NCBI GenBank assembly: GCA_023430885.1
Contig: JAEYYH010000026.1
Location: forward strand, 19,599-83,598
Direction: 5' to 3'
DNA: 64,000 nt
Source of the DNA: Bacillota bacterium
GTDB lineage: Bacteria; Bacillota_I; Bacilli_A; RF39; UBA660
In this document: in pieces, positions 1 to 64,000 of the stretch
Layout: every line of letters starts with the position of its first letter
Position numbering within the stretch: position 1 is the first letter of the stretch
Position numbers and translations under genes: made by a program
The notes under the pieces: generated by a model
What the model was told of the DNA's origin: nothing
The model's input: the letters and a program-made list of their open reading frames with translations, nothing else
The model's database searches: none

Positions 1-2
1 AA

Positions 3-1382
3 TTGCAAGTTAAAAATTATTTGGAAGCAATGGAAATGCAAGCTTTGCCATTGAGATTTGAACAAGAAAAAGTATTAAAATCAATGCTTCCAATTTACCC
101 AAAACAAGATATAGAAGATAGAATAGGTACCCCAATTCCTGCACCTACTTTAGCAGCTATGTATCCATTCATTTTTGATAGCATCAAAGATCCAGGACTA
201 GCATGTTTATTAGGTGTTGATTTCTCTGGTGGTGTTATATTATTTAATCAATTTTTATATCAAGAGAAAAAAGAAAATAATCGTAATAATGCTAACATGA
301 TTATATTAGGTACTTCTGGTAGTGGTAAATCAACTGCTGCTAAATTATTGCTTAGAACTAATATTCGTAACGATCATCAAATTATTGTTATAGATCCTGA
401 AGGTGAACTTGAGGAAATGACAAAAAGATACAATGGTGACTTTATTGACTTAGGTAAGGGTGGAGATTATGGTATGATTAATCCACTTGAAGTAATAGTC
501 GATGCTGATGAAGAAGAAATAGCTTCAGGTTTAGGATATACTGTACTTACTAGAACTATACAAACTGTAAAAGCATTTTTAAAATATTATGATCCTTCTA
601 TTGGAGAAGATGTTGTAAATATATTTAGTGAAGTTTTACAAGAAACATATAGAAGATTTAACATTAGTTTTGAATCAGATTTCACTAAATTTACATCTAA
701 AGATTTTCCAACTATAAAAGATGTTTATGCTACAGTACGTGGAAAAATACTTTCTATGCCTGAAAAAACACAAGAACGTGATATTTTGGAAAGATTGGAA
801 ATTAAATTAAGACCACTAGTAAAAGAATTGAAGTATTATTTTGATGGACATACTACGATTTCTTCAAAAAGTAATTTTATAGTGTTTAATATCAAAGAAT
901 TAATGAATACGGATGCAAATATCAGAAATGCTTTATTCTTTAATGTATTAAAATATGCTTGGGGATTAGCTTTGGATAAAAGTAGAAATACTATTTTGAT
1001 GGTTGATGAAGCACACGTATTAATGGCAGGAAATAATACATTGGGTGCAGATTTCTTAGCGCAGGTTCAAAGACGTGCTAGAAAATACAATACAGGTACT
1101 ATAATAATTACACAGCAACCAACAGATTTCTGTGATCCTGCTGTAATAGTACAAGGAAAAGCAATTTTCGACAATGCTGCTTATTATTTAGTTATGGGAC
1201 TTAAGAAACAAGCTGCAGACGATTTATCATTATTAATAGATTTAAATGATAATGAAAGAGAAAGTATAAAACATTATAGCCAAGGAGAAGCTTTATTTGT
1301 TTGTGGAAGCAGAAGAATGCGTATTAACGTAATAGCTACTGAACAAGAAATAGATTCATTTGGCGGTGGCGGCGGCCTATAA
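3..1382 (+). CDS. VirB4/TrsE-family conjugative transfer ATPase, C-terminal ATPase domain (5' end truncated by window start)
   Basis: Walker A ILGTSGSGKST, IVIDPEGE, Walker B ILMVDEAH, then ITQQP motif. The ORF is open to the window edge. Confidence 0.75.
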   Translation: MQVKNYLEAMEMQALPLRFEQEKVLKSMLPIYPKQDIEDRIGTPIPAPTLAAMYPFIFDSIKDPGLACLLGVDFSGGVILFNQFLYQEKKENNRNNANMIILGTSGSGKSTAAKLLLRTNIRNDHQIIVIDPEGELEEMTKRYNGDFIDLGKGGDYGMINPLEVIVDADEEEIASGLGYTVLTRTIQTVKAFLKYYDPSIGEDVVNIFSEVLQETYRRFNISFESDFTKFTSKDFPTIKDVYATVRGKILSMPEKTQERDILERLEIKLRPLVKELKYYFDGHTTISSKSNFIVFNIKELMNTDANIRNALFFNVLKYAWGLALDKSRNTILMVDEAHVLMAGNNTLGADFLAQVQRRARKYNTGTIIITQQPTDFCDPAVIVQGKAIFDNAAYYLVMGLKKQAADDLSLLIDLNDNERESIKHYSQGEALFVCGSRRMRINVIATEQEIDSFGGGGGL

Positions 1383-1407
1383 AATTTAATATAAAATTTA
1401 CTAGACT

Positions 1408-4400
1408 TTGGTGGTGATGGTTATGGATGAAAATAATAATGTGAATGAAAATAGTGGCGTTGATAAAAAAGCACTAGAAAAGCAACATACAGAGCAAAAT
1501 ACAAAAAAAGCTCTTCAAGTTGCAGAAAAAGGTGCCGCTACTTATTTTGCTGGTCCAGAAGGAGCAGCTGCAGTTAATGCACTCCATAATGCACCCGTTG
1601 TTGGTAAAGCTTTAAATAAAGTAGAAGACAAGGCTGTTGAAAAATTAGGAAAAAATAAAAATATTGCCAATCTTGCAAATAAATTAGGTGATAGTGGTGT
1701 TACAGATGCTGCTGATAAAGGTTTAGATGCAGTTGGCGCAGCTGGAGGCGGTGGTGCTGCTGCCGGTGCCAGTGGTGCTGCAAAGGCAGGTGGAGCAACG
1801 GCAGGAGCAAGTTCTTCTGCTACTTCAGCTGCAAAGGGGATAAATGATGGTCTAGGAAAATTACCAGCCGGTTTAAATGGTTCTGGTGGTTCAAATAGCC
1901 CAAATGGTCCTGGCGGTGGTTTTGGTGGTGGAGATGACGAACTTTCTCCATCTCAGCGAACTGTACAAGCAGTCAAAAAAACAGGTAAAATATTAAAAAT
2001 GATATCACCAGCTCTTCCATTTATTGGAGGAGCAATTGTTACAATATTAGTAGTTGTAATGGTTATGGCTGAAATCATGGTTATAAGAGATAAAATTGTT
2101 GGAGTAATCAATGAAGTTTTAAAGACGGAGCAGAGACTTACCAATTTTGTTACTGGAGATGGTTGGAGAACTGAAGATGAGGCTTTTTTCTACAAGTTAA
2201 AGGTAGCATATAACGATTTTAAATCAACTACTAATTCAGATAAGCCATTAGATATACCATTAATAGCTGCAACCATTCATTATTCAAAAGTTACAGATAT
2301 GAATAACTGGGATGGTGCTGAAGGTGAACACGAAGATGACATTGGTAAAAATGAAGATAATTACTCAGATTCTGAGGATACTGGTATAGGTTCATCTATA
2401 GTTGAAACATATAAGACGTGGAGTTTTTACCAAATGGCTAATGTAAAACTTGGTAACTACACTTTAACACCAGGGCAAAGAGGACTTCTTGGTCATTTGG
2501 TTCATACCGAAATAGAATGGCATAAAATTTGTATTTTAGATGCACCTGCAAAATGGGCAGAATTTTTTTCGGATCTTTTTGGTTTCAAGTCATTACAAGA
2601 AAATCTTGAATTAAATGATGGTAAAGTAGGATCAGCGTTGCTTGACGAAATAAGTCAATTTCTTCAACTTTCACCTATTGGAATGATAACAGGTTTTGCA
2701 GATTTGTTTAAAGATATTCAGGCTTTTGCTGATCAAGATTCCAGTGCTTTAGAATGGTGGTCTGCAAACTTTGTCTACGAAGCAAGAGAGTTCATTGAAT
2801 ATTTATCTGGAAACTTTAATGATGAAAGGTTAGTTAACACGCCATATTCATATTACAACAATTTAGAAGGAAGTGGAACTAAGGTAGATGGTACAAGTGT
2901 TGGGAAACCAGCTCAAAGTGTATATGATGAGTCTCAGAATTATTCCTCAGCTTCCACTGGTAAAACTACAGATGATGATGGTACATGTATACTTAATTTT
3001 CCATATCCTAAAGTTGTTAGAAGTATGGATTACAAGGGATACTATCGTTATTTAGTAAATGTATATATTCCATTAACATATTATAGAGGTTTAGAAGTAG
3101 ATAAAGATTATTCTTTTCTTGAAGTTGTTCAAACAGCTAATGCTATCTTTGATCAGAAGTATTTATATGAATATTTAGTTGGCGAAGATACTCAAAATTT
3201 AGCCAGTGGTTGTGATTATAACTTTTCTGGTTCGTCCTCCACGACAGTTAGTGTAGATAAAAATATGATTGACAATCTATATGTTAATGTAATGTCCGGT
3301 AGTTGTGGTAGTGTAAAAAATTGTACGAATATCGAAGAAACAGTATCTCTAAAAGATTATGTTATAGGTGTAGTTTATCGTGAAATTGGAGCTTCTATAA
3401 AAGATAATGCAGAATATTTAAAAGCAAATATTATTGCTGCAAAAAGTTTTACAGTCGGAAGAAGAACCGCTTCACAAAGTGGAGACAAGTATTACATAAA
3501 TATGATAAATAGTACAAACGATCAAGTATATTGCAGTGTAACAAAAGGTTGTATGGAAGCATCTAGTAATAAGAAACCAGCTCCATCTGCTGAACTTCTT
3601 GAGTATTTAGGTAAACTTTATGATGAAGTTTATAATGATTTCCTTTACAATTCATCAAGTAGTTCATTTACAGGTTACTATAGAGCAAAAGAATCGCAAT
3701 GTATTGGATCAGATATAGCGGGTGCTTGCCTAGGTCAAAATGAAAGCCAAGAAATGGGAGATGCTGGTAAAAAATATGAAGCTATTTTGGGATATTTTTA
3801 TGTAGATCCTATAGGAATGGTGGATATTTCTACCGGAAACTTCAGTGTTGGTGTAATGCAGTGTATATCATCAGGTCTTAAATTAGGAACAGACGGTTAC
3901 TATATGCGTACTACTAAGCCAGACCCAACCAATATTTACTTTAATCCTCCTTATGTATCTAATTCTAATAGAGGTCAATGTGTATGGTATGTAAAAGGAA
4001 GAGCACAAGAAATAATTGCCAATTCTATAGCAGATGCATCAAAAAAAGAAACCGCAAAAAATGCAATACAAGCTACAAATGGTAATGGAAATCAGTGGTT
4101 TACTGAAGAATTGCAAAAAGTATTTGGCAGTAGTACTGATTACAGACTTCCAAAAGTTGGATCAATAGCTGTTTACACATGGACAGACAGTCATTGTGCT
4201 CAATATTGGGGTGGAACTTGTAGAGAAAATTATGGACACTCCCTTATTGTTGAAGAAGTTAATGGAAATAATGTAACAACTTCTGAAGGTTATACAAAAT
4301 GTAGTACAGGAAGTCCAGGTTGGGAATGCCCTATATTCTTTAATGGACACTACACAATTGAGCAAATGAAAGATCTTGGCGGGAATTATAAATTTATTGG

Positions 4401-4422
4401 GTATATATATTTATTGGATTAA
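1408..4422 (+). CDS. Conjugation-associated cell-wall hydrolase: N-terminal Gly/Ala-rich low-complexity region, one TM segment, SpoIID/LytB-like domain and C-terminal CHAP domain. Likely true start is ATG 1423 after RBS GGTGGTGAT
   Basis: TM segment ISPALPFIGGAIVTILVVVMVMAEIMVI. SpoIID-like stretch LKDYVIGVVYREIGASIKDNAEYLKANIIAAKSFTV. CHAP Cys in GQCVWYVKGRAQE and His in GHSLIVEEV. Position between VirB4 and T4CP is typical of Gram-positive conjugation hydrolases. Confidence 0.7.
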   Translation: MVVMVMDENNNVNENSGVDKKALEKQHTEQNTKKALQVAEKGAATYFAGPEGAAAVNALHNAPVVGKALNKVEDKAVEKLGKNKNIANLANKLGDSGVTDAADKGLDAVGAAGGGGAAAGASGAAKAGGATAGASSSATSAAKGINDGLGKLPAGLNGSGGSNSPNGPGGGFGGGDDELSPSQRTVQAVKKTGKILKMISPALPFIGGAIVTILVVVMVMAEIMVIRDKIVGVINEVLKTEQRLTNFVTGDGWRTEDEAFFYKLKVAYNDFKSTTNSDKPLDIPLIAATIHYSKVTDMNNWDGAEGEHEDDIGKNEDNYSDSEDTGIGSSIVETYKTWSFYQMANVKLGNYTLTPGQRGLLGHLVHTEIEWHKICILDAPAKWAEFFSDLFGFKSLQENLELNDGKVGSALLDEISQFLQLSPIGMITGFADLFKDIQAFADQDSSALEWWSANFVYEAREFIEYLSGNFNDERLVNTPYSYYNNLEGSGTKVDGTSVGKPAQSVYDESQNYSSASTGKTTDDDGTCILNFPYPKVVRSMDYKGYYRYLVNVYIPLTYYRGLEVDKDYSFLEVVQTANAIFDQKYLYEYLVGEDTQNLASGCDYNFSGSSSTTVSVDKNMIDNLYVNVMSGSCGSVKNCTNIEETVSLKDYVIGVVYREIGASIKDNAEYLKANIIAAKSFTVGRRTASQSGDKYYINMINSTNDQVYCSVTKGCMEASSNKKPAPSAELLEYLGKLYDEVYNDFLYNSSSSSFTGYYRAKESQCIGSDIAGACLGQNESQEMGDAGKKYEAILGYFYVDPIGMVDISTGNFSVGVMQCISSGLKLGTDGYYMRTTKPDPTNIYFNPPYVSNSNRGQCVWYVKGRAQEIIANSIADASKKETAKNAIQATNGNGNQWFTEELQKVFGSSTDYRLPKVGSIAVYTWTDSHCAQYWGGTCRENYGHSLIVEEVNGNNVTTSEGYTKCSTGSPGWECPIFFNGHYTIEQMKDLGGNYKFIGYIYLLD

Positions 4423-4432
4423 GGAGGATATA

Positions 4433-5098
4433 ATGAATAAAAAGATATTAGTATTATTATTAATAACATTTATATTTTTCTTAACTGGTTGCGATGCCAA
4501 ATATGAGATGGAAATAAAAAACAATAAAATAACTGAAAATATTTCTGTCTCTATACCTAGTAAATATACAGAAAAGGAAATTAATGAAAATATTGATTAT
4601 TTTGGCATAAATTCTGATTCTGCTTATAATCAAAAAATTGAAAAAAAAGATAATGAGAGTATTATTTCACTTAGTGGAAAAAAATCAAAGATTGATGATT
4701 TTTTTAATAATAGTGATAGTTTTGTAAATAAATGTTATAATAAGGTTAGTTTTGTACTAGAGGATGGCAAATATTATATAGGGACATCAAAAGGATTTAA
4801 ATGTTTAACTTATGAATACATGGAATTAGATAGTCTTACTATAAACATTAAAACTTATCATAAAGTGTATGATAATAATGCTGACAAGGTAAGTAACAAT
4901 GTGTATACGTGGATTATTAATAAAAACAATATTTCAACAAACAACATTTTATTTGTTGTAAGCAAGAATGAATATGTTTGGTATTATAGATATAGATATT
5001 TATTTGGCGGAATAGTAGCAGTATCTGTTATATTCTTAGTTACTTACATAGTTATTTCTATATTCAGAACAACTAGTAAGCGAGCAAATAAAATTTAG
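4433..5098 (+). CDS. Lipoprotein with C-terminal TM anchor (T4SS-associated, function unknown). The ORF track starts at 4376, but RBS AAGGAGGA favours ATG 4433
   Basis: MNKKILVLLLITFIFFLTGC lipobox LTGC. C-terminal hydrophobic segment LFGGIVAVSVIFLVTYIVISIF. Confidence 0.5.
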   Translation: MNKKILVLLLITFIFFLTGCDAKYEMEIKNNKITENISVSIPSKYTEKEINENIDYFGINSDSAYNQKIEKKDNESIISLSGKKSKIDDFFNNSDSFVNKCYNKVSFVLEDGKYYIGTSKGFKCLTYEYMELDSLTINIKTYHKVYDNNADKVSNNVYTWIINKNNISTNNILFVVSKNEYVWYYRYRYLFGGIVAVSVIFLVTYIVISIFRTTSKRANKI

Positions 5099-5109
5099 GA
5101 GGTAAATAG

Positions 5110-7929
5110 ATGAAATTGAAATTCAGAGCAGATTCAAAAGACATAGTTATATTTGTAATATTTTGTGTAATATTACTTTATCTATGTGCTATAGCAGTAT
5201 TAAATTTATCAGAATTTTCAAAATACGGAACATTTTTTGGATTAAATCCATTTCCGGCTTTTACTTCTGAATATGTATTCCCAACTTTAGTAATATTTGT
5301 TTTTGCTTTAGTAGCCATTATTATGAGTGTCTCTTCTTATTTCTTTGATAGAGAAAAAGGAATAGGCATTAGCACTGATGCTAAAAAAGAAAAAGGTTAT
5401 TCAAGATGGTGTACTGATAAGGAAATGAAAAAAGAACTAAAACCTGTATTAGCAATGTCTGAGACAAGTGAATTTGCTGGTATACCAATAATGAATGACG
5501 GTAAAAAAATATGGGTTGATGATGGAGAATTTCATACTTTAGTTATTGGTTCTACTGGTGCAGGTAAAACTGAGATGACTATTCAACCTATGGTCAAAGT
5601 GCTTGCTAAAAAAGGCGAATCTATGATTATAACCGATCCAAAAGGTGAGATATATGAAAAGAATGCCTTGGAGTTAAAAGAAAAAGGATACAATATAGTT
5701 TTATTAAACTTTCGTAATCCTCAAAATGGTAATTGTTGGAATCCTCTAACTTTACCATATCAATTATACTGTGATAAAAATCAAGATAAAGCTTGCGAAT
5801 TGTTAGAGGATTTAGCTTTGAATATTCTATACGATGAATCATCAAAAGGGCAAGATCCATTCTGGGAAAAAACTTCCGCAGATTATTTTGCGGGTTTATC
5901 TTTAGCGTTATTTGAAGATGCTAAAGCAGAAGAAATTAACTTAAATAGTATTAATTTGATGACTACTGCTGGAGAAGATAAAATAGGTAACACTACATAT
6001 ATAAAAGAATATTTTAGTGATAAAGATCAGGGTTCTCCTGCATACATAAATGTAGCAAGTACATTAATGGCTCCAAATGAAACAAAGAGCAGTATTTTAT
6101 CTGTATTTAAACAAAAGATTAAACTATTTTCATCTCGTGAAAATCTATCTGAGATGTTATCTCATAGTGATTTTGACATGCATGATATTGGACGTAAAAA
6201 AACAGCTGTATTTATTGTAATACAAGATGAAAAGAAAACTTATCATTCACTTGTAACTATATTCTTAAAACAATGCTACGAAACGCTTATTAGTGTTGCG
6301 CAAGAATGTGGTGGGCATTTGCCATATAGAACAAACTTTATATTAGATGAGTTTGCTAATATGCCCCCCCTTAAAGATGTAACTACAATGGTAACTGCAG
6401 CTCGTAGTCGCCATATAAAATTTACATTTGTAATTCAAAACTTTGCACAACTTTATGAGGTATATGGCAAAGAAAATGGTGAAACAATAAAGGGTAACTG
6501 TGGTAATATAATTTATTTAATAAGTAGTGAGTTATCTGCTTTGGAAGAAATAAGTAAACTTTGTGGTGAAGTCAAATCAAAGGAAAAAGATAAGACGGAT
6601 TCTAGGCCACTTGTTACAGTTAGTGACTTGCAAAGATTGCCACAATGGACTTTAATAGCTATACGTATTCGTATGATGCCTTTTAAAACCAAACTTACTC
6701 CAAACTGGCAAATGGTTAAAGATAATAGTTGGGGTAGAAATTATGATCTAGCAACATATCCAGTTAGAGAAAAAGGCATAGTTCAAACATTTAATATAAA
6801 GCAGTTTGTTGATAAGAAAAAGGAAGAAAAAGTTACAAATATGCTTAATAATATAACTGGAGGTTCATCTAAGCCAGTTGATACAGGATTCAATCCTTTT
6901 GCTAGCCAAAAACCTACTAATGCTCCGCTTGCTTCGAAGAACGCAGGTGGATTTGATGTAGATGAAATGGTTCGTAGAATTGATGCAAAGATTGCTGAAC
7001 TTGAAGAAGAAGAAAGACAAGAAAAAGCAAAATTAGCCGAAAAAAATGCTGGCAATGCCAATCTGATTTCTAAGGATGATGTCACAATACCTATAGAAGA
7101 AAATAAATTAACTACATCACAAATTTCTTCAATTATACCTACAAGTGTTAAAGAAGAAAAATCTGAAACAGAAATAGATGAATCACCTGATTTTAATTTT
7201 AATATTCCAAAAACAGATGGAGAAAATTTAGATTTATCATTTAACAAACAAATTTTTCCATCTAGTGATTCAGTTGAATATAAAGATAATTCAAAATTAG
7301 ATTCAACACAAAATAAAAATGTGTTATTAGATTCATTAGCATCAGAAGATGATGCAAACGATGATAATGATAGTGGTAGATTCTTTGGTTTACCAGTTGT
7401 TGAAAATTCTTCAGCAAATAAAAATTCAGAGAACTTAGATGAGGAAGAACCAAAAGATGAAACTACTCAAAAAGAAAATAATAATAGCAGTCAATTTTTC
7501 GACTTCATTGTTCCTGTAGAAACTAAGAATGAAAAGCTAGAACCAAAACAGGAAGAAAATAATGTTGATATTAATATACAAGAAGAAAAAATTCCGGAAG
7601 GTATTATTAATGACATATTACCTGTATCTACTGTTCCTAAACAGGAATTAACACCAATTGATTCTTTACCAGAGGATTCATATATAGAAAAACCTGTGGA
7701 AGAAGATGTTGATATTCCAGCTTCTACAGAAGTGAAATTTATTCAACCAGTTATTGAAACCGCTCCATTAAAGCAAGAACAAAATGTTCCGACAAATGAA
7801 ATTAAAAATGAGACAGATAATAAAAAGACAATTGAAAAAAATATTGATAAATTAGATACAAAAGTGATTAATAATAATTATGTAACTGATGATCAATTCT
7901 TCGATGATTTCTTTAATGACGAAGAATAA
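5110..7929 (+). CDS. Type IV secretion coupling protein (VirD4/TraG/TcpA-like) with a ~380-aa acidic low-complexity C-terminal tail
   Basis: N-terminal TM helices. Walker A LVIGSTGAGKTEMT, IITDPKGE, Walker B FILDEFANMPP. C-terminal half is D/E/N/K/S-rich with no recognisable domain. Confidence 0.75.
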   Translation: MKLKFRADSKDIVIFVIFCVILLYLCAIAVLNLSEFSKYGTFFGLNPFPAFTSEYVFPTLVIFVFALVAIIMSVSSYFFDREKGIGISTDAKKEKGYSRWCTDKEMKKELKPVLAMSETSEFAGIPIMNDGKKIWVDDGEFHTLVIGSTGAGKTEMTIQPMVKVLAKKGESMIITDPKGEIYEKNALELKEKGYNIVLLNFRNPQNGNCWNPLTLPYQLYCDKNQDKACELLEDLALNILYDESSKGQDPFWEKTSADYFAGLSLALFEDAKAEEINLNSINLMTTAGEDKIGNTTYIKEYFSDKDQGSPAYINVASTLMAPNETKSSILSVFKQKIKLFSSRENLSEMLSHSDFDMHDIGRKKTAVFIVIQDEKKTYHSLVTIFLKQCYETLISVAQECGGHLPYRTNFILDEFANMPPLKDVTTMVTAARSRHIKFTFVIQNFAQLYEVYGKENGETIKGNCGNIIYLISSELSALEEISKLCGEVKSKEKDKTDSRPLVTVSDLQRLPQWTLIAIRIRMMPFKTKLTPNWQMVKDNSWGRNYDLATYPVREKGIVQTFNIKQFVDKKKEEKVTNMLNNITGGSSKPVDTGFNPFASQKPTNAPLASKNAGGFDVDEMVRRIDAKIAELEEEERQEKAKLAEKNAGNANLISKDDVTIPIEENKLTTSQISSIIPTSVKEEKSETEIDESPDFNFNIPKTDGENLDLSFNKQIFPSSDSVEYKDNSKLDSTQNKNVLLDSLASEDDANDDNDSGRFFGLPVVENSSANKNSENLDEEEPKDETTQKENNNSSQFFDFIVPVETKNEKLEPKQEENNVDINIQEEKIPEGIINDILPVSTVPKQELTPIDSLPEDSYIEKPVEEDVDIPASTEVKFIQPVIETAPLKQEQNVPTNEIKNETDNKKTIEKNIDKLDTKVINNNYVTDDQFFDDFFNDEE

Positions 7930-7931
7930 TT

Positions 7932-7984
7932 AAAAAAACCACTTATTAATATAATGCAAACATATTATATTATAGGTGGTTTTT
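7932..7984. terminator. Long imperfect hairpin (outer stem AAAAACCAC/GTGGTTTTT, loop CAAAC) flanked by A-run and T-run; bidirectional terminator candidate and possible element boundary
   Basis: Inverted repeat read directly from the sequence, immediately after the T4CP stop codon. Confidence 0.4.
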
Positions 7985-8269
7985 ATGTTAATAAATATAA
8001 GTGTTAGCGAGTTAAAAAAATTAATTGGGTCTATTAATATAATAGATATAAGAATTAAAGACGACTATGATAATGGACATATAAAAACGAGTATTAATAT
8101 TCCAAATAGTCAATTATTATGTAATTATAAACAATATTTAGACAAAACAAAAAAATATTATATATATTGTCAGTATGGAAAGACCAGTGTAAAAACATGT
8201 GCTTTCTTGAATAAATTAGGTTATGATGTTGTGAATATATCAGGTGGTTTTGATGAATTTTTTAAATAA
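7976..8269 (+). CDS. Single-domain rhodanese-like sulfurtransferase
   Basis: IIDIRIKDDYDNGHIKTSINIP and active-site loop YCQYGKTS. About 95 aa. Confidence 0.6.
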   Translation: MVFMLINISVSELKKLIGSINIIDIRIKDDYDNGHIKTSINIPNSQLLCNYKQYLDKTKKYYIYCQYGKTSVKTCAFLNKLGYDVVNISGGFDEFFK

Positions 8270-8408
8270 TGTATTATGATTATTGTAGAATTATTTTTTA
8301 ATAGTGTTTAATTAAATGTGTACAAACTATTGGTTTACAAAAAACAACAGAAATTTATAAATTAAGAAAAGAAAAGTATAATCTTACGATTTTTTCACAT
8401 AAATATAT

Positions 8409-8437
8409 TGAATTTTATGGTAAAATATAACAAGGAG
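8409..8437 (+). promoter_or_regulatory. Sigma-A-type promoter candidate for gpmI (TTGAAT ... TGgTAAAAT extended -10)
   Basis: Motifs read in sequence about 10-35 nt upstream of the gpmI RBS AAGGAGATGG. Confidence 0.35.
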
Positions 8438-8444
8438 ATGGTAA

Positions 8445-9944
8445 ATGATGAAACCTATAGTATTGTGCATCTTAGATGGTGTGGGAATAAGAAAAGAAGA
8501 ACATGGAAATGCTTTTGCGCAAGCAGCAAAGCCAAATTTTGATTTTTTATGGAATAAATATCCACATAGTTTACTTGAAGCAAGTGGAGAATTAGTTGGA
8601 CTTCCTCATGGACAAATGGGTAATAGTGAGGTAGGACACATGAATATTGGAGCTGGAAGAATAGTATATCAGCCACTTCAATTAATAAATGAAAAAATAA
8701 AAAATGGTGATTTTTTTGATAATAAAGAATATATAGATGTAATGGACTATGTTAACGAAAGAGACTCGAAGTTACATATTTTTGGATTACTTAGTGATGG
8801 TGGAATACACTCACATATTAATCATTTATTTGCTATACTTGATATGGCTAAAAAAAATGGGATCAAAAAATTATATCTACATATGTTTTTAGATGGTAGA
8901 GATACTCTTCCAGATGTAGCAGAAACATACTTAGATAAACTTGCCAAAAAAATAGATGAAATTGATTTAGGAGTTATTGCAACTATATCAGGAAGATATT
9001 ATGCAATGGATAGAGATAATAGGTGGGATAGAGTTAGTTTAGCATATAATGCCATTGCTAATGCTGATGGTATCGAATACGATAATTATCACGATGCAAT
9101 AAAAGATAGCTATGCAAATAAAATTTATGATGAATTTGTTTTGCCTACTGTTCTTGATAAAAATGGAACAGTGGAAGAAAATGATGGAATGATTTTGTTT
9201 AATTATAGACCAGATAGAGGTAGAGAATTATTTAGTGCTTTCACTAATCCAAAATTTACTGGATTTGAGAGAAAATTTATTAAAAATTTGAAACTAGTTA
9301 CAATGATGCCACTTAGCAATGAAGTAATTAATACAACGGCATTTGATAATCAAAATTTAACAAACACTTTGGGGGAGTACTTGTCAGATAATAATAAAAA
9401 ACAATTAAGAATAGCTGAAACAGAAAAATATGCTCATGTAACATATTTCTTTGATGGAGGATTAGAAAAAGAATTATCTGGATGTGATAGAATTTTAATT
9501 CCATCACCAAAAGTTGCTACATATGATTTAGCCCCTGAAATGAGTGCTGTTCAAATAACAGACAAGTTAATTGAAGTAATTGATAATTATGATGTTGTTA
9601 TAGTTAATTATGCAAATGGTGATATGGTTGGTCATACAGGGGTAATACCTGCTGCCATCACAGCCATTGAGTGTGTAGATGAATGTTTGGGAAGATTATA
9701 CAAAAAGGTGGATGAGATTGGCGGAACTTTATTAGTAACTGCTGATCATGGTAATTGCGATTGGATGCTGGATGATAACAATAATGTTATAACAAGTCAT
9801 TCAACTAGTTTAGTGCCTTTTATTATTAATAGGGATGTGGAATTAAAAGATGGTAAACTTGCTGATATTGCACCAACTATTTTAAAGATTTTGGATCTTG
9901 AAATTCCAGAAGAGATGACAGGAAGTATTCTTATTAAGAATTGA
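8445..9944 (+). CDS. gpmI: 2,3-bisphosphoglycerate-independent phosphoglycerate mutase
   Basis: ILDGVGIR, GNSEVGHMNIGAGR, ADHGN motifs. About 500 aa, typical iPGM. Confidence 0.9.
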   Translation: MMKPIVLCILDGVGIRKEEHGNAFAQAAKPNFDFLWNKYPHSLLEASGELVGLPHGQMGNSEVGHMNIGAGRIVYQPLQLINEKIKNGDFFDNKEYIDVMDYVNERDSKLHIFGLLSDGGIHSHINHLFAILDMAKKNGIKKLYLHMFLDGRDTLPDVAETYLDKLAKKIDEIDLGVIATISGRYYAMDRDNRWDRVSLAYNAIANADGIEYDNYHDAIKDSYANKIYDEFVLPTVLDKNGTVEENDGMILFNYRPDRGRELFSAFTNPKFTGFERKFIKNLKLVTMMPLSNEVINTTAFDNQNLTNTLGEYLSDNNKKQLRIAETEKYAHVTYFFDGGLEKELSGCDRILIPSPKVATYDLAPEMSAVQITDKLIEVIDNYDVVIVNYANGDMVGHTGVIPAAITAIECVDECLGRLYKKVDEIGGTLLVTADHGNCDWMLDDNNNVITSHSTSLVPFIINRDVELKDGKLADIAPTILKILDLEIPEEMTGSILIKN

Positions 9945-9955
9945 GGAACTTAGTA

Positions 9956-11311
9956 ATGAAAGAAAAGAAAAAAACAAAAATAAAATTTAAGAAAATAAAT
10001 ATATTTATTGCTTTAAATATATTATTTTTGCTTGGATGTTGTGTATTTTACGGATCTAGATTAATTTATTATTATAAAGTTGAACACCCAAAAGTAAAAG
10101 CTAACGAAGATTTAGTAGATTTAGTAACGCTTAAAAAAAATATAACTACAGTAGGCTCTGGTTTATACAAAACTGATGACGGTTATGTATATAAGGGTGA
10201 TAAAGTAGCAAATTATGTGCAGTATTCAGGCAGATTATGGCGTGTTATATCAGTAGATAAAGATAATAATATAAAATTAATTACGGATGCTTCACAAACA
10301 TCACTGGTATGGGGAATCTCTACAGATTATAAAAATTCTTATGTTAGATCATGGTTAAATGATGAGAGTAATAATATTAAATCATTTTATGAAAGTTTAG
10401 CAGACACAAGTAACCTCGTAAAAACTAAAACTTGTATTGATGAAATTTCAGAAAATAGTATTACTTGTGACGATTATGTAGAAGATAATATAGGACTATT
10501 ATCTGCATATGAATATCAGCTTGCAGGTGGTGAAGATAGTTATTTAAACATTGAACAATATTGGTGGACTAGTAATATAAATGATAATGAAACTGCTTGG
10601 TATGTGTATTCTAAGGGAAGCTTAAATGACACATCATATTCAGGGACTATGTATTATAGCTATGGTGTAAGGCCAACAATAACTATTAAAGGAACATCAG
10701 AAGTTAAAAGTGGTGATGGTAGTAGTGAAAACCCATATAATTTGGATATTTCAACAACAAACATACTAAATAAAAAATATGTTGGTAACTATATAAATTA
10801 TAGTGATTATACATGGCGTATAATAGAAACAGATGATAACTATGTAAAAGTTGTTATGGATGGTGTTGTTAAGAAAGATAACAAGGATTATTATACATCT
10901 TTTGGAACAACAAATTATTATTCAGTAGATTCAAAAGTTGGTAATTATCTAAACAAAAACTTTTATAATAGTTTGGATAATAAAGAGTATATTTTAAAAT
11001 CCGACTTTTATGCTGGTAGATATGATTATTCAAATAAATATGATTTTAATAGTATAACTGAATATAATGAAACATTAAAAGTGGGCTTATTACAATTAGG
11101 GGAATTGTTCGTTACAGATGTTTCAAAATATTTCTTATCAACAAGAACCAAAACAACTGATAATAATATTTATCAAGTATTAGAAGATGGTCGAATATAT
11201 GCTGGTGATTTAACAGATGAGTTAATGCTAAGGCCAACTATATATTTAAAACCAGACTTAGCAATAAATTCAGGTAATGGTACACAGAAAGATCCATATA
11301 TAGTTGGGTAG
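9956..11311 (+). CDS. Membrane-anchored extracellular protein with two internally repeated ~200-aa halves (function unknown). Start ATG 9956 after RBS GAGGAAC; the track's 9941 start overlaps the gpmI stop
   Basis: N-terminal TM INIFIALNILFLLGCCVFYG. Repeats G.KVANYVQYSGRLWRVI / KKYVGNYINYSDYTWRII. Each half ends NPY.L / DPYIV. Confidence 0.45.
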   Translation: MKEKKKTKIKFKKINIFIALNILFLLGCCVFYGSRLIYYYKVEHPKVKANEDLVDLVTLKKNITTVGSGLYKTDDGYVYKGDKVANYVQYSGRLWRVISVDKDNNIKLITDASQTSLVWGISTDYKNSYVRSWLNDESNNIKSFYESLADTSNLVKTKTCIDEISENSITCDDYVEDNIGLLSAYEYQLAGGEDSYLNIEQYWWTSNINDNETAWYVYSKGSLNDTSYSGTMYYSYGVRPTITIKGTSEVKSGDGSSENPYNLDISTTNILNKKYVGNYINYSDYTWRIIETDDNYVKVVMDGVVKKDNKDYYTSFGTTNYYSVDSKVGNYLNKNFYNSLDNKEYILKSDFYAGRYDYSNKYDFNSITEYNETLKVGLLQLGELFVTDVSKYFLSTRTKTTDNNIYQVLEDGRIYAGDLTDELMLRPTIYLKPDLAINSGNGTQKDPYIVG

Positions 11312-11318
11312 GTGACAT

Positions 11319-12329
11319 ATGAAAAAAAGTATATTTATATTAGTGACAATAGATTTTATAGTGGCAATATGTTTCTTTTTGACATATGGACCAATTGGTT
11401 ATTTTAGAAATTTTTTAATAACCACTGCTATGACTACTATGGATCACAAATATTTAGCTAGAATTTTCTATTCAGAAGATACAATTAATCGAGTATTAAG
11501 TGAAAATACAATAGAAGGCTTTTCCACTGGAACGGATACCAAACAAATAAATATTGGTGGTAGTGATGAGGACAATAAATATGCATCTGCATATGAAAAA
11601 GAAATTCTTGATCATAAAAAAGGTGATGTTTATAAACTAATTGAGTTTGAATATAATGGATATGATGCATATTTAGTTGCAGTTTATGATCCTACTAGAA
11701 TAAGCCTAATACAAACAAATAAAATAGGAAGTTATGGTCAAACTTTACTTAATATGGCTAAAGATAATGATGCTTTAGTAGCTATAAATGCCGGAGGATT
11801 TGAAGATCCTAATGGTCAAGGCAATGGTGGAACTCCTATGGGAAGTGTTATAAAAAATGGCAAAGTAGTGTGGGGAAGTAGTAGTGCTCCTACTGCAATG
11901 GCAGGATTTACTGATAAAGGTATTTTATTACTTAGTTATGGTAGTCCAAGTGATGCAATAAAACAAGGAATGAAAGATGCAGTTCAATTTGGGCCATTCT
12001 TGATTGTTAATGGTGTATCAGCTACTATAAATGGTAATGGCGGATGGGGAATCAATCCTCGTACAGCTATTGCTCAAAGAAAAGATGGTATAGTATTATT
12101 TTTAGTTATAGATGGAAACGGTGCTAATAGGTATAATTGGAGTGGTCGTGGTGGCGCAACCTTAAATGATGTTATAGCAATATTTGAACGTTATGGTGCT
12201 TATAATGCTGTTAATATGGATGGTGGTGCTTCAACCAATTTAATTATAGAAAATAAATTATGGAATAATCCATGTGCTATTAGTTCAACAGGAGAAAGAG
12301 AACTTCCAAATGGCTGGATGGTAAAGTGA
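11319..12329 (+). CDS. Phosphodiester glycosidase family protein (DUF2233, NAGPA-like), N-terminal TM anchor
   Basis: AINAGGFEDPNG, PRTAIAQRKDGIVLFLVIDG and NAVNMDGGAS motifs characteristic of DUF2233. Confidence 0.6.
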   Translation: MKKSIFILVTIDFIVAICFFLTYGPIGYFRNFLITTAMTTMDHKYLARIFYSEDTINRVLSENTIEGFSTGTDTKQINIGGSDEDNKYASAYEKEILDHKKGDVYKLIEFEYNGYDAYLVAVYDPTRISLIQTNKIGSYGQTLLNMAKDNDALVAINAGGFEDPNGQGNGGTPMGSVIKNGKVVWGSSSAPTAMAGFTDKGILLLSYGSPSDAIKQGMKDAVQFGPFLIVNGVSATINGNGGWGINPRTAIAQRKDGIVLFLVIDGNGANRYNWSGRGGATLNDVIAIFERYGAYNAVNMDGGASTNLIIENKLWNNPCAISSTGERELPNGWMVK

Positions 12330-12415
12330 TACATTAGTATCACTTTTTAATTTTTATTGTCTTATTTGCTTTAAAAAACAACGGTTTTTTGATAGAATAG
12401 ATAGAAGGTGATAGT

Positions 12416-15400
12416 ATGCATGAAAAATTAAAATTACTTTTAGAACAAGTAAATATGCCTAAAGAATATTATTCATATTTTAAAGATGGAAATTTGGATA
12501 AAATATCAGTATCAAAAAGAGAAAATACAGTTACTTTTATTGTAACTTTAGATAAAATATTACCAGTAGAAGTATATGTAAAATTATGTAATTTAATAAG
12601 TAATCAATTTAATATGTATAAGGAAACAAATGTAATTATAAATGTCTTAAATAAAGATTTTACTTTGTTAACAGAGTATTATAATTATTTAATTGAAGAA
12701 TATAGTATTGATTATCCATTATTACAAATGTTTGCGGGAATCTCAAATAAATTAGAAGATGATAATTTATATCTTGAGGTAAGTAATAAAGCTGAAGAAA
12801 TGAAACTTGAGAGTATAAAAGATAGAATAATTAGTGATTTAAATAGTGTTGGTTATAATAATATTAAAATCAAAGTTAATATTAATGAAGAAGCAAGAAA
12901 TGCTATTTTAAAGCAAATAGAGGAAGAAAAAGAAAAAGAACAACAGGTACTTAAAGAAGAAGCAGAAAAGAAGAATGCCATTATAAAAGGTTATGCCTTT
13001 GATGGTGAATCAAAAAGTATTAGTGATTTAAATTATGAAGGAAACAATATAATAATTGAAGCAAAAATATTTGGAATAGAAACAAAAGAAACTCCTAAAA
13101 TAAACATAATAACTTTAAAAGTAACGGATTATACAGATAGTATATTTGTAAAAGTATTTGAACGTGATTCTGAAGCTTATAAAAAGTTAGTTAAAAGTTT
13201 AAAACCAGGAAATTGGTTTAAAATGCGTGGCAGGGTGCAAGATGATGCATACTCTAAAGAAATTGTAATGATGGCTAATGATATCATCGCTATTAAACCT
13301 AAGGATGGTAATAAGGTCGTAGATGATGCTGAAGAAAAAAGAATTGAACTTCATGCACATACTAAAATGAGTCAGATGGATGGATTAGCAGATGAAGTTG
13401 CATTAGTAAAACAAGCCATGGCTTTTGGGCATAAGGGAATAGCAATAACAGATCATAATGGATGTCAGGCTTTTCCACATGTTTATAGTACTGTTAGTGA
13501 ATATAATAGAAAAATAGAAAATCCAGAGGATAAATTTAAGGCAATATATGGAACTGAACTTACTATGGTTGATGATGAAGTTTATACTATAATTAGAGGT
13601 AACGATAGTAGACTTGATGAAAATATTTATGTGATTTTTGACGTTGAAACAACAGGATTTAATGCAGGACTTAGTGATCAAATGATTGAAATTGGTGCTG
13701 TTAAAATTAAAGATGGAGAGATAACTGAGAGATTTGATGAACTTATTAATCCGGGTTATCCTATTGATTCTGAAATAACAGAAGTAACTTCAATAACAAA
13801 TGCTATGTTAATTGGAAAACCGAGTGAAGAAGAAGTTGTAAAAAGATTTAAAGATTTTATTGGTGATATGCCACTTGTAGCACATAATGCAAAATTTGAT
13901 ATGTCAATGTTAGAAATGGCATATTATAAATACAATTTAGGGCAGCTTACAAATCCTGTATTAGATACACTAGAAATATCTCGTACTATGGATAGAGATT
14001 ATTCTAAGCATAGTTTATCAGCACTTGTAAAAAGATATGCTATTCCATTTGATGAAGAACATCATCATAGAGCAGATTATGATGATGAGGGTACAGGTTA
14101 TATATTTTGTAAAATGATTAAAAAAATGCAGATGATGGGTATAGAAACACTAAATGACGTGAAAAAACTATGTACACCAGAGGAAACACACAAGTTTGCT
14201 AGAGAATATCACATTAATTTATTAGCATTAAATAAAACAGGTTTAAAAAATATATTTAAAATTGTTAGTTTAGCTAATACAACATATATATCAAAAGTTC
14301 CAAAAATTCCTCGCAAAGTAATTGAAGAAAACCGTGATGGCTTATTAGTAGGTAGTGGTTGCTATAAAAGTGAAGCTTTTTATGTAGCATCTACTAGATC
14401 TGATGAAGTACTTGAAGAAGTAATAAAATTTTATGATTACGTTGAAGTACAGCCACCAGAAGTATATGAACATTTAGTTTGGGGTCACGATGTAGATAAT
14501 GATAAAGATATAAAAGAATGTATTAGTAAAATTATTAGATGTACAAAAAAAACTGGCAAATTAATAGTTGCAACTGGTGATGTACACCATATATCTAGGG
14601 ATGATAAATTATATCGCGAATTTATAGTTAATCAAAAAGTTCCAGGTGGCGGAAGGCATCCACTAGCTAGAACACTTGATAAATTTCAAAAGATTCCAAG
14701 TCAGCATTTTAGAACAACAAAAGAAATGTTAAATGATTTTAGTTTCTTAGATGAAGATTTGCGCAAGGAAATAGTTATAGATAATCCTAAAGAAATATTA
14801 GATAAAGTAGATGAGATAGAAGTAATTATTGAAACGGGTGGTGTTCCTTTCTCGCCAATAATCGATAAATCAGTAGAAACAGTTACTAGTCTTGTTTTTG
14901 ATAAAGCAAAAGAATGGTACGGATCACCACTACCATTAAATATTGAAGAACGTATTTCAAAAGAATTATATGGTGATATATTATATAACAGTATTAAAGA
15001 AGATATTGAACAAGAAGGAAAACTAAGTGGACAAGAACTTGAAGAGACTGTATTTAAAAAATTACATGAAATAATACTTCAAGGTAAAGATGCAGTTAAG
15101 GACATAGTAAGAGTTAATATAAAGAAACATGATGAAGAATCTTTAGATGAAAAAGCTTTAGAAAAAAAGGTAAATAAATCTTTAGGAGGAATTATTGGTG
15201 GTGGATTTGATGTTATCTACTTAATAGCTCAAAAACTTGTAAACCACTCCAATGAAGATGGTTATTTAGTAGGATCAAGAGGTTCTGTAGGATCTTCATT
15301 TGTAGCAACCATGATGGGTATAACAGAAGTTAATCCACTTCCGGCACATTATAGATGTTTAAATTGTAAAATGAGTATTTTTGATGACGATAATGGCAAT

Positions 15401-16975
15401 CCTTTAGGAGCTGAATACTCTTCTGGGTTTGATTTACCTGATAAAATATGTCCAAATTGTGGAGAAAGATTATTTAAAGATGGTCAAGATATGCCGTTTG
15501 CGACATTCTTAGGTTTCAATGCTGATAAAGTACCTGATATAGATCTTAACTTTTCAGATTTAAATCAAGCAGCCGCTCATGAATATACTAAGGTTTTATT
15601 TGGTGAAGATAATGTATATAGAGCAGGAACAATTGGTACTGTAGCTGATAAGACAGCTTATGGATTTGTAAAAGGATTTTACGAAGACCGTGGAATTGTA
15701 AAAAGAAGTGCTGAAATTGAAAGATTAGCAGCTGGATGTACTGGCGTTAAAAGAACAACTGGGCAGCATCCAGGTGGAATTGTTGTTATTCCTGGGTATA
15801 TGGATGTATTTGATTTTACACCATTTCAATATCCAGCTGACGATAATACTGCGGCATGGAGAACTACTCATTTCGATTATCATGCTATCGATCAAGATGT
15901 ATTGAAACTTGATATTTTAGGTCATTCGGATCCAACACAGCTACGTATGATACAGGATTTAACAGGTATGGACGTTACTAAAGTTCCTTTAGATGATAAA
16001 GAAACAATGGCAATATTCTTATCACCTGAACCACTTGGTGTAACAAAAGAACAAATAATGTGCGAGACAGGGACAATAGGAGTACCAGAATTTGGAACGC
16101 CGTTTACTATTGGAATGCTTGTTGACACTAAACCTAAAACTTTTTCAGAACTTATTAAAATATCTGGTCTTTCACATGGTACTGATGTTTGGTTAGGTAA
16201 CGCTCAAGAATTAATAAGAAATAATGTTGTTCCTTTTAAGGAAGTAATTGGGTGTCGTGATGATATCATGGTATATCTAATGTATAACGGTTTAAAACCA
16301 ATAAAAGCATTTAAAATTATGGAATTTGTTCGTAAAGGAAAAGCAAGTAAGGAAATAGATGCATGGAAAGAACATGTTGAGACAATGCGGCAAGCAGGAA
16401 TTGCTGAATGGTTTATTGATTCATGTGCTAAAATAAAGTACATGTTTCCAAAAGCACATGCGGCTGCTTACGTAATTAGTGCATTTAGAATTGCATATTT
16501 CAAAGTTCATTATCCAGCAGTGTATTATGCATCATATTTAACATCACGTATAACTGATTTTGATATTGATGTTATGATAAAAGGATACAATGCTATTAGA
16601 AATAAAATAATAGAAATTAATAACAAAGGTTATGATGTTACAAACAAAGAAAGTTCTATTGTTGATACTCTTAAAATAGCTCTTGAAGCTACTGCTAGAG
16701 GAATTAAATTTGGTAAAATAGATATTATGCATAGTCACGCAGAACACTTTTTAATTGCAGAAGATGGTAAAACAATAATACCACCATTTAGAACATTAGA
16801 TGGTTTAGGAGAAAATGTTGCCAAAAAGATAGTTGAAGAACGAGAAATAAGACCTTTTATAAGTATTGAAGACTTACAAAAACGTGGAAAAGTTTCTGGA
16901 ACATTAATTGATAAAATGCGTACTATGGGTATACTTGACGGAATGGATGAATCTAGTCAGTTATCTTTATTTTAA
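12416..16975 (+). CDS. polC: DNA polymerase III PolC-type (Gram-positive replicative polymerase with PHP, 3'-5' exonuclease and polymerase domains)
   Basis: 1519 aa. Exonuclease motif VIFDVETTGF, PHP domain ELHAHTKMSQMDG, Zn-finger CLNCKMS...CPNCGE, conserved PolC polymerase core. Confidence 0.93.
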   Translation: MHEKLKLLLEQVNMPKEYYSYFKDGNLDKISVSKRENTVTFIVTLDKILPVEVYVKLCNLISNQFNMYKETNVIINVLNKDFTLLTEYYNYLIEEYSIDYPLLQMFAGISNKLEDDNLYLEVSNKAEEMKLESIKDRIISDLNSVGYNNIKIKVNINEEARNAILKQIEEEKEKEQQVLKEEAEKKNAIIKGYAFDGESKSISDLNYEGNNIIIEAKIFGIETKETPKINIITLKVTDYTDSIFVKVFERDSEAYKKLVKSLKPGNWFKMRGRVQDDAYSKEIVMMANDIIAIKPKDGNKVVDDAEEKRIELHAHTKMSQMDGLADEVALVKQAMAFGHKGIAITDHNGCQAFPHVYSTVSEYNRKIENPEDKFKAIYGTELTMVDDEVYTIIRGNDSRLDENIYVIFDVETTGFNAGLSDQMIEIGAVKIKDGEITERFDELINPGYPIDSEITEVTSITNAMLIGKPSEEEVVKRFKDFIGDMPLVAHNAKFDMSMLEMAYYKYNLGQLTNPVLDTLEISRTMDRDYSKHSLSALVKRYAIPFDEEHHHRADYDDEGTGYIFCKMIKKMQMMGIETLNDVKKLCTPEETHKFAREYHINLLALNKTGLKNIFKIVSLANTTYISKVPKIPRKVIEENRDGLLVGSGCYKSEAFYVASTRSDEVLEEVIKFYDYVEVQPPEVYEHLVWGHDVDNDKDIKECISKIIRCTKKTGKLIVATGDVHHISRDDKLYREFIVNQKVPGGGRHPLARTLDKFQKIPSQHFRTTKEMLNDFSFLDEDLRKEIVIDNPKEILDKVDEIEVIIETGGVPFSPIIDKSVETVTSLVFDKAKEWYGSPLPLNIEERISKELYGDILYNSIKEDIEQEGKLSGQELEETVFKKLHEIILQGKDAVKDIVRVNIKKHDEESLDEKALEKKVNKSLGGIIGGGFDVIYLIAQKLVNHSNEDGYLVGSRGSVGSSFVATMMGITEVNPLPAHYRCLNCKMSIFDDDNGNPLGAEYSSGFDLPDKICPNCGERLFKDGQDMPFATFLGFNADKVPDIDLNFSDLNQAAAHEYTKVLFGEDNVYRAGTIGTVADKTAYGFVKGFYEDRGIVKRSAEIERLAAGCTGVKRTTGQHPGGIVVIPGYMDVFDFTPFQYPADDNTAAWRTTHFDYHAIDQDVLKLDILGHSDPTQLRMIQDLTGMDVTKVPLDDKETMAIFLSPEPLGVTKEQIMCETGTIGVPEFGTPFTIGMLVDTKPKTFSELIKISGLSHGTDVWLGNAQELIRNNVVPFKEVIGCRDDIMVYLMYNGLKPIKAFKIMEFVRKGKASKEIDAWKEHVETMRQAGIAEWFIDSCAKIKYMFPKAHAAAYVISAFRIAYFKVHYPAVYYASYLTSRITDFDIDVMIKGYNAIRNKIIEINNKGYDVTNKESSIVDTLKIALEATARGIKFGKIDIMHSHAEHFLIAEDGKTIIPPFRTLDGLGENVAKKIVEEREIRPFISIEDLQKRGKVSGTLIDKMRTMGILDGMDESSQLSLF

Positions 16976-17001
16976 AAAAGCAAAATTTTTGCTTTTTTTA
17001 T
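16976..17001 (+). terminator. Rho-independent terminator after polC (GCAAAATTTTTGC hairpin plus T-run)
   Basis: AAAAAGCAAAATTTTTGCTTTTTTTATTTT read in sequence. Confidence 0.5.
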
Positions 17002-17144
17002 TTTCACTAATTACTTATTAAGTAGTACAAATAGAAGATTTTACTAATCTATTATTTAACAAATATAGTTTTTTCTTTTGGGATATTTATTTATAAACAA
17101 TGTTATATATGATATAATATTTAAATAATGAGGAGGTTTTAGAA

Positions 17145-19736
17145 GTGGAAAAAATAATATTAGTTGATGGTAATAATTTGCTTTTTAGAAGTTATTATGC
17201 AACAGCCTATAATGGTAATTTTATGAAAAATAGTAAAGGTTTTCCAACCAATGGATTATTTGGTTTTGTTAATATGATAAATAAAATTATATTAGAAGAA
17301 AAACCAATATATATGATAGTTGCTTTTGATAAAGGAAAAACTTTTAGACATGACAAATATGATTCTTATAAGGGTGGAAGAATTGAAACACCAGAAGAAT
17401 TGAAATTACAATTTCCAGTTGCCAAAGAACTTCTTACATGTATGGGGATAAAGTATTACGAAATAGATAATTATGAAGCAGATGATATTATAGGAACATT
17501 TGCTGAATATTGCAATAAAGATAGTGACTATATAGGAACTATTATAAGTAGTGATAAGGATTTATTACAACTTATAAGCAGTGATGTAGATATAAAGCTA
17601 TTAAAAATGAAAGACTATATTCGCTATGATGAAAAATCATTTAAAGAGGAATATGGTATAGATCCAATTAGAGTAGTTGATTTAAAAGCTTTAATGGGCG
17701 ATAGTTCTGATAATATACCAGGAGTAAAAGGAATAGGAGAGAAAACGGCTTTAAAACTTTTACAAGAATATAAATCTTTAGATAGTATTTATGAAAATAT
17801 TGATAATATTAAAGGTGCTGTAAAAGATAAACTTATAAATGATAAAGAAAATGCATATATGAGTTATGATCTTGCTACGATAGTAAGAGATGTTCCAGTT
17901 GAAATAGATTTAAATGACATAAAATATACTGGACCAAAACATGAATTATTAAATAAGATGTATGAAAATTTAGAATTTTATTCATTTTTAAAAAGAGATA
18001 CTGTTAAAGTTGAAAATATAAAACCAATAGATATAAAAGTAATAAAAAACATTAATGAAATTAATATTACTAAACCATGTTCTATATATTTAGAATTGTT
18101 GGGTACTAATTATCACGACGCAGAAATACTTGGTATGGCAGTATATAATTGTGAAGATAGTTTTTATGTACCATTCAGTTTATTAAAAGACGCTTTGAAA
18201 AAAATTGATGAAATTGATAAGTATACATATGATTTAAAGAAAACATATGTGGCATTAAAAAAACAAAATTTAGAAATAAACAATATTATTTTTGATACAA
18301 TGCTTGCTGCATATTTGTTAGATTATAATGTTAAAGACGATATTGCTTATGTTGCCAATAATTTTGATGCTGACATTGCGTTTTATGAAAAAATCTATGG
18401 TAAAAATAATAAATTATCTAAACCATCTGACGATATAATTGCCTATAATACTATAATGAAAGCAAAGTTTATATATGAAACGTATGATAATTTTTATGAC
18501 AAATTGTTTAATGAAAAAGAACTTAATTTGCTTGAACAAATAGAAATGCCTCTTAGTTATGTTCTTGGTGATATGGAATATGATGGTGTATGTGTTAATA
18601 TTGATACGCTTGATCAAATGGGAGAAGAAATTAAAATTAAATTAGATTTGCTAAGTAATGACATATATAATTATGCAGGAGTTAAATTTAATATATCTTC
18701 ACCTTCACAACTAGGAGAAGTACTATTTGAAACATTAAGTTTACCACATGGTAAAAAATTAAAAACAGGTTATTCAACTTCAGTAGATGTACTTGAAAAA
18801 TTAAAAGGGAAACATCCAATAATAGATTTAATTATGGAATATAGAACGCTATCCAAGTTATATTCAACATATATAGAAGGTTTAAAACCTTGCATAGCTA
18901 CAGATGGCAAAATACATACAATATATACGCAAGCAACAACAAGAACGGGAAGACTTTCCTCAATTGAACCAAATCTTCAAAATATACCTATTAGATATGA
19001 ATATGGAAGATTAATTAGAAAAGCTTTTGTACCAAGAGAAAATAGTATTATATTAAGTGGTGATTATTCACAAATTGAACTTAGAATTCTTTCACATATG
19101 GCAAATGTCGAAACTCTTATAGATGCATTTAAACATGGTATTGATATACATACAAAAACAGCCAGTGACATATTCAAAGTCGACATTGATAATGTTACTA
19201 AAAATCAGCGAAGACTTGCGAAAGCTGTTAATTTTGGTATAATTTATGGAATAAGTCCTTATGGATTATCAGAAAACACAGGAATATCAATGGCAGAAGC
19301 AAAAGAGTTTATTGATAATTATTTTGCATCTTACCCAGGGATAAAAGAATATATGGATTCTACTATAAAAGAAGCATATGAAAAAAAATATGTTACAACA
19401 CTTTTAAATAGAAAAAGAGTAATTGCTGAACTTTCTAATTCCAATTACATGATAAGACAACAAGGAGAAAGAATTGCTCTTAATACTCCTATTCAAGGAA
19501 CAAGTGCAGATATAATAAAAAAAGCAATGGTGGAAATACATAAAGCTTTTAAAACAAATAATATTAAAAGTAAGTTAATTATTCAGGTACACGATGAACT
19601 TGTTCTTGATGTAGTAAAAGATGAACAACAAAAAGTTACAGAAATAATTACTGATATAATGGAAAATACATTTAAACTAAATGTTCCATTAAAAGTTGAT
19701 ATAGAGTATGGTAATAATTGGTATGAAGCAAAGTAG
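17145..19736 (+). CDS. polA: DNA polymerase I (5'-3' exonuclease plus Klenow-like polymerase), GTG start
   Basis: RBS AGGAGG 8 nt upstream of GTG. N-terminal 5'-nuclease (ILVDGNNLLFRSYYA), polymerase motifs RRLAKAVNFGIIYG and QVHDELV. Confidence 0.9.
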   Translation: MEKIILVDGNNLLFRSYYATAYNGNFMKNSKGFPTNGLFGFVNMINKIILEEKPIYMIVAFDKGKTFRHDKYDSYKGGRIETPEELKLQFPVAKELLTCMGIKYYEIDNYEADDIIGTFAEYCNKDSDYIGTIISSDKDLLQLISSDVDIKLLKMKDYIRYDEKSFKEEYGIDPIRVVDLKALMGDSSDNIPGVKGIGEKTALKLLQEYKSLDSIYENIDNIKGAVKDKLINDKENAYMSYDLATIVRDVPVEIDLNDIKYTGPKHELLNKMYENLEFYSFLKRDTVKVENIKPIDIKVIKNINEINITKPCSIYLELLGTNYHDAEILGMAVYNCEDSFYVPFSLLKDALKKIDEIDKYTYDLKKTYVALKKQNLEINNIIFDTMLAAYLLDYNVKDDIAYVANNFDADIAFYEKIYGKNNKLSKPSDDIIAYNTIMKAKFIYETYDNFYDKLFNEKELNLLEQIEMPLSYVLGDMEYDGVCVNIDTLDQMGEEIKIKLDLLSNDIYNYAGVKFNISSPSQLGEVLFETLSLPHGKKLKTGYSTSVDVLEKLKGKHPIIDLIMEYRTLSKLYSTYIEGLKPCIATDGKIHTIYTQATTRTGRLSSIEPNLQNIPIRYEYGRLIRKAFVPRENSIILSGDYSQIELRILSHMANVETLIDAFKHGIDIHTKTASDIFKVDIDNVTKNQRRLAKAVNFGIIYGISPYGLSENTGISMAEAKEFIDNYFASYPGIKEYMDSTIKEAYEKKYVTTLLNRKRVIAELSNSNYMIRQQGERIALNTPIQGTSADIIKKAMVEIHKAFKTNNIKSKLIIQVHDELVLDVVKDEQQKVTEIITDIMENTFKLNVPLKVDIEYGNNWYEAK

Positions 19737-19749
19737 GTAGGGGTGTAAT

Positions 19750-20184
19750 ATGTTTAAATCTATATTATATTCAATAAGATATATTTTATTAATAGTATTA
19801 TTTTACTATATATTACAGTTAAAGATTATATATAACCTAAATGTATTAATGATAGCGATAATTCCAGTGAATTTTCTAGCTATTCATTATGGCATACTAT
19901 ATCAAATAAAAAAAGATAATTATGTAACAAAAAATTATATTCTTATGTCATTACTTATATTTACTTCTTTATTTAATGTGATTTTTCTATCATTAAATAA
20001 AGTTAATATGATTGTTATTGTATTTACAATATTTGTCAATGCATTAGAACTAATGTATTTAGATCTACCATCAAATAATAAGATAATAATTAATAAAAAG
20101 AATATAAATAATAAGCCTAAAGATACAAATGATAGAGAAGTAACAGTAATTGAATTTGACAAGAAAAAGAAAAACAAAAAATAG
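19750..20184 (+). CDS. Small polytopic membrane protein, K/N-rich C-terminus (hypothetical)
   Basis: Four hydrophobic segments; no recognisable motif. Confidence 0.35.
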   Translation: MFKSILYSIRYILLIVLFYYILQLKIIYNLNVLMIAIIPVNFLAIHYGILYQIKKDNYVTKNYILMSLLIFTSLFNVIFLSLNKVNMIVIVFTIFVNALELMYLDLPSNNKIIINKKNINNKPKDTNDREVTVIEFDKKKKNKK

Positions 20185-20266
20185 TTTTTCTTTTTTTCAC
20201 TAAACTTTCACTTTATAAATTTTACTATTACACTATATAATGTTATAATTACTTGGTGGTGATATT

Positions 20267-22081
20267 ATGTTTAAAAAAGAAAAAAGAATTAAAGATACAA
20301 AAGAAAAGAAGATAAATATTAATATAATTCTTGCGATTATATTAGTTTTGTCTTCTTTAATGTTATCTGGATTAGTTATATATGCTAACATATTTCCAAT
20401 AAAGTATTTAGCTCCAGCAATAATTATCTTGATAATTATGGTTGGTATAATTGTGTTTAAATTATTATCTAAAAAGACAAGAAAAAAAAGAAAAAACGTC
20501 CTTTATATATTATCTATATTGTTAAGTGTTATTTTTTTTATTGCTAGTTTTTTTGTAGCAAAAACAAAAATACTTTTAAATAGCAGTAATATTGATTATA
20601 AAACGCATAATTATTCTGTCATAGTATTAAATGATAGTAAATACTCAAATTTAAATGATTTGGAAAATGCAAGTATGGGCTATTTTGACAATGGTGCTGA
20701 AGGACTGAACGAGTCAATAAAAAAAATAGAAGATCAAATTGATGTTAGTATGGTTCCATATACTAATTTAGAAGAATTAGGTTATGCAGTATTATCAGGA
20801 GAAGTTGATTCTATAATTGTAGAGGATTCTTATAAAAGTATTCTAGATAATGAAGAAGATAATAGTGATAGATTGGAAAATTTTAAATCTCTAACTAAGA
20901 CAATATATAATTTTAGTATAAAAATTAAACAGGAAGATATAAGCAAGGATGTTGATGTAACAGATAAAACATTTGCAATATACATAAGTGGAATAGATAC
21001 ATATGGTGATATATCTTCTGTTTCATGTAGTGATGTAAATATGTTGCTTGTTGTTAATCCAAAAACTCATCAAATACTTATGGTTTCTATACCAAGAGAT
21101 TACTATGTTCAATTACATGGAACAACCGGTAATAAAGATAAATTAACACATGCTGGCAGTTACGGAATAGAAATGTCTATTCAAACTATTGAAGATTTAC
21201 TTGATATGAATATTAATTATTATGTTAAAGTTAATTTTACAAGTTTAATTGATATAGTGGATGCTTTAGGTGGCGTTGAAGTTTATTCAGAATATACATT
21301 TACTTCAATAGAAGGCTATAGTTATACAGCAGGATACAATAGTGTTGATGGAATACAAGCATTATGGTTTGCTAGAGAAAGAAAAGCTTTCTTAGATGGC
21401 GATAGACAAAGAGGAAGAAATCAACAAGCACTCATTGATGCTATATTTAGAAAAGCGACAAGTAAATCAGTTATAACAAAATATAATAGTTTACTAAATG
21501 GAATAAAGGGTAGTTTTGTTACTAATATGAGTGTAGACAGAATAACCGCATTAATAAAAATGCAGTTATCTGATAATGCAAAATGGACTATTACTTCAAC
21601 AAGTTTAGATGGTACAGATAGTTCTAATTACACTTATACATATAGCAACCAATTACTCTATGTTATGGAACCTAATATGGATAGTGTGGAAGCAGCTAAA
21701 TCAATGATAAATCAGGTTTACAATGGTGAAAAGTTAACAGCTTCTTATGAAGATACTAGTAGTGATGTTCATGATGTACAAAAGTATGATCCTATATATT
21801 ATCCAGAAGAAAATACTACTCCGGAAGAAAAACCAGTGATTACAACATATACAGTTAATTTTGATAGTACTGGTGGTAGCAGTGTAGCTAATCAAACTAT
21901 TGAAGAAGGTAAGATTGTGGTAGAGCCTATAGATCCAATCAAAGACGGATATACTTTCTTTGGTTGGTATGATGAAGCAGGAAAATTATATGATTTTACT
22001 AGTACAGTTTCGAAAAATATGACATTAACAGCCCAGTGGGAAGTAGCAGTAATAGAAGAAGAGCCTGTTACAACTCCTTAG
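20267..22081 (+). CDS. LytR-CpsA-Psr (LCP) family cell-wall glycopolymer transferase with a C-terminal Listeria-Bacteroides repeat domain
   Basis: LCP core HAGSYGIEMSIQTIEDLLDMNINYYVKVNFTSLIDIVDALGGVEV. C-terminal YTVNFDSTGGS...DGYTFFGWYDEAGKLYDF...TLTAQW repeat. Confidence 0.8.
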   Translation: MFKKEKRIKDTKEKKININIILAIILVLSSLMLSGLVIYANIFPIKYLAPAIIILIIMVGIIVFKLLSKKTRKKRKNVLYILSILLSVIFFIASFFVAKTKILLNSSNIDYKTHNYSVIVLNDSKYSNLNDLENASMGYFDNGAEGLNESIKKIEDQIDVSMVPYTNLEELGYAVLSGEVDSIIVEDSYKSILDNEEDNSDRLENFKSLTKTIYNFSIKIKQEDISKDVDVTDKTFAIYISGIDTYGDISSVSCSDVNMLLVVNPKTHQILMVSIPRDYYVQLHGTTGNKDKLTHAGSYGIEMSIQTIEDLLDMNINYYVKVNFTSLIDIVDALGGVEVYSEYTFTSIEGYSYTAGYNSVDGIQALWFARERKAFLDGDRQRGRNQQALIDAIFRKATSKSVITKYNSLLNGIKGSFVTNMSVDRITALIKMQLSDNAKWTITSTSLDGTDSSNYTYTYSNQLLYVMEPNMDSVEAAKSMINQVYNGEKLTASYEDTSSDVHDVQKYDPIYYPEENTTPEEKPVITTYTVNFDSTGGSSVANQTIEEGKIVVEPIDPIKDGYTFFGWYDEAGKLYDFTSTVSKNMTLTAQWEVAVIEEEPVTTP

Positions 22082-22085
22082 TATA

Positions 22086-22118
22086 AAAAAATAGAGTACG
22101 TTATGTACTCTATTTTTG
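22086..22118. terminator. Bidirectional rho-independent terminator between the convergent LCP and helicase genes
   Basis: AAAAAAATAGAGTACGTTATGTACTCTATTTTTG: perfect 9-bp stem flanked by A-run and T-run. Confidence 0.55.
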
Positions 22119-23714
22119 ATTCTTAGCAACTTCTGCTCTTATTGTTCTACCATTTAAAACAGTATTATGAATCTTCTTCATAAATGTTTTAACTTCTTTT
22201 GTTGAAACATCTAAGAAAGTAAATTTAGTTAATATCTCAATATTATTGAAACAATCTTTATCAATTCCAGTTTCTTTTTTCATGAAATCAAGTAAAGTTC
22301 CTCTTTTTAAATCATCTAATTTACCAATTGTTAAGAAAACTCTTGTAGAATTAGGATTAGTATTTCTATTCCTATTTCTATCTCCGCGTCTTTCTTCCTT
22401 AATAGTTAAATCTTTATTAAAATCTGAACCTATTTTATCATCTACACTTACCTTAAGAAGTGCAGCTGCAAGTTTCATAAGATCGTCTTTATTAAAATCT
22501 CTAACATATTCTAAAGCTTCATCATATTTTTTATTTGCTATAATTTCTTCAGCATTTGCTAAAGTTTTAGCATATTTGCTTTTAATTATATCTTCTTTGT
22601 TAGGAAGTTCTTTTCTTTCAATAGTTGATTTAGTGAATTTAGCTAAACCATTAAAGAATCCCATTTCTCTGTTACTTACAAAACTAATAGCTTCACCAAC
22701 AGCATCAGCTCTACCTGTACGTCCAATTCTGTGAACATAAGATTCAAAGTCTTGAGGTAAGTTATAGTTAATTACTAAATCTATATTATCAACATGTATA
22801 CCACGAGCTGCTACATCAGTTGCAATTAAAATATTAAATGCGTCATTTTTAAATCTATCAAGTGTTTGAATACGCATACTTTGTACGATATCACCATGCA
22901 TAACTTCAGCACTATAATTTCTTACGGATAATTCTTTTAATAGATTATCGCATTGCATTTTAGTTTGGCAAAAAATAATTATTCTTTTTGTATCTTTTAA
23001 ATCTATAACTCTACATATTGCTTCAATACGTATTTTTTCATTAACTACATAGTAATATTGCTTTACATTTGCAGCAGTTCTTGTTTTAGATTCTATCTCA
23101 ATATGTTGATAATCAGGTTTCATATACTTTTTAGCTATATTTTCAATTTCTTTTGGCATAGTAGCAGAAAGTAATAAAACTTGCTTATCTTTATTTGTTT
23201 GCTTAAATATACTTTCTATATCTTCTAAGAAACCCATGTTAAGCATTTCATCAGCTTCGTCAAGTACGAAAAACTCTAGTGTTTCAATATTTAAAGCTTT
23301 TCTTCTCATTAAATCCATTACTCTACCTGGAGTACCAACAACTATATCTACACCTTTTTTTAGTGCTCTTAGTTGTAATTCAATACTGCTTCCACCAAAT
23401 ACTGGAAGTATATTAAAGTTACTTGATTTATTAAGTGTTTCAAATTCTTCACTTACTTGGAGTGCAAGTTCTCTAGTAGGTGTAAGAACGATTGCTCTTA
23501 TTACATTTGTTTTAACATCTATTTTAGATAATACACTAGCAGCATATGCTAAAGTTTTACCTGTTCCTGTTTGAGCTTGTCCAATTACATCATATCCGTC
23601 CATTATGATAGGGATAAGCTCCTCTTGAATTTTACTAGGTTTAGTAAATCCTAAAGTGTCAATTGACTTTAGTACATTGCTAGATAAACCTAGATTTTTA
23701 AAATCATTATTCAT
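22110..23714 (-). CDS. DEAD-box ATP-dependent RNA helicase with C-terminal DbpA-type RNA-binding domain
   Basis: Q-motif, AQTGTGKT, PTRELA, DEAD, SAT, HRIGRTGR motifs. C-terminal TRVFLTIGKLDDLKRGTLLDFM (DbpA RBD). Confidence 0.88.
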   Translation of the reverse strand: MNNDFKNLGLSSNVLKSIDTLGFTKPSKIQEELIPIIMDGYDVIGQAQTGTGKTLAYAASVLSKIDVKTNVIRAIVLTPTRELALQVSEEFETLNKSSNFNILPVFGGSSIELQLRALKKGVDIVVGTPGRVMDLMRRKALNIETLEFFVLDEADEMLNMGFLEDIESIFKQTNKDKQVLLLSATMPKEIENIAKKYMKPDYQHIEIESKTRTAANVKQYYYVVNEKIRIEAICRVIDLKDTKRIIIFCQTKMQCDNLLKELSVRNYSAEVMHGDIVQSMRIQTLDRFKNDAFNILIATDVAARGIHVDNIDLVINYNLPQDFESYVHRIGRTGRADAVGEAISFVSNREMGFFNGLAKFTKSTIERKELPNKEDIIKSKYAKTLANAEEIIANKKYDEALEYVRDFNKDDLMKLAAALLKVSVDDKIGSDFNKDLTIKEERRGDRNRNRNTNPNSTRVFLTIGKLDDLKRGTLLDFMKKETGIDKDCFNNIEILTKFTFLDVSTKEVKTFMKKIHNTVLNGRTIRAEVAKNQK

Positions 23715-23769
23715 ATTTTTCCTCTTTTTTCTAAATCCGCTAGTTGATTATACTATAAAATCAAAATAT

Positions 23770-23800
23770 TAGCAACTTGTTTTCATATTATTATTGATAA
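23770..23800 (+). promoter_or_regulatory. Sigma-E-like sporulation promoter candidate upstream of spoIVA (ATATT - 13 nt - CATATTAT)
   Basis: Resembles the Bacillus sigma-E consensus kmATATT-14-CATACAmT. spoIVA is sigma-E dependent in B. subtilis. Confidence 0.25.
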
Positions 23801-23834
23801 TACATATATTTAAATGAAAGAAAGTAGGGATTAA

Positions 23835-25310
23835 ATGGATAAAAGTGATATTTTAAGAAGTATAACGCAAAGAACTAATGGAGATATATACTTAGGTGTT
23901 GTAGGTGCTGTAAGAACTGGTAAGAGCACTTTTATAAAAAAAGTTATAGAAAATCTTGTTGTTCCTAATATTCAAGATGAGTATGAAAGAAAAAGATGTT
24001 TAGATGAAATACCGCAAAGTGCTCAAGGCAAGACTATAATGACTACGGAGCCTAAGTTTGTGCCTAGTAATTCGGCCAATATTAATATTGACAATTTTAC
24101 GGCTAATATACGACTAGTTGATTGTGTAGGGTATGTTATTCCGAGTGCTAAAGGTTATGAAGATGAGAACGGTCCAAGAATGGTTAAAACACCATGGTAT
24201 GATGAACAAATTCCTTTTGTAGAAGCTGCAGAAATAGGAACAGAAAAAGTCATAAAAGATCATTCTACCATTGGGATTGTTGTTACGACAGATGGTTCAA
24301 TTGGTGAAATATCTAGAGATAATTATGTAGAAGCAGAAACAAGAGTTATAAATGAATTAAAAGAATATGGTAAGCCTTTTATTGTTATACTTAATAGTGT
24401 TCATCCAATGCTTCCAGAAACAGAGAGAATAGCTGAAAGTTTAAAATTGTCTCATGATGTGCCAGTGCTTCCAATAAATATAGAGAACATGAGCGAAAGA
24501 GATATATATACTATATTAAAAGAAGCATTATATGAATTTCCAATTAACGAAGTAAAAGTAAGTATGCCAGATTGGATAGGATGCTTATCGCCAAGTAATT
24601 GGTTAAAGAAAATTTATATTGATAAAATTAGAGAAAGTGTTACAAGTGTAAACAAATTAAAAGATGTTGACACAATAAATGGTCATTTTACAGATTGTGA
24701 ATATATTAGTAGGTCTTATTTATCTGAAGTTAATTCATCAAATGGAGAAGTAACTATAAATTTAGAAGCCCCAGATGAATTATATTCTAAAGTACTTAAT
24801 GAAATAATACCAGTTAATATAAATAGTAAAATGCAAATGTTAAAATTATTTCAAGATTATAACGAAACAAAGATTGAATTTGAGCAGTTCAAGTCAGCTT
24901 TGAAAATGGTTAAACAAACAGGTTATGGAGTAGCATCACCAACACTTCTTGATATGAAATTAGATAAACCAGAAATAGTAAAACAAGGAAATAGATACGG
25001 CATAAAATTAAAAGCTGTAGCACCAGCTATTCACATGATTAGAGTTGATGTTGAAAGTACTTTTGAACCTATAATTGGATCAGAATTACAGAGTAAAGAA
25101 TTAATTAATTACTTGATGAAAGATTATGACACAAATCCTAATAATATCTGGAAAAGTGAACTATTTGGTAGAAGTTTAGATTCAATAGTAAAAGAAGGAA
25201 TACAAGCAAAACTTGCTTTAATGCCAGATAACATTAGATTTAAATTACAACAAACATTAACTAAATTAGTTAATAAAGGTTCAGGAAATTTATTTGCAAT
25301 TGTATTATAA
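23835..25310 (+). CDS. spoIVA: Stage IV sporulation protein A (spore coat basement-layer ATPase)
   Basis: N-terminus DIYLGVVGAVRTGKSTFIKK is near-identical to B. subtilis SpoIVA. About 491 aa. Confidence 0.9.
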   Translation: MDKSDILRSITQRTNGDIYLGVVGAVRTGKSTFIKKVIENLVVPNIQDEYERKRCLDEIPQSAQGKTIMTTEPKFVPSNSANINIDNFTANIRLVDCVGYVIPSAKGYEDENGPRMVKTPWYDEQIPFVEAAEIGTEKVIKDHSTIGIVVTTDGSIGEISRDNYVEAETRVINELKEYGKPFIVILNSVHPMLPETERIAESLKLSHDVPVLPINIENMSERDIYTILKEALYEFPINEVKVSMPDWIGCLSPSNWLKKIYIDKIRESVTSVNKLKDVDTINGHFTDCEYISRSYLSEVNSSNGEVTINLEAPDELYSKVLNEIIPVNINSKMQMLKLFQDYNETKIEFEQFKSALKMVKQTGYGVASPTLLDMKLDKPEIVKQGNRYGIKLKAVAPAIHMIRVDVESTFEPIIGSELQSKELINYLMKDYDTNPNNIWKSELFGRSLDSIVKEGIQAKLALMPDNIRFKLQQTLTKLVNKGSGNLFAIVL

Positions 25311-25312
25311 GG

Positions 25313-25345
25313 TATAAAATATAAAATTTTATACTTTTTATTTTT
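25313..25345 (+). terminator. Rho-independent terminator after spoIVA
   Basis: GTATAAAATATAAAATTTTATAC perfect 9-bp stem followed by TTTTTATTTTTTT. Confidence 0.5.
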
Positions 25346-25382
25346 TTACAAAAAAGAATATGTTATAATGTACTAGTAAGGA

Positions 25383-25853
25383 ATGATAAATATGAAAAAC
25401 TATAATATAAAGAAAGTGATTTTTTACGCATTTACTTTTTGTGTAATGCTATTTGTAGGTTCAAATAGTGTATTAGCCGATGGCAATCTAACTACCACAT
25501 ATATACAGTGTGGTAATAATACATTTCCAGCTCCAGTAGCTGCAATAATACGTACAATAATTTTACTTTTACAAATTATTATTCCAATTGGGATAGTCAT
25601 TATGGGAAGCCTAGACTTCTTAAAGGCAGTGATTGCTGGTGACTCTGATAAAATGAAGAAAAATCAAAAAAGATTTATCTCTAGATTAATAGCAGGAGCT
25701 ATTACATTTTTTGTATTTGTTATAGTGAAATTTGTAGTTTCTATGGCTGCTGATTCAGGAGCCTCACAAAGTTTTACTACATGTTTAGATTGCTTAATAA
25801 ACGATGAAGGAAGCTGTAACACAGTAGCTACTTCTCCTTTTGAATCAAATTAA
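25383..25853 (+). CDS. Small secreted/membrane protein (hypothetical), signal peptide plus two internal hydrophobic segments
   Basis: Signal-like VIFYAFTFCVMLFVGSNSVLADG and Cys-rich C-terminus. No known motif. Confidence 0.35.
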   Translation: MINMKNYNIKKVIFYAFTFCVMLFVGSNSVLADGNLTTTYIQCGNNTFPAPVAAIIRTIILLLQIIIPIGIVIMGSLDFLKAVIAGDSDKMKKNQKRFISRLIAGAITFFVFVIVKFVVSMAADSGASQSFTTCLDCLINDEGSCNTVATSPFESN

Positions 25854-25925
25854 TAGTTGATAATAATCAAATAAATGTAAAATGTTTCTTTTTGTCATTA
25901 GGTTTACATTTGCTACTTGGTATAA

Positions 25926-25953
25926 TTGACATTATCTTAAAATAAAGTATAAT
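25926..25953 (+). promoter_or_regulatory. Sigma-A promoter candidate (TTGACA-16-TATAAT) for the downstream Zn-ribbon membrane protein gene
   Basis: Motifs read directly; an additional TGgTATAAT lies just upstream. Confidence 0.4.
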
Positions 25954-25994
25954 ATTAAATAGAATAAATAGATAAATAGGAAGGGTGTTTAAAA

Positions 25995-27374
25995 ATGAAT
26001 TGTAATAAGTGTGGAACTCCAATTTTGCCAGGCGAAAACTCTTGTCGTTTTTGTGGTACTATTGGTGACTATTCAAAAAGAACTCATGAAGAAACAAAAC
26101 CAGAAATAATAGATTTTACTACAGGCGATGACGATGTAGTTATTATAGATGATGAACCAGAAAAAATAGAAAGTATACCAGTAATTAAACCTGTTAGTGC
26201 TCCAGTAGTGCCAACAATTTCAAGGCAAGAAATGGTAGCAGCCCCAGTCCAAATGCCAACGCCAGTAGTTAGAGAGACAGTAGTAAGTACTCCTACTCCT
26301 GCACCGACAGTATTACCAGTTAATAATACTGCTGTTCCTAAAGTGGAAATTCCTGTTAGTATTCCAACAGTTAGTATTCCAGTAGTTACTCCAATTGTTA
26401 GTGAACCAGTTCCAGCAGTTGTAAAGCAAGCTCCTGTTATTCCAATTGTTTCAAATATAGAAGCAGAACCAATTCCTGTAATTAAAAAGGAAGAAGTAAT
26501 TACTCCTATAGTAAAAACACAAATAGATAATCCAACAGTAGATCAAGCTACTCCAGTAGTTTCAGTAGAATCGAATTCAGTTCCTACTGCTGTTTCAGCG
26601 TCTACTCCAGTATTAGTTACAAAAACTGATTCAAAAGAATCAAAAGAAGATTTAATAAGTGAGATTGTAACTCCAGTTGTAGAAGATAAGAAAGAAGCTA
26701 AAGAAAAGAAGAACACTCATGGATTATTCAATATAGTAACTTTTATATTAATAGTATTATTATTAATTTCAGTAATAGCTAATTGCTTTTTACTAATGGG
26801 AAACAGTAAAGAAAATCAAGAGGTGGACGATACTCCAGTAGTTAGTACTACTAATCAAACTATATATTTTAATGGTTATAAAGTAGAAGTTCCAAGTAAT
26901 TGGATAACTACTACTAATAAAGATGTAAATTATATTACATTAATGGACAGCACTGAAAATTGGGCATTTACTTTAAATGTGGCACCAAATACTAATGCAA
27001 GTGCTATTAGTGATAAAACAAGTATTGAAAATATTACAAAGGCATTTGGATCTAACAAATATTTATTTACTAGTGATTATTCTAAAACAGTTGATGGTAA
27101 AGATTTTTATATATTTAAAGGTAAATATTATGACTATAGTGTATATATAATAACTTCAAGTTTAGATAGTACAAATGCAGTTATAGCCGATTTAAAGTTT
27201 AAGGGTGAAGTGGATGATGAAGTTTTAACTAATGTTTTAAGTTCATTAACTACATTAAGTATTAAAGATTTGACAACTTTTTATAAAAATGATTTTAGTT
27301 TTGGAGATATTGCTTCATTAGTAACAAGTAATATTAATGTACCAACTACTACAAATACAGGAGGAAATGAATAA
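25995..27374 (+). CDS. Zn-ribbon / Pro-Val-rich linker / single-TM / extracellular-domain protein (hypothetical, signalling-like topology)
   Basis: N-terminus CNKCGTPILPGENSCRFCG. About 130-aa P/V/T-rich linker. TM LFNIVTFILIVLLLISVIANCFLLM. About 190-aa extracellular domain. Confidence 0.45.
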   Translation: MNCNKCGTPILPGENSCRFCGTIGDYSKRTHEETKPEIIDFTTGDDDVVIIDDEPEKIESIPVIKPVSAPVVPTISRQEMVAAPVQMPTPVVRETVVSTPTPAPTVLPVNNTAVPKVEIPVSIPTVSIPVVTPIVSEPVPAVVKQAPVIPIVSNIEAEPIPVIKKEEVITPIVKTQIDNPTVDQATPVVSVESNSVPTAVSASTPVLVTKTDSKESKEDLISEIVTPVVEDKKEAKEKKNTHGLFNIVTFILIVLLLISVIANCFLLMGNSKENQEVDDTPVVSTTNQTIYFNGYKVEVPSNWITTTNKDVNYITLMDSTENWAFTLNVAPNTNASAISDKTSIENITKAFGSNKYLFTSDYSKTVDGKDFYIFKGKYYDYSVYIITSSLDSTNAVIADLKFKGEVDDEVLTNVLSSLTTLSIKDLTTFYKNDFSFGDIASLVTSNINVPTTTNTGGNE

Positions 27375-27406
27375 TTTCCTTTTTTTTATAATTTTTTAAA
27401 AGGTAT

Positions 27407-27435
27407 TGACTTTTTTTAGTATCTAATTTATAATT
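27407..27435 (+). promoter_or_regulatory. Consensus sigma-A promoter: TTGACT - 17 nt - TATAAT
   Basis: Perfect -35/-10 spacing, about 7 nt before the start of the first T-box leader. Confidence 0.6.
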
Positions 27436-27439
27436 ATGG

Positions 27440-27712
27440 ACATAGGCGTTGAAGAAACGAGTAATAATAACAACTAATTTGAGCGAGTTAGATATGGTGG
27501 AAGCTAACAATTAAGTTTATTATGAAGAACAGTTCGGAGCTATCTATTTGAACTATAGTAGAATAGATCGGTTGTAATCCGTTACCAAGTTACATGAGAG
27601 ATTATATATTACTATACTTTGTATAATGATATTTAATAATGTGGGTGGTACCGCGGATACAACAGTAATTCGTCCCTTTGTGGAATTTTGAAGTACTGTT
27701 TTTTTATTCGAA
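27440..27712 (+). promoter_or_regulatory. T-box riboswitch leader 1 (putative Asn specifier AAC) with intrinsic terminator
   Basis: Canonical T-box sequence AATGTGGGTGGTACCGCGG at about 27641-27657. Terminator hairpin about 27664-27700 plus T7 run. Stem I region AGTAATAATAACAACTAATTTGAGCGAG contains AAC. Confidence 0.7.
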
Positions 27713-27716
27713 TTTG

Positions 27717-27792
27717 CCTGATTAGCTCAGTTGGTAGAGCATCCGGCTGTTAACCGGCAGGTCGTAGGTCCGAGTCCTACATCAGGCGCCAT
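27717..27792 (+). tRNA. tRNA-Asn (anticodon GUU) with encoded CCA; atypical T-loop UCCGAGU (C at position 55)
   Basis: Cloverleaf folded by hand. Acceptor GCCTGAT/ATCAGGC, D-arm GCTC-AGTTGGTA-GAGC, anticodon loop CTGTTAA, T-arm GTAGG-TCCGAGT-CCTAC, discriminator G, then CCA. Confidence 0.75.
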
Positions 27793-28043
27793 TTTTATTT
27801 TATAAGCGATGATTAAGAGAGTAATAATATGACTAGTAAAAGCGAGTTAGGTATGGTGGAAGCTAACAACCAATAGTATTATGAAAAACACTTATGAGCT
27901 ATTATTCTGAAATAAAGTAAGTTTAATCGGTTTAACCCGTTATCAAGTTAGAGTGACTATAGAATTATTTTATAGTAATTTGGGTGGTACCGCGGATACA
28001 ACAGTAATTCGTCCCTACAGGGATTGAATACTGTTTTTTTTAT
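27793..28043 (+). promoter_or_regulatory. T-box riboswitch leader 2 (putative Asp GAC specifier), near-duplicate of leader 1, directly upstream of gatC
   Basis: T-box sequence AATTTGGGTGGTACCGCGG at about 27980-27996. Terminator ACAGTAATTCGTCCCT/AGGGATTGAATACTGT plus T8. Stem I region AGTAATAATATGACTAGTAAAAGCGAG. Confidence 0.7.
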
Positions 28044-28065
28044 ACATTAAAGGAGGGATAATATT

Positions 28066-28362
28066 ATGGCAAGATTTACTAAGGAAATGGTTGTAGATTA
28101 TGCAGATAAGTTATTAATTGGTTTGACAGAAGAAGAAGTGACAATGGTACTAGATGAGTTTGAGATAATAGATAAGAATATTGATTTAATAAATGTAATA
28201 CCAAATATTTCAAAGGTAGAGCCAATGACTCATTGTTTGGATAATTTCATTTATGAATTAAGAGAAGATATACCAGACGAATCAGTAGATATTGATGAAT
28301 TATTACAAAATTGTGATAGTTATTTAAATAGAGAAGTAAAAGTACCAAAGGTGGTGGAATAA
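28066..28362 (+). CDS. gatC: Asp/Glu-tRNA amidotransferase subunit C
   Basis: 98 aa, RBS AAGGAGGG, translationally coupled to gatA, typical GatC. Confidence 0.85.
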   Translation: MARFTKEMVVDYADKLLIGLTEEEVTMVLDEFEIIDKNIDLINVIPNISKVEPMTHCLDNFIYELREDIPDESVDIDELLQNCDSYLNREVKVPKVVE

Positions 28363-28363
28363 T

Positions 28364-29821
28364 ATGGAATATATGGGTAAAACTATTGAAGAAATTCATG
28401 AAGCAATATTAAATAAAGAAGTAACAGTAAAAGAATTAATTGACGAATCAATTAAAAAATCACATTCTGTTCAAGAAAAATGTAATGCTTTTGTAACAAT
28501 ATTAGATGATGCTAAAGAAGTAGAAGTAACTTCTGATTTTTTATCTGGTATACCCTATGGAGTTAAGGATAATTATAGTACTAAGGGTATACTAAGTACT
28601 GGATCTAGTAACACATTAAGAGACTATGTTCCATTTTTTACTGCAACAGCTATTGAAAATTTAGAAAAAGCTGGTGCTGTAGCAGTAAATAAAACTGTTT
28701 TAGATGAATTTGGTATGGGTGGAACAGGAACAACGGGGCATACAGGAATTGTAAGAAATCCATGGGATTTATCAAGAATGTGTGCTGGGTCATCTGCTGG
28801 ATCAGCAGCAGCAGTAGCAGCAGGTGTATATCCTTATGCTACCGGAAGCGATACCGGCGATTCCATTCGTAAACCAGCAGCATATTGTGGAATAGTTGGT
28901 TATAAACCAACATATGGCATGATATCTAGATACGGTTTATTTGCTTTTGCAAGCAGTTTAGACCACTGTGGAGTTTTGACTAGAACAGTAAAAGATGCAG
29001 CTATAGTAGTTGACAGTATGAAGGGTATAGACAAAAATGATATGACTAGTTGGGATTCAAGTAGTATTCAGTTATATAAATCAATTACTGGTGAAGTAAC
29101 TGGTAAAAAAATGTGCTATATCAAAGAAATATGTGATATAAATATGTATCCAAACGCTTCAGAAGAACTAAAAGAACATTTAAGTAATTTTAATAAAGTA
29201 TTAGATAAATGTAAACAACTAGGAATAGAAATAGAAGAGGTAAGTATTGATAAGAAATTACTTAATGCTGTTCCTTCTGTTTATGTAGTTATTTCTTGTG
29301 CTGAAGCAACTTCAAATATGTCTAATTTAACAGGTATTATTTTTGGACCTAGAGGTGAAGGCGATAATTATATCGATAAAATGAAAAACTATAGAACTGA
29401 AGGTTTTTCTCCATTAATTAAGAGAAGATTTGTAATAGGTTCATATGTTTTACAATCACAAAACAAAGATAGATATTTCCATAATGCTCAAAGAGTTAGA
29501 AGACTTTTAGTAGATGAATGGAATAAATTATTTGATAATTATGATGCAGTTATATTACCAGTAGGAAGTGGACCAGCTAAATATATAGATGGATCACAAA
29601 ATATGCTAGAAGAAAACACTGCTATTTTAGAAGAACACTTACAAGTTGGTAACTTTGGAGGATTTCCTTCAATTACAATTCCAGATGGATTTGTAAGTAA
29701 ATTACCAGTAGGTGTCAACATAACAGGTAAATGCTATGATGATGCCAACGTATTAAACATAGCTTATGCTTTAGAAAGTACAATGGATTATAAAAACCAA
29801 ATAGCTAAGGAGGTAAAATAA
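28364..29821 (+). CDS. gatA: Asp/Glu-tRNA amidotransferase subunit A (amidase)
   Basis: Amidase signature GGSSAGSAAAVAAG; Ser-cisSer-Lys family. Confidence 0.92.
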   Translation: MEYMGKTIEEIHEAILNKEVTVKELIDESIKKSHSVQEKCNAFVTILDDAKEVEVTSDFLSGIPYGVKDNYSTKGILSTGSSNTLRDYVPFFTATAIENLEKAGAVAVNKTVLDEFGMGGTGTTGHTGIVRNPWDLSRMCAGSSAGSAAAVAAGVYPYATGSDTGDSIRKPAAYCGIVGYKPTYGMISRYGLFAFASSLDHCGVLTRTVKDAAIVVDSMKGIDKNDMTSWDSSSIQLYKSITGEVTGKKMCYIKEICDINMYPNASEELKEHLSNFNKVLDKCKQLGIEIEEVSIDKKLLNAVPSVYVVISCAEATSNMSNLTGIIFGPRGEGDNYIDKMKNYRTEGFSPLIKRRFVIGSYVLQSQNKDRYFHNAQRVRRLLVDEWNKLFDNYDAVILPVGSGPAKYIDGSQNMLEENTAILEEHLQVGNFGGFPSITIPDGFVSKLPVGVNITGKCYDDANVLNIAYALESTMDYKNQIAKEVK

Positions 29822-31278
29822 TGGATAAATATAAAGTACTAATTGGTCTAGAAATGCACTGTGAAATAAGTGAAACGAAAACTAAAGTTTTCTCTAGTGC
29901 TAAAAACTTATATTGTGATGTGGCAAATAGTAACATTAGACCAGTAGATATGGCTTTTCCAGGAACTTTACCTGTCTTAAATAAAGAAGCTGTAAAAAAA
30001 TCATTAATGGCGAGTATGATACTTGGTTGTACTGTACCAGAATATATATACTTTGAAAGAAAAAATTATTATTATCCTGATTTACCAAAAGGTTATCAAA
30101 TTACTCAAGAAACAAAACCTGCTCCTGTAGGAATATATGGAGAGTTAAGATATGAGTGTGAAGGAGAATATAAAACTGTAAGAGTTAATAATATTCATTT
30201 AGAAGAAGATGCGGCTTCAACAGATCATTATTCAAGATATTCAACAATTGATTATAATAGAGCGGGAGTACCACTTCTTGAACTTGTTACTGAACCAGAT
30301 TTTCATTCAGCTATTGAAGCAGTTTCGTTTTTAGAAACAATGCGAACAATTTATCAATATGCTGGAATTAGTGAAGCTGATAGTAGAAAAGGTCAATTAA
30401 GATGTGATGTAAACGTATCTATTATGGATGTAGACAAAGATGATAAGAATCCTGAAAACTGGGGAACAAAAGTAGAAATAAAAAATATTAATTCTCTTGG
30501 CGGAGTAAGAGATGCCATTAATTACGAAGTAGCAAGACAAATTGAAGCAAAAGAAAACAATACTTATGATAAAATTGAGCAACAAACGAGAAGATGGGAC
30601 GAAGCAACTATGACTACTGTATATATGAGAAGTAAAGTAGATGCTATTGACTATAAATACTTTGTTGAGCCAAATATACCAAAGTTTAAGTTATCAAAAG
30701 AGTGGCTTGAAGAAATAAGAAATAGTATTCCTGTACTTGCAACCGCTCGAAAAGAGAAATATATAAATGAGTATGGTTTATCAGCTTATGATGCAACTAT
30801 ACTTGTTAAAGAAAAAAATATTTCTGATTTCTATGAAGAAACTATTAAATTAGGTGCTGATCCTAAAGTAAGTTCAAACTGGATGACTACTATGGTTTTA
30901 GGTCATTTAAATAAAGCTGAACTTGAATTAAAGGACATCTTTTTAACACCAACATATTTAGTAGAATTAATTAATTTAATAAATAGTGGAGAAATATCTT
31001 CAAAACAAAGTAAAGAAATTTTTTACAAGATGTTAGAAGAAAAGAAAGAACCTAAAAAACTTGTAAAAGAAATGGGAATGAAACAAATTGGTGATGAGTC
31101 TACATTAAGACCTATGATTATTGCAATTATAGAAGAACACTTAGAACTAATTGAGGAATATAGAAAAGGCAGAAATGTATTTGACTTTTTCGTAGGCCAA
31201 GTAATGAAGCAAACTCGTGGTCAAGCTAATCCAACATTAACAGCGCAAATAATTAAAGAAGAAATAGATAAAAGATAG
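29821..31278 (+). CDS. gatB: Asp/Glu-tRNA amidotransferase subunit B
   Basis: N-terminus IGLEMHCE and C-terminal YqeY-like helical domain; 485 aa. Confidence 0.92.
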   Translation: MDKYKVLIGLEMHCEISETKTKVFSSAKNLYCDVANSNIRPVDMAFPGTLPVLNKEAVKKSLMASMILGCTVPEYIYFERKNYYYPDLPKGYQITQETKPAPVGIYGELRYECEGEYKTVRVNNIHLEEDAASTDHYSRYSTIDYNRAGVPLLELVTEPDFHSAIEAVSFLETMRTIYQYAGISEADSRKGQLRCDVNVSIMDVDKDDKNPENWGTKVEIKNINSLGGVRDAINYEVARQIEAKENNTYDKIEQQTRRWDEATMTTVYMRSKVDAIDYKYFVEPNIPKFKLSKEWLEEIRNSIPVLATARKEKYINEYGLSAYDATILVKEKNISDFYEETIKLGADPKVSSNWMTTMVLGHLNKAELELKDIFLTPTYLVELINLINSGEISSKQSKEIFYKMLEEKKEPKKLVKEMGMKQIGDESTLRPMIIAIIEEHLELIEEYRKGRNVFDFFVGQVMKQTRGQANPTLTAQIIKEEIDKR

Positions 31279-31287
31279 GTGATATGA

Positions 31288-32664
31288 ATGAAAGATTCCA
31301 AAGAATTATATAGTACTTATAGTGATTTTATAGGTAAAGAAGTTACACTACAAGGATGGATTAAAAATCATCGTAAACAAAAAGAAATGGGCTTCATTGA
31401 ATTTAATGATGGAACATTTTTTAAGAGTGTTCAACTTATATATAATAGTAAATTAAGAAAATTTGAGGATATACAAAAATTACGTATTGGTAGTGCTATA
31501 ACTGTTGTTGGTACTGTTATAGAATCACCTAGAGAAGAGCAACCATTTGAAATAGCTGTTAAAGAAATTACTTTAGAAGGTGATTGTCCAGATGACTATC
31601 CAATTCAACCAAAGAGACACACTAGGGAATTTTTAAGAGAACAAGCTTATTTAAGACCTAGAACTAACTTATTTGGAGCGGTATTTAGAGTAAGAAGTGT
31701 AGTAGCAATGGCTATTCACTCATATTTTCAAGAAAGAGGATATGTCTATGTTCATGCACCAATAATTACAGGCAGTGATTGTGAAGGTGCAGGAGAAATG
31801 TTTCAAGTTACAACAATAAATGTTGATAAACTAGATGGTAAAGAAATAGATTACACAAAAGATTTCTTTGGTAAAAAAACAAGTCTTACCGTATCTGGTC
31901 AACTTCAAGGTGAAGCATTTGCAATGGCTTATAAAAAGATATATACATTTGGGCCGACTTTCAGAGCTGAAAACTCTAATACGAAAACACATGCTTCTGA
32001 ATTTTGGATGATTGAACCAGAAATAGCTTTTTGCGATTTAAATGGTTTAATGGATATAGAAGAAGATGTTTTAAAGTATATTATAAAATATACTTTAGAG
32101 CATGCTAAAGAAGAATTAGAATTTTTTGATAAATTTGTTGAATCTGGACTTATTAACAAATTAGAAAAAGTAGTAAGTTCAAAAGCAGCTAGAATCACTC
32201 ATAAAGAAGCTATTAAGATATTATTGAAGTCTGGTAAAGACTTTGAAAATAAACCAGCTTATGGTGAAGATCTTGCTACTGAACATGAAAAATATTTAAC
32301 AGGAGAACATTTTAATAGTCCAGTATTTGTTTGCGATTGGCCAAAAGATATAAAAGCATTTTATATGCGCATGAATGATGATAAAGAAACAGTTGCAGCT
32401 GTAGATTTATTAGTGCCAGGATCAGGAGAACTTATGGGTGGTTCTCAAAGAGAAGAAAGAATAGATTTAATGATTGATAGAATGAAAAAACTTGGTATAG
32501 ATGCTAGTGAAATGGATTGGTATCTTAACTTAAGAAAATTTGGTGGCTGCAAGCACAGTGGATTTGGTATGGGATTTGAGCGCTTACTTATTTATATAAC
32601 AGGTGTTGAAAATATTAGAGATGTTATACCTTTCCCAAGAACTCCAAAAAATTGTGAATTTTAA
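31288..32664 (+). CDS. asnS: Asparaginyl-tRNA synthetase
   Basis: Class IIb with N-terminal OB fold. SGQL (rather than the Asp-type QSPQ) and FGPTFRAENSNTKTHASEFWMIEPE match AsnRS. 458 aa, no GAD insertion. Confidence 0.85.
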   Translation: MKDSKELYSTYSDFIGKEVTLQGWIKNHRKQKEMGFIEFNDGTFFKSVQLIYNSKLRKFEDIQKLRIGSAITVVGTVIESPREEQPFEIAVKEITLEGDCPDDYPIQPKRHTREFLREQAYLRPRTNLFGAVFRVRSVVAMAIHSYFQERGYVYVHAPIITGSDCEGAGEMFQVTTINVDKLDGKEIDYTKDFFGKKTSLTVSGQLQGEAFAMAYKKIYTFGPTFRAENSNTKTHASEFWMIEPEIAFCDLNGLMDIEEDVLKYIIKYTLEHAKEELEFFDKFVESGLINKLEKVVSSKAARITHKEAIKILLKSGKDFENKPAYGEDLATEHEKYLTGEHFNSPVFVCDWPKDIKAFYMRMNDDKETVAAVDLLVPGSGELMGGSQREERIDLMIDRMKKLGIDASEMDWYLNLRKFGGCKHSGFGMGFERLLIYITGVENIRDVIPFPRTPKNCEF

Positions 32665-32675
32665 GAGGTGATAAA

Positions 32676-34418
32676 ATGAAAGGTAATAAATATAGAACAG
32701 TCTACTGTGGTAAAGTTACTAAAGAAGATATTGGTAAGGTTATAAGAATAGCCGGCTTTGTTGAAAATATTAGAGACCATGGTGGTATTATATTTGTTGA
32801 TATCAGAGACGAATCTGGAAGTATTCAAACAGTAAGTAATGATGAAAAGATTTTTGATCATATTACACGTGAATCATCAATAACACTACTTGGTACTGTT
32901 AGACTTAGATCAGAAGATACAATAAATAACAGACTAGCTACAGGTGAGTTAGAATTACTAGTAACAGAACTTGAGGTTCTTGGCAAAGCTAACAACGAAC
33001 TTCCTTTTGAAATAATGACTTCAAAAGATGTTAAAGAAGATATAAGATTAAAATATAGATATTTAGATTTAAGAAATGAAAAAGTACATGAAAACATAGT
33101 ATTTAGATCTAAAGTAATATCACATTTAAGAGAAAAAATGAGTAGTATGGGATTTTTAGAAATACAAACTCCAATTTTAACTTGTTCTTCTCCAGAAGGA
33201 GCTAGAGATTATATAGTTCCATCAAGAATATATCATGGTAAATTTTATGCATTACCACAAGCTCCACAAATGTTTAAACAATTACTTATGGTAAGCGGTT
33301 TTGATAGATATTTTCAAATAGCACCTTGTTTTAGAGACGAAGATGCTAGAGCAGATCGTGCTCCAGGTGAATTTTATCAATTAGATTTTGAAATGGCCTT
33401 TGCAGAAGCAGAAGATGTTTATGCTGTTGCTGAAGAGGTTCTATATGATACATTTACTAAATTTAGTACTAAAGAAGTTAGTAGTAAACCATTTAGAAGA
33501 ATATCATATGCAGAGTCAATGTTAAAATATGGAACAGATAAGCCCGATTTAAGAAATCCTTTAGAGATAATTGATCTAACTGAAGTGTTTGCTGATACTA
33601 CATTTAAACCATTTGCAAATACTATCATAAGAGGTATAGCGGTAGATGATATAGGAACTAAATCAAACTCATGGTTTAATGATTTAGTTGATTATGCTAA
33701 GACACTTGGTATGCCAGGAATTGGTTATGTAACACTAATGGAAGATGGTACTTTAAAAGGACCTATTGATAAGTTTTTATCTGAAGAAGAAAGAGATTTA
33801 TTAATATCTAAAGCTAATTTAAAAACAAACAGTGTATTATTTTTTATCGCTGATAAGAAAAAGGCTCCAACTTTAGCGGGTTTTATAAGAAGTGAACTTG
33901 GAAGAAGATTAGAAATAATTGATAATAGTAAATTTGAGTTTTGCTTTATTGTGGATTTTCCTATGTATGAATGGGATGAAGAAGAAGACAAATACGTCTT
34001 TACACATAATCCTTTCTCAATGCCACAAGGTGGTATGAATGATCTATTAAATAAAAAACCAGAAGATATCCTTGCATATCAATACGATATAGTATGTAAC
34101 GGTGTTGAATTATCTAGCGGTGCTGTTAGAAATCATGATTTAGATATAATGGAAAAAGCTTTTTCAATAGCTGGATATTCTAAAGATGAATTAGAAAGAC
34201 GCTTCAAAGCTTTATATACAGCATTTCATTACGGTGCTCCACCACATGCTGGTATGGCTCCTGGTATTGATAGAATGATAATGCTTTTAAAAGAAGAAGA
34301 AAGTATTCGTGAAGTAATTGCATTCCCAATGAGTAGCAGTGCTCAAGATTTAATGATGGGATCACCTAGTGATGTAACAGAACAGCAATTAAGAGATGTT
34401 CATATTAAGATAAGATAA
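32676..34418 (+). CDS. aspS: Aspartyl-tRNA synthetase, bacterial type with GAD insertion domain
   Basis: LPQAPQMFKQLLMVSG, FRDED, GAPPHAGMAPGIDRMIMLL. 580 aa. Confidence 0.9.
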   Translation: MKGNKYRTVYCGKVTKEDIGKVIRIAGFVENIRDHGGIIFVDIRDESGSIQTVSNDEKIFDHITRESSITLLGTVRLRSEDTINNRLATGELELLVTELEVLGKANNELPFEIMTSKDVKEDIRLKYRYLDLRNEKVHENIVFRSKVISHLREKMSSMGFLEIQTPILTCSSPEGARDYIVPSRIYHGKFYALPQAPQMFKQLLMVSGFDRYFQIAPCFRDEDARADRAPGEFYQLDFEMAFAEAEDVYAVAEEVLYDTFTKFSTKEVSSKPFRRISYAESMLKYGTDKPDLRNPLEIIDLTEVFADTTFKPFANTIIRGIAVDDIGTKSNSWFNDLVDYAKTLGMPGIGYVTLMEDGTLKGPIDKFLSEEERDLLISKANLKTNSVLFFIADKKKAPTLAGFIRSELGRRLEIIDNSKFEFCFIVDFPMYEWDEEEDKYVFTHNPFSMPQGGMNDLLNKKPEDILAYQYDIVCNGVELSSGAVRNHDLDIMEKAFSIAGYSKDELERRFKALYTAFHYGAPPHAGMAPGIDRMIMLLKEEESIREVIAFPMSSSAQDLMMGSPSDVTEQQLRDVHIKIR

Positions 34419-34432
34419 TTCTTATCTTTTTG
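34408..34432 (+). terminator. Rho-independent terminator overlapping the aspS stop
   Basis: GATAAGATAATTCTTATCTTTTTG. Confidence 0.5.
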
Positions 34433-34536
34433 TTTGCGTAATATTTTGGCGTGACATAAGCATTAAAATATTTATTTGTCAAGATATAAAATTAATAGTT
34501 TTTCCTTTATTTTCAATAAAAAAGCATGAAAAGTTC

Positions 34537-34565
34537 TTGCAATTGCAATTAAAAAATGATATTCT
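34537..34565 (+). promoter_or_regulatory. Promoter candidate for hup: TTGCAA-17-TATTCT with TG extension; the -35 sits in a 12-bp perfect palindrome TTGCAATTGCAA
   Basis: Read in sequence about 80 nt upstream of hup. Confidence 0.4.
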
Positions 34566-34643
34566 TTAATTGTAAGCAAGATAGGTGATAGTTGGATATC
34601 AATAAAAGCTTATGATAATAAAAATACATGGGAGGTAATTTAT

Positions 34644-34916
34644 ATGTCAAAAACTGATTTAGTAAACTATATTGCAGAAGAAACAGGATTAACAAAAGCT
34701 GATTCAGCAAGAGCTTTAGAAGCTTTCGTTGGAGGAGTAACAGAAGGTCTTAAAAAAGAAGGTAAAGTTACTTTAACTGGTTTCGCTACTTTCACTGCTA
34801 AGAAAAAAGCAGCAAAAACAGGACGTAATCCTCGTACTGGTGAAGCTGTAGCTATTCCTGCAAGAGTTGCTGTAACTGTTAAAGCTGGTTCTAAATTAAA
34901 AGACGCTTTAAACTAA
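34644..34916 (+). CDS. hup: DNA-binding protein HU
   Basis: MSKTDLVNYIAEETGLTKAD...GFATF...RNPRTGE, 90 aa. Confidence 0.9.
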   Translation: MSKTDLVNYIAEETGLTKADSARALEAFVGGVTEGLKKEGKVTLTGFATFTAKKKAAKTGRNPRTGEAVAIPARVAVTVKAGSKLKDALN

Positions 34917-34920
34917 TTTT

Positions 34921-34947
34921 AAAAAAAGGCTTTTCCGCCTTTTTTTC
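34921..34947 (+). terminator. Rho-independent terminator after hup
   Basis: AAAAAAAGGCTTTTCCGCCTTTTTTT. Confidence 0.55.
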
Positions 34948-34964
34948 ATGTGAGGAGGGATAAC

Positions 34965-36068
34965 TTGTTTAATATTTCACTTAAGATACTAGAAAAAATA
35001 GAACAAACCGGATTTGAAGCATATATAGTTGGTGGATTTGCAAGAGATAATTACATAGGACGTAATAGTACTGATGTAGATATATGTACAAATGCAACTC
35101 CAAAAGAACTAAAAAATATTTTTCAAGGAAGTATGCTTCCAAAAGAACAATATGGTTCAGTTGCCGTCATATATAAGAAAATTAGATTTGATATAACAAC
35201 TTATCGTAAAGATATAAAATATCAGAATAATAGATTACCTGTTGAAATAAAATACATAAATAATTTAGAGGATGATTTGAAAAGAAGAGACTTTACTATG
35301 AATACACTTTGTATTGATAAAGAAGGAAATTATATAGACCTATTAAATGCTAGAGCTGATATTGATAAAAAGATTATAAAAACTGTAGGAAATGCTAAAG
35401 AAAAACTAAATGAAGATTCACTTAGAATACTTCGTGCCATTAGATTTGCAACTATACTTGATTTTGAATTAGATGAAGAATTAAAGCAAGCTATAAAAGA
35501 ATATGGCTATTTATTAAAGAAACTATCTTATTTTAGAAAAAAGGAAGAATTAGACAAGATTTTTAGCAGTATTAATGTTAAACGTGGTATAAAGTTATTA
35601 CTTGAATTTGATCTTGATAAGTATTTAGATTTAAACAATTTAGATAAAATAATTATCACATCATCGCCTTTAGCAATATGGGCACAGTTGGATGTTTTAA
35701 ATACATATAGTTTTTCAAATATTGAAAAATGTTCAATAGAAACAATAAATATATTGAAAACAAATATGTCGTTTGATAACTACGAGCTATATACTTATGG
35801 ATTATATTTGACTTCTTTAGTTGCAGAAATTAATAATATTGATAAAACTTTATTAACAAAAAGGTATATGAGTCTTCCTATAAAAAACAAAAGAGATATA
35901 GTGATTGATGGTGCTGAAATATGTAATGTTCTTAATATAAAACCATCAAAGATTATAAAAGAAATAATAGAGGATTTAGAGAAGAAAATCATTCATGGGC
36001 AACTAGAAAATGACAAAAATCTTATAATTAATTATATTAAAAAGAATTATTCTGGAAGAGTTGAATAA
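34965..36068 (+). CDS. cca: CCA-adding tRNA nucleotidyltransferase; TTG start after RBS GAGGAGGG (the track's 34950 start lies inside the hup terminator)
   Basis: GGFARD motif, nucleotidyltransferase head plus HD-less Firmicute-type tail. Confidence 0.8.
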   Translation: MFNISLKILEKIEQTGFEAYIVGGFARDNYIGRNSTDVDICTNATPKELKNIFQGSMLPKEQYGSVAVIYKKIRFDITTYRKDIKYQNNRLPVEIKYINNLEDDLKRRDFTMNTLCIDKEGNYIDLLNARADIDKKIIKTVGNAKEKLNEDSLRILRAIRFATILDFELDEELKQAIKEYGYLLKKLSYFRKKEELDKIFSSINVKRGIKLLLEFDLDKYLDLNNLDKIIITSSPLAIWAQLDVLNTYSFSNIEKCSIETINILKTNMSFDNYELYTYGLYLTSLVAEINNIDKTLLTKRYMSLPIKNKRDIVIDGAEICNVLNIKPSKIIKEIIEDLEKKIIHGQLENDKNLIINYIKKNYSGRVE

Positions 36069-36113
36069 TTCTTTTTTAATTGATATAATTTATATATGAT
36101 AGGATGCGATAGT

Positions 36114-38729
36114 ATGAATAAAAAGAAAGGTTTTACATTGGTAGAAATACTGGCTGTTGTAATAATACTTGGGGTTATAAGTATTATTGTTTATCCAGTT
36201 CTTAATAAAGTCTTAAAAGATAATAGAAAAAGAGCATTTGAGGCTAGTCTAAATGCAGTAGTTAGAGCAGCTGAATTATATAAAACAGATAATAATAATG
36301 TTTTGGGTATATTTGATTACGATGACGAAAATATTGATATAAGTAATCTAGGTAAATGGCAAGCAGGAACTTTAACTGATTCTGTTGATACTGATGGAAA
36401 TACAAAAATATATCTTACGGGATTTTATGATGGTGAATTTTGTGCCACTGGTTATGAAGGTAACTTCACAATAATTGAAGGAAAGTGTGTGGAAACACCT
36501 GAATTATGTTTCATTATGAAAAATAACGAAATTATACAATATGAATTTGACTATAGTGCATGTCCAACGAATGTTAATATTCCTACTAGCATTGATGGTC
36601 AGGATGTTTTATATATAGGCGAAGGTGTTTTTGAAAGTTCACCTATAGCTTCTGTAATTATTCCTAATAGTATTAAAGAAATTAGAGATAATGCTTTTAA
36701 TGATAGTGCCTTGACATCACTTGATTTGACTAATGCTACATCTCTTCAAATAATTGGTTCTGGGGCATTTGAATATACACACTTAACTAATGTAGATTTT
36801 ACCAATCTTACAAGTTTAGTAGAAATAAAAGGTGCGGCTTTTGAATATTCTGGACTAACAGGAACTTTAGATTTAACAAACTCTACAAATTTAACAAGGA
36901 TATGGCCATATTCATTTGAAGAAAATCAAATATCTTCAGTTAAATTAAGTGGTTTAACTCATCTTGAAAGAATTGGAGAATATGCTTTTGAAGAAAATAA
37001 TATAACAGGAGTTTTAGAATTAACAAACATGCCAGCATTAGTATCATTAGATGATGGTGCTTTTAGCAATAATAATATAACAAGTATTAATCTAACAAGC
37101 ACTAATGTTCTAGAAAGCATTGGTCAAAATGCTTTTGCATATAATGATATTACTAATATTAATGTAGATACAATTAATAATATAATGTGGTTAGGAGCAT
37201 ATGCTTTTGCATATAATGATTTAACTAGTTTCAGTTTAACGTTATTTCCAAATATCGATTATGTTTCAGCTGGTGTAGTTAATAATAATCAGCTATCTAA
37301 TAGTGAAGCCTTCATATATAATGTAGTTAATGGAACAATAGAGCCTAGTATTTTGATATCATACGGTGGTGCAAGTAGAAGTAATATTGTAATACCTAGC
37401 ACTGTAGTATCAATAGGTGAGAATACTTTTTATAGTCAGGGTATAACAAGTGTTGACTTTAGTCAGGCTACTGGATTAACAAATATTGATTATTATGCAT
37501 TCGCTTCCAATAATTTAACTACAATAACATTACCTAGTACGTTAATAGAAATAGGTCAATATGCATTTTCTGAAAATCAACTAGTTAGTATTACTATTCC
37601 AGAAAATACAACAACAATAGATGATTATGCATTTTACTCTAACAGATTAACTTCTGTAACATTACCCAGCACATTATTAGGAATAGGACAATATGCATTT
37701 GCTTACAATCAATTAGCTAATATTACTATTCCAGGTAATACAACAACAATAGAAAACTATGCATTTAAAAGTAATGCTACTTGGCAAACAATAACAATCT
37801 TATCTAATGGGGTAAATAGTACATTGAGATTTAATTATGTTTGGGCTGATATTGGTTGGCCAATGGAAAAAATTCCTACTGTAGAAGTATTATCAACTCT
37901 TTCTACAGCAGCCCAAAATAATTTTGATTTTCAAAATTTTACATATTATAAAGTTGCTGTACCAACAAGTGGGCAATACAAATTTGAGGTATGGGGAGCC
38001 CAAGGAGGTTGTAACAGTGGTGGCAAAGGTGGATATTCTACCGGCTTAGTACAATTAAATAGTGGAGATACCTTATATGTTTATGTTGGTGGTAAAGGTT
38101 TGTGTTCAAGCGAAACTAGTTCTAGTCTAATGGGGGGATTTAATGGTGGCGGATTTGCTTATAAAAATAGTTATACCGCTGGTTCTGGAGGCGGTGCTAC
38201 CGACATAAGAGTAACAACTAATTCATTATATGCCCGTGTGATTGTTGCCGGTGGCGGCGGTGGTTATAGTTCTGTTGGCGGTTATACTGGCGGTTTTGGT
38301 GGAGGTTTAGTAGGTGGTTCAACATATAACAATGCTACATTTTCAGCTGGTGGTGGAACTCAAATAAATGGTGGGGTAAATGGCTGTTATTCTAATGGAA
38401 ATGGTAAATTTGGATTTGGTGGTTCATACGGTTCTGCTTGTGGTTCACTTTGGGGATATCCAATTTCTGGTGGTGGATCAGGTTGGTATGGTGGTGGAAG
38501 CACCAGCATAAGTGCCGGCGGTGGTTCTGGTTGGATTTACACATCAACAGACTTTACAAATTGGCAATCAGGAAATGCAACAGATGCAGCACAATGGTTA
38601 TTAAATAGTTCATATTATTTATTAAGTGCACAAACAATTGCGGGTAATCTTGCAATTACTAATCCAGATGGTAGCAGTGTTACAGGTCATGCAGGTAATG
38701 GTTACGCCAGAATAACATTTATAGCTTAA
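36114..38729 (+). CDS. Modular type IV pilin: prepilin leader plus pilin domain, BspA-type leucine-rich repeats, C-terminal Gly-rich domain
   Basis: MNKKKG|FTLVEIL class III signal. Pilin D-region FCATGYEGNFTIIEGKC. More than 15 LRR_5-like repeats (L..IG..AF....LT.I). C-terminal 250 aa is Gly-rich and ends GNGYARITFIA. Confidence 0.65.
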   Translation: MNKKKGFTLVEILAVVIILGVISIIVYPVLNKVLKDNRKRAFEASLNAVVRAAELYKTDNNNVLGIFDYDDENIDISNLGKWQAGTLTDSVDTDGNTKIYLTGFYDGEFCATGYEGNFTIIEGKCVETPELCFIMKNNEIIQYEFDYSACPTNVNIPTSIDGQDVLYIGEGVFESSPIASVIIPNSIKEIRDNAFNDSALTSLDLTNATSLQIIGSGAFEYTHLTNVDFTNLTSLVEIKGAAFEYSGLTGTLDLTNSTNLTRIWPYSFEENQISSVKLSGLTHLERIGEYAFEENNITGVLELTNMPALVSLDDGAFSNNNITSINLTSTNVLESIGQNAFAYNDITNINVDTINNIMWLGAYAFAYNDLTSFSLTLFPNIDYVSAGVVNNNQLSNSEAFIYNVVNGTIEPSILISYGGASRSNIVIPSTVVSIGENTFYSQGITSVDFSQATGLTNIDYYAFASNNLTTITLPSTLIEIGQYAFSENQLVSITIPENTTTIDDYAFYSNRLTSVTLPSTLLGIGQYAFAYNQLANITIPGNTTTIENYAFKSNATWQTITILSNGVNSTLRFNYVWADIGWPMEKIPTVEVLSTLSTAAQNNFDFQNFTYYKVAVPTSGQYKFEVWGAQGGCNSGGKGGYSTGLVQLNSGDTLYVYVGGKGLCSSETSSSLMGGFNGGGFAYKNSYTAGSGGGATDIRVTTNSLYARVIVAGGGGGYSSVGGYTGGFGGGLVGGSTYNNATFSAGGGTQINGGVNGCYSNGNGKFGFGGSYGSACGSLWGYPISGGGSGWYGGGSTSISAGGGSGWIYTSTDFTNWQSGNATDAAQWLLNSSYYLLSAQTIAGNLAITNPDGSSVTGHAGNGYARITFIA

Positions 38730-38730
38730 A

Positions 38731-38751
38731 AAGGTCTATGACCTTTTTTTC
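38731..38751 (+). terminator. Rho-independent terminator (AAAGGTCTATGACCTTTTTTT)
   Basis: Hairpin plus T-run directly after the stop codon. Confidence 0.5.
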
Positions 38752-38796
38752 TTGAAAAATAAAGAAATAAAAGATATAATGTATAAAGGTGATTTT

Positions 38797-39769
38797 ATGT
38801 TTAAAATAAAGAATTTAGAAATAAAAAACAATGTCGTTCTAGCACCAATGGCGGGCATTTGTAATAGTGCATATAGAACTATTATAAAAGATATGGGATG
38901 CGGACTTATATATGCCGAAATGGTAAGTGATAAAGCGATAACATATGGTAGTAAAAAAACTATAGATATGCTTTATATGACAGATTATGAAAGACCAATT
39001 GCTCAACAAATATTTGGTAGCGATAAAGAATCATTTGTTCTTAGTGCTAAATATATATATGAAAATATGAAACCGGATATAATAGATATTAATATGGGTT
39101 GTCCTGTACCAAAAGTAGCAGTCCGTGCACAAGCAGGAAGTGCTCTATTAAAGAGTCCAGATAAAGTTAAAGAAATAGTAGAAGCAGTTGTTAAGGCTGT
39201 TCCTGTCCCTGTTACAGTCAAAATTAGAAGTGGTTGGGATGATAAGAGTATAAATGCAGTAGAAATTGCTAAAATAGTAGAGAAAGCTGGGGCTTCTGCT
39301 ATTACGATTCATCCTAGAACTAGAGCACAGGGATATAGCGGAAATGCAAACTGGGATATAATAAAGCAAGTTAAAGATGCTGTTTCAATTCCTGTTATTG
39401 GAAATGGAGATATAAAGTCCTGTTATGATGCCAAACGTATGCTTGATGAAACTGGATGTGATGCTGTAATGATAGGTAGAGGTGTACTTGGTAATCCTTG
39501 GCTTATAAAAGAGTGTATCGATTATATTGAAAAAGGAATAGAACCTCAAAAAGTACCTGTAGAAGCAAAAATAGATATGATAAAACATCATATTAATTTA
39601 CTTAGAAAAACTAAGTGTGACAAGCTAGCTTTACTTGAAATAAGAAGCCATGCTACTTGGTATTTAAAGGGGATAAAAAATAGTAGTGGTTTACGAAGTG
39701 AAATTTGTCACGCAGCAAGTATTAATGAATTATTAAATATGTTAGATACTTTTTTAAAGGAGAAAAAAT

Positions 39770-39780
<11 letters not shown>
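38797..39780 (+). CDS. dus: tRNA-dihydrouridine synthase (DusB-like)
   Basis: MFKIKNLEIKNNVVLAPMAG start after RBS AAGGTGAT. Catalytic Cys in NMGCPVPK, TIM-barrel FMN motifs. Confidence 0.8.
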
Positions 39781-41855
<2,075 letters not shown>

Positions 41856-41863
41856 GAGGAAGT

Positions 41864-43042
41864 ATGAAAGTATTATCAGTTAACGCAGGTAGTTCATCAT
41901 TAAAATTTCAAATGTATGAAATGCCAGAAGAAAAAGTTTTAATTTCAGGAGTATTCGAAAGAATAGGTATAGACGGAAGTTTTTATACAATTAAAATAAA
42001 TGGTGAAAAAATAAAGAAAGAAGTTTCTTTATCAAATCATAAAGTGGCTTTTGAAATTTTAGTTAAAGAATTATTAGATAATAAAGTAGTAGAAAATTTA
42101 GATGAAATAAAAGGTATTGGCCATAGGGTAGTTCAAGGTGGCGATTATTTTGATAAAACTGTAGTTGTTGATGAGGATGTTATTGCTAAAATAGATGAAT
42201 TATCATCTTTAGCACCACTTCATAATCCTGCTGCTATAACAGGTATTAAAGCAGCCCAAGCTGTAATTAAATATGCTGTTCAAACTGCTGTATTTGACAC
42301 TGCTTTTCATCAAACAATGGATGAAGTGAATTATATGTATGCTGTACCTTATTCATGGTATACAGATTATAAAATAAGAAGATATGGCGCTCATGGTACA
42401 AGTCATAAATATGTATCAGTTAGAATGAACGAGATATTGGGCAGATTAAATACAAAGCTAATTACATGTCATATTGGAAATGGTGCTAGTATAAGTGCAG
42501 TTTCTAATGGCAAATGTATTAATACATCAATGGGACTTACACCTAATGCTGGTTTAATAATGGGATCTCGTTGTGGTGATATAGATGCTACTATAGTTCC
42601 ATATATAATGAATAAAACTGGAATGACACCTAATGAAGTAGACACTGCTTTAAATAAGCAAAGCGGTTTACTTGGAATAAGTGGAGTTAGTAGTGATTCT
42701 AGAGATGTTGAAGCAGGAATAAATGATGGAAATGATAGATGTTTACTTGCTCAAAAAATGTATGTTAGAAGAGTAATTGATTATATTGCCAAATACTATG
42801 TTGAGCTTGGTGGAGCAGATGCCATTGTATTTACAGCTGGAGTTGGTGAAAATTCAATTAGTACTAGAAGAGAAATTATGGATGGTTTAAAAGTTTTAGG
42901 AGTAGAAGTAGATGAAGAAGCAAATGAAACTCGTGGACAAGAAATAATGATTAGTACAAAAGAATCAAAAATTCCATGTTATGTAATACCAACTGATGAA
43001 GAGGTAATGATTGCAAGAGACACATATGATTTTATAAAATAG
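41864..43042 (+). CDS. ackA: Acetate kinase
   Basis: MKVLSVNAGSSSLKFQ, HLGNG, VHGGG-like motifs. Confidence 0.92.
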   Translation: MKVLSVNAGSSSLKFQMYEMPEEKVLISGVFERIGIDGSFYTIKINGEKIKKEVSLSNHKVAFEILVKELLDNKVVENLDEIKGIGHRVVQGGDYFDKTVVVDEDVIAKIDELSSLAPLHNPAAITGIKAAQAVIKYAVQTAVFDTAFHQTMDEVNYMYAVPYSWYTDYKIRRYGAHGTSHKYVSVRMNEILGRLNTKLITCHIGNGASISAVSNGKCINTSMGLTPNAGLIMGSRCGDIDATIVPYIMNKTGMTPNEVDTALNKQSGLLGISGVSSDSRDVEAGINDGNDRCLLAQKMYVRRVIDYIAKYYVELGGADAIVFTAGVGENSISTRREIMDGLKVLGVEVDEEANETRGQEIMISTKESKIPCYVIPTDEEVMIARDTYDFIK

Positions 43043-43058
43043 GAAGTAGTCGATAAAG

Positions 43059-44018
43059 ATGAATAATAAGTACTATAAAATATATCGCAAGATAAAAAAA
43101 TATAATACAATAGTAATTGCTAGACATGTAGGAGCAGACCCTGATGCTTTAGGTAGTCAGATGGCATTAAAAACAGCCATCCTTGATAAGTTTCCTAAAA
43201 AGAAGGTTTATGCTGTTGGAGCACCAGCTTCGACATTTAAATATTTAGGAACACTTGATAGGTTTAGCGAAGAAATGTATGAAAACAGTTTACTTATTGT
43301 TTTAGACACTCCTGATGCAAAAAGAGTAGATGGGGTTATGCCAGAACAATTTAAATATTCAATAAAAATTGATCATCATCCATTTGTAGATGAGTTTTGT
43401 AAAATAGAATGGATTGATGATAGTGCTAGTAGTGCATCACAACTAGTATTAGAATTAATTAATAAGACACCATTAAAATTAACAAAAGAAGTAGCAGAAA
43501 AAATATTTGTTGGAATAGTAGCAGATACGAACAGGTTTCTATTTAAATATACTACTCCAAAAACATTTAAATTGGTATCTAATATGATTAAGGATACTGA
43601 TTTGGAATTTACTGAATTATACGAAAGTTTATATTTGAGACCTATAAAAGAAATTAGATTTCAAGGTTATATTGCTGATAATATGACAGTAACAGCCAAT
43701 GGTTTTGGCTATATGAAAATTAGTAATGATGAACTTAAAAAATATAATGTTGATGCAGCAACTGCTGGAAATATGGTTAATAATTTTAACTATATAAATG
43801 AAGTATATGCATGGGCGATATTTTCAGAGGATGTAGCAAATGATGTTATAAGAGGTTCAATTAGATCAAGAGGACCAATAATTAATGAAGTTGCTTCACA
43901 CTTTGGTGGTGGTGGCCACATATTTGCTAGTGGTGTACGTTTAAAATCTGAAGAAGATAATGACAAATTAATAGCTGAACTAGATGAAGCTTGCCGCATT
44001 TATGCAAAAGAGAAATAG
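43059..44018 (+). CDS. nrnA: DHH/DHHA1 phosphoesterase (NrnA-like nanoRNase / pAp phosphatase)
   Basis: IARHVGADPDALGS (DHH) and C-terminal GGGH (DHHA1). Confidence 0.75.
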   Translation: MNNKYYKIYRKIKKYNTIVIARHVGADPDALGSQMALKTAILDKFPKKKVYAVGAPASTFKYLGTLDRFSEEMYENSLLIVLDTPDAKRVDGVMPEQFKYSIKIDHHPFVDEFCKIEWIDDSASSASQLVLELINKTPLKLTKEVAEKIFVGIVADTNRFLFKYTTPKTFKLVSNMIKDTDLEFTELYESLYLRPIKEIRFQGYIADNMTVTANGFGYMKISNDELKKYNVDAATAGNMVNNFNYINEVYAWAIFSEDVANDVIRGSIRSRGPIINEVASHFGGGGHIFASGVRLKSEEDNDKLIAELDEACRIYAKEK

Positions 44019-44101
44019 ATAATTCTATTTCTCTTTTATATTACAAAAATGTTATTTTATTTTGTGAACATTTCGTGTATAATTTATATAGGAGGATAGT
44101 T

Positions 44102-45718
44102 ATGAAAAACAAAGTTATTAATGAAAAAAAACAAAGCAACATTGTAATAAATCTTATTATTACAATAGTTTCAGCCTTAGTTATATATTTCTTCTTTTTA
44201 CCTGCACTTAATCTAAGTAGTATAGGTTTTTGGATATATATAATAATTATAATAGGTATTTTTACAGTCCTAGGATTAATTCCTAATGTTGACTCAAAGG
44301 GAAGATTGACTGGTAGTATGAAATCATTATCAATTTGTGGTATAACAATAGTTACTATATTCGTAGGAATATTTTTAATTAATTTTATATTATCACCATT
44401 ATTTTCTTCAAAGAAATATTCAGAGCGTATTTCTGTAAATGAAGATGGTAATTTTTTAGAAGATATAGAATTAGTAGATTTTAATACTTTACCACTTCTT
44501 GATAAAGATTCAAGTCAAAAATTAGGCGACAGAGTTATGGGGCAGATGCCTGAATTAGTATCACAATTTTATGTATCTGATTTATATACTCAGATAAACT
44601 ATAATGATGATATAGTTAGAGTTACTCCACTTGAATATAATGGGTTCTTTAAGTATTTAGCAAATCATAAAAATGGTGTTACTGGATATATTACAGTTAA
44701 TTCTGTAACTGGAGCATCAGAACTTACTAAATTAGATAAAGGTATGAAATATATGCCTTCAGCTATTTTAATGGAAAATCTTAATAGAAAACTAAGATTC
44801 AGTTATCCAACAAAAATATTTGGTGAAAAAACATTTGAACTTGATAATGATGGTAATCCATATTGGATAGTACCTTCTATAAAGTATTCTGGTATCGAAC
44901 TTCTTGAAGAAGTAGAGGGTGTTATAATTTTAGACCCGATAACTGGTAAGTCTGATTATTATGATGTAAAAGATGTTCCGACTTGGGTAGATCATGTTTA
45001 TAGTGCAGATCTAATTGTTGAACAATTAGATGACTGGGGACAATATAAAGATGGATTTTTAAATAGTGTGTTTGGTCAAAAGAATGTTACTATGACAACT
45101 GATGGTTATAACTATATGGTTATGAATGATGATGTATATTTATATACTGGTATCACTTCAGTTGCAAGTGACGAATCAAATCTAGGATTTATTTTAACAA
45201 ATATGCGTACAAAAGAAACAATTTTTTATCCAGTACCAGGTGCTGAAGAATTTAGTGCTATGGCAAGTGCTGAAGGACAAGTACAACAAATGAAATATAC
45301 AGCTTCATTCCCATTATTAATTAATTTAAATGGAAAAGCTACGTATTTATTATCTTTAAAAGATGATGCTGGACTTGTAAAAATGTATGCTTTTGTAGAT
45401 GTAGCTGATTATCAAAAGGTTGTTGTTACAGATGCTTCAGAAGGTATAGAAAAGGCTGCACAAAATTATTTGGGCGAATCTTCTATAGAGGTAGATGAGG
45501 ATACACTTACAACAAAAGAGATAACAGTAAGCAGTGTTACAACTGCTATAATCAATGGCTATACATATTACTATATAACAGACACAGCTAATCAAAAATA
45601 TATGGTATCAATAACAGCTAACAAAGAATTATTACCATTTGTAGGTAAGGATACAAAAGTAACTGTTTCATATCAAAAAACTGATGCAAATGTTATAACT
45701 TTAACAAAGATTAAATAA
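44102..45718 (+). CDS. Membrane protein with 3-4 N-terminal TM helices and ~400-aa extracellular domain (hypothetical); start ATG 44102
   Basis: Hydrophobic N-terminus, no recognisable catalytic motif. Confidence 0.45.
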   Translation: MKNKVINEKKQSNIVINLIITIVSALVIYFFFLPALNLSSIGFWIYIIIIIGIFTVLGLIPNVDSKGRLTGSMKSLSICGITIVTIFVGIFLINFILSPLFSSKKYSERISVNEDGNFLEDIELVDFNTLPLLDKDSSQKLGDRVMGQMPELVSQFYVSDLYTQINYNDDIVRVTPLEYNGFFKYLANHKNGVTGYITVNSVTGASELTKLDKGMKYMPSAILMENLNRKLRFSYPTKIFGEKTFELDNDGNPYWIVPSIKYSGIELLEEVEGVIILDPITGKSDYYDVKDVPTWVDHVYSADLIVEQLDDWGQYKDGFLNSVFGQKNVTMTTDGYNYMVMNDDVYLYTGITSVASDESNLGFILTNMRTKETIFYPVPGAEEFSAMASAEGQVQQMKYTASFPLLINLNGKATYLLSLKDDAGLVKMYAFVDVADYQKVVVTDASEGIEKAAQNYLGESSIEVDEDTLTTKEITVSSVTTAIINGYTYYYITDTANQKYMVSITANKELLPFVGKDTKVTVSYQKTDANVITLTKIK

Positions 45719-45721
45719 ATA

Positions 45722-45748
45722 AAAAAGACTTAATTAAGTCTTTTTTTG
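45722..45748. terminator. Bidirectional terminator (AAGACTTAATTAAGTCTT palindrome with A/T runs)
   Basis: Perfect palindrome read in sequence. Confidence 0.55.
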
Positions 45749-46003
45749 TTTATACATTTTTTCTTCAATAGAACTACCTAGATATGATCCAATCATTGCA
45801 CCTAGACAAAAAAAGAAAATTTTATATGGATTACTATCAACGTTTATAAGAACCATACTGGTACTTAATATCCAAATTAAAGATATTAATCCATTTAATA
45901 TAGCCCCAGTCATCTTCTTGTTTTTCGCAATAACAATTATCCTAACTGTACCAAGCATATTTTCAATAATTTTATTAATAAATATAATTAAACATATAAT
46001 CAT
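45734..46003 (-). CDS. Small two-TM membrane protein (hypothetical)
   Basis: 89-aa ORF with two hydrophobic segments; weak support. Confidence 0.3.
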   Translation of the reverse strand: MIICLIIFINKIIENMLGTVRIIVIAKNKKMTGAILNGLISLIWILSTSMVLINVDSNPYKIFFFCLGAMIGSYLGSSIEEKMYKQKKT

Positions 46004-46160
46004 ACAATCACCATTCTATTATGTACTTATATAATAAATCTTAACCATAGTAATTGCATATTTGAAATATTTTATATAATATACTTCTATTTAATGAATG
46101 ACTTCTTTTTATTATAGAAAACTTTTATAATGTACATAATAAAATAATAGGAGGAATTGT

Positions 46161-46559
46161 ATGAAAATAATTAATAAAGAGTCAGTAACTTACAAAAAAG
46201 GTTTTACGCTAATAGAATTAATTGCTGTAATTTTATTAATAGGCATAATTTCATTAATAACAGTGCCAACAGTATCAAATATAATACAAGAATCAAAAGA
46301 AAAAGCTTTTAAAGCACAAGCAATATATATATTTGAAGCTACGATGATATATTTATATGATAATGATTATGCTGATATACCATCAGAGGGACTTGATGTC
46401 ACTATAATAAATAGTATAGATCCAAATCCTTTTATAACCGGATATGTATTTAGAAATGCCAGTGGTAAATTTGAAATCGCTTATGTAAGTGATGGAAATT
46501 ATTGTGCAAATGGTGAAAAAAATAATTTAGTAATAACAAGAGGAACTTGTGATGTATAA
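46161..46559 (+). CDS. Minimal type IV (pseudo)pilin with prepilin cleavage/methylation signal
   Basis: YKKG|FTLIELIAVILLIGIISLITVP. D-region DGNYCANGEKNNLVITRGTC. Confidence 0.7.
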   Translation: MKIINKESVTYKKGFTLIELIAVILLIGIISLITVPTVSNIIQESKEKAFKAQAIYIFEATMIYLYDNDYADIPSEGLDVTIINSIDPNPFITGYVFRNASGKFEIAYVSDGNYCANGEKNNLVITRGTCDV

Positions 46560-46827
46560 AGCTTGATAAAATTCCATTATATTTGTGATTTCAAATTTTG
46601 TATGTTGTGTATTGCCTTCCATAATTTCCCATACTTTAAACAAAATATGTACATAATTATGTAATATACTTATAACAGTGGAGGTGATAAGAGAAAAATA
46701 ATAACAAACAAATATTAAAAATAATAATGTAAAACTTAAAATAAAATAATACACTCTAAAATATAAACGAAATGAAGGTGATAGATTAAAGAATAAAAAA
46801 ATGATATACTACTAATGAGGTGTTAAA

Positions 46828-47487
46828 ATGTATAAAATTTGTTTAGTAGAAGATGAAATCAATTTAAATAACCTTATTAAGAATTATTTAGAACATGAAA
46901 ATTATGAAGTAGTCCAAAAGTTTAGTGGAAATGAAGCTATAAATTATGTAGGGACAGAAAATATTGATCTATGGATTCTTGATATAATGCTTGGCGATGA
47001 TATAAGTGGTTATGATATAATCAAAAAAATAAGAGAAAAATCTCCTTTAGTTCCTGTGATATTTACATCAGCACGTGATCAAGATTTAGATAAAATAATT
47101 GGTCTAGAACTTGGAAGTGATGATTATGTTACAAAACCATATTCTCCTAAAGAGTTAGTTCTTAGAGTAAATAAGTTAATTGGTAGAGTTTATAATAAGG
47201 TTGAAGAAAAACTTAGATATGAAAATTATGAAATAGATGCTACAAAAAGAGAAGTCGTTGCTAGCGGCAAAGAAGTAAAATTAACAACACTTGAATTTGA
47301 TTTATTGATGTTATTTATTAACAACAAAAACAAATCTTTTAGTAGAGAAGAAGTATTAACCAGTGTATGGGGGACAGATTATTTTGGAAGTGATAGGGTA
47401 GTTGATGACTTAGTAAGAAGACTAAGAAAAAAAATGCCTAATATGCGTATAAATACTTTGTATGGATATGGATATAGATTATCATGA
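46828..47487 (+). CDS. OmpR-family response regulator
   Basis: Receiver Asp in ILDIMLGD. Winged-helix C-terminus LTTLEFDLL...GYGYRL. Confidence 0.85.
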   Translation: MYKICLVEDEINLNNLIKNYLEHENYEVVQKFSGNEAINYVGTENIDLWILDIMLGDDISGYDIIKKIREKSPLVPVIFTSARDQDLDKIIGLELGSDDYVTKPYSPKELVLRVNKLIGRVYNKVEEKLRYENYEIDATKREVVASGKEVKLTTLEFDLLMLFINNKNKSFSREEVLTSVWGTDYFGSDRVVDDLVRRLRKKMPNMRINTLYGYGYRLS

Positions 47488-48749
47488 TAAAAAAATTCAA
47501 TTTGTCTAAACAATTACTATGTATAGTAATTGTAATATTTGGAGTAATAACTGTTGCAATAGGATATTTACTTCCTAAAGTATTACTACCAGTTTATGAA
47601 AGTAATATATATACAATTTTAAAGCAACCATTAGAATTTATGAACGATACTAACTTTGACGATTATGAATTTAATTCAGATATCGCTTATTTATATATAA
47701 CAAACGAAGGAAAAGTAATAGAGTCAACAAACTTAATCAATGTTATTAAAATATCTACTGAACAATTAATTAAAAGAATAGATAGTCAGTCTGGTAACTT
47801 TACTTATCTAGGCAGTAAATATTACTATATTGCTGAAACAGATAATTATGTTACAAAGATAGCTATAACTAATGATAATTATATAATAACAATAAAAGAG
47901 GAAATAATTGACACCATATTTCCTATACTACTCTTCACGCTATTAATAATAGTTGGACTTGTGTTATTGTGGTCTCAACTATTAATAAAAAAAATTGAAC
48001 GACTAAAAGAAAAAATAGATAATTTAGATAATGATAATTATACAGACAGGTTTAATTACTATTTCGATGATGAACTTAAATCTTTATCAATATCCATCGA
48101 TGATATGAAAGATACCCTAAAAGAACAAGAAGAATATAAAAATCAAATGTATCAAAATATATCGCATGATTTTAAAACACCACTTACTGTAATAAAATCA
48201 TATATAGAAGGTATGGAAGATGGTATTCAAGATAAAGATGAAGGTGCTAGAATCATCAGCGAACAGGTAAACAAATTAGAATTAAAAGTACACTCCTTAC
48301 TATATTTAAATAAATTAAATTATATAAAAGATTTAGACAATTATAAACATGAAACTACAGATGTCTCTCGGGTTATAACAGAATCTGTAGAAAAGTTTAA
48401 AATACAAAGGCCAGATGTTGAATGGGAAGTTAATATCATTGATAAAAAAAGTGATTTTAAAGGAACTTTTGATATGTGGGAAGCTATTATTGATAATTTA
48501 CTAAATAATTTTGTTCGCTATGCCGAAAAAAATATAAAAATAATTATTAAAAACAATAAAATAACCTTATATAACGATGGACCTAACATCGACCCTAATA
48601 TACTAAACGATATTTTTACTCCGTATAAAAAAGGTATAAAAGGACAATTTGGTTTGGGCTTATCAATAGTAAAGAAAACTATAATGCTTTTTGGTTATGA
48701 AATAACCGTTCATAACGAAAAGAAAGGAATTAGTTTTATAATTAAATAA
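47484..48749 (+). CDS. Sensor histidine kinase with ~120-aa extracytoplasmic sensor domain
   Basis: Two TM segments. H-box ISHDFKTPLT. HATPase N/G boxes (LLNNFVRYA, GLGLSIVK). Confidence 0.85.
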   Translation: MIKKFNLSKQLLCIVIVIFGVITVAIGYLLPKVLLPVYESNIYTILKQPLEFMNDTNFDDYEFNSDIAYLYITNEGKVIESTNLINVIKISTEQLIKRIDSQSGNFTYLGSKYYYIAETDNYVTKIAITNDNYIITIKEEIIDTIFPILLFTLLIIVGLVLLWSQLLIKKIERLKEKIDNLDNDNYTDRFNYYFDDELKSLSISIDDMKDTLKEQEEYKNQMYQNISHDFKTPLTVIKSYIEGMEDGIQDKDEGARIISEQVNKLELKVHSLLYLNKLNYIKDLDNYKHETTDVSRVITESVEKFKIQRPDVEWEVNIIDKKSDFKGTFDMWEAIIDNLLNNFVRYAEKNIKIIIKNNKITLYNDGPNIDPNILNDIFTPYKKGIKGQFGLGLSIVKKTIMLFGYEITVHNEKKGISFIIK

Positions 48750-48808
48750 AAGTAACGTAAGTTACTTTTTTTTATGTTATAATTATATTAAGATAGAGGA
48801 GAATTAAA

Positions 48809-49291
48809 ATGCAAAAGTTAGATTTAAATAAAAAAAAATATGAAGTAGAAATACCTAAAGAAGAAGTTACAAAAAAGAAACCCGTATTGTATAACGTTAT
48901 TTTGATTATCGTTTTAGTTACTCTTATTTGTTTGTTTACATTTTTATTTAAAAAATATACAAACAAAGAGGCTTTAGCTACTCTTGAAAGTAGAGTTAAC
49001 ATGACTATAAATTTAGCACGTGAGGTAGTAGATGATGAAAGTTATACAGAAGATTATCTGTTAATAAAGTTCCCTGATACTGAAGAAATTATTACTAAAG
49101 ATGGGAAAATGAATTTTAATAATAAAGAATTAGAAGAATTTTCAAATGGCTATATTATTGTTTATAAAGATAGTTCAATAGCTTTTAAGCTAAGTGATGG
49201 TGAATACTGTGCTTCTAAATCATATAATGATGCGTCATATAAGTTATTTATATTTGGTAATTGTTCTAATTATGACGTTGAATATAAATAG
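48809..49291 (+). CDS. Membrane-anchored pilin-domain-like protein (no prepilin signal), paralog 1
   Basis: Cytoplasmic K-rich N-terminus, one TM. C-terminal DGEYCASKSYNDASYKLFIFGNC matches the pilin D-region pattern of the 46161 protein. Confidence 0.5.
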   Translation: MQKLDLNKKKYEVEIPKEEVTKKKPVLYNVILIIVLVTLICLFTFLFKKYTNKEALATLESRVNMTINLAREVVDDESYTEDYLLIKFPDTEEIITKDGKMNFNNKELEEFSNGYIIVYKDSSIAFKLSDGEYCASKSYNDASYKLFIFGNCSNYDVEYK

Positions 49292-49305
49292 GGTGATTTT
49301 GTAAT

Positions 49306-49797
49306 ATGAAAACACACGAAACAACAATTCATGTTTATGATTATGGAAAGAAAAAGCGCAAACATCATAATGCAAAACTAAAAATATCAAATATCTTAAA
49401 AATAGTATTACCGTTACTAGTACTTATATTTGCAGCATTTTGTATATATAAATATTCTAATAAAGATAAAATTAAAGAAATAGATAAAAAAATTGCTATG
49501 TCAATTGAATTAATGCAAAATGTTGTAAAAGATAAAAGCTTTGATGGCGATTATTTATTAGTAACATTTCCAGATAATTCAAAAGTTGTATCAAACGACG
49601 GTTATATAATTAATAATATAGGTTCTTCATATAAAGAGTTTGATGCAGGTTACATTATATTATATAAAGATGGAACATATAAATTCGAATTACAAGATAC
49701 TGGATATTGTGCTACAAAAGATATTTATGATAAAAAATATCAGTTATTGATATTTAAAAAATGTTCAAGTAAAGAAGTTGATTACTTAAAAAAATAA
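49306..49797 (+). CDS. Membrane-anchored pilin-domain-like protein, paralog 2 (tandem duplicate)
   Basis: Same architecture. DTGYCATKDIYDKKYQLLIFKKC. Shares LL(I/V)(K/T)FPD and GYII(V/L)YKD with paralog 1. Confidence 0.5.
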   Translation: MKTHETTIHVYDYGKKKRKHHNAKLKISNILKIVLPLLVLIFAAFCIYKYSNKDKIKEIDKKIAMSIELMQNVVKDKSFDGDYLLVTFPDNSKVVSNDGYIINNIGSSYKEFDAGYIILYKDGTYKFELQDTGYCATKDIYDKKYQLLIFKKCSSKEVDYLKK

Positions 49798-49810
49798 AAC
49801 AATAGTTTAT

Positions 49811-50752
49811 CTATTGTTTTATTTTGTCTCCTTGATAAATATCTTTTTTAACCATGGCTTTATCTATTTCATTTAGAACTCCAAACTTTTTTATTAACCA
49901 TTCTGGTTCTACTAAATCGCTAGCTTTAGGATCACCAGTAATTCTATTAATAACTATTTCTGGTCGTAAATATTCAAGTTGTTCACATACTATATCAACA
50001 TACTCTTCTTTGGATAAGACGTGAAAATGCTCTTTCTTATACAAATTGGCAAGTTCTGTATTTTTTAATATATGTAGCATATGTATTTTTATTCCTTGGA
50101 TATCTAAGTTATTCAGATATTTAATGGTATCTATCATCATTTCTCTTGTCTCATATGGAAGTCCATTGATAATATGTACAACAACATTTATATTACGACT
50201 TCTTAACTTTTCCACCATATAATTAAAACATTCAAGAGTATGACAACGATTTATTAACAATGAAGTCTTTTCATGAATGGTTTGAAGTCCTAATTCCACA
50301 GTTAAGTATGTTTTTTTACTTAGCTTTTCTAAATAATCCACACATTCATCAGTTATAGCATCAGGACGTGTTGCAATTGAAAGACCAACAACATTTTTTT
50401 GTTTTAAAATAAGTTCGTATTTTTCTTTTAAAACATCAAGTGGCGCATATGTATTAGTGTTGGCTTGAAAATATCCGATATATTTACTATTTGGCCATTT
50501 CTTAGACATAATTTCTTTGACATCTTCAAATTGTTTTAGCAAGTTATCATTAACATTACCTGCATAATCGCCACTACCAAGACTAGAACAATATATACAA
50601 CCTTTAGTTCCTACTTTACCATCCCTGTTAGGACAAGTAAAACCTGCATTTAAACTTACTTTAAATATTTTGGAATTAAATTTATGTTTATAAAAGTAAT
50701 CTAAAGTGTGATATCTTTTATTAGAATCACTATATTTAAACAAATTTTTCAT
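49811..50752 (-). CDS. Radical SAM protein, TIGR01212 (YhcC-like) family
   Basis: CPNRDGKVGTKGCIYC Cys cluster. About 313 aa with the family's C-terminal domain. Confidence 0.75.
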   Translation of the reverse strand: MKNLFKYSDSNKRYHTLDYFYKHKFNSKIFKVSLNAGFTCPNRDGKVGTKGCIYCSSLGSGDYAGNVNDNLLKQFEDVKEIMSKKWPNSKYIGYFQANTNTYAPLDVLKEKYELILKQKNVVGLSIATRPDAITDECVDYLEKLSKKTYLTVELGLQTIHEKTSLLINRCHTLECFNYMVEKLRSRNINVVVHIINGLPYETREMMIDTIKYLNNLDIQGIKIHMLHILKNTELANLYKKEHFHVLSKEEYVDIVCEQLEYLRPEIVINRITGDPKASDLVEPEWLIKKFGVLNEIDKAMVKKDIYQGDKIKQ

Positions 50753-50881
50753 ACTTTCACCTAATTTCTTAATAATTATACCATATTTTTTTGTGACGAA
50801 AGTGTGAAAAATAACAAAATAACTTTAAATTATTTAATAATCTTTAGAAATTTGCTATAATTAATATGGAGGTAATAGATA

Positions 50882-52351
50882 ATGAAAAAAATGAGGGAAA
50901 AATACAATTTATTTACAGCAATAGTTATTTGTTTTTTAGTTTATGTAGTACTTAGTTGGTTTGTTCCAACTGGAGCGGTAACAAGTAGTGCATATGCTGG
51001 TGCTGGTACAAATCCAGTAGGATTATTTGGACTAGTATATTATCCTGGTATTACAGTTGGAACATTTGCTCAATTTGGTCTAATTATTTTAGCAATTGGA
51101 GCGTTCTATGGTGTAATGAATAAAACTGGTGTTTATGGAACATTAGTTAATAAAACAGTAAACAAATTTAAAGGAAAAGAAAAAACCTTTATAACAGTTA
51201 CAGTAGCTTTATTAATTATTATAAGCTCACTAATGGGTCTTCCATATGCTATGTTAATAGTAGTACCTTTTATTATGGCTATTTTGTTAAAACTAGGTTA
51301 CAATAAAATAACTACAGTAGCAAGTACAGTAGGAGCAATTTTAGTTGGCCAAATAGCATCAACTTTTGGTTATACTATAGCTGGTATGTCAGCAAGTCTA
51401 CTTGGTCTTAAAATAAATGAAGGTATTTGGTCAAGACTAGCATTACTAGTAATAGTAATATTCTTATTTGTTTTATTTGTAACAGGAAACAAAGAAACAA
51501 AATTAAACCAATCAAAGAAAATAGTTAAAGACAAAAAAGCAAAGAAGGATATAGTAGAAGAAGAAATATCTGAAGACAAAGTTATTTTCTTAGAAAATGA
51601 AGTTACTTCAACAAAGAAAACTTTCTCGCTTAAACTATTATTTATTCTTACTTTAATAATTGCCTTTATTAGTATGTTCAATTGGAACACAGTTTTCAAA
51701 ATTACTTTATTTGAAGATTTTTATGAAAAAATTATGGGAATAACTGTTTCAGATTATCCAATTATGCAAAATTTATTAGGATTAACTAATCCTTTTGGAT
51801 ACTGGGATTCATATGAATTAGTTGCATTATTAACAGTTTCATCTATAATAATGGGATGGGTTTATAATTTATCTTTAGTAGATGTATATGAAGGAATGAA
51901 GGCTGGGGCTAAGAGAGTTCTTAAACCTGCATGTCTTATCACAATAGCTAATATTATATTTACTTTAACACTATCATCTTCAGATGGTACTATGTTAGTA
52001 TATATTACAGAAAAACTTGGAACAATATCTGATTCATTTAATTTATTTACAACTGCATTAACAGGTATAATAGGTGGATTTTTCTATAACAACTATTATT
52101 ATTACTTTAATGCAATTGCAACAGACTTAGCAATACATGTTGATGCTAATTACTATACAATAATGACATTTGTTCTACAAAGTATATATGGATTAATGAT
52201 GATGATTCTTCCTACAAGTTTAATACTTGTAAGTGGTCTTAGCATGCTTGGTGTATCATTCAAGGAATGGATTAAATACATTTGGCGTTTCGTAGCTCAA
52301 TTATTAGTAATTATTCTTATAATAAGTGTTATCTTAGTATTAGTTGTGTAA
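50882..52351 (+). CDS. YfcC/DcuC-family integral membrane protein (putative transporter)
   Basis: LAIGAFYGVMNKTG and FIMAILLKLGYNKITTV resemble E. coli YfcC motifs. More than 10 TM segments. Confidence 0.55.
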   Translation: MKKMREKYNLFTAIVICFLVYVVLSWFVPTGAVTSSAYAGAGTNPVGLFGLVYYPGITVGTFAQFGLIILAIGAFYGVMNKTGVYGTLVNKTVNKFKGKEKTFITVTVALLIIISSLMGLPYAMLIVVPFIMAILLKLGYNKITTVASTVGAILVGQIASTFGYTIAGMSASLLGLKINEGIWSRLALLVIVIFLFVLFVTGNKETKLNQSKKIVKDKKAKKDIVEEEISEDKVIFLENEVTSTKKTFSLKLLFILTLIIAFISMFNWNTVFKITLFEDFYEKIMGITVSDYPIMQNLLGLTNPFGYWDSYELVALLTVSSIIMGWVYNLSLVDVYEGMKAGAKRVLKPACLITIANIIFTLTLSSSDGTMLVYITEKLGTISDSFNLFTTALTGIIGGFFYNNYYYYFNAIATDLAIHVDANYYTIMTFVLQSIYGLMMMILPTSLILVSGLSMLGVSFKEWIKYIWRFVAQLLVIILIISVILVLVV

Positions 52352-52375
52352 AAGAGACTTTTGTCTCTTTTTTTA
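52352..52375 (+). terminator. Rho-independent terminator (AAGAGACTTTTGTCTCTTTTTTT)
   Basis: Hairpin plus T-run. Confidence 0.5.
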
Positions 52376-52423
52376 TTTTATTTTTTGTGGTAAAATTATA
52401 AGTGATAAGAATAGGGTGAAGTT

Positions 52424-53308
52424 ATGGAATATGCAAATATGATTTTTATTTATTTATGTGCAGGCTGGTTTGTATTATATGCAGTAGTATTAATTTATCT
52501 ATATGTAAAAAATTTCAAACCATATAAACCACAATTTAATATGGATTTTTATACTGAATTACCTAGCGCTATTACTCCAATTGAGCTTAGTGATTTAATG
52601 TATAAAAAAATAATGCCGGCAGCACTTTCAGCCGCAGTAATTGATCTATTTAATGAAGGCATAATCAAATTAGTAAATGATAATGGTGAAGATTATATAT
52701 GTATTGATAGAATAAATGCTAGAGATTATAGTATTGGACAAGATTATACTGTTAAATTATTAATAAATATAATTGGTGATGGTAATCGTGTTTCTGTTAA
52801 TGAAATATATAAATTTTGTGATCGAAAAAAGAATTGTGATGTCTTTTTAATGGAATATAATATATGGGTTAGAATTATGCGTAAAGAAAATTTCAAACAT
52901 ATTTTCTATGAAACTAAAAATCAATATGGTATGGTTAAGTTTGTAACAGTTTTAGGTTGTGCTTTATTTATTGCAAATATTGCTGGACAATTTAGAACAA
53001 TAATTGGTTACGTAACTTTAATTCCTGCAATATTCATATTGTTATATTTTACTAAAATATATAAAAGAACGAGAGAAGCAAATGAAGAATATCATAAATG
53101 GATTGCTTTTAAACAATTTCTAGAAAATATTGAAAATTTCCAATATGCTATAGCAGATCCAGATAAATATGTTATGTATGGAACTGTGTTAGGAATAAAA
53201 GGATTAGAGAAAAAAATAACTAATCATGCATATTTTGATCGCATAGCAGAAGCAGTTAATAGATGTGTTGTTAGAGCAATCTTAAACGGTAATAGAAAGA
53301 TTTTATAA
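52424..53308 (+). CDS. Membrane protein (hypothetical; DUF2207 C-terminal-like)
   Basis: Hydrophobic segments at N-terminus and middle; no motif. Confidence 0.35.
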   Translation: MEYANMIFIYLCAGWFVLYAVVLIYLYVKNFKPYKPQFNMDFYTELPSAITPIELSDLMYKKIMPAALSAAVIDLFNEGIIKLVNDNGEDYICIDRINARDYSIGQDYTVKLLINIIGDGNRVSVNEIYKFCDRKKNCDVFLMEYNIWVRIMRKENFKHIFYETKNQYGMVKFVTVLGCALFIANIAGQFRTIIGYVTLIPAIFILLYFTKIYKRTREANEEYHKWIAFKQFLENIENFQYAIADPDKYVMYGTVLGIKGLEKKITNHAYFDRIAEAVNRCVVRAILNGNRKIL

Positions 53309-53309
53309 A

Positions 53310-53945
53310 ATGATTTACAGACTAGATAATGAAGATTACGAAGTAGAAATACTAAAAAAAGGTAATAAGAACACTTATGTAAGGGTGAAAGAAAATTTAA
53401 CAATACAAGTAACAACAAATCATTTCGCTACTAAACATGATATTAAAAATTTACTTGATCGTAATCAAGACTTCTTAAGAAAAACATTAGGAAAAAGAGA
53501 AATAGAAAAACAAAAAGATGATGACTTTTACTTTTTGGGAAAAAAGTTTGATATCGTTGTTGTTCCAATACTAAAAGGTGTTGAGATAGACGGTAATAAG
53601 TTATATGTCCCTGACAAATCACTATTAGACAAATGGCTAAAGAAGCAGACATTATCAATTTTTGAAGAACGTTTAAAATATAATTATAATCTTTTTGAAG
53701 AAAATATACCTTATCCTCATCTACGAATTAGAAGTATGAAAACGCGATGGGGTGTATGTAATAGAAAAAATTTAATTGTCACTATTAATAGTAAATTAAT
53801 AAGGGAGAGTATTGATAAAATAGACTATGTAATAATACATGAATTATCACATTTAGTACATTTCAATCATTCAAGAGATTTTTGGGAAGTAGTAGATAAG
53901 TACTGCCCTAAATACAAAAGAATACGTAAAGATTTAAGGGAGTAG
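53310..53945 (+). CDS. YgjP/DUF45-like zinc-dependent hydrolase (M48-like HExxH)
   Basis: HELSHLVHFNHSRDFW. Confidence 0.7.
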   Translation: MIYRLDNEDYEVEILKKGNKNTYVRVKENLTIQVTTNHFATKHDIKNLLDRNQDFLRKTLGKREIEKQKDDDFYFLGKKFDIVVVPILKGVEIDGNKLYVPDKSLLDKWLKKQTLSIFEERLKYNYNLFEENIPYPHLRIRSMKTRWGVCNRKNLIVTINSKLIRESIDKIDYVIIHELSHLVHFNHSRDFWEVVDKYCPKYKRIRKDLRE

Positions 53946-53952
53946 GTGAATC

Positions 53953-55128
53953 ATGAAATATATAAAGAAAGTAATAAATATATTATTAATATTTGTTTTA
54001 CTAGTTCCAATGTTTGTCGCACCATACGTGGTAAATGCAGCTGATAAAGACGATATGACTGTCAAGGAACTTGAAGAGGAAATTGCTAAAGAAGAAGCTG
54101 CACTAGCAAATAATAAAAGTAATATAAAATTAACAGAAGCTGAAATAACTAAAATTCAAAATAATATAAAATTAATTTCTAAACAAATAGCTGAGAGCAC
54201 TAATGAGATTTCAAAAATAAGAGAAGAAATAATTGCACTGGAAGAAAATATAAAATCTAAAAAAGGTGAAATTGATGAGATTGTCAGATTTTTAGAAGTA
54301 TCAAATGGAGAATCGGATTATCTTGAATATATGTTTGGTGCAAAAACGTTTACTGATTTTATATATAGAATGGCTATAACTGAACAATTAACTAATTATA
54401 ACGATAGATTAATTAAAGAATATAATGATATGATCGTTAGTAATAAGCAAAAACAGGTTGATTTAAATAAGGAAATAGAAAGCGCAAAAGCAAAACAAGC
54501 TGAAATTGCATCAGAATCAATGAAGCTTCAAGCCAATTTAGTAAATTTAAAATCTGATGGTGGTAGTATAGAAGAGAGTTTAAAAGAAACTAAAAGCACT
54601 TTAAATGATTTAAAATCTAAAGGCTGTAGAGATGATGAAACAGTAAGAACATGCGCAACAAGAATATATGGTGTTCCAATAAGTTCTTCTGGAATGATTA
54701 GACCATTAAGAACAGGTATAGTAACAGCAGAATTTGGTGAACCACGTCCTGAAGGCCCACATGGTGGTATTGATATAGGCGTCCCTGTAGGAACACCAGT
54801 TTACGCAGTTGCTGATGGTATTGTAAGTGGTGTTTGGGACTACGGTGGAACAGGTATGTCAATTCACATAATACACATCATTAATGGAGTAAGGTATACA
54901 TCAGGTTATCAACATTTATCAAAATATGAAGTATATGTAGGACAAACAGTAAGAAGAGGCGACGAAATAGCTTTATCAGGTAATACTGGTTATTCATTTG
55001 GCCCTCACTTACATTTCACACTTTTATATGGATGGGCTGGACCAATTAAGGACTTCCATGATTATGGAATATGGAGTACAACATACTGGGGTATGTGGTT
55101 TAATCCAAGAGCAATGATTAACTTTTAA
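53953..55128 (+). CDS. M23 (LytM-type) peptidase with N-terminal signal anchor and long coiled coil
   Basis: HGGIDIGVPVGTPVYAVADGIV ... GNTGYSFGPHLHF. Confidence 0.8.
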   Translation: MKYIKKVINILLIFVLLVPMFVAPYVVNAADKDDMTVKELEEEIAKEEAALANNKSNIKLTEAEITKIQNNIKLISKQIAESTNEISKIREEIIALEENIKSKKGEIDEIVRFLEVSNGESDYLEYMFGAKTFTDFIYRMAITEQLTNYNDRLIKEYNDMIVSNKQKQVDLNKEIESAKAKQAEIASESMKLQANLVNLKSDGGSIEESLKETKSTLNDLKSKGCRDDETVRTCATRIYGVPISSSGMIRPLRTGIVTAEFGEPRPEGPHGGIDIGVPVGTPVYAVADGIVSGVWDYGGTGMSIHIIHIINGVRYTSGYQHLSKYEVYVGQTVRRGDEIALSGNTGYSFGPHLHFTLLYGWAGPIKDFHDYGIWSTTYWGMWFNPRAMINF

Positions 55129-55177
55129 ATCGACAAAATTTTATATATTAATGTGATATCATCTAGATGGTGATAAT

Positions 55178-55348
55178 ATGAAAGTTAAAGTATTTGATGA
55201 AAATCATGAAAAAGATTTAGAAGAATCAATAAACAAATTTCTAAAAGAGTTTGATGGCGATATAGTCGACATTAAATTTCAGACAGCAATAGGTATAATG
55301 GGTGAGGAACAGATATATTGTTTTTCAGCGTTAGTAATTTATAATTAA
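55178..55348 (+). CDS. cse60: Sporulation protein Cse60 family (56 aa); below the ORF-track length cutoff
   Basis: MKVKVFDENHEKDLEESINKFLKEFDGDIVDIKFQTAIGIMGEEQIYCFSALVIYN translated by hand. Resembles B. subtilis Cse60/YteV as recalled. Followed by a terminator. Confidence 0.55.
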   Translation: MKVKVFDENHEKDLEESINKFLKEFDGDIVDIKFQTAIGIMGEEQIYCFSALVIYN

Positions 55349-55372
55349 AAGGATTAGTAAATCCTTTTTTTG
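55349..55372 (+). terminator. Rho-independent terminator (AGGATTAGTAAATCCTTTTTTTG)
   Basis: Hairpin plus T-run. Confidence 0.5.
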
Positions 55373-55407
55373 TTAATTTTAAAAATAATATTTAAAATAG
55401 AGATTTT

Positions 55408-57042
55408 ATGATAAAATATACATTGGTGATGTTTATGAAGGGTAGTAATTTAAACTTATCTTTTGGACTAGAATTAATATATGAAAATGCTAACTTTCAA
55501 TTAAACGATTTTGATAAAGTTGGAGTAGTTGGTGTTAATGGTGCTGGTAAAACAACTTTATTTAAAGTAATATTAAAAACTCAAGATTTAGACAGTGGTA
55601 AAATAGACGTGATTAATAAAAGAATTGGATATCTTCCACAGGAAATAGTATTAGAAGATAAAGATATAACTGTTTTTGATTATATTATGACAGCAAGACC
55701 AATAGAAAAACTAGAACAAGAATTAACTAAATTATATAATGATGTTGCAGTAACAACTGGTAAAGAACAAGATAAGATAATGAATAAAATTTCTAAGACT
55801 CAAGGTTTATTAGAATACTATGATTATTATAATGCAGAAAATATTATGTTGGAATTAATTAGTAATATGAATATTGACTTTGATTTATTAGATATGAAAT
55901 TGTGTGATTTATCAGGTGGACAAAAGTCAAAAATAGCTTTTGCCCATCTTCTATATTCAAAACCAGAAATTCTTTTACTTGATGAACCTACTAATCACTT
56001 AGATGTAGGTACAAGAAAGTTTATAACTAATTATTTAAAAAATTATAAGGGTATGGTTTTAATAATAAGTCATGATATAGAATTCTTAAATGATATAGTT
56101 AATAAGACTTTGTATGTAGATAAAGCAGAAAAAAGTTTATCTGTATATAATGGTAACTATAGAGATTTTATGAAAAAGAGAACGGCTGAAAAGGAAGCTA
56201 AAGAAAAACTAATTGAAAAGCAAGAAAAAGAAATAGAAAAATTAAGAAGTACTGTTCTTTTATATAGTAACTCATCTGGTAATAGAAAAAAGATGGCTCA
56301 AAGTAGGGAAAAAGTTTTAGATAAAAAAATGGATGAATTACTAGTAAGAGATAAAACACTAAAAAAAGTAAGATTAAATATTAAACCGGATAGAGAAGGC
56401 TCTAAAATACCAGTTAAAATAAATAATATTACTTTTGGATATAATGAACATAAACTAATAAAAGATTTATCATTAAATATAACAAATAGAGAAAGATTTC
56501 TTATTGTAGGGGAAAATGGAGTAGGTAAGTCTACTTTATTAAAACTTATTGTAGGGAAACTAAAACCTGATAGTGGTTCAATATGGTATGGTAATAAAAC
56601 TGATATTGCATATTATGCTCAGGAATTAGAATTGCTTGATTTAGATAAAACTATAATTGCTAATGTTGATAATGATACTTATACTGAAAGAGAACTTCGT
56701 ACAGTATTAGGTAACTTTTTATTCTATGGTGAAGATGTATTTAAGAAAGCTCAGGTTTTATCACCTGGTGAAAAAGCAAGGGTAGCTTTATGTAAGATTC
56801 TTTTAAAGAAAGCTAATCTTCTTATTCTTGACGAACCAACAAACCATTTAGATCCAGAAACCCAACAAATAATAGGTGAGAACTTTAAAAACTATGAGGG
56901 TACTATTATTATGGTAAGTCATAATCCAGCTTTTACTTCTAACATTGGAATTAATAGAATTTTAATTCTTCCTAATGGAAAAATAACTAATTATTCAGAT
57001 GAAAAATTAGAATATTATTATAAACTAAATACTAAGGATTAA
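55408..57042 (+). CDS. ABC-F family ATPase (two ABC cassettes joined by a charged linker)
   Basis: Two Walker A (GVNGAGKTT, GENGVGKST), two signature LSGGQK/LSPGEK, linker EKEAKEKLIEKQEKEIEKLR. Confidence 0.85.
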   Translation: MIKYTLVMFMKGSNLNLSFGLELIYENANFQLNDFDKVGVVGVNGAGKTTLFKVILKTQDLDSGKIDVINKRIGYLPQEIVLEDKDITVFDYIMTARPIEKLEQELTKLYNDVAVTTGKEQDKIMNKISKTQGLLEYYDYYNAENIMLELISNMNIDFDLLDMKLCDLSGGQKSKIAFAHLLYSKPEILLLDEPTNHLDVGTRKFITNYLKNYKGMVLIISHDIEFLNDIVNKTLYVDKAEKSLSVYNGNYRDFMKKRTAEKEAKEKLIEKQEKEIEKLRSTVLLYSNSSGNRKKMAQSREKVLDKKMDELLVRDKTLKKVRLNIKPDREGSKIPVKINNITFGYNEHKLIKDLSLNITNRERFLIVGENGVGKSTLLKLIVGKLKPDSGSIWYGNKTDIAYYAQELELLDLDKTIIANVDNDTYTERELRTVLGNFLFYGEDVFKKAQVLSPGEKARVALCKILLKKANLLILDEPTNHLDPETQQIIGENFKNYEGTIIMVSHNPAFTSNIGINRILILPNGKITNYSDEKLEYYYKLNTKD

Positions 57043-58006
57043 TATTGTTGTTAATTAGTATTGTTATAATATCTTGATAATTATAACCATCATATTCTAA
57101 TAACTTAGGATACATACTTATATTAGTAAATCCCGGTAATGTATTAATTTCATTTAGATATATTATATTATTTTTATAGTCATAAAAGAAATCTATTCTA
57201 GCTAAGTCTTTACAGTTAAGCACAGTAAAGACTTTTTTAGATATCCTTCTAATCCTATCAGCAATATTTTGCCCAATAAAGGCTGGTATTAAAACTTTTG
57301 AATCATTGATGATATATTTATCATCATAATCATAAAACTCTCTAGAAGGCTTTATTTGGCCAACAGTAGACACATGTATTTTATCTTTATCTTGCATAAC
57401 TGCACACTCAAGTTCTAGGCCTGTAATAAATTCCTCGATAATAACATTATTATCATATTGCATAGCTAGTTTAATAGCTTCTTTTAATTCATTTTTATTA
57501 TTGACTTTAGTAATTCCAATTGATGAACCTCCACTAGATGGTTTGACAATCATTGGGTACTTTAGTTTATTTTCTATATCGCTTAAACTATTGTTATATA
57601 AAACATATTTAACTTGTTTAATCTTATATCTATTTAGTATTGTTTTAGTAATATGTTTATTCATACATATCATACTTGATATATGATTAGGTCCAACATA
57701 CTTAATATCCATTAATTCAAATAGACTTACATATTTGCCATCCTCACCATCATTGCCGTGTATTATATTAAATACACAGTCAAAATTTTTTAAAAAAGTT
57801 ATGATATTTGGTACTTTTTTTAACATACTAATATTGATATCATTAAAATTATTATCAAATATGTACCAATTATTAGTTTTAGATACATAAACACTAGTTA
57901 CATTAAATATATTTTTATTGATATTATTATATATATTTTTAGCGGATTTACATGATACTTCATGCTCATAAGAACGGCCTCCAAATAGGAGTAAAACATT
58001 TTTCAA
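57032..58006 (-). CDS. ddl: D-alanine--D-alanine ligase; TTG start after RBS AGAGGTG (the track extends to 58063)
   Basis: KNVLLLFGGRSYEHEVS, ATP-grasp motifs. Its 3' end overlaps the ABC-F stop convergently. Confidence 0.85.
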   Translation of the reverse strand: MKNVLLLFGGRSYEHEVSCKSAKNIYNNINKNIFNVTSVYVSKTNNWYIFDNNFNDINISMLKKVPNIITFLKNFDCVFNIIHGNDGEDGKYVSLFELMDIKYVGPNHISSMICMNKHITKTILNRYKIKQVKYVLYNNSLSDIENKLKYPMIVKPSSGGSSIGITKVNNKNELKEAIKLAMQYDNNVIIEEFITGLELECAVMQDKDKIHVSTVGQIKPSREFYDYDDKYIINDSKVLIPAFIGQNIADRIRRISKKVFTVLNCKDLARIDFFYDYKNNIIYLNEINTLPGFTNISMYPKLLEYDGYNYQDIITILINNNINP

Positions 58007-58175
58007 TTTAAACACCTCTGTATATTTTATGAAATAATGAAATAAAATATAATTAAGTTGCATATTTAATTTAAGTGTGCTATACTGTAAGTGGTTTATA
58101 ACTTATTTCGTTACTTCCGTTTTGAAAGTGTCCTAAATAATTATATAATCAATATTTCAAAAAGGAGGGACAGTC

Positions 58176-58370
58176 ATGGAAAAAGAACTTAAGGATATCG
58201 AAATTACTTGCAAAGATTGTGGAGAAAAATTCTTATTCACAGTTAGAGATCAAGAATTCTATGCTGAAAAAGGTTTCACTAACCAACCAGTTAGATGCAA
58301 AGCTTGTCGTGATAAGAAAAAATCTGAACGTAATAATAACCGTAGATTTGATAATAACGACAGATACTAA
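58176..58370 (+). CDS. Small zinc-ribbon protein (CxxC...CxxC, FYxEKGF motif), conserved Firmicute family of unknown function
   Basis: TCKDCGEKFLFTVRDQEFYAEKGFTNQPVRCKACR. RBS AAGGAGGG. Preferred over the overlapping 58219 ORF. Confidence 0.6.
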   Translation: MEKELKDIEITCKDCGEKFLFTVRDQEFYAEKGFTNQPVRCKACRDKKKSERNNNRRFDNNDRY

Positions 58371-58374
58371 CAAA

Positions 58375-58402
58375 ATGGATTCGAAAGAATCCTTTTTTGT
58401 TG
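58375..58402 (+). terminator. Rho-independent terminator (GGATTCGAAAGAATCC plus T6)
   Basis: Perfect hairpin read in sequence. Confidence 0.55.
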
Positions 58403-58450
58403 CTAAATAAAGGAATATATAGTATAATTTAGTAGCGAGAGGGCGATAAA

Positions 58451-59506
58451 ATGATAGAAAGATTAGAAAATATTGAAAAAAAATATAATGAGCTTAATGA
58501 AGAAGTAATGAAACCCGAAACTATTTCTAATATTAAAAGAACATTAGAAATAACAAAAGAACAATCTTTATTAAGAGAAGCATATGAGGCATATCAAGAG
58601 TATAAAAAAATATTAAATGAAATAGAAGAAGCTAAGGAACTTGTTAAAGATCCAGAACTTGGAGAATTTGCTAAAGAAGAACTTAGTGAACTTGAAACAA
58701 AAAAATCTTCTATGGAAAGTGAATTTGAAATTCTTTTACTTCCTAAAGATCCTAATGATGCTAAAAATATTATTATGGAAATAAGAGGCGCAGCAGGTGG
58801 AGATGAAGGTAATATCTTTGCTGGCGATTTATATCGCATGTATACAAGATATGCTGAAAAACAAGGATGGAAATATGAAACACTTTCTGAAATAGAAGGC
58901 GAAGCAGGTGGATATTCTTTAATAGAGTTTTTAATTAAGGGAGATAGTGTATATTCAAAACTTAAGTATGAATCAGGAGCTCATAGAGTTCAAAGAGTGC
59001 CTGAAACAGAATCACAAGGTAGAGTACATACTTCTACAGCAACGGTTTTAGTAATGCCAGAAGCTGAGGAAGTAGATTATGAACTTGATATGAGTGAAGT
59101 TAGAATAGATATAACAAGAAGTAGTGGTTGCGGTGGTCAAGGTGTTAATACTACTGATTCAGCTGTTAGACTTACACATTTACCAACTGGAATAACAGTA
59201 TATTCTCAACAAGAAAGATCTCAAATTAAGAATAAAGAAAGAGCAATCAAGATACTTCAAACAAGACTATTTGATTTTAAAACTCAACAAAGAGAACAAG
59301 AATTAGGTACAGAAAGAAGAAGTAAAATAGGTACAGGTGATCGTTCTGAAAAGATAAGAACATACAATTATCCTCAAAACCGTGTTACAGATCATAGAAT
59401 TGGATTTACATTAAAACAATTAGATAGAGTTATGGAAGGAGAGCTTGATGAAATTATTGAGGCCCTAATAACTGAAGATCAAGCACGCAAACTTCGTGGA
59501 GAATAA
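58451..59506 (+). CDS. prfA: Peptide chain release factor 1
   Basis: PET tripeptide context (QRVPETESQGR) and GGQ motif (SGCGGQGVNTTDSAVR). Confidence 0.93.
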   Translation: MIERLENIEKKYNELNEEVMKPETISNIKRTLEITKEQSLLREAYEAYQEYKKILNEIEEAKELVKDPELGEFAKEELSELETKKSSMESEFEILLLPKDPNDAKNIIMEIRGAAGGDEGNIFAGDLYRMYTRYAEKQGWKYETLSEIEGEAGGYSLIEFLIKGDSVYSKLKYESGAHRVQRVPETESQGRVHTSTATVLVMPEAEEVDYELDMSEVRIDITRSSGCGGQGVNTTDSAVRLTHLPTGITVYSQQERSQIKNKERAIKILQTRLFDFKTQQREQELGTERRSKIGTGDRSEKIRTYNYPQNRVTDHRIGFTLKQLDRVMEGELDEIIEALITEDQARKLRGE

Positions 59507-60272
59507 TTTAATTGAATATGGAGTTTCTAAACTAAGAGAAAATAATATTGATACTCAGTTGGCATATTATTTATACAAATATTTAAATAATTTAGATGTT
59601 TATAAAGAATCAATAGATAAACTTATAAAGGGAATACCAGTTCAGTACATAGTCGGGAATGTTGATTTTTATGGACTTATATTTAATGTCAATGAAAATG
59701 TTTTAATCCCACGTTTTGAAACAGAAGAATTAGTTGAAAAATCAATTAAATATATAAATAATTTTTTTGGTAATAAAGTTGATATAGTTGATATTGGAAC
59801 AGGAAGTGGATGCATTGCCATTTCACTTAAAAAACATCTGTTATGTAATATGGATGCAGTAGATATTTCAACTAAAGCTTTAGAAGTAGCAAGGGGAAAT
59901 GCTAAGAAACTAAATGCTGATATAAATTTCTATAATGGTGATTTATTAACTCCTTTAAATAAAAGATATGATGTAATAATAAGCAATCCTCCATATATTT
60001 CAAAAAATGAAGAGATAATGGATTTGGTCAAAAAGAATGAGCCCAATATAGCTTTATATGCTGATAATGAAGGTCTTAAAAATTATGAAGATATCTTAAA
60101 AAATGCTTCTAATCACTTAAATAATAAAAATATGATTATTTTTGAAATAGGGGAAACACAAGGTGTTAAAATAAAGGAAATGACACTAGATTATTTTCCT
60201 GAATCAACTGTGAAAATTGAAAAAGATATGCAAGGAAGAGATAGATTTATATTCATTTTTAATGAATCATAA
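59496..60272 (+). CDS. prmC: Release factor glutamine N5-methyltransferase (HemK/PrmC), GTG start overlapping the prfA stop
   Basis: VDIGTGSGCIAI SAM motif and NPPY catalytic motif. Confidence 0.85.
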   Translation: MENNLIEYGVSKLRENNIDTQLAYYLYKYLNNLDVYKESIDKLIKGIPVQYIVGNVDFYGLIFNVNENVLIPRFETEELVEKSIKYINNFFGNKVDIVDIGTGSGCIAISLKKHLLCNMDAVDISTKALEVARGNAKKLNADINFYNGDLLTPLNKRYDVIISNPPYISKNEEIMDLVKKNEPNIALYADNEGLKNYEDILKNASNHLNNKNMIIFEIGETQGVKIKEMTLDYFPESTVKIEKDMQGRDRFIFIFNES

Positions 60273-60320
60273 ATCTTTTTTTTTGCTTTATATTATGCTA
60301 TACTTATAATAGGTGATAGT

Positions 60321-62369
60321 ATGAAAAATAAAAAAGGATTCACGCTTGTAGAGTTAATTGCAATAATAATTGTTATTGGAATAATTATTGGAATTATAGC
60401 GCCTACTGCAATTAAACTTATAGAGAAATCCAAGGTTAATTCTTTTAGAGAAGGTTTAAGAAGTATAATACGATCAGCGGAAATTTATATGGAAGAAAAT
60501 GATTTGAAAACTCTTCCAGAAGATGGAATATATTTACAAGATAACGATCTTGATATTGATTATGCGGATGGTTATAGTGGAATAATAAAATATATAAATG
60601 GAGAAATTGTATTACAAAATATAGGTAACGGGACATATTGTGGTAGTGGCAGTAAAGATACTTTATCTGTATCTGGTTTTACTGAAGATTGTGTAGTGGT
60701 CAAACCTGAGCCTCAGTGCTACTTGATGGGAACCACTGATACTACAGGTGATACTATCATTGGGTACGATTATGAAAAAGAAGATTGTAGTTCTATGGAA
60801 TTATCAATTCCAGCGACAGTTAATGAAGTGCCTGTTAAATATATTGCAGATGGAGCATTTTTAGATTCTTATGAATATGTACTTGGTGTAGGTTACTATG
60901 ACACTACTCCATTAGGTGGTCCAGGTCTTTTTCCAGTAATTGAACTTTTAGATAATTTATCTTATATGGGTGTGACTCCTTTTGAAACAATCTATATGAA
61001 TACTCTTCCGCAAATGCCAAAATTCTGTCTTACAACTTCTATGGAAGAAGCAACGGTTCCAATAAATTATATGATGTCATCAGGTGGATACGTTTTTTGC
61101 AATTTTGAAATGTATGATGATCTTTCTTCTTATCAAGCACATGGTATTGGTATAACAAAAGTAGATTTTAGTAATGCAACTAATTTGGTTAAAATTGGTA
61201 ATTCAGCTTTTTCTTATAATTTTATAACAGGGGCAATGGATTTAAGTGGTGCCACTAAATTAACAGAAATAGCTTCAAATGCCTTTGGTTATAATCAAAT
61301 AGAATCTATAAAGTTACCTAGTAGTCTTGTTACAATAGGAAGTTCTGCTTTTGTAGGTAATCAAATACAAACAATATCAATACCTTCTTCAGTTACAACA
61401 ATTGGCGATTATGCTTTTGAAGATAATAATTGGAATAGCGTTACTATTGGATCAAACTCAACTAATAAAGAAGATAGATTTAATGATAGTTGGGAAGTTA
61501 TCGGCTGGCCTTTGGAAATAATGCCAGAAGAATCTATTTCTGATCCTATTGATTATACATTAACGACGTCAACAAACACATTTGATTATATAAAAGGTTA
61601 TTATATTGTAAATGTTCAAACAAGTGGTAATTATAAATTAGAAGTTTGGGGCGGTTCCGGTTCAAATGGTGCTTCAAATGATCCTTCTGCATATGCATAT
61701 CCAAGTTATAGCGGTGGCTATACATCAGGTACAGTATATCTTTCTGCAGGAACAAAAATATATGTATACGTTGGTGGCGCAGGAAATGATATAAAAGGTG
61801 GATATAATGGAGGTGGAAACTCCATTTCACCAGATGGCGATTGTGAAGACAATGGCGCTGGCGGTGGCGCTACTGACATAAGATTAGTTGGTGGAGATTG
61901 GAATGCTCAATCAAGTTTATTGTCAAGGATTATTGTGGCTGGCGGTGGCGGCGGCGGTAGAGTAACCGCGCCATCTACAAATGCTGGTACTGAAATAGGA
62001 TTGGCTGGATCACAAACACAATCTGGAGTGGCAACGGATACTGAAAATTCTTGGAATGATAGTATAACTTGCGATATTGCTGGAGGTTTTGGTTTTGGTG
62101 GCTCAGAAAATTCGTCAGATGATAATCCCGGCGGTGGCGGAGGCTGGTATGGTGGATGTTCAGGCTATGATGCTATGGGTGGTGGTGGTTCTAACTACGC
62201 ACTTACTAGCGAATCAGTAAAACCATCAGGATATACCCCAACTAGTACTTACTATTTGTCTAACATTGTATCAACAGCTGGTAATGCTTCAATGCCAACT
62301 TATGATGGTCTTAGTACAATGACTGGAAATATAGGCAATGGCTATGCCAAAATAACTTATATTGGATAA
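60321..62369 (+). CDS. Modular type IV pilin paralog: prepilin leader plus pilin domain, short LRR block, C-terminal Gly-rich domain
   Basis: MKNKKG|FTLVELIAIIIVIGI. D-region GNGTYCGSGSKDTLSVSGFTEDC. LRR_5-type repeats. Gly-rich C-terminus with GGGATDIRL, RIIVAGGGGGG, ending GNGYAKITYIG. Confidence 0.65.
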   Translation: MKNKKGFTLVELIAIIIVIGIIIGIIAPTAIKLIEKSKVNSFREGLRSIIRSAEIYMEENDLKTLPEDGIYLQDNDLDIDYADGYSGIIKYINGEIVLQNIGNGTYCGSGSKDTLSVSGFTEDCVVVKPEPQCYLMGTTDTTGDTIIGYDYEKEDCSSMELSIPATVNEVPVKYIADGAFLDSYEYVLGVGYYDTTPLGGPGLFPVIELLDNLSYMGVTPFETIYMNTLPQMPKFCLTTSMEEATVPINYMMSSGGYVFCNFEMYDDLSSYQAHGIGITKVDFSNATNLVKIGNSAFSYNFITGAMDLSGATKLTEIASNAFGYNQIESIKLPSSLVTIGSSAFVGNQIQTISIPSSVTTIGDYAFEDNNWNSVTIGSNSTNKEDRFNDSWEVIGWPLEIMPEESISDPIDYTLTTSTNTFDYIKGYYIVNVQTSGNYKLEVWGGSGSNGASNDPSAYAYPSYSGGYTSGTVYLSAGTKIYVYVGGAGNDIKGGYNGGGNSISPDGDCEDNGAGGGATDIRLVGGDWNAQSSLLSRIIVAGGGGGGRVTAPSTNAGTEIGLAGSQTQSGVATDTENSWNDSITCDIAGGFGFGGSENSSDDNPGGGGGWYGGCSGYDAMGGGGSNYALTSESVKPSGYTPTSTYYLSNIVSTAGNASMPTYDGLSTMTGNIGNGYAKITYIG

Positions 62370-62375
62370 CATTAA

Positions 62376-62401
62376 AATAAAGGATCAAACTCCTTTATTT
62401 T
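62376..62401 (+). terminator. Rho-independent terminator (AAAGGATCAAACTCCTTT plus T-run)
   Basis: Hairpin plus T-run. Confidence 0.5.
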
Positions 62402-62440
62402 TTTTAATTATTATAGTAAAATAACCTATAGGTGATGAAT

Positions 62441-63085
62441 ATGTTTGATAAAGTATTAAATTTAGTAAAAACTAGAAATTTAGTAGTTCCTGGAACTATA
62501 TTTTTTCATTTAAATGAATTAGGAATTAGTTATGAGGAATTATATATTCTAACATATGTTATTAATCTTGATAATTTAGAATTTGATATGGTTAAAATGT
62601 CTAAAGAACTAAACATGAAACCCAAAGAACTTTTGGTCGTAGTTAATTCTTTAGTTGAAAAAGATTACTTAAAACTAGATGTAATTAAAAATGAATGTAA
62701 TGCGGGCGAATATTTTAACTTAGATGGAATATATCGAAAATTAGCTTTTAATATAATTGGAAAAGAAGAAGAAAAGATTACTATACCAGCTACTTTATAT
62801 GATGAATTTGAACAAGACTTTAAAAGACCATTAACTCCTATGGAATTTCAAATAATAGATGCATGGAAAGAAGTAGGATACTCTTCTGAACTTATTATAT
62901 TAGCTTTAAAAGAGGCTACTTATAATGGGGCTTATAGTGTGACATATATTGATAAAGTATTGAGTGCTTGGGATAAAAAGGGGATAAGAACTGCTGCAGA
63001 TGTTGAAAAAAACAAACAAGAATTTAAGAAAAATAAAACAGTTCCCGCTGAATTAGAAGAAGAGTATGATTGGTTAAATGAATAA
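62441..63085 (+). CDS. DnaD-domain replication initiation / membrane attachment protein (DnaD/DnaB-like)
   Basis: Winged-helix N-terminus and C-terminal DnaD-like domain (YNGAYSVTYIDKVLSAWDKKGI). dnaD-nth adjacency as in B. subtilis. Confidence 0.65.
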   Translation: MFDKVLNLVKTRNLVVPGTIFFHLNELGISYEELYILTYVINLDNLEFDMVKMSKELNMKPKELLVVVNSLVEKDYLKLDVIKNECNAGEYFNLDGIYRKLAFNIIGKEEEKITIPATLYDEFEQDFKRPLTPMEFQIIDAWKEVGYSSELIILALKEATYNGAYSVTYIDKVLSAWDKKGIRTAADVEKNKQEFKKNKTVPAELEEEYDWLNE

Positions 63086-63704
63086 AGAAAGAATATTTAA
63101 TTATTTAGATGAATTAATTACAAATCCGATTTGCGAGTTAGACTTTACTAAAGATTATGAACTTTTGATTGCAGTAATGCTTAGTGCACAAACAACAGAT
63201 AAAAGAGTTAATATGGTTACTAAAGTTTTATTTGACGAGTACCAATCACTTGAAGAATTAAGCAAAGCAAATATTGAAGATGTTAAAAAAATTATTAAAT
63301 CACTTGGAACTTATTCTAAAAAAGCTTCTAATGTAGTTATAATATCTAATAGATTACTTAACGATAGTAATGGAGTAGTACCTAATGATCGTGATTTTTT
63401 AGAAAGTTTACCAGGAGTAGGCAGAAAGACAACTAATGTAGTTCTAGGCATCCTTTATAATGTTCCGTGTATTGCTGTTGATACACACGTAGCTAGAGTA
63501 GCAGTAAGACTTGGTTTTGCTAAAGAAGGAGACTCTGTTTATACTATTGAGCAAAAGCTAACAAAAAAAATACCAAAAGATAATATGATAAGAATTCATC
63601 ATCAACTTTTATTATTTGGTAGATATTATTGTAAAGCAATTAAACCAGAATGCCAAACATGTAAATTATATGATATATGTAAAGAAAAAAGGAAATCATT
63701 TTGA
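63078..63704 (+). CDS. nth: Endonuclease III
   Basis: HhH-GPD (LPGVGRKTTNVVL), catalytic Lys/Asp, C-terminal 4Fe-4S cluster C-x6-C-x2-C-x5-C. Confidence 0.88.
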   Translation: MNKERIFNYLDELITNPICELDFTKDYELLIAVMLSAQTTDKRVNMVTKVLFDEYQSLEELSKANIEDVKKIIKSLGTYSKKASNVVIISNRLLNDSNGVVPNDRDFLESLPGVGRKTTNVVLGILYNVPCIAVDTHVARVAVRLGFAKEGDSVYTIEQKLTKKIPKDNMIRIHHQLLLFGRYYCKAIKPECQTCKLYDICKEKRKSF

Positions 63705-63718
63705 TTTCCTTTTTATAT

Positions 63719-64000
63719 TAGTTTGTAATTGTAAGTGTACCAGTATTACTAGGTGATTTAGAACCACATGCATATGTTACTTTTAATGAATGTGTTCCAA
63801 CATCTAAAGTTTTAATTTCATTAATAGCAGCAGTCCAACTCGTATATTTTGATCCACTATCAATAACAATTTCACTTACTGTAGTACATGAACTTGGTGA
63901 AACAGTTACATAATTTGCATAATTATATGTGCCACCTTTTGTTATACTTGCAGGGGCAATTGTTACACTATATGTAGTAGCTGTTCCATTAATTTTTGCT
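63719..64000 (-). CDS. 3' end of a minus-strand gene for a surface/Ig-like-domain protein (no start in window; absent from the ORF track)
   Basis: Reverse-complement translation reads ...LDVGTHSLKVTYACGSKSPSNTGTLTITN* with stop at 63719-63721. Open to the window edge. Confidence 0.3.

What the first reader, a model, noticed from the sequence alone, without database searches (positions are those of the whole stretch)
36114..38729. Giant modular type IV pilin: prepilin N-terminus fused to a BspA-type LRR array and a Gly-rich C-terminal domain
The 872-aa protein begins with a textbook class III signal (KKKG|FTLVEIL) and a ~120-aa pilin domain with C-terminal disulfide loop (FCATGYEGNFTIIEGKC). 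It continues with more than 15 BspA-like leucine-rich repeats and a ~250-aa glycine-rich domain. Pilins with large C-terminal adhesin modules (modular pilins) are known from Streptococcus sanguinis. Here the module is an LRR adhesin-like array plus a Gly-rich domain. No pilus assembly genes (PilB/C/D/M/N/O or ComGA/GB) lie in the window, so the partner machinery is elsewhere. The gene sits alone between cca and dus with its own promoter and terminator.
Basis: partly seen in the sequence, partly recalled or inferred. Interest (0 to 1): 0.7.

Follow-up and report, generated by a model that had tools for sequence, protein, structure and literature searches.

The report
Three-module type IV pilin adhesin
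This gene encodes a complete small type IV pilin fused to a long leucine-rich-repeat rod and a glycine-rich end domain related to that of the human ALK receptor; it is most likely an adhesin carried at a pilus tip, and it is a new combination within the known class of "modular pilins".

Summary

The gene is monocistronic between cca and dus. It is conserved in related metagenomic genomes and under purifying selection (dN/dS 0.21, against 0.03-0.07 for its neighbours).

In a relative about 88% identical at the DNA level, the same cca-dus slot carries the same pilin and first LRR block but a different C-terminus (Ig-like and HYR domains), so the distal part was swapped as a cassette.

No pilus machinery lies in the window or in any flank I could inspect. 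I could not search the whole genome, so processing and assembly remain inferred.

Pilin+LRR_5 and pilin+PF12810 proteins were already catalogued in 2021; the triple combination was not. Verdict: a new member of a known kind, of moderate interest.

The parts
36061..36089 (+). Promoter-like site: TTGAAT, 17-nt spacer, TATAAT preceded by TG
   Evidence: (10 of 12 matches, extended -10) and the sequence. This is a consensus match only. The region as a whole is not enriched in such sites (22 found against 19.4 expected).
36101..36104 (+). Shine-Dalgarno-like AGGA, 9 nt before the ATG at 36114
   Evidence: Read directly.
36114..38729 (+). CDS of the 871-aa three-module pilin, stop codon included
   Evidence: dN/dS is 0.21 against the ortholog in L001.
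36114..36131 (+). Leader peptide MNKKKG. The predicted prepilin-peptidase cleavage site is after Gly6.
   Evidence: Cleavage itself is inferred.
36114..36497 (+). Pilin module, residues 1-128: the alpha-1 helix (residues 9-59, with Gly at mature position 14 and Pro at 22), a 4-stranded sheet, and the Cys110-Cys125 loop
36498..36572 (+). Short linker (VETPE) and LRR N-cap with Cys132/Cys150 (the 'CF...Y...C..V.IP' motif)
   Evidence: C132 and C150 are at least 90% conserved in A2.
36573..37298 (+). LRR block 1: nine clear BspA-type (LRR_5) units of 22-25 aa plus one degenerate unit (residues 154-395)
   Evidence: pLDDT is above 90. Foldseek matches 4fs7, 4cp6, 4gt6 and 4h09.
37299..37370 (+). 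Inter-block element 'SEAFIYN...ILISYGG' (residues 396-419)
   Evidence: The element is conserved in the A2 consensus.
37371..37784 (+). LRR block 2: six 22-24-aa LRR_5 units (residues 420-557)
   Evidence: (best LRR_5 stretch at residues 456-565).
37785..37964 (+). LRR C-cap ('RFNYVWADIGWP') and linker to the GRD (residues 558-617)
   Evidence: The 576-617 linker has the lowest identity to P0001 (83%).
37965..38726 (+). C-terminal ALK/LTK-type glycine-rich domain (TNF-like plus Gly-rich; PF12810; residues 618-871; 26% Gly; Cys633/664/758/776)
   Evidence: Pfam 154 bits. Foldseek matches to ALK/LTK structures. The bacterial GRD profile reaches scd-2 ALK at E 1.2e-7.
38728..38748 (+). Terminator-like hairpin (9-bp stem, loop UAU) followed by UUCUU
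   Evidence: (dG -8.2 kcal/mol, z -2.4) and the sequence. The pattern scan did not list it.
37099..38745 (+). Segment replaced, relative to the orthologous cca-dus locus of a related genome (L004). It runs from about residue 329 to the end of the gene and includes the terminator.
   Evidence: blastn: the flanks are 88.7% and 86.7% identical, while this segment is unrelated apart from a 290-nt stretch at 70%. Protein P0006 carries Ig-like and HYR domains instead of the GRD.
46161..46559 (+). Stand-alone 132-aa type IV pilin with the same module type. It ends 2 aa after the second Cys. It is a candidate filament partner or major subunit.
   Evidence: Orthologs are conserved in the same position.
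60321..62369 (+). Paralog of 682 aa with the same N_methyl + LRR_5 + GRD architecture, lying between prmC and dnaD
   Evidence: 35% identity over LRR+GRD and 26% over the N-terminal 329 residues (pilin module plus first LRRs)..

Best explanation
The gene encodes a functional three-module ('modular') type IV pilin of an uncultivated, spore-forming, low-GC Bacilli lineage.

Shown here:
- It has a canonical class III signal peptide.
- It has a complete 128-aa pilin fold, equivalent to the organism's own stand-alone 132-aa pilin.
- A linker of about 6 residues joins that module to a rigid solenoid of about 16 BspA-type LRRs, which is capped by a domain homologous to the ALK/LTK TNF-like/glycine-rich domain.
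- The gene is conserved, under purifying selection, and faster-evolving than its neighbours. Its distal half is exchanged as a cassette between related genomes.

Inferred mechanism:
1. The preprotein inserts into the membrane through its hydrophobic alpha-1N helix.
2. A prepilin peptidase encoded elsewhere cleaves after Gly6 and methylates Phe7.
3. The type IV filament machinery, also encoded elsewhere, incorporates the pilin module into a filament built mainly of a small pilin. The 132-aa pilin at 46161-46559 is the candidate.
4. The 743-aa passenger is joined by a very short linker, so the subunit fits only at the filament tip. There the LRR rod projects the glycine-rich domain outward as the ligand-binding end. 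In other words, it is a tip adhesin.
5. Recombinational swapping of the distal module (glycine-rich domain versus Ig-like/HYR) changes what the pilus binds.
For: Signal and fold:
- Pfam and NCBIfam calls are above their cut-offs.
- G-1, T2, L3 and E5 are invariant, and F1, P22, C110 and C125 are at least 90% conserved, across 23 modules from diverse genomes. A plain membrane anchor would not need that pattern.
- The module aligns end to end with the stand-alone pilin, which stops 2 aa after the second Cys.

Passenger:
- LRR_5 scores 256 bits and the GRD 154 bits.
- Foldseek matches LRR_5 surface proteins, including the pneumococcal adhesin PcpA, and separately the ALK/LTK TG domains.
- A profile of bacterial GRDs reaches ALK in the PDB.

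Functionality:
- The gene and its synteny are conserved in at least 3 assemblies.
- dN/dS is 0.21 overall and lowest in the pilin module at 0.10.

Display logic: homologous LRR_5 arrays elsewhere are attached to other modules, listed by Pfam accession. From memory these are T9SS sorting domains (PF18962), SLH (PF00395) and dockerin (PF00404). At least 38 of the 120 listed homologs carry the pilin N-terminus instead.

Cassette swap at the orthologous locus.

Precedent: S. sanguinis PilB is a small pilin module joined by a short loop to a bulky adhesin module and is probably tip-located (PMC8179133).
Against: - No prepilin peptidase, assembly ATPase or platform gene lies in the 64-kb window, in about 7 kb beyond its 3' end, or next to any of the related family members examined.
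- The rest of the genome could not be searched, so processing and polymerisation are untested.
- All three pilin genes in the window are orphans scattered among housekeeping genes.
- The Gly-rich parts of the C-terminal domain are modelled with pLDDT below 50, so its polyglycine-II lattice is not shown.
- No ligand is known for any bacterial PF12810 domain or for any pilin-LRR protein. 'Adhesin' rests on analogy.
Confidence: 0.55

Rival explanations
1. Membrane-tethered surface adhesin that is never polymerised. The class III signal and alpha-1 helix serve only for export, peptidase processing and anchoring in the cytoplasmic membrane. The LRR-GRD arm reaches through the wall. This would resemble archaeal class-III-signal substrate-binding proteins.
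For: - The genes are orphans, far from any machinery.
- This lineage and other low-GC lineages hold many large N_methyl proteins scattered or in arrays: three in this window, three in L011 and five in tandem in L034. That looks like a general surface-display route.
- Close LRR+GRD relatives (P0011, P0012, P0014) have an E5-less 'KG(L/M)AISGILYS' N-terminus and go straight from the helix into the LRR with no globular pilin domain.
Against: - The entire globular pilin domain is kept, not just the signal. It is the most constrained part of the protein (dN/dS 0.10) and has near-invariant G85, C110 and C125.
- E5 is invariant. By established knowledge of type IV pilins, E5 is needed for assembly rather than for membrane insertion.
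- A stand-alone pilin of the same module type exists and could form the filament body.
Confidence: 0.22
2. Minor subunit of a short pseudopilus (Com-type competence pilus or a T2SS-like endopilus) rather than of a long adhesive type IV pilus. The passenger would then bind DNA, wall material or a secreted substrate near the cell surface.
For: - NCBIfam gives weak N-terminal similarity to GspG (30.8 bits), ComGC (27.9), ComGE and ComGD.
- The organism is a member of Bacilli. From general knowledge, Com pseudopili are the commonest type IV filament in that group.
Against: - All those matches are far below the equivalog cut-offs (88.85, 75, 49 and 70 bits) and cover only the shared alpha-1 region.
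- The gene is not in a comG-like operon.
- A passenger of about 16 LRRs plus a GRD, roughly 10 nm or more by rough estimate, fits an exposed filament tip better than a periplasm- or wall-spanning stub. This last point is inference.
Confidence: 0.15
3. Non-adhesive role of the distal module. The GRD also occurs in phage proteins and in giant multi-GRD proteins, so it could serve, for example, as a phage-receptor decoy, in cell-cell recognition or killing, or as an enzyme scaffold.
For: - The GRD matches PHROG families of unknown function at E about 1e-31.
- Many top GRD representatives are signal-less, phage-like proteins or giants of more than 5,000 aa with up to 10 GRD copies.
- The fast evolution and cassette swap would also fit an arms race.
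Against: - No catalytic motif or enzyme family was hit.
- LRR_5 arrays are typical binding scaffolds. From knowledge, the PDB relatives include the adhesin PcpA and the internalins.
- From knowledge, the only characterised GRDs (ALK/LTK) are ligand-binding domains.
Confidence: 0.06
4. Decayed or chimeric ORF, or an assembly artefact, with no function.
For: Nothing specific. The source is a metagenome-assembled contig.
Against: - The identical protein is found on four contigs and is on record from NCBI, Logan and ENA.
- A 92% ortholog with the same synteny lies on a 191-kb JGI contig.
- dN/dS is 0.21 across all modules.
- The reading frame is intact over 2.6 kb in DNA of 29% GC.
Confidence: 0.02

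Closest known systems
Streptococcus sanguinis PilB (pilin + vWA) and PilC (pilin + lectin), the founding 'modular pilins' (Raynaud et al. 2021, PMC8179133; Shahin et al. 2023, PMC9934059)
   Same: Both have a class III signal and a small canonical pilin module joined by a short linker to a bulky module that is not specific to pili and has a predicted binding role. Both are expected to sit at the filament tip.
   Different: - The passenger here is two modules (an LRR_5 solenoid plus an ALK-type GRD), 743 aa in all.
- The gene is an orphan between cca and dus, not part of a pil locus.
- The organism is uncultivated.
- There is no experimental evidence of processing, piliation or binding.
Catalogued but uncharacterised IPR012902-IPR026906 (pilin + BspA LRR; 18+6+3+2 proteins) and IPR012902-PF12810 (pilin + Gly-rich; 2+1 proteins) architectures, in Dataset S1 of PMC8179133
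   Same: The same N-terminal motif is combined with the same passenger families.
   Different: No listed architecture combines LRR_5 and PF12810 in one protein. Here the two occur in series, and the combination recurs in several metagenomic lineages: P0001-3, P0007, P0008, P0010, P0029 and the window paralog.
BspA-type LRR (PF13306) surface proteins: Tannerella BspA, pneumococcal PcpA (4cp6), gut-bacterial 4fs7/4gt6/4h09
   Same: The LRR_5 repeat type, the N-cap with a Cys pair, and the solenoid fold.
   Different: From knowledge, those proteins are anchored by choline-binding repeats, T9SS domains, SLH domains or lipid anchors. This one is carried by a pilin module. It is not the HupY/LrrG equivalog (126.8 bits against a cut-off of 1250).
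ALK/LTK extracellular TG (TNF-like + glycine-rich) domain, PDB 7LRZ, 7NWZ, 7N00, 7LIR, 7NX1
   Same: Membership of Pfam PF12810 over the whole model, Foldseek probability 1.00, and a profile-to-PDB match at E 1.2e-7 to the C. elegans ALK homolog.
   Different: The known examples are metazoan receptor-kinase ectodomains that bind ALKAL cytokines (from knowledge). The bacterial domain has no known ligand. Its Gly-rich segments are not confidently modelled here. Single-sequence similarity to ALK is undetectable.
Large tip-located minor pilins and pseudopilins: ETEC CofB, T2SS GspK, Thermus ComZ
   Different: According to PMC8179133, their extra domains are idiosyncratic insertions or extensions that database signatures do not define. 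Here the extra domains are two widespread, portable Pfam families.

Membership tests
Type IV pilin (class III signal peptide proteins) | Short, positively charged leader ending in Gly, followed by Phe+1 and Glu+5 | tested here: met
   The sequence is MNKKKG|FTLVE. Pfam N_methyl scores 29.9 bits against a cut-off of 21.2, and TIGR02532 scores 26.7 against 16.3. The residues are invariant across 23 homologous modules.
Type IV pilin (class III signal peptide proteins) | About 21 hydrophobic residues forming alpha-1N of a helix of about 50 residues, packed on an antiparallel beta-sheet | tested here: met
Type IV pilin (class III signal peptide proteins) | Cleavage and N-methylation by a dedicated prepilin peptidase (A24 family) | not testable with these tools
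   There is no A24 peptidase in the window or in the inspected flanks.
Type IV pilin (class III signal peptide proteins) | Polymerisation into a filament by a T4F machinery (assembly ATPase plus platform protein) | not testable with these tools
   No GspE-type Walker A motif was found in the window or in loci L001-L012, and the called genes of L093/L094 carry no T4P machinery family. The same regex found the motif in 11 of 36 control pilin loci, so the local absence is real. The genome-wide status is unknown.
Modular pilin as defined by Raynaud et al. 2021 | An N-terminal IPR012902 motif and pilin module, plus at least one extra domain not specific to type IV pilus biology | tested here: met
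   N_methyl plus LRR_5 plus PF12810. The definition is read.
BspA-type LRR proteins (Pfam PF13306 LRR_5) | Score above the Pfam gathering threshold, with repeated units of 22-25 aa | tested here: met
   256 bits against 27.7. There are 15 clear units spaced 22-25 aa apart. pLDDT is above 90 and Foldseek matches LRR_5 crystal structures.
ALK/LTK glycine-rich domain (Pfam PF12810) | Full-length match above the gathering threshold | tested here: met
   154.3 bits against 24.5, covering profile positions 6-243 of 243. Foldseek matches ALK/LTK TG domains with probability 1.00. The A3 profile reaches ALK in the PDB.
ALK/LTK glycine-rich domain (Pfam PF12810) | A lattice of polyglycine-II helices packed on a TNF-like beta-sandwich (known from the 2021 ALK structures) | tested here: inconclusive
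   The beta-core is modelled at pLDDT 85-92, but the Gly-rich segments 665-690 and 718-802 have pLDDT below 50.
T2SS major pseudopilin GspG / competence pilin ComGC (NCBIfam equivalogs) | Score above the equivalog cut-off | tested here: not met
   GspG scores 30.8 against 88.85 and ComGC 27.9 against 75. Only the alpha-1 region matches.
LRR adhesin HupY/LrrG (NF047961) | Score above the equivalog cut-off | tested here: not met
   126.8 bits against 1250. Only the shared LRR repeats match.

The most novel reading that the evidence does not exclude
In this uncultivated Bacilli lineage the pilin module may work as a universal carrier in a cassette system. Several scattered loci each encode a pilin-plus-LRR 'handle', and recombination swaps the distal binding module (ALK-type glycine-rich domain, Ig-like/HYR, others) between strains. 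The result would be a re-targetable pilus tip. The bacterial glycine-rich domain would then be a true ligand-binding module. That would give a tractable prokaryotic model for the function and origin of the ALK/LTK ligand-binding domain.
Probability: 0.2. Interest if true: 0.6.

Novelty: new member of a known kind. Interest (0 to 1): 0.35.

Why it matters
Modular pilins are the current explanation for how simple type IV filaments acquire many functions, yet only the S. sanguinis examples have been studied experimentally.

- This locus is a clean natural example in which a complete pilin carries two portable modules in series. The outer one has been exchanged between closely related genomes at a fixed chromosomal slot, which is direct evidence for 'evolutionary tinkering' at the pilus tip.
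- It places a homolog of the ALK/LTK ligand-binding domain at the business end of a bacterial appendage. That domain family is very large in bacteria and phages (5,868 representative clusters) and has no known function there.
- If binding partners were found, they would inform how an uncultivated lineage attaches to surfaces or hosts, and what the prokaryotic role of the glycine-rich domain is.

Tried and rejected
1. Finding the source genome in the GTDB species representatives: the single scan returned only an unrelated Bacteroidia LRR.
2. Searching homologs of the 132-aa pilin to reach operon-borne paralogs: only 10 orthologs came back, all in the same orphan context.
3. Walking out of the window. 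The 3' edge gave about 7 kb more (PBP1, RecU, DivIVA, RecA) with no machinery. The 5' edge protein was not on record.
4. Looking at the contexts of distant family members (P0013, P0047, P0021, P0029, P0014, P0012): all lie among housekeeping genes. The three conserved unannotated genes upstream of P0014 and P0012 have no pilin-like N-terminus.
I used those loci only as a positive control for the motif scans.
6. Single-sequence phmmer of the GRD against the PDB found nothing. A profile was needed.
8. I considered and rejected membership of the GspG/ComGC and HupY/LrrG equivalogs, because the scores are far below the cut-offs.
9. I considered and rejected a pseudogene or assembly artefact.
10. 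The alternative start at 36096 is rejected because it lies 7 nt after the -10 element and has no RBS.
Full report
OBSERVATION

The ORF is real. It runs from 36096 or 36114 to 38729 on the + strand. The ATG at 36114 is the credible start, for three reasons. An AGGA lies 9 nt upstream. A TTGAAT-17-(TG)TATAAT promoter-like site ends at 36089, only 7 nt before the alternative ATG at 36096. Gene callers in three public assemblies also start at MNKKKG and give 871 aa.

Pfam finds three families above their thresholds:
- N_methyl, residues 1-27, 29.9 bits.
- LRR_5, 256 bits.
- PF12810 ALK_LTK_GRD, residues 618-870, 154 bits, covering the full length of the model.
NCBIfam TIGR02532 also passes its cut-off.

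Direct counting gives 15 clear 'IGxxAF' LRR units spaced 22-25 aa apart, plus one degenerate unit. They form two blocks separated by a 'FIYN...SYGG' element. The protein has eight cysteines, which I read as four likely pairs (110/125, 132/150, 633/664, 758/776). The last 254 residues are 26% Gly.

The neighbours are cca upstream and dus downstream. A 9-bp hairpin with a T-run follows the stop codon, and an 11/12 promoter-like site for dus comes straight after it.

A six-frame motif scan found two further prepilin N-termini.
- ORF 46161-46559 is a 132-aa stand-alone pilin (N_methyl only).
- ORF 60321-62369 is a 682-aa protein with the same N_methyl + LRR_5 + GRD architecture. It is 35% identical to the target over LRR+GRD and 26% over the N-terminal 329 residues, which span the pilin module and the first LRRs. 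It lies between prmC and dnaD.

The stand-alone pilin aligns with the first 128 residues of the giant protein from end to end, including the Cys...Cys loop, and it terminates two residues after the second Cys. The giant protein is therefore literally a complete small pilin plus an extension.

IS THE N-TERMINUS A REAL PILIN MODULE?

I aligned 23 modules from diverse homologs (alignment A1). G-1, T2, L3 and E5 are invariant. F1, Pro at mature position 22, Gly85, Cys110 and Cys125 are at least 90% conserved.

Matches to GspG, ComGC and ComGD/E are far below the equivalog cut-offs. The protein is a pilin-family member but not an ortholog of those named subunits.

THE PASSENGER

The full-length AF2 model has pLDDT 79.6 and pTM 0.67. 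The LRR solenoid is above 90 and the beta-core of the GRD is at 85-92. The Gly-rich segments 665-690 and 718-802 are below 50.

Foldseek against the PDB retrieves two separate sets of structures. The first is the BspA-type LRR crystal structures 4fs7, PcpA 4cp6, 4gt6 and 4h09. The second is the ALK/LTK TG (TNF-like plus glycine-rich) domains 7nx3, 7lrz, 7nwz, 7n00, 7lir and 7nx1, with probability 1.00. Sequence searches agree:
- A profile of 18 bacterial GRDs (A3) reaches the C. elegans ALK homolog at E 1.2e-7 and human ALK at about 1e-3.
- The single sequence finds nothing in the PDB.

The domain family is very large. There are 5,868 representative clusters at E<=1e-3 and 325 at E<=1e-30, often in giant proteins with up to 10 copies. 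It also matches phage protein families of unknown function. Of the 148 top representatives, 11 begin with a strict class III signal and about 10 more with an E5-less 'KGFAIS...' variant. Pilin-GRD fusions are therefore recurrent.

GENOMIC AND EVOLUTIONARY CONTEXT

The window is part of a 173-kb contig of an unnamed MAG. Its SpoIVA is 78-82% identical to proteins of MAGs labelled Bacilli, Tenericutes, Mollicutes or Firmicutes bacterium. The window also encodes PolC, PBP-related and other peptidoglycan genes, and a remnant of a conjugative element at 1-8 kb. The organism is thus an uncultivated, walled, spore-forming, low-GC (29%) member of Bacilli.

The gene and its synteny (gatCAB-asnS-aspS-hup-cca-X-dus-RDD-lysS-ackA) recur on a 191-kb JGI contig at 92% amino-acid identity. 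Against that ortholog, dN/dS is as follows:
- the whole gene: 0.21;
- the pilin module: 0.10;
- the two LRR blocks: 0.30 and 0.23;
- the GRD: 0.15;
- the neighbouring housekeeping genes: 0.03-0.07.
This is a functional gene that evolves like a surface protein.

In a more distant relative (a 537-kb ENA scaffold) the same cca-X-dus slot holds a 939-aa protein, P0006. Its first 490 or so residues are 56% identical to the target, but its C-terminus consists of two Bact_surface_Ig-like domains, a HYR domain and an unassigned domain instead of the GRD.

At the DNA level the flanks are 88.7% and 86.7% identical. Window 37099-38745 is essentially unrelated. The left breakpoint lies inside the LRR array and the right one lies exactly at the end of the transcription unit. 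I read this as a cassette replacement. A third variant, P0003, lacks 44 residues relative to the target (827 against 871 aa), missing from LRR block 2.

MACHINERY

No T2SSE, T2SSF, Peptidase_A24 or PilMNO domain occurs in any window ORF of 120 aa or more. A regex for the GspE Walker A motif and the PilD GxGDxK motif found nothing in the window or in 12 related loci. The same regex found the ATPase motif in 11 of 36 control pilin loci and the PilD motif in 3, so the local absence is meaningful.

About 7 kb beyond the 3' edge there is still nothing. Family members in other genomes are likewise scattered among housekeeping genes. I could not reach the rest of the genome: the genome-collection scan and the metagenome scan both failed to recover this lineage.

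MECHANISM

The best-supported reading is a tip-located modular minor pilin.
1. The preprotein inserts into the membrane through alpha-1N.
2. A prepilin peptidase cleaves after Gly6.
3. The 128-aa module is incorporated into a filament whose body is probably a small pilin, with the 132-aa protein as the obvious candidate.
4. A solenoid of about 16 LRRs projects the glycine-rich domain outward as the binding end.

The steps shown here are the signal, the fold, the modular anatomy, the selection pattern and the cassette swap. The inferred steps are cleavage, polymerisation, tip position and adhesion. Tip position follows from the linker of about 6 residues and from the S. sanguinis PilB precedent (PMC8179133). 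Adhesion follows from the known roles of LRR_5 proteins and of the ALK GRD, which I cite from general knowledge.

The invariance of E5 and the strong constraint on the globular pilin domain argue against a mere membrane anchor. On the other side, three facts keep that rival alive at about 0.2: the abundance of scattered giant N_methyl proteins in such lineages, the existence of relatives that lack both E5 and the globular pilin domain, and the missing machinery.

COMPARISON WITH WHAT IS KNOWN, AND NOVELTY

Raynaud et al. 2021 defined modular pilins and catalogued 1,219 of them in 264 architectures. IPR012902-IPR026906 accounts for 29 proteins in four architectures, and one search confirms that IPR026906 is the BspA-type LRR. 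IPR012902-PF12810 accounts for 3 proteins in two architectures. No listed architecture combines the two.

In today's databases the triple architecture occurs in several metagenomic lineages (P0001-3, P0007, P0008, P0010, P0029 and the window paralog). Where a source gives a name, members of the wider pilin-LRR family are labelled 'leucine-rich repeat protein' or 'prepilin-type N-terminal cleavage/methylation domain-containing protein'. None has been characterised.

The finding is therefore a new member (a new module combination) of a known kind. Two additions are useful: the orthologous-slot cassette swap, and the stand-alone pilin that equals the carrier module.

VERDICT

Function as an assembled pilus subunit is plausible but untested. 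Interest is moderate, at 0.35.

Noticed in passing
window 27440-28019: There are two complete T-box leaders (27440-27680 and 27800-28019) with a tRNA-Asn(GTT) gene (27716-27791) between them. They lie directly upstream of gatCAB, an AsnRS-like class II synthetase gene and aspS. The layout suggests T-box control linked to tRNA-dependent asparagine formation. From memory it resembles the Clostridium acetobutylicum tRNA-Asn/T-box arrangement.
   Followed up: partly
window 1-8000: A remnant or edge of a conjugative element: a VirB4/TraG-like ATPase (3-1382), a 1,004-aa SpoIID+CHAP cell-wall hydrolase (1408-4422) and a type IV coupling protein (5110-7929). This is type IV secretion and is unrelated to type IV pili.
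   Followed up: no
L034 5044-18767 (metagenome contig JAEEGL011026697.1, 29% GC): Five tandem giant prepilin-type ORFs (540, 1117, 1077, 1053 and 748 aa) follow an HTH_25-pgsA pair. The only Pfam match in each is N_methyl. This may be an array of modular pilins with unclassified passengers.
   Followed up: partly
P0011, P0012, P0014 (loci L093 10001-13942, L094 10001-13993) and L093 9044-9895: These LRR_5+GRD or LRR_5 proteins have an E5-less N-terminus, '(N/Q/S)KG(L/M)AISGILYSILVLFL', that runs from the helix straight into the LRR N-cap with no globular pilin domain. The same variant heads about 10 of the top GRD representatives. It is either a distinct pilin-like signal class or a plain signal anchor.
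   Followed up: partly
L005 10001-14395 (GCA_050259235.1, labelled Ignavibacteriales): A tandem pair of pilin-LRR-GRD genes lies downstream of deoC-tyrS. Pfam missed the N_methyl motif in the second gene, but the sequence shows KKGFTLVELL. The surrounding genes (EzrA, SASP, ThiI) look like Firmicutes, so the MAG's taxonomic label is doubtful.
   Followed up: partly
GRD representatives P0149-P0296: The ALK-type glycine-rich domain occurs in proteins of more than 7,000 aa with up to 10 copies. It also occurs at the N-terminus of many signal-less proteins that start 'MATYDLT...CPYSG...YKLECWGAQGG', and it matches PHROG families 1589, 5811 and 7388 (function unknown). That points to an uncharacterised role in phage or tail-fibre-like proteins.
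   Followed up: partly
window 9941-11311 and 20267-22081: Other likely surface proteins in the window: a 456-aa DUF6273 protein and a LytR_cpsA_psr protein with a C-terminal Listeria-Bacteroides (Flg_new) repeat.
   Followed up: no

Follow-up and report, generated by a model that had tools for sequence, protein, structure and literature searches.

Two questions are raised by the 5.7 kb analysed here. Does an interval holding a membrane protein, a pilin, a two-component system and two small tandem paralogs form one functional unit, and what role might the paralogs play? The interval lies within the 64-kb window, by which we mean the whole stretch of DNA that was analysed (64,000 nucleotides), from an uncultured, low-GC, sporulating Bacillota lineage, a bacterium that we describe as gut-type. 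It occupies a conserved chromosomal slot, extending from an nrnA-like DHH gene to a TIGR01212/YtqA-like radical-SAM gene, in which genes are arranged as a mosaic (Table 1). We consider it very probable that these are separate units and not one system. In the coherent core, a regulator of OmpR/PhoB type and its kinase precede one or two genes of a family of small bitopic proteins, whereas the genes for the 538-aa membrane protein and for DUF5698 are neighbours unrelated to this core.

Table 1. Features of the interval, in window coordinates (strand given as a point where a feature has none)
Feature	Position	Strand	Characteristics
538-aa polytopic membrane protein	44102..45718	+	Three N-terminal TM helices and a large extracytoplasmic domain
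Bidirectional terminator hairpin, membrane-protein gene/convergent DUF5698 gene	45722..45748	.	-11.9 kcal/mol, z = -5.0
89-aa DUF5698 small membrane protein gene	45734..46003	-	Pfam PF18955, E = 3.4e-11
Pilin cassette (approximate boundaries)	46026..46600	+	Indel of ~580 bp relative to sister lineage L006
132-aa type IV prepilin	46161..46559	+	Leader MKIINKESVTYKKG followed by FTLIEL (KKG/FTLIEL); C115 and C130
Conserved region 5' of the regulator gene	46609..46827	+	Strong conservation across genera
OmpR/PhoB-family response regulator, 219 aa	46828..47487	+	Response_reg E = 5.5e-24; Trans_reg_C E = 4.6e-21
Sensor histidine kinase, 421 aa	47484..48749	+	TM1, sensor, TM2, HAMP, HisKA, HATPase_c (Pfam)
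Hairpin and T-run directly 3' of the kinase stop	48748..48773	+	-8.1 kcal/mol, z = -3.25
Extended -10 promoter-like TGTTATAAT	48775..48783	+	26 nt 5' of the paralog 1 start codon
Paralog 1, 160 aa	48809..49291	+	24-aa K-rich cytoplasmic tail, one TM helix
Paralog 2, 163 aa	49306..49797	+	Architecture as paralog 1
Convergent terminator hairpin, paralog 2/minus-strand radical-SAM gene	49791..49825	.	-14 kcal/mol, z = -6.2

Architecture of the interval

Outside the pilin and two-component module stands the 538-aa membrane protein, one of a housekeeping family that is very widespread. It matches no Pfam or NCBIfam family, and at least 7892 homologues, 65-98% identical, are found in 'Bacilli' MAGs; in L008 and L010 its genomic contexts are unrelated to that of the window, being for example beside ribosomal protein operons. 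The initial annotation had placed all its genes in a same-strand array. Those that it listed do lie on the plus strand, but the DUF5698 gene, on the minus strand beside a bidirectional terminator, stands between the membrane protein and the pilin, so that the array is interrupted. This small gene, which that annotation had overlooked, is kept at 68-99% in L001, L003, L004, L006 and L015. Purifying selection acts on all genes of the interval (dN/dS 0.03-0.35), with values of 0.06-0.12 for the 538-aa protein, 0.04-0.06 for the regulator, 0.03-0.08 for the kinase and 0.07-0.29 for paralog 2.

The 132-aa protein had been correctly recognized as a prepilin and matches both Pfam N_methyl (E=5e-6) and TIGR02532 (E=3e-7). 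Its cassette is found only in the clade of the window and has been independently acquired or lost. Absence of the pilin was judged on the sister lineage L006, the L020-L022 loci stopping short upstream. There, the interval from the DUF5698 gene to the regulator is intact, the pilin ORF is absent and the two blocks flanking the cassette (46006-46025 and from ~46611 onward) are both kept, ~25-30 nt apart; the two-component system is 79-82% identical. The suggestion that this system regulates the pilin finds no support in co-conservation, since the pilin is a discrete indel, missing where the two-component system and a paralog persist. Likewise, the idea of a single 5.7-kb cluster had to be abandoned, as the membrane protein is a widespread family and the pilin a clade-only indel. 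No terminator was detected 3' of the pilin gene, and the pilin transcript may therefore run into the leader of the two-component operon. Three proteins with a prepilin signal are encoded in the 64-kb window, the 132-aa prepilin among them, and no pilus machinery gene was found there; neither the window nor the related loci examined contained a PilB/PilC/PilD/PilM-like gene.

Both genes of the two-component system had been correctly identified, although the sensing domain, originally put at ~120 aa, is an extracytoplasmic stretch of ~100-110 aa between TM helices at residues ~4-38 and 139-172. The kinase gene overlaps the regulator gene by 4 bp (ATGA), and the regulator reaches no NCBIfam equivalog cut-off. 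Assignment of the kinase to WalK was considered and rejected (NCBIfam WalK score of 75 against a cut-off of 725; PAS domain absent). The conserved region 5' of the regulator gene, its putative regulatory region, contains phased CATAATT/CATACTT boxes at 46620-46636, a pair with one exact match in the window, together with SD-like GGAGGTGAT repeats, an ACACTC block that is complementary to the SD of the regulator gene and, immediately 5' of this SD, an extended -10-like TGATATACT. It matches no Rfam family.

The hairpin that follows the kinase gene is a putative terminator or attenuator-like element. An equivalent hairpin with another stem sequence is present in L006 (-7.2 kcal/mol, z = -3.9); a stricter G+C-based terminator scan did not call the one in the window. 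The promoter-like element downstream, recognized by consensus match alone, is kept as TGTTATAAT in the window, L015, L003 and L004, its counterparts being TGCTATAAT in L001, still fitting TGnTATAAT, and TGTTATACT in L006. With this hairpin, its T-run and a separate promoter-like element intervening, the kinase gene and paralog 1 may not be co-transcribed.

The paralogs and their likeness to the pilin

The two tandem paralogs represent a real, unannotated family restricted to one lineage. Their description as related proteins of 160 and 163 aa (38% identical, E=3e-30), with a K-rich cytoplasmic N-terminus, one TM helix (residues ~22-52) and an outer domain, was confirmed. In paralog 1, the helix continues to residue ~74 and is followed by a six-stranded beta domain in which C134 and C152 are invariant, and the cytoplasmic tail of paralog 2 bears the conserved motif ME[TN]S.AT[IV]..YDYG. 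The sole family member in L006 is an orthologue of paralog 2.

The ectodomains of the paralogs resemble the pilin beyond chance, as the initial annotation had noticed for their C-terminal region. BLASTP of this region against the pilin gave E=3e-4 and 3e-3, and hhalign between the paralog and pilin families gave a probability of 93.7% (E=1.9e-7), or of 90-92% (E ~1e-6) with the ectodomains only. The real hhalign score of 37.9 lies ~11 sd above those of 200 column-shuffled controls (mean 11.2, sd 2.4, maximum 24.5). Detectable homology is concentrated in ~34 residues (F..GYI-hairpin-DG.YCA) and excludes the TM helix, but the alignment spans 74-80 columns, stalk helix included, when those columns are offered. 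The structure prediction called for by the initial annotation points the same way: in both proteins AF2 places a 50-residue N-terminal helix before a beta-sheet, with the same order of secondary-structure elements, the last 20 residues of the model, including the second Cys, being of low confidence. The Cys-x(10-12)-Cys spacing previously proposed proved incorrect, the intervening residues numbering 14 in the pilin (C115-C130) and 17 in paralog 1 (C134-C152). Outside the locus, a profile search run exhaustively over 1.84 billion representatives recovered no canonical prepilin at E<=1e-3, and Foldseek against the PDB gave no significant match. As read from sequence comparison and modelling, the paralogs carry as their ectodomain a diverged alpha/beta domain that is type-IV-pilin-like and shares ancestry with the globular domain of the prepilin encoded 2 kb upstream.

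Neither paralog matches N_methyl or TIGR02532, while the pilin does, and in an alignment of 19 family members neither Gly(-1) nor Glu(+5) is conserved in the TM region. In the absence of the class III signal (Gly-1, Phe+1, Glu+5), the proteins would be neither processed by a prepilin peptidase nor polymerised and would stay in the membrane, in agreement with the earlier prediction that they are tethered rather than cleaved. We regard the paralogs as probably pilin-like, uncleaved and membrane-anchored.

Possible roles of the paralogs

The explanation that we favour, with a confidence somewhat short of even, combines a mosaic slot, an uncleaved pilin-like bitopic family and a role as kinase partner. 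This last part, in which the paralogs are membrane partners or co-sensors of the adjacent kinase, is offered as a tentative suggestion. Family members are predicted to be bitopic, with the cytoplasmic tail at the N-terminus (N-in), a single TM helix and a domain on the outside (C-out), and the paralogs would remain in the membrane as co-sensors or modulators, contacting the kinase through the TM helix and the conserved tail, with the pilin-like ectodomain facing the cell wall. They could work as YycH/YycI do with WalK, or as the pools of pilin in the membrane that PilS and PleC sense. Their expression would come from their own extended -10 promoter and from read-through of the weak hairpin after the kinase gene, and the 132-aa prepilin is an independent cassette specific to the clade.

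A family member is located 50-60 bp 3' of an orthologous kinase (67-99% identical) in four lineage types, namely that of the window, L006, L020/L021 and L022. The co-occurrence with two-component genes that the initial annotation proposed to look for was thus found in these four types, but not in a nested clade (L005, L018/L019) where the two-component system has been lost and one family member, overlapping or abutting the 538-aa protein gene, persists. The family must therefore be able to function without this kinase. This survival is one reason to ask whether the paralogs are instead ordinary envelope or surface proteins, for example adhesive or structural proteins facing the cell wall, without any signalling function, whose position reflects a historical accident of the slot or membership of the two-component system's regulon. 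Such a reading, which we judge rather unlikely, would also account for the paralogs' own promoter-like element and the hairpin after the kinase gene, and for their rapid evolution relative to their neighbours, a pattern typical of exposed proteins. Moreover, the family member is always convergent to the radical-SAM gene, the upstream gene being the kinase, the 538-aa protein or an IS3 transposase, and the hairpin module occurs twice in a 606-aa protein (P0029) from an unrelated context. Ectodomain co-evolution left no sign: between species with paralogs just 71-83% identical, the kinase sensor domain is conserved at 95%. In favour of a kinase partner, wherever a locus is linked to the two-component system, one or more of its members have a cytoplasmic tail that is conserved and at least 24 residues long, or a zinc ribbon (L021), features specific to such loci, whereas tails are of 10 residues or fewer in the two loci without it. 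The TM helix of paralog 1 is conserved at 78%, against 48-71% for the tail or stalk helix, beyond the needs of a passive anchor, and the adjacency with the kinase has been held across lineages with only 67% kinase identity.

It is improbable that the paralogs belong, as non-polymerising parts, to a type IV pilus machine or a Com-like one whose genes lie elsewhere in the genome. Here, uncleaved pilin-fold proteins would nucleate, anchor or cap filaments whose subunits would be the neighbouring pilin and the large surface proteins with prepilin signals, in the manner of FlaF/FlaG and of the 'baseplate' components evoked by the initial annotation. The homology to the adjacent pilin fits this scheme, as do the FlaF precedent and the three prepilin-signal proteins within 64 kb, which imply the existence of a prepilin peptidase and, probably, of an assembly system. 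However, besides the lack of PilB/PilC/PilD/PilM-like genes in the window and related loci examined, sister lineages possess paralogs with no pilin at the locus, and the paralog TM has no detectable similarity to pilin alpha1-N, which mediates filament packing, the hhalign match beginning only after it.

Less credible still is a co-regulated pilus module covering the entire 5.7 kb, with the two-component system controlling the pilin and the membrane protein taking part. The proximity of the elements, the common strand of the genes initially listed, the possible entry of the pilin transcript into the two-component leader and an 11-mer (ATGTACATAAT) upstream of both the pilin and regulator genes could suggest one. 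Yet this 11-mer is AT-rich, the housekeeping membrane protein is set apart by its strong terminator and by a gene on the other strand, and L006 does without the pilin. The least likely reading of all is a superficial likeness, produced by convergence or local gene conversion in an unrelated small alpha+beta ectodomain sharing a short beta-hairpin-Cys motif: the restriction of most homology to 34 columns and the empty prepilin and Foldseek searches would fit, but the excess over shuffled controls, the extension of the alignment into the stalk helix and the identical order of elements in both models argue against it.

Comparison with known systems

Like type IV pilins and pseudopilins (PF07963 N_methyl, TIGR02532), the paralogs have a long N-terminal helix, hydrophobic and embedded in the membrane over its first part, against which a C-terminal antiparallel beta-sheet packs. 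They have two conserved Cys near the C-terminus, and their ectodomain is detectably homologous to that of a genuine neighbouring prepilin. Unlike pilins, they carry a K-rich cytoplasmic tail of 24-30 residues instead of a short leader, lack Gly-1/Phe+1/Glu+5 and any N_methyl match, have TM helices that cannot be aligned with pilin alpha1-N and adjoin no assembly genes.

Gene order and topology match those of YycH/YycI (WalH/WalI), also tandem, mutually related bitopic proteins encoded directly 3' of a sensor kinase gene. No relationship by sequence or Pfam links the two pairs, the adjacent kinase is not WalK, and a hairpin and a promoter-like element part the paralogs from the kinase gene. YycH and YycI are also roughly two to three times larger than the 160-aa paralogs. 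They are accessory proteins encoded 3' of walK that modulate the kinase (PMC7355866, PMC5013275).

Precedents for a pilin-type membrane protein as kinase input come from Caulobacter crescentus, where the TM segment of PilA is sensed by PleC through intramembrane contacts (PMC7196804), and from Pseudomonas aeruginosa, where the TM segment of PilA is reported to be sensed by PilS in the passages citing Kilmury and Burrows 2016 (cited in PMC7196804, PMC6058289). In these cases the signal is a processed, polymerisable major pilin, whereas the candidate ligands here, permanently membrane-resident pilin-fold proteins beside a kinase, would be unable to polymerise. PilS has six TM helices and an NtrC-type regulator; the window kinase has two and an OmpR-type regulator, and its contact with the paralogs is a candidate one.

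Finally, archaellum FlaF/FlaG (ArlF/ArlG) are, like the paralogs, monotopic membrane proteins whose N-terminal TM helix is not cleaved and whose beta-rich domain, a beta-sandwich in FlaF, resembles a filament subunit (PMC4425475). They remain membrane-bound within a type IV filament machine. They are archaeal and have a beta-sandwich fold, and no homology is expected; they lie inside the archaellum operon, whereas no filament operon is near the paralogs.

Pilin homology of the tandem paralogs

Every element that the initial annotation had listed between 44.1 and 49.8 kb was recovered in the ORF list and the domain scans, in a window of ~29% G+C that also encodes PolC, SpoIVA and further products characteristic of spore-forming Bacillota. 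The 132-aa protein is a genuine prepilin, as had been claimed. It carries a class III signal (MKIINKESVTYKKG|FTLIELIAVILLIGIISLI), that is a short basic leader ending in Gly, Phe or Met at +1, Glu at +5 and a hydrophobic segment of ~20 residues, and it scores above the cut-offs of both PF07963 (E=5e-6, 26.3 bits vs 21.2) and TIGR02532 (29.9 bits vs 16.3). It falls in none of the named equivalogs tested (ComGC, GspG, PilA and others; GspG 32.9 bits vs 88.9, ComGC 31.4 vs 75), and its GspG and ComGC matches are restricted to the N-terminal helix. Judged by its sequence, this pilin belongs to the class III signal superfamily as an ordinary protein of that group, outside every named equivalog.

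Features of the window and the evidence on which they rest
Feature	Position	Strand	Evidence or remark
Genes of a conjugative element	3-7929
877-aa protein with prepilin signal	36096-38729		KKG|FTLVEIL
AckA (acetate kinase)	41864-43042
538-aa membrane protein	44102-45718		ORF list and domain scans
Bidirectional hairpin	45722-45748		-11.9 kcal/mol; between DUF5698 and 538-aa protein genes; absent from the initial annotation
DUF5698 protein, 89 aa	45734-46003	minus	absent from the initial annotation
Pilin gene with upstream region	~46026-46600		intergenic DNA alignment
Prepilin, 132 aa	46161-46559		KKG|FTLIEL; PF07963 and TIGR02532, both above cut-off
Putative conserved regulatory region	46609-46827		upstream of the regulator gene
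Response regulator, OmpR/PhoB class	46828-47487		domain scans
Histidine kinase, TM-sensor-TM-HAMP-HisKA-HATPase_c	47484-48749		4-bp gene overlap with the regulator
Hairpin, 9-bp stem and T-run	48748-48773		-8.1 kcal/mol, z = -3.25; directly after the kinase stop codon
Extended -10 element TGnTATAAT, conserved	48775-48783		consensus match; 26 nt before the paralog-1 ATG
Paralog 1, 160 codons	48809-49291		ORF list
Paralog 2, 163 codons	49306-49797		ORF list
Strong convergent terminator	49791-49825		after paralog 2
CATAMTT-N3-CATAMTT site with one mismatch	50750		not conserved in relatives
682-aa protein with prepilin signal	60321-62369		KKG|FTLVELI

The two tandem paralogs share 38% identity (E=3e-30). 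Both have the lysine-rich N-terminus and the one transmembrane (TM) helix first described for them, in the form of basic tails of 24-30 residues and one hydrophobic stretch each, spanning about residues 22-52. Since pairwise BLASTP of the pilin against each paralog was marginal (E=3e-4 and 3e-3), family alignments were built from 10 pilin orthologues and from 19 members of the paralog family, the latter gathered by a homologue search and by running a profile exhaustively with HMMER against 1.84 billion representatives. Compared with hhalign, the two families match with a probability of 93.7% (E=1.9e-7, 80 columns). The match begins past the TM helix and persists at 90-92% (E ~1e-6) when TM helix and stalk are removed; its core is a 34-residue segment consisting of F..GYI, a beta hairpin and DG.YCA. 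The real alignment scored 37.9, against 11.2 +/- 2.4 (maximum 24.5) for 200 column-shuffled controls, about 11 sd above the shuffles, and 15.2 for a reversed alignment. The proposed likeness of the C-terminal domain to pilin is thus borne out as homology.

The paralogs may also have a pilin fold, in which an extended alpha1 helix packs against an antiparallel beta-sheet. AlphaFold2 models paralog 1 (pLDDT 75 overall, >90 at residues 61-120) as a helix at residues 25-74 followed by six strands, and the pilin (pLDDT 73) as a helix at residues 17-67 followed by five strands, with the aligned segments sitting on equivalent strands. A Foldseek search of the paralog against the PDB returned no match, and the family profile run against PDB sequences gave only TM and coiled-coil noise. 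The cysteine spacing departs from the Cys-x(10-12)-Cys originally reported: the pilin has x14, the paralogs x17. Both cysteines (C134 and C152 in paralog 1) are invariant across the paralog family; C152 lies in a low-confidence part of the model, and the C-terminal disulfide loop (D-region) is a candidate only.

Neither paralog matches N_methyl or TIGR02532 at E<=0.1, and the TM region shows neither a conserved Gly nor a conserved Glu across the 19 family members, so that the Gly-1/Phe+1/Glu+5 pattern is lacking. This agrees with the earlier proposal that the paralogs are tethered and not cleaved. Because the class III signal is absent, we consider it quite probable that they are pilin-domain-like proteins anchored permanently in the membrane, N-in/C-out.

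Neither Pfam nor NCBIfam, PHROGs or PADLOC gave a match for the paralog family. It is extremely narrow and confined to an uncultured lineage: word search yielded 10 clusters and the exhaustive search 14 clusters at 50% identity, and members occur in 2 of 185,579 GTDB species representatives. A weak profile match to P0034, a 3246-aa SprB-repeat protein, was judged a repeat artefact. Some members have unusual architectures. In a divergent lineage, the K-rich tail of the second member (L021, 1527-2027; P0033) is replaced by a cytoplasmic N-terminal zinc ribbon (CxxC-x12-CxxC), an architecture that recalls membrane-tethered regulators such as anti-sigma factors. The 606-aa protein P0029 (L023, 1284-3104) has two tandem GY[IA]V.T..G..AFEMTDG.YCA.K hairpin modules after an N-terminal KKGFTIMIF, which resembles a degenerate prepilin site in that Gly-Phe-Thr is kept and Glu+5 is not; this protein may represent an intermediate form linking prepilins to the anchored family.

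Two further proteins of the window open with a prepilin signal and carry BspA-type LRR and ALK/LTK glycine-rich domains, bringing the class III-signal proteins in 64 kb to three; N_methyl+DUF285 proteins are also present in the related locus L008. Three such proteins in one window suggest that the signal is widely used for surface proteins in this lineage, which may display big modular proteins in this way.

A variable locus among relatives

The locus was compared with 23 related loci. A conserved chromosomal slot, bounded by the DHH (nrnA-like) and 538-aa protein genes on one side and by a convergent radical-SAM gene on the other, varies in its content.

Content of the slot and of other loci encoding members of the paralog family (W, the window; L, related loci)
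Type	Loci	Content
(a)	W, L001, L003, L004, L015; partial L002, L016	DUF5698 (minus strand), pilin, regulator, kinase, paralog 1, paralog 2
(b)	L006/L007	289-aa membrane protein, DUF5698 (minus strand), regulator, kinase, one paralog-2-type gene; pilin absent
(c)	L022	kinase and one paralog-1-type gene
(d)	L020/L021	regulator, kinase, two divergent members, the second with an N-terminal CxxC...CxxC zinc ribbon
(e)	L005, L018/L019	no two-component system, no pilin; one short-tailed member overlapping or abutting the 538-aa protein gene
(f)	L017	IS3 transposase upstream of one family member
(g)	L023	606-aa protein with two hairpin modules, between ftsH and parAB

The 538-aa protein belongs to a family of at least 7892 members (65-98% identity) in 'Bacilli' MAGs, for which there is no Pfam or NCBIfam model. 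Elsewhere its gene adjoins ribosomal protein operons, sometimes lying between rpsR and rpsJ, or sugar-nucleotide genes, without pilin, two-component system (TCS) or paralog. With three TM helices and an extracytoplasmic domain of ~430 aa, it is a conserved housekeeping membrane protein, uncharacterised yet evidently important in the envelope. The pilin gene and its upstream region form a discrete indel, and the blocks that flank this cassette in the window are only ~25-30 nt apart in L006. In a neighbour-joining tree of the adjacent radical-SAM protein, a rough proxy (136 residues, midpoint root), the loci lacking the TCS nest inside the TCS-bearing clade. On the simplest reading, the kinase-plus-paralog arrangement would be ancestral, the TCS having been lost once and the family member kept. 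The radical-SAM gene itself was considered as a partner, for example in modifying a Cys-containing tail. It was rejected because it is a conserved housekeeping gene, similar to YtqA/TIGR01212, that lies on the other strand and is set off by a strong terminator.

Comparison with three related genomes shows purifying selection on all genes, with dN/dS of 0.03-0.08 (TCS), 0.06-0.29 (paralogs) and 0.24-0.35 (pilin). Divergence of the pilin and the paralogs far outpaces that of the neighbouring genes: between the window and L001, the pilin is 70% identical and the paralogs are 71% and 83% identical, whereas kinase and regulator reach 96-98%. Against L001 and L003, paralog 1 has a dS of 1.3-1.4 and the kinase gene next to it one of 0.33-0.53. 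This difference, roughly two-and-a-half- to fourfold, is a hint that the paralog genes have recombined or represent old allelic lineages.

Other parts of the window have histories of their own. AckA is 69% identical to its orthologues in L001, L003 and L004 and 88% to that of the more distant L006, whereas the flanking LysRS and DHH proteins are 89-98% identical to theirs; this suggests a possible allelic replacement or recombination at ackA. The DUF5698 protein covers about half of the 180-200-aa UPF0316/PRK04164 models (positions 15-95 of 200) and lacks the DUF2179 half; its length is conserved in several genera, as a stand-alone half-size version. At the start of the window, a VirB4/TraG-like ATPase, a 1004-aa CHAP+SpoIID cell-wall hydrolase and a type IV coupling protein are the remnant or edge of a conjugative element.

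The two-component system and its possible partners

The label 'OmpR/EnvZ-type' given to the TCS stands as a class label. The regulator has the domains of the OmpR/PhoB class (PF00072, E=5.5e-24; PF00486, E=4.6e-21) and the kinase matches PF00512 (E=1e-9), PF02518 (E=7.4e-13) and HAMP (E=2e-3). It does not stand as orthology: among NCBIfam equivalogs, OmpR (132 bits vs 331) and EnvZ (74 vs 415) remain below cut-off, and so do the best matches, PhoB (182 vs 270) and RstB (93 vs 478). WalK was ruled out (75 bits vs 725, no PAS domains). Since no equivalog cut-off is reached, the TCS is neither EnvZ/OmpR nor WalRK in the orthology sense; it is generic. PHROGs and PADLOC gave no match for the paralogs, the 538-aa protein or the kinase, and phage or defence roles are therefore not indicated.

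Transcription signals were assigned by consensus match only. Because the post-kinase hairpin, which has an equivalent with a different stem sequence in L006, is followed by a conserved extended -10 element, the paralogs probably own a promoter, besides any read-through. No terminator-like structure was found 3' of the pilin gene. The ~220 bp upstream of the regulator gene are unusually conserved across genera, almost like coding sequence, when the window is compared with its equivalents in L001, L003, L004, L006 and L015. They contain CATAATT/CATACTT (CATAMTT) boxes 10 bp apart, a -10-like element TGATATACT, two SD-like GGAGGTGAT repeats ~92 bp apart and an invariant AATAATACACTCTAA block (ACACTC) that can pair with the SD of the regulator (GAGGTGT). 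RNAalifold recovers this pairing in the conserved leader, with no covariation, and an Rfam search of 45600-49900 gave nothing credible; we therefore go no further than a putative conserved regulatory region.

It is possible, and we propose it tentatively, that the paralogs would act as membrane partners, or co-sensors, of the adjacent kinase. The gaps are short (59 bp between kinase and paralog 1, 14 bp between the paralogs), and the position downstream of the kinase is kept in L001, L003, L004, L006, L015, L020/L021 and L022. Co-occurrence of the family with a TCS, the check proposed at the outset, holds beside orthologous kinases in four lineage types, and fails in L005 and L018/L019. These comparisons comprise about 8 locus types, collected via contigs encoding family members, because contig scans yielded few additional loci (two in genome contigs, two in metagenome contigs). 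The TM helix of paralog 1 is 78% conserved, against 48-71% for its tail and stalk, a pattern that paralog 2 does not show. Moreover, in each TCS-linked locus one or more members have either a cytoplasmic tail that is conserved and at least 24 residues long (M.KLDL.K..YE in the paralog-1 type, ME[TN]S.AT[IV]..YDYG in the paralog-2 type) or a zinc ribbon, and tails are of at most 10 residues in both TCS-less loci. With 4 loci against 2, this association of tail length with TCS linkage is only suggestive.

Other observations speak against a co-sensor role. One family member persists where the kinase is absent, a hairpin and a putative promoter lie between the kinase gene and the paralogs, and the rapid evolution of the paralog ectodomains is not matched by co-variation in the kinase sensor domain (95% identical to that of L001). 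The paralogs could instead be plain envelope proteins or members of the regulon, which we regard as slightly less likely than the co-sensor role. CATAMTT-N3-CATAMTT has a single exact site, upstream of the regulator gene, and its count is near chance (3 vs 0.78 expected; at least 3 in 5 of 100 shuffles) and supports no regulon inference. Improbable, in our opinion, is a role as non-cleaved part of a pilus machine whose genes lie elsewhere, similar to FlaF/FlaG (PMC4425475). The two other prepilin-signal proteins imply the existence of a prepilin peptidase; no gene for such a peptidase or for an assembly ATPase or platform lies within the 64-kb window. The single integrated pilus module of the initial annotation is very improbable, as one 5.7-kb cluster is contradicted by the unrelated contexts of the 538-aa protein, the variable slot content and the pilin indel. 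Least credible of all is a superficial, non-homologous resemblance to pilin, in view of the hhalign match and its shuffled controls.

Comparison with known kinase accessory proteins

Returning to the co-sensor model, one can imagine that the paralogs are uncleavable, pilin-derived 'decoy pilins' recruited as dedicated co-receptors of the TCS kinase, although we find this rather unlikely. The TM helix and the conserved cytoplasmic tail would dock on the kinase, and the pilin-like ectodomain would sample either the cell wall or the pooled surface proteins that carry a prepilin signal. If true, 'decoy pilins' would be a previously undescribed class of kinase accessory protein in Gram-positive bacteria and a hard-wired version of the signalling logic that links pilin to PilS or PleC. 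The lineage is uncultured and without genetics, and the remainder of the proposed cluster is ordinary; the paralogs offer a tidy evolutionary observation and a testable, putative signalling role in an uncultured organism. Even without a role at the kinase, the family illustrates how a protein with a class III signal, once its processing site is lost, can live on as an anchor in the membrane.

Should the paralogs modulate the kinase, the pilin fold would be convertible into a permanent membrane signalling subunit, and a new family would join the short list of bitopic kinase accessory proteins. On this list are YycH and YycI, a pair of bitopic proteins related to each other, whose genes follow walK and which exert control over WalK (PMC7355866, PMC5013275). 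The paralogs are likewise bitopic, with one TM helix each, and encoded directly downstream of a kinase gene; unlike YycH and YycI, they have no Pfam match, and their neighbouring kinase remains at 75 bits against the WalK cut-off of 725. PleC and PilS both read membrane pilin pools via TM-helix contacts (PMC7196804). Modulation of the kinase by the paralogs would extend this reading of pilin pools, so far seen in two Proteobacteria, to Bacillota. No description of a pilin-like domain on a non-cleavable anchor beside a kinase was found in the families and literature compared; every ingredient of this arrangement has precedents.

Follow-up and report, generated by a model that had tools for sequence, protein, structure and literature searches.

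Prepilins carry a signal in which a short basic leader that ends in glycine precedes a phenylalanine or methionine at +1, a glutamate at +5, and a hydrophobic stretch of about 20 residues. The pilin fold has a long N-terminal helix (alpha1) that packs against an antiparallel beta-sheet, and a disulfide loop is often present at the C terminus. It is thought that these simple filaments gain many functions through modular pilins, and few of the modules (vWA and lectin) have been tested.

In Streptococcus sanguinis, the modular pilins are PilB, which has a vWA module, and PilC, which has a lectin module (Raynaud et al. 2021, PMC8179133; Shahin et al. 2023, PMC9934059). PilB is an example of a modular pilin that serves as an adhesin at the tip (PMC8179133). 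Dataset S1 of PMC8179133 includes 18+6 proteins that combine IPR012902 with IPR026906 (LRR_5) and 2+1 proteins that combine IPR012902 with PF12810.

We analyzed a stretch of 64 kb ("the window") from an uncultured gut lineage of Bacilli, which is low in GC (29%) and endospore-forming. The window encodes a protein of 682 amino acids (60321..62369, + strand) that is a modular pilin in the sense of Raynaud et al. 2021: it joins a pilin module to domains that are not confined to pili. Like the modular pilins of S. sanguinis, it has a class III signal, then a small pilin module, a short linker, and bulky non-pilus domains; its host is also monoderm, and its predicted role is that of a tip-exposed adhesin. 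Unlike the modular pilins in the dataset of PMC8179133, it has leucine-rich repeats (LRR_5) followed by a glycine-rich domain in one subunit. Also, the S. sanguinis proteins are encoded in a pil locus, while this gene and its paralog at 36 kb are orphan single genes amid housekeeping genes. Pilins with only LRR_5 and pilins with only PF12810 are catalogued, and LRR_5 plus PF12810 on one pilin is an uncatalogued combination within a known class.

The glycine-rich domain belongs to the same family (PF12810) as those of ALK, LTK, and SCD-2 of Caenorhabditis elegans (7lrz, 7ls0, 7nx1, 7lir). In those proteins, it is an extracellular ligand-binding module located distally in a protein that is tethered to the membrane; we liken the pilin's domain to it, and we predict that the pilin's domain binds a target as well. 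Unlike ALK and LTK, the domain that we describe is from a bacterium and is attached to a pilin, with neither a receptor kinase nor an EGF-like part. In addition, the loops between its glycine motifs are different and variable, and nothing suggests that it has an ALKAL-like cytokine ligand.

A TNF-like plus glycine-rich domain is also found at the fibre's distal end in cyanophage Pam3 (gp24; 7ypx, PMC9608196) and mycobacteriophage Bxb1 (gp33; 9d93). The Pam3 protein has a conserved glycine-rich stem and variable distal loops, and it was proposed to recognize the host receptor (PMC9608196). The carrier is different, as the 682-residue protein has a pilin helix where Pam3 and Bxb1 have a phage shaft. 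Also, the fibre of Pam3 is trimeric and requires a chaperone, whereas nothing indicates that the pilin is a trimer.

Finally, the repeats are of the same LRR_5 type as in BspA-like surface proteins (the solved Bacteroides structures 4fdw, 4gt6, and 4fd0, and the adhesin HupY/LrrG). Unlike in BspA-like proteins, the repeats are borne by a pilin and are followed by the glycine-rich domain. The 682-residue protein is not an ortholog of HupY/LrrG because its score for that family (40.6 bits) is far below the NCBIfam cut-off (1250).

Modules of the 682-residue protein

The preliminary description of this DNA gave the coding sequence as 60321..62369, which agrees with the list of open reading frames, and the identical protein sequence is recorded in NCBI, ENA, and Logan assemblies. 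Three Pfam domains (N_methyl, LRR_5, and ALK_LTK_GRD) score above their gathering cut-offs, and all 14 aligned homologs keep the tri-modular architecture. The full-length AlphaFold2 (AF2) model was of moderate quality (pLDDT of 65.6), with values below 50 for residues 184-273 and 550-621. All of the modules below are on the + strand.

First, the pilin module (residues 1-125, 60321..60695) is supported by N_methyl, the AF2 model, and the alignment of homologs. It consists of the leader MKNKKG, Glu11 (+5), a hydrophobic alpha1, a small beta-sheet head, and a loop between Cys107 and Cys124. The N terminus, MKNKKG followed by FTLVELIAIIIVIGIIIGIIAP, has the features of a prepilin signal, and from the sequence, cleavage is predicted before Phe7 (after Gly6). 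The score for N_methyl was 24.1 bits (cut-off 21.2). The score for TIGR02532 was below the NCBIfam cut-off (13.3 versus 16.3 bits), while the paralog at 36 kb passes it with 26.7 bits. Across the 14 homologs, positions K5 to E11 are nearly invariant (at least 90% conserved), and the pair of Cys107 and Cys124 is conserved. In the AF2 model, this module appears to have the pilin fold, with a helix at 9-59 and strands at 86-92, 95-102, 106-111, and 116-119 (pLDDT of about 60-80). Residues 1-60 match solved pilins in a sequence search of the PDB (E values from 1.6e-4 to 0.07). The module is also 31-35% identical to a pilin of 132 amino acids that begins at 46161, across the full length of the shorter protein.

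Second, the leucine-rich block begins with an N-terminal cap and first repeat (residues 126-182, 60696..60866), which we recognized by columns that are invariant in the alignment of homologs (C133, I146, Y149, C156, I163, P164, I175, and F180). This is followed by an insert (residues 183-276, 60867..61148) that lacks Pfam domains and varies more among strains than any other segment: 36% of its sites vary across 8 alleles. The insert is just 18-38% identical to its orthologs, has the highest dN/dS of any segment (0.27), and has a pLDDT below 50 in the AF2 model. The BspA-type repeats proper (residues 277-385, 61149..61475) were modeled with a pLDDT of about 90. LRR_5 (PF13306) matches residues 278-382 with 63.3 bits (cut-off 27.7; E = 2.7e-17), and the sequence matches in the PDB are 4fdw, 4gt6, and 4fd0 (E values from 4e-14 to 2e-11).

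Third, the C-terminal part (residues 386-682, 61476..62366) is the ALK/LTK-type glycine-rich domain, which includes a conserved lead-in (RFN..W..IGWP). PF12810 (ALK_LTK_GRD) matches residues 435-681 with 130.8 bits (cut-off 24.5; E = 1e-37) and covers positions 7-243 of the 243 in the profile. Because the full-length model was only moderate, the domain was modeled again by itself with a deeper alignment, and it has the fold of ALK, that is, a TNF-like sandwich and a glycine-rich region. ALK was found when the PDB was searched with a profile of 33 glycine-rich domains; a search with the single sequence matched LRR proteins and pilins and did not find ALK. The bacterial family is large, with about 22,000 sequence clusters, and gut phages encode proteins with up to 36% identity to the domain described here. 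In the genomes that we sampled, a prepilin signal is present in only about one-tenth of the proteins with PF12810, so the domain is not confined to pili.

Genetic setting and proposed role

Both of the large pilin genes lie as single-gene units amid housekeeping genes and are apparently monocistronic. Upstream of the 682-residue protein's gene, an AT-rich hairpin with a run of nine T's (60235..60284, + strand; -14.6 kcal/mol, z = -4.96 relative to 200 shuffles) overlaps the end of prmC, whose stop codon is at 60270-60272. This terminator-like hairpin sets the pilin gene apart from the unit of prfA and prmC. Next is a putative promoter and ribosome-binding region (60283..60316, + strand), which we read from the sequence: TTGCTT (60283-60288), a spacer of 16 nt, TATAAT (60305-60310), and the Shine-Dalgarno sequence AGGTGA (60311-60316), which is 4 nt before the ATG. 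A consensus scan did not list this candidate promoter because its -35 element matches at just 3 of 6 positions. Just past the stop codon is another AT-rich, terminator-like hairpin (62374..62405, + strand), with a stem of 11 bp and a run of eight T's (-9.6 kcal/mol, z = -4.19); none of 200 shuffled sequences folded as well.

The preliminary description reported strong terminators around both genes. RNA folding did find AT-rich hairpins with runs of six to nine T's on both sides of each gene, with energies of -9.6 to -14.6 kcal/mol and z scores of -2.3 to -5.0 relative to shuffled sequences. However, "strong" was an overstatement, as a consensus terminator scan of the flanks of both genes called none; that scan requires at least three G-C pairs and misses AT-rich hairpins.

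The window also encodes a conventional prepilin of 132 amino acids without any add-on module (46161..46559, + strand). Its scores for N_methyl (26.3 bits) and TIGR02532 (29.9 bits) are both above the cut-offs, and the pilin modules of both large proteins are its homologs. From its sequence, this short prepilin is a candidate for the filament-forming subunit. Two neighboring proteins (48809..49291 and 49306..49797) have a pilin-like head and a plain transmembrane anchor and lack the G-F-x-x-x-E motif, so this lineage tolerates non-cleavable versions.

Overall, we think that the 682-residue protein is probably a tri-modular type IV pilin-type subunit that serves as a tip-displayed pilus adhesin. 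Prepilin peptidase would cut after Gly6, and the pilin module would dock the protein into a type IV filament made of a short pilin. The tip would be the most likely position in the filament because the protein is bulky. The leucine-rich repeats and the glycine-rich domain would then be held off the cell as binding modules; the glycine-rich motifs may form a rigid scaffold, with specificity determined by the variable loops and by region 183-434. We infer the cleavage, the location at the tip, and the binding by analogy. The preliminary description had already called these proteins tip-adhesin-like, and this fits with the concept of modular pilins (PMC8179133) and with the use of the same fold at the tips of phage tail fibres (PMC9608196).

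We also considered whether the protein might be a surface adhesin that never enters a filament. Its prepilin-like N terminus would be an export signal and anchor or, after cleavage, would form a very short pseudopilus that spans the wall, and the leucine-rich and glycine-rich domains would be displayed directly on the surface of the cell. The 64-kb window does not encode a prepilin peptidase, an assembly ATPase, or a platform protein. A search for the T2SSE ATPase with four ATPase queries gave no match on any contig of the window's lineage, and in motif and BLAST screens of all of the loci that we fetched, lineages other than this one were the only source of pilus machinery. The pilin genes are scattered singly, two of the neighboring pilin-like proteins are non-cleavable, and most proteins with the glycine-rich domain are not pilins, all of which would be expected of a surface adhesin. 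On the other hand, K5 to E11, including Gly-1, Phe+1, and Glu+5, are nearly invariant in orthologs that are otherwise just 37-57% identical, which is hard to explain without processing and packing into a filament. Also, the same window encodes a short conventional pilin that might form the body of a filament, and in other lineages of Bacilli, pilins that bear the domain adjoin a complete set of assembly genes. In four other uncultured Bacilli/Tenericutes genomes, genes for pilins with the glycine-rich domain are directly adjacent to the T2SSE ATPase, and in two of these four, they are also beside T2SSF and an A24 prepilin peptidase; the adjacency to the ATPase recurs in one further lineage. 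The pilins beside these ATPases are of a different class from the window's pilins, and BLAST found no match between the two sets at E = 1e-4. We consider a surface adhesin outside of any filament to be rather unlikely. If the genome does lack pilus machinery, then prepilin signals would have been reused for plain surface anchoring.

A role in DNA uptake or secretion instead of adhesion, as a minor subunit of a Com pseudopilus or one like that of type II secretion, seems unlikely. The N-terminal 40-60 residues have weak matches to the NCBIfam models for GspG, ComGC, ComGD, and ComGF, and JGI labels one ortholog (P0005) as "type II secretory pathway pseudopilin PulG." In addition, Com pili are given as the most common type IV filament of monoderm bacteria (PMC12153270). 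However, these matches are confined to the generic N-terminal helix and are far below the cut-offs (29.5 versus 88.85 bits for GspG, 17.1 versus 75 for ComGC, 14 versus 70 for ComGD, and 12.9 versus 80 for ComGF). The gene is not in the context of a comG-type operon, and the matched Com and Gsp models do not include the extension of 560 or 750 amino acids, with leucine-rich repeats and a glycine-rich domain, that the two large proteins have.

Diversity among strains and probable recombination

Syntenic orthologs in related genomes exist for both paralogs, with a separate set for each. For instance, an ortholog of the 36-kb paralog (P0015) has the same arrangement, with the pilin gene between cca and dusB. 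When we scanned one genome per species, in a set that lacked the window's species, the best match to the 682-residue protein was at 44%. In a close relative (L084), the flanking housekeeping genes are 84-100% identical to those in the window and the pilin module is 90% identical, versus just 41-45% for the linker, the leucine-rich part, and the glycine-rich part. Similarly, in a set of eight strain alleles, variable sites make up 3-8% of the pilin module and 25-36% of residues 183-434. The add-on modules occur as discrete allele classes that are about 90% identical to each other. The preliminary description proposed a survey of the leucine-rich and glycine-rich parts for variability across strains, and in these comparisons, both the pilin module and the flanking genes diverge much more slowly than the add-on modules.

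When close strains are compared, dN/dS amounts to 0.16 overall, with 0.05-0.27 in the individual segments, and the dS of the pilin gene is raised by about 12-fold over that of RF1. The combination of low dN/dS and high dS suggests that divergent alleles were imported by recombination. Positive selection was rejected as the source of the variability, as dN/dS was 0.05-0.27 in every segment. An origin from a prophage or mobile element was also rejected: the locus is syntenic, amid housekeeping genes, in several species. The GC content of the pilin gene is 35%, compared to 29% for the window, which may reflect its many glycine codons.

If the protein is a pilus adhesin, then each of the two paralogs would have a specificity of its own, and diversity in the population would arise mainly by the import of divergent alleles through recombination, with the fold under purifying selection. 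Alternative specificities for the two paralogs had been suggested in the preliminary description. The paralogs are old (27-36% identical), have their own syntenic orthologs, and have fast-diverging add-on modules, which makes alternative specificities plausible.

More speculatively, the ALK-type glycine-rich domain might serve uncultured gut Bacilli as a head for receptor recognition that can be exchanged and that is carried on type IV filaments, which would be a cellular counterpart of the tips of phage tail fibres. Strains would swap alleles and modules with each other, and perhaps with phages, through recombination, and the pilins with both leucine-rich repeats and the glycine-rich domain would be two fixed "tip cartridges." We consider this idea to be less likely than not. 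It would give the bacterial family of glycine-rich domains its first functional setting, and it would provide a prokaryotic model for target recognition by the ligand-binding fold of ALK. The gene places two uncharacterized modules on a single pilin. We did not find any functional study of PF12810 or of bacterial homologs of ALK's glycine-rich region in the literature, and the only studied relatives within the family are the human receptors ALK and LTK and the phage tail-fibre tip. If the protein is located in the pilus and binds a target, then this family of bacterial domains would have a function, an adhesion system would have been identified in abundant but uncultured gut Bacilli, and a pool of recognition domains that is shared by phages and their hosts would become testable.

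It is very unlikely that the two paralogs form a system for antigenic or phase variation, with one expressed at a time. They do share a design and have separate promoter regions, and the variability among strains is strong and falls into discrete allele classes. However, we searched for repeats at both promoters and within both genes, and we found no invertible-promoter repeats, silent cassettes, or long homopolymer tracts. The only inverted repeats that bracket either promoter are the terminator hairpins and a single weak, AT-rich pair (26 nt, 73% complementary). The longest runs of A at the start of the 682-residue protein's gene are 5-6 nt. The two loci have no DNA repeats in common, the paralogs' proteins are 27-36% identical, and both loci are stably syntenic across species. 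The dN/dS of 0.16 and the rise of about 12-fold in dS also point to import by recombination rather than to switching in place. Since we found neither an invertible promoter nor a silent cassette, the antigenic variation that was suggested in the preliminary description is unsupported.

Comparison of the two paralogs

The paralog (36114..38729, + strand; identified from Pfam and BLASTP) has 871 amino acids in the same three parts, and all three of the Pfam domains are above their cut-offs in it as well. The view of the two genes as paralogs with a pilin, LRR, and glycine-rich architecture was thus correct, and we can add that the repeats are BspA-type and that the glycine-rich part is the PF12810 domain. 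The 682-residue protein does have the shorter LRR block, with one LRR_5 stretch (278-382), versus four in the far longer block of the paralog. By domain, the two proteins are 38% identical in alpha1, 19% in the pilin head, 40% in the leucine-rich repeats, and 41-53% in the glycine-rich domain. With BLASTP and adjustment for composition, the 682-residue protein is 36% identical to its paralog over 277-540 (E = 2e-38) and 27% identical over 1-378 (E = 8e-30). The pairwise alignment and domain-by-domain comparison that had been proposed for these proteins show collinear similarity and not similarity of composition alone.

The glycine-rich C termini are homologous, as was claimed: EVWG, GGGATDIR, R[IV]IVAGGGGG, and GNGYA[KR]IT[YF]I occur in the same order in both. 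Glycine is abundant in both C termini, and we considered whether they are alike only in composition. This was refuted, and we give it almost no credence, as the BLASTP hit (E = 2e-38) persists despite the adjustment for composition, both paralogs match PF12810 over its full length, and across 33 aligned domains the order of the motifs is kept, non-glycine residues such as V154 and A155 are invariant, and others such as Y53 and W58 are nearly so.

Other claimed identities hold in part. The N termini were said to share KKG/FTLVELIA (with the slash at the predicted cleavage site). They have the core KKG/FTLVE in common, but the next three residues differ: the 682-residue protein has MKNKKG/FTLVELIA and the 36-kb gene encodes MNKKKG/FTLVEILA. 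The D-regions were described as the same. Both pilin heads do end in a Cys...Cys loop, but the loop sequences differ, with YCGSGSKDTLSVSGFTEDC in the 682-residue protein and FCATGYEGNFTIIEGKC in its paralog. The start contexts had been stated to be identical, but they differ; they are GGTGATAGTATGAA for the gene at 60 kb and TGCGATAGTATGAA for the gene at 36 kb, which share only GATAGTATGAA (11 nt). For the 36-kb gene, the mechanical ORF call begins at 36096, and the start on record is 36114 (MNKKKGF).

Two homologous genes for modular pilin-type proteins

The gene at 60321..62369 (+) encodes, as the preliminary description stated, a 682-aa protein, and three Pfam domains lie above their gathering cut-offs: N_methyl (residues 1-26), the BspA-type leucine-rich repeat LRR_5 (residues 278-382), and ALK_LTK_GRD (PF12810; residues 435-681, E 1.1e-37, with the whole profile covered). 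The N-terminus consists of the leader MKNKKG, then FTLVE, and then a hydrophobic helix. Across 14 aligned homologs, K5 to E11 hardly vary; elsewhere these homologs are 33-57% identical, except for one allele at 90%. The full-length AF2 model has moderate confidence (pLDDT 65.6); it packs a helix (9-59) on a four-stranded sheet (86-119) and includes a confident LRR solenoid (280-390).

The window also encodes a conventional prepilin of 132 aa (46161..46559, +; KKG|FTLIELIA), which is an orphan gene. Its whole length aligns with the pilin module of each large gene, and it ends just past the Cys...Cys loop, so residues 1-125 of the large proteins make up a complete pilin. The short prepilin could be the filament-forming subunit. 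Its gene is just upstream of genes for an OmpR-type response regulator (46828..47487) and a histidine kinase (47484..48749). Tandem paralogs at 48809..49291 and 49306..49797 (+; 160 and 163 aa) carry a transmembrane anchor at the N-terminus and lack the G-F-x-x-x-E cleavage motif, and no credible Pfam match was found for either. Toward the C-terminus, both are similar to the pilin head and share its Cys...Cys loop (for the 160-aa protein, BLASTP against the short pilin gives E 4e-4); they appear to be degenerate pilin-like proteins that cannot be cleaved.

The other large gene, at 36114..38729 (+), shares this three-domain layout, and its LRR_5 matches form four stretches. Read from the MNKKKGF start, as in public gene calls, its product is 871 aa long; the mechanical open reading frame begins at 36096. 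BLASTP with composition-adjusted statistics showed that the two proteins are collinear: residues 277-540 match 443-712 of the paralog (36% identity, E 2e-38), and residues 1-378 also match it (27% identity, E 8e-30). Every motif that the preliminary description had listed as shared is present in both, in the same order. The similarity is true homology, and the original observation was essentially right. Two details fared less well. The supposedly identical start contexts, GGTGATAGTATGAA and TGCGATAGTATGAA, have just 11 nt in common. Also, the flanking terminators are not strong: a consensus scan found none around either gene, and what does lie on both sides of both genes is AT-rich hairpins, each with a T6-T9 run after it (folding energies from -9.6 to -14.6 kcal/mol; z-scores from -2.3 to -5.0). 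Because of these hairpins and T runs, both paralogs look like single-gene units.

Modular pilins were defined by Raynaud et al. (PMC8179133), whose work established PilB of S. sanguinis as a pilus adhesin. In Dataset S1 of that study, IPR012902 occurs together with IPR026906 (LRR_5) in 18 and 6 proteins and together with PF12810 in 2 and 1, but no architecture there has LRR_5 and PF12810 in one pilin. This pair on one subunit was previously uncatalogued; all three domains occur together in at least eleven cluster representatives here. Both sequence and predicted fold identified the 682-aa protein as a type IV pilin and a modular pilin, with LRR_5 and PF12810, and it is best described as a predicted modular type IV pilin-type subunit. 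Equivalog tests did not identify it as a Com or Gsp pseudopilin.

Conserved positions and divergent alleles

The window (29% GC) encodes PolC, Ddl, and SpoIVA, and a class A PBP is encoded in the downstream flank of L001, an identical contig; thus, the host, from an uncultured lineage of Bacilli, is walled and endospore-forming. Its own species is absent from the representative genomes. The 682-aa protein's gene lies between prfA-prmC and dnaD-nth, and orthologs are at exactly the same position in four loci from related genomes (L082, L083, L084, and L089). The paralog is flanked by cca and dusB, as is its ortholog P0015. P0021 (874 aa), a more distant homolog that shares this architecture, has mraY on one side and a Band_7 gene on the other, and a further orphan pilin is close by. 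The pilin genes found in these genomes are scattered single genes.

At these conserved positions, the proteins diverge. Relative to L084, the flanking proteins are 84-100% identical (RF1, the prfA product, 96%; DnaD 91%; Nth 88%) and the pilin module is 90% identical, versus 41-45% for the add-on parts (linker, LRR, and glycine-rich domain, or GRD). Relative to L082, the corresponding values are 64-98% and 70%, with 47-62% for the linker and LRR and about 50% for the GRD in the alignment of homologs (A1). For the paralog relative to locus L088, flanking proteins are mostly 67-94% identical (RDD 46%), alpha1 67%, the head 53%, and the whole protein 41%. At 90% identity, the cluster that includes the 682-aa protein has eight alleles in at least three classes, which are about 90% identical to each other; 3-8% of sites vary in the pilin module versus 25-36% in residues 183-434.

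For the window versus L089, dS is 0.023 for RF1, 0.048 for PrmC, 0.29 for the pilin gene, and 0.20 for nth, while dN/dS for the pilin gene is 0.16 (at most 0.27 in every segment). This jump in dS with low dN/dS indicates that a recombination tract brought in a divergent allele, which is under purifying selection; it does not point to rapid positive selection in place. Across 58451..63704, synonymous divergence from L089 leaps after prfA and prmC (0.02-0.05), and the tract appears to start near the 5' part of the pilin gene. The suggestion that the paralogs provide antigenic variation is unsupported: we found no invertible-promoter repeats, silent cassettes, or slippage tracts, and the 682-aa protein did not qualify as a phase-variation system. 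The LRR block of the paralog contains 72-75-nt repeats and a 132-nt tandem duplication of two LRR units (37478..37741, +; 78% identity), so its repeat number grows by duplication.

At its start, the window is within a conjugation-type gene set (3..7929, +) that encodes a TraG/AAA_10 P-loop ATPase, a 1004-aa SpoIID and CHAP protein, and a type IV secretion coupling protein (T4SS-DNA_transf). At 9941..11311 (+), a gene adjoins one for a phosphodiester glycosidase (NAGPA; 11319..12329); its own 456-aa product has a membrane segment at the N-terminus and a DUF6273 domain.

Pilus machinery and the likely role

No prepilin peptidase, T2SSE assembly ATPase, or T2SSF platform protein is encoded in the 64-kb window, and a search with ATPase sequences gave no match on a contig of this lineage. 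In other uncultured gut Bacilli and Tenericutes, L040 (3393..10816) encodes T2SSF, an A24 prepilin peptidase, and T2SSE (confirmed by Pfam), followed by two genes that each combine a prepilin-type N-terminus with a GRD. L031, L043, and L068 have the same kind of ATPase with two adjoining pilin genes, one with a GRD; L031 has T2SSF and the peptidase as well. In another lineage, a 557-aa GRD protein is beside the ATPase (L090/L091), and the equivalent pilin in L092/L093 lacks the GRD. Thus, the GRD has repeatedly been grafted onto genuine pilus subunits. Across these genomes, the T2SSE ATPase gene is divergent to the two pilin genes, the second pilin has or lacks the GRD depending on lineage, and T2SSF and the peptidase are neighbours in some of the genomes but lie at other sites in the rest. 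In these small genomes, the genes for the pilus are often spread out.

The ATPase-adjacent pilins are of a different class from the window's, so this adjacency supports a pilus role by association and does not prove it. By analogy with known modular pilins, the 682-aa protein is probably a pilus-tip adhesin, which is the most likely reading; the main rival is that the pilin-like part serves for plain surface anchoring.

The glycine-rich domain

A profile of 33 GRDs matched just three kinds of solved structures below E 1e-4: ALK, LTK, and nematode SCD-2 (E 2e-9 to 3e-5). Modeled alone, the GRD is confident (pLDDT 83.3, pTM 0.85), and in structural comparison it scored 9.6 against the Pam3 cyanophage tail fibre and 9.5 against a Bxb1 mycobacteriophage tail-tip protein; Foldseek concurs. 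The distal part of the Pam3 fibre, which was proposed to recognise the receptor, is a TNF-like plus glycine-rich domain whose glycine motifs are conserved and whose distal loops vary (PMC9608196). Among predicted viral structures, 107 match at E <= 0.001, and the best are gut siphovirus proteins (33-36% identical).

The bacterial family has 21,861 representative clusters at E <= 0.001, and many members are giant proteins with up to 11 domain copies. A prepilin signal is present in only about 5-10% of sampled members, and our literature search found no functional study of any bacterial member. The value of the present case is that it ties this large ALK-like family to both pili and phage receptor-binding tips. 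In Prevotellaceae and Segatella genomes (L020, L056, L057, and L063), 5-8 short genes (about 220-620 aa) lie side by side and encode one GRD each, and these Bacteroidota arrays are a different deployment of the domain.
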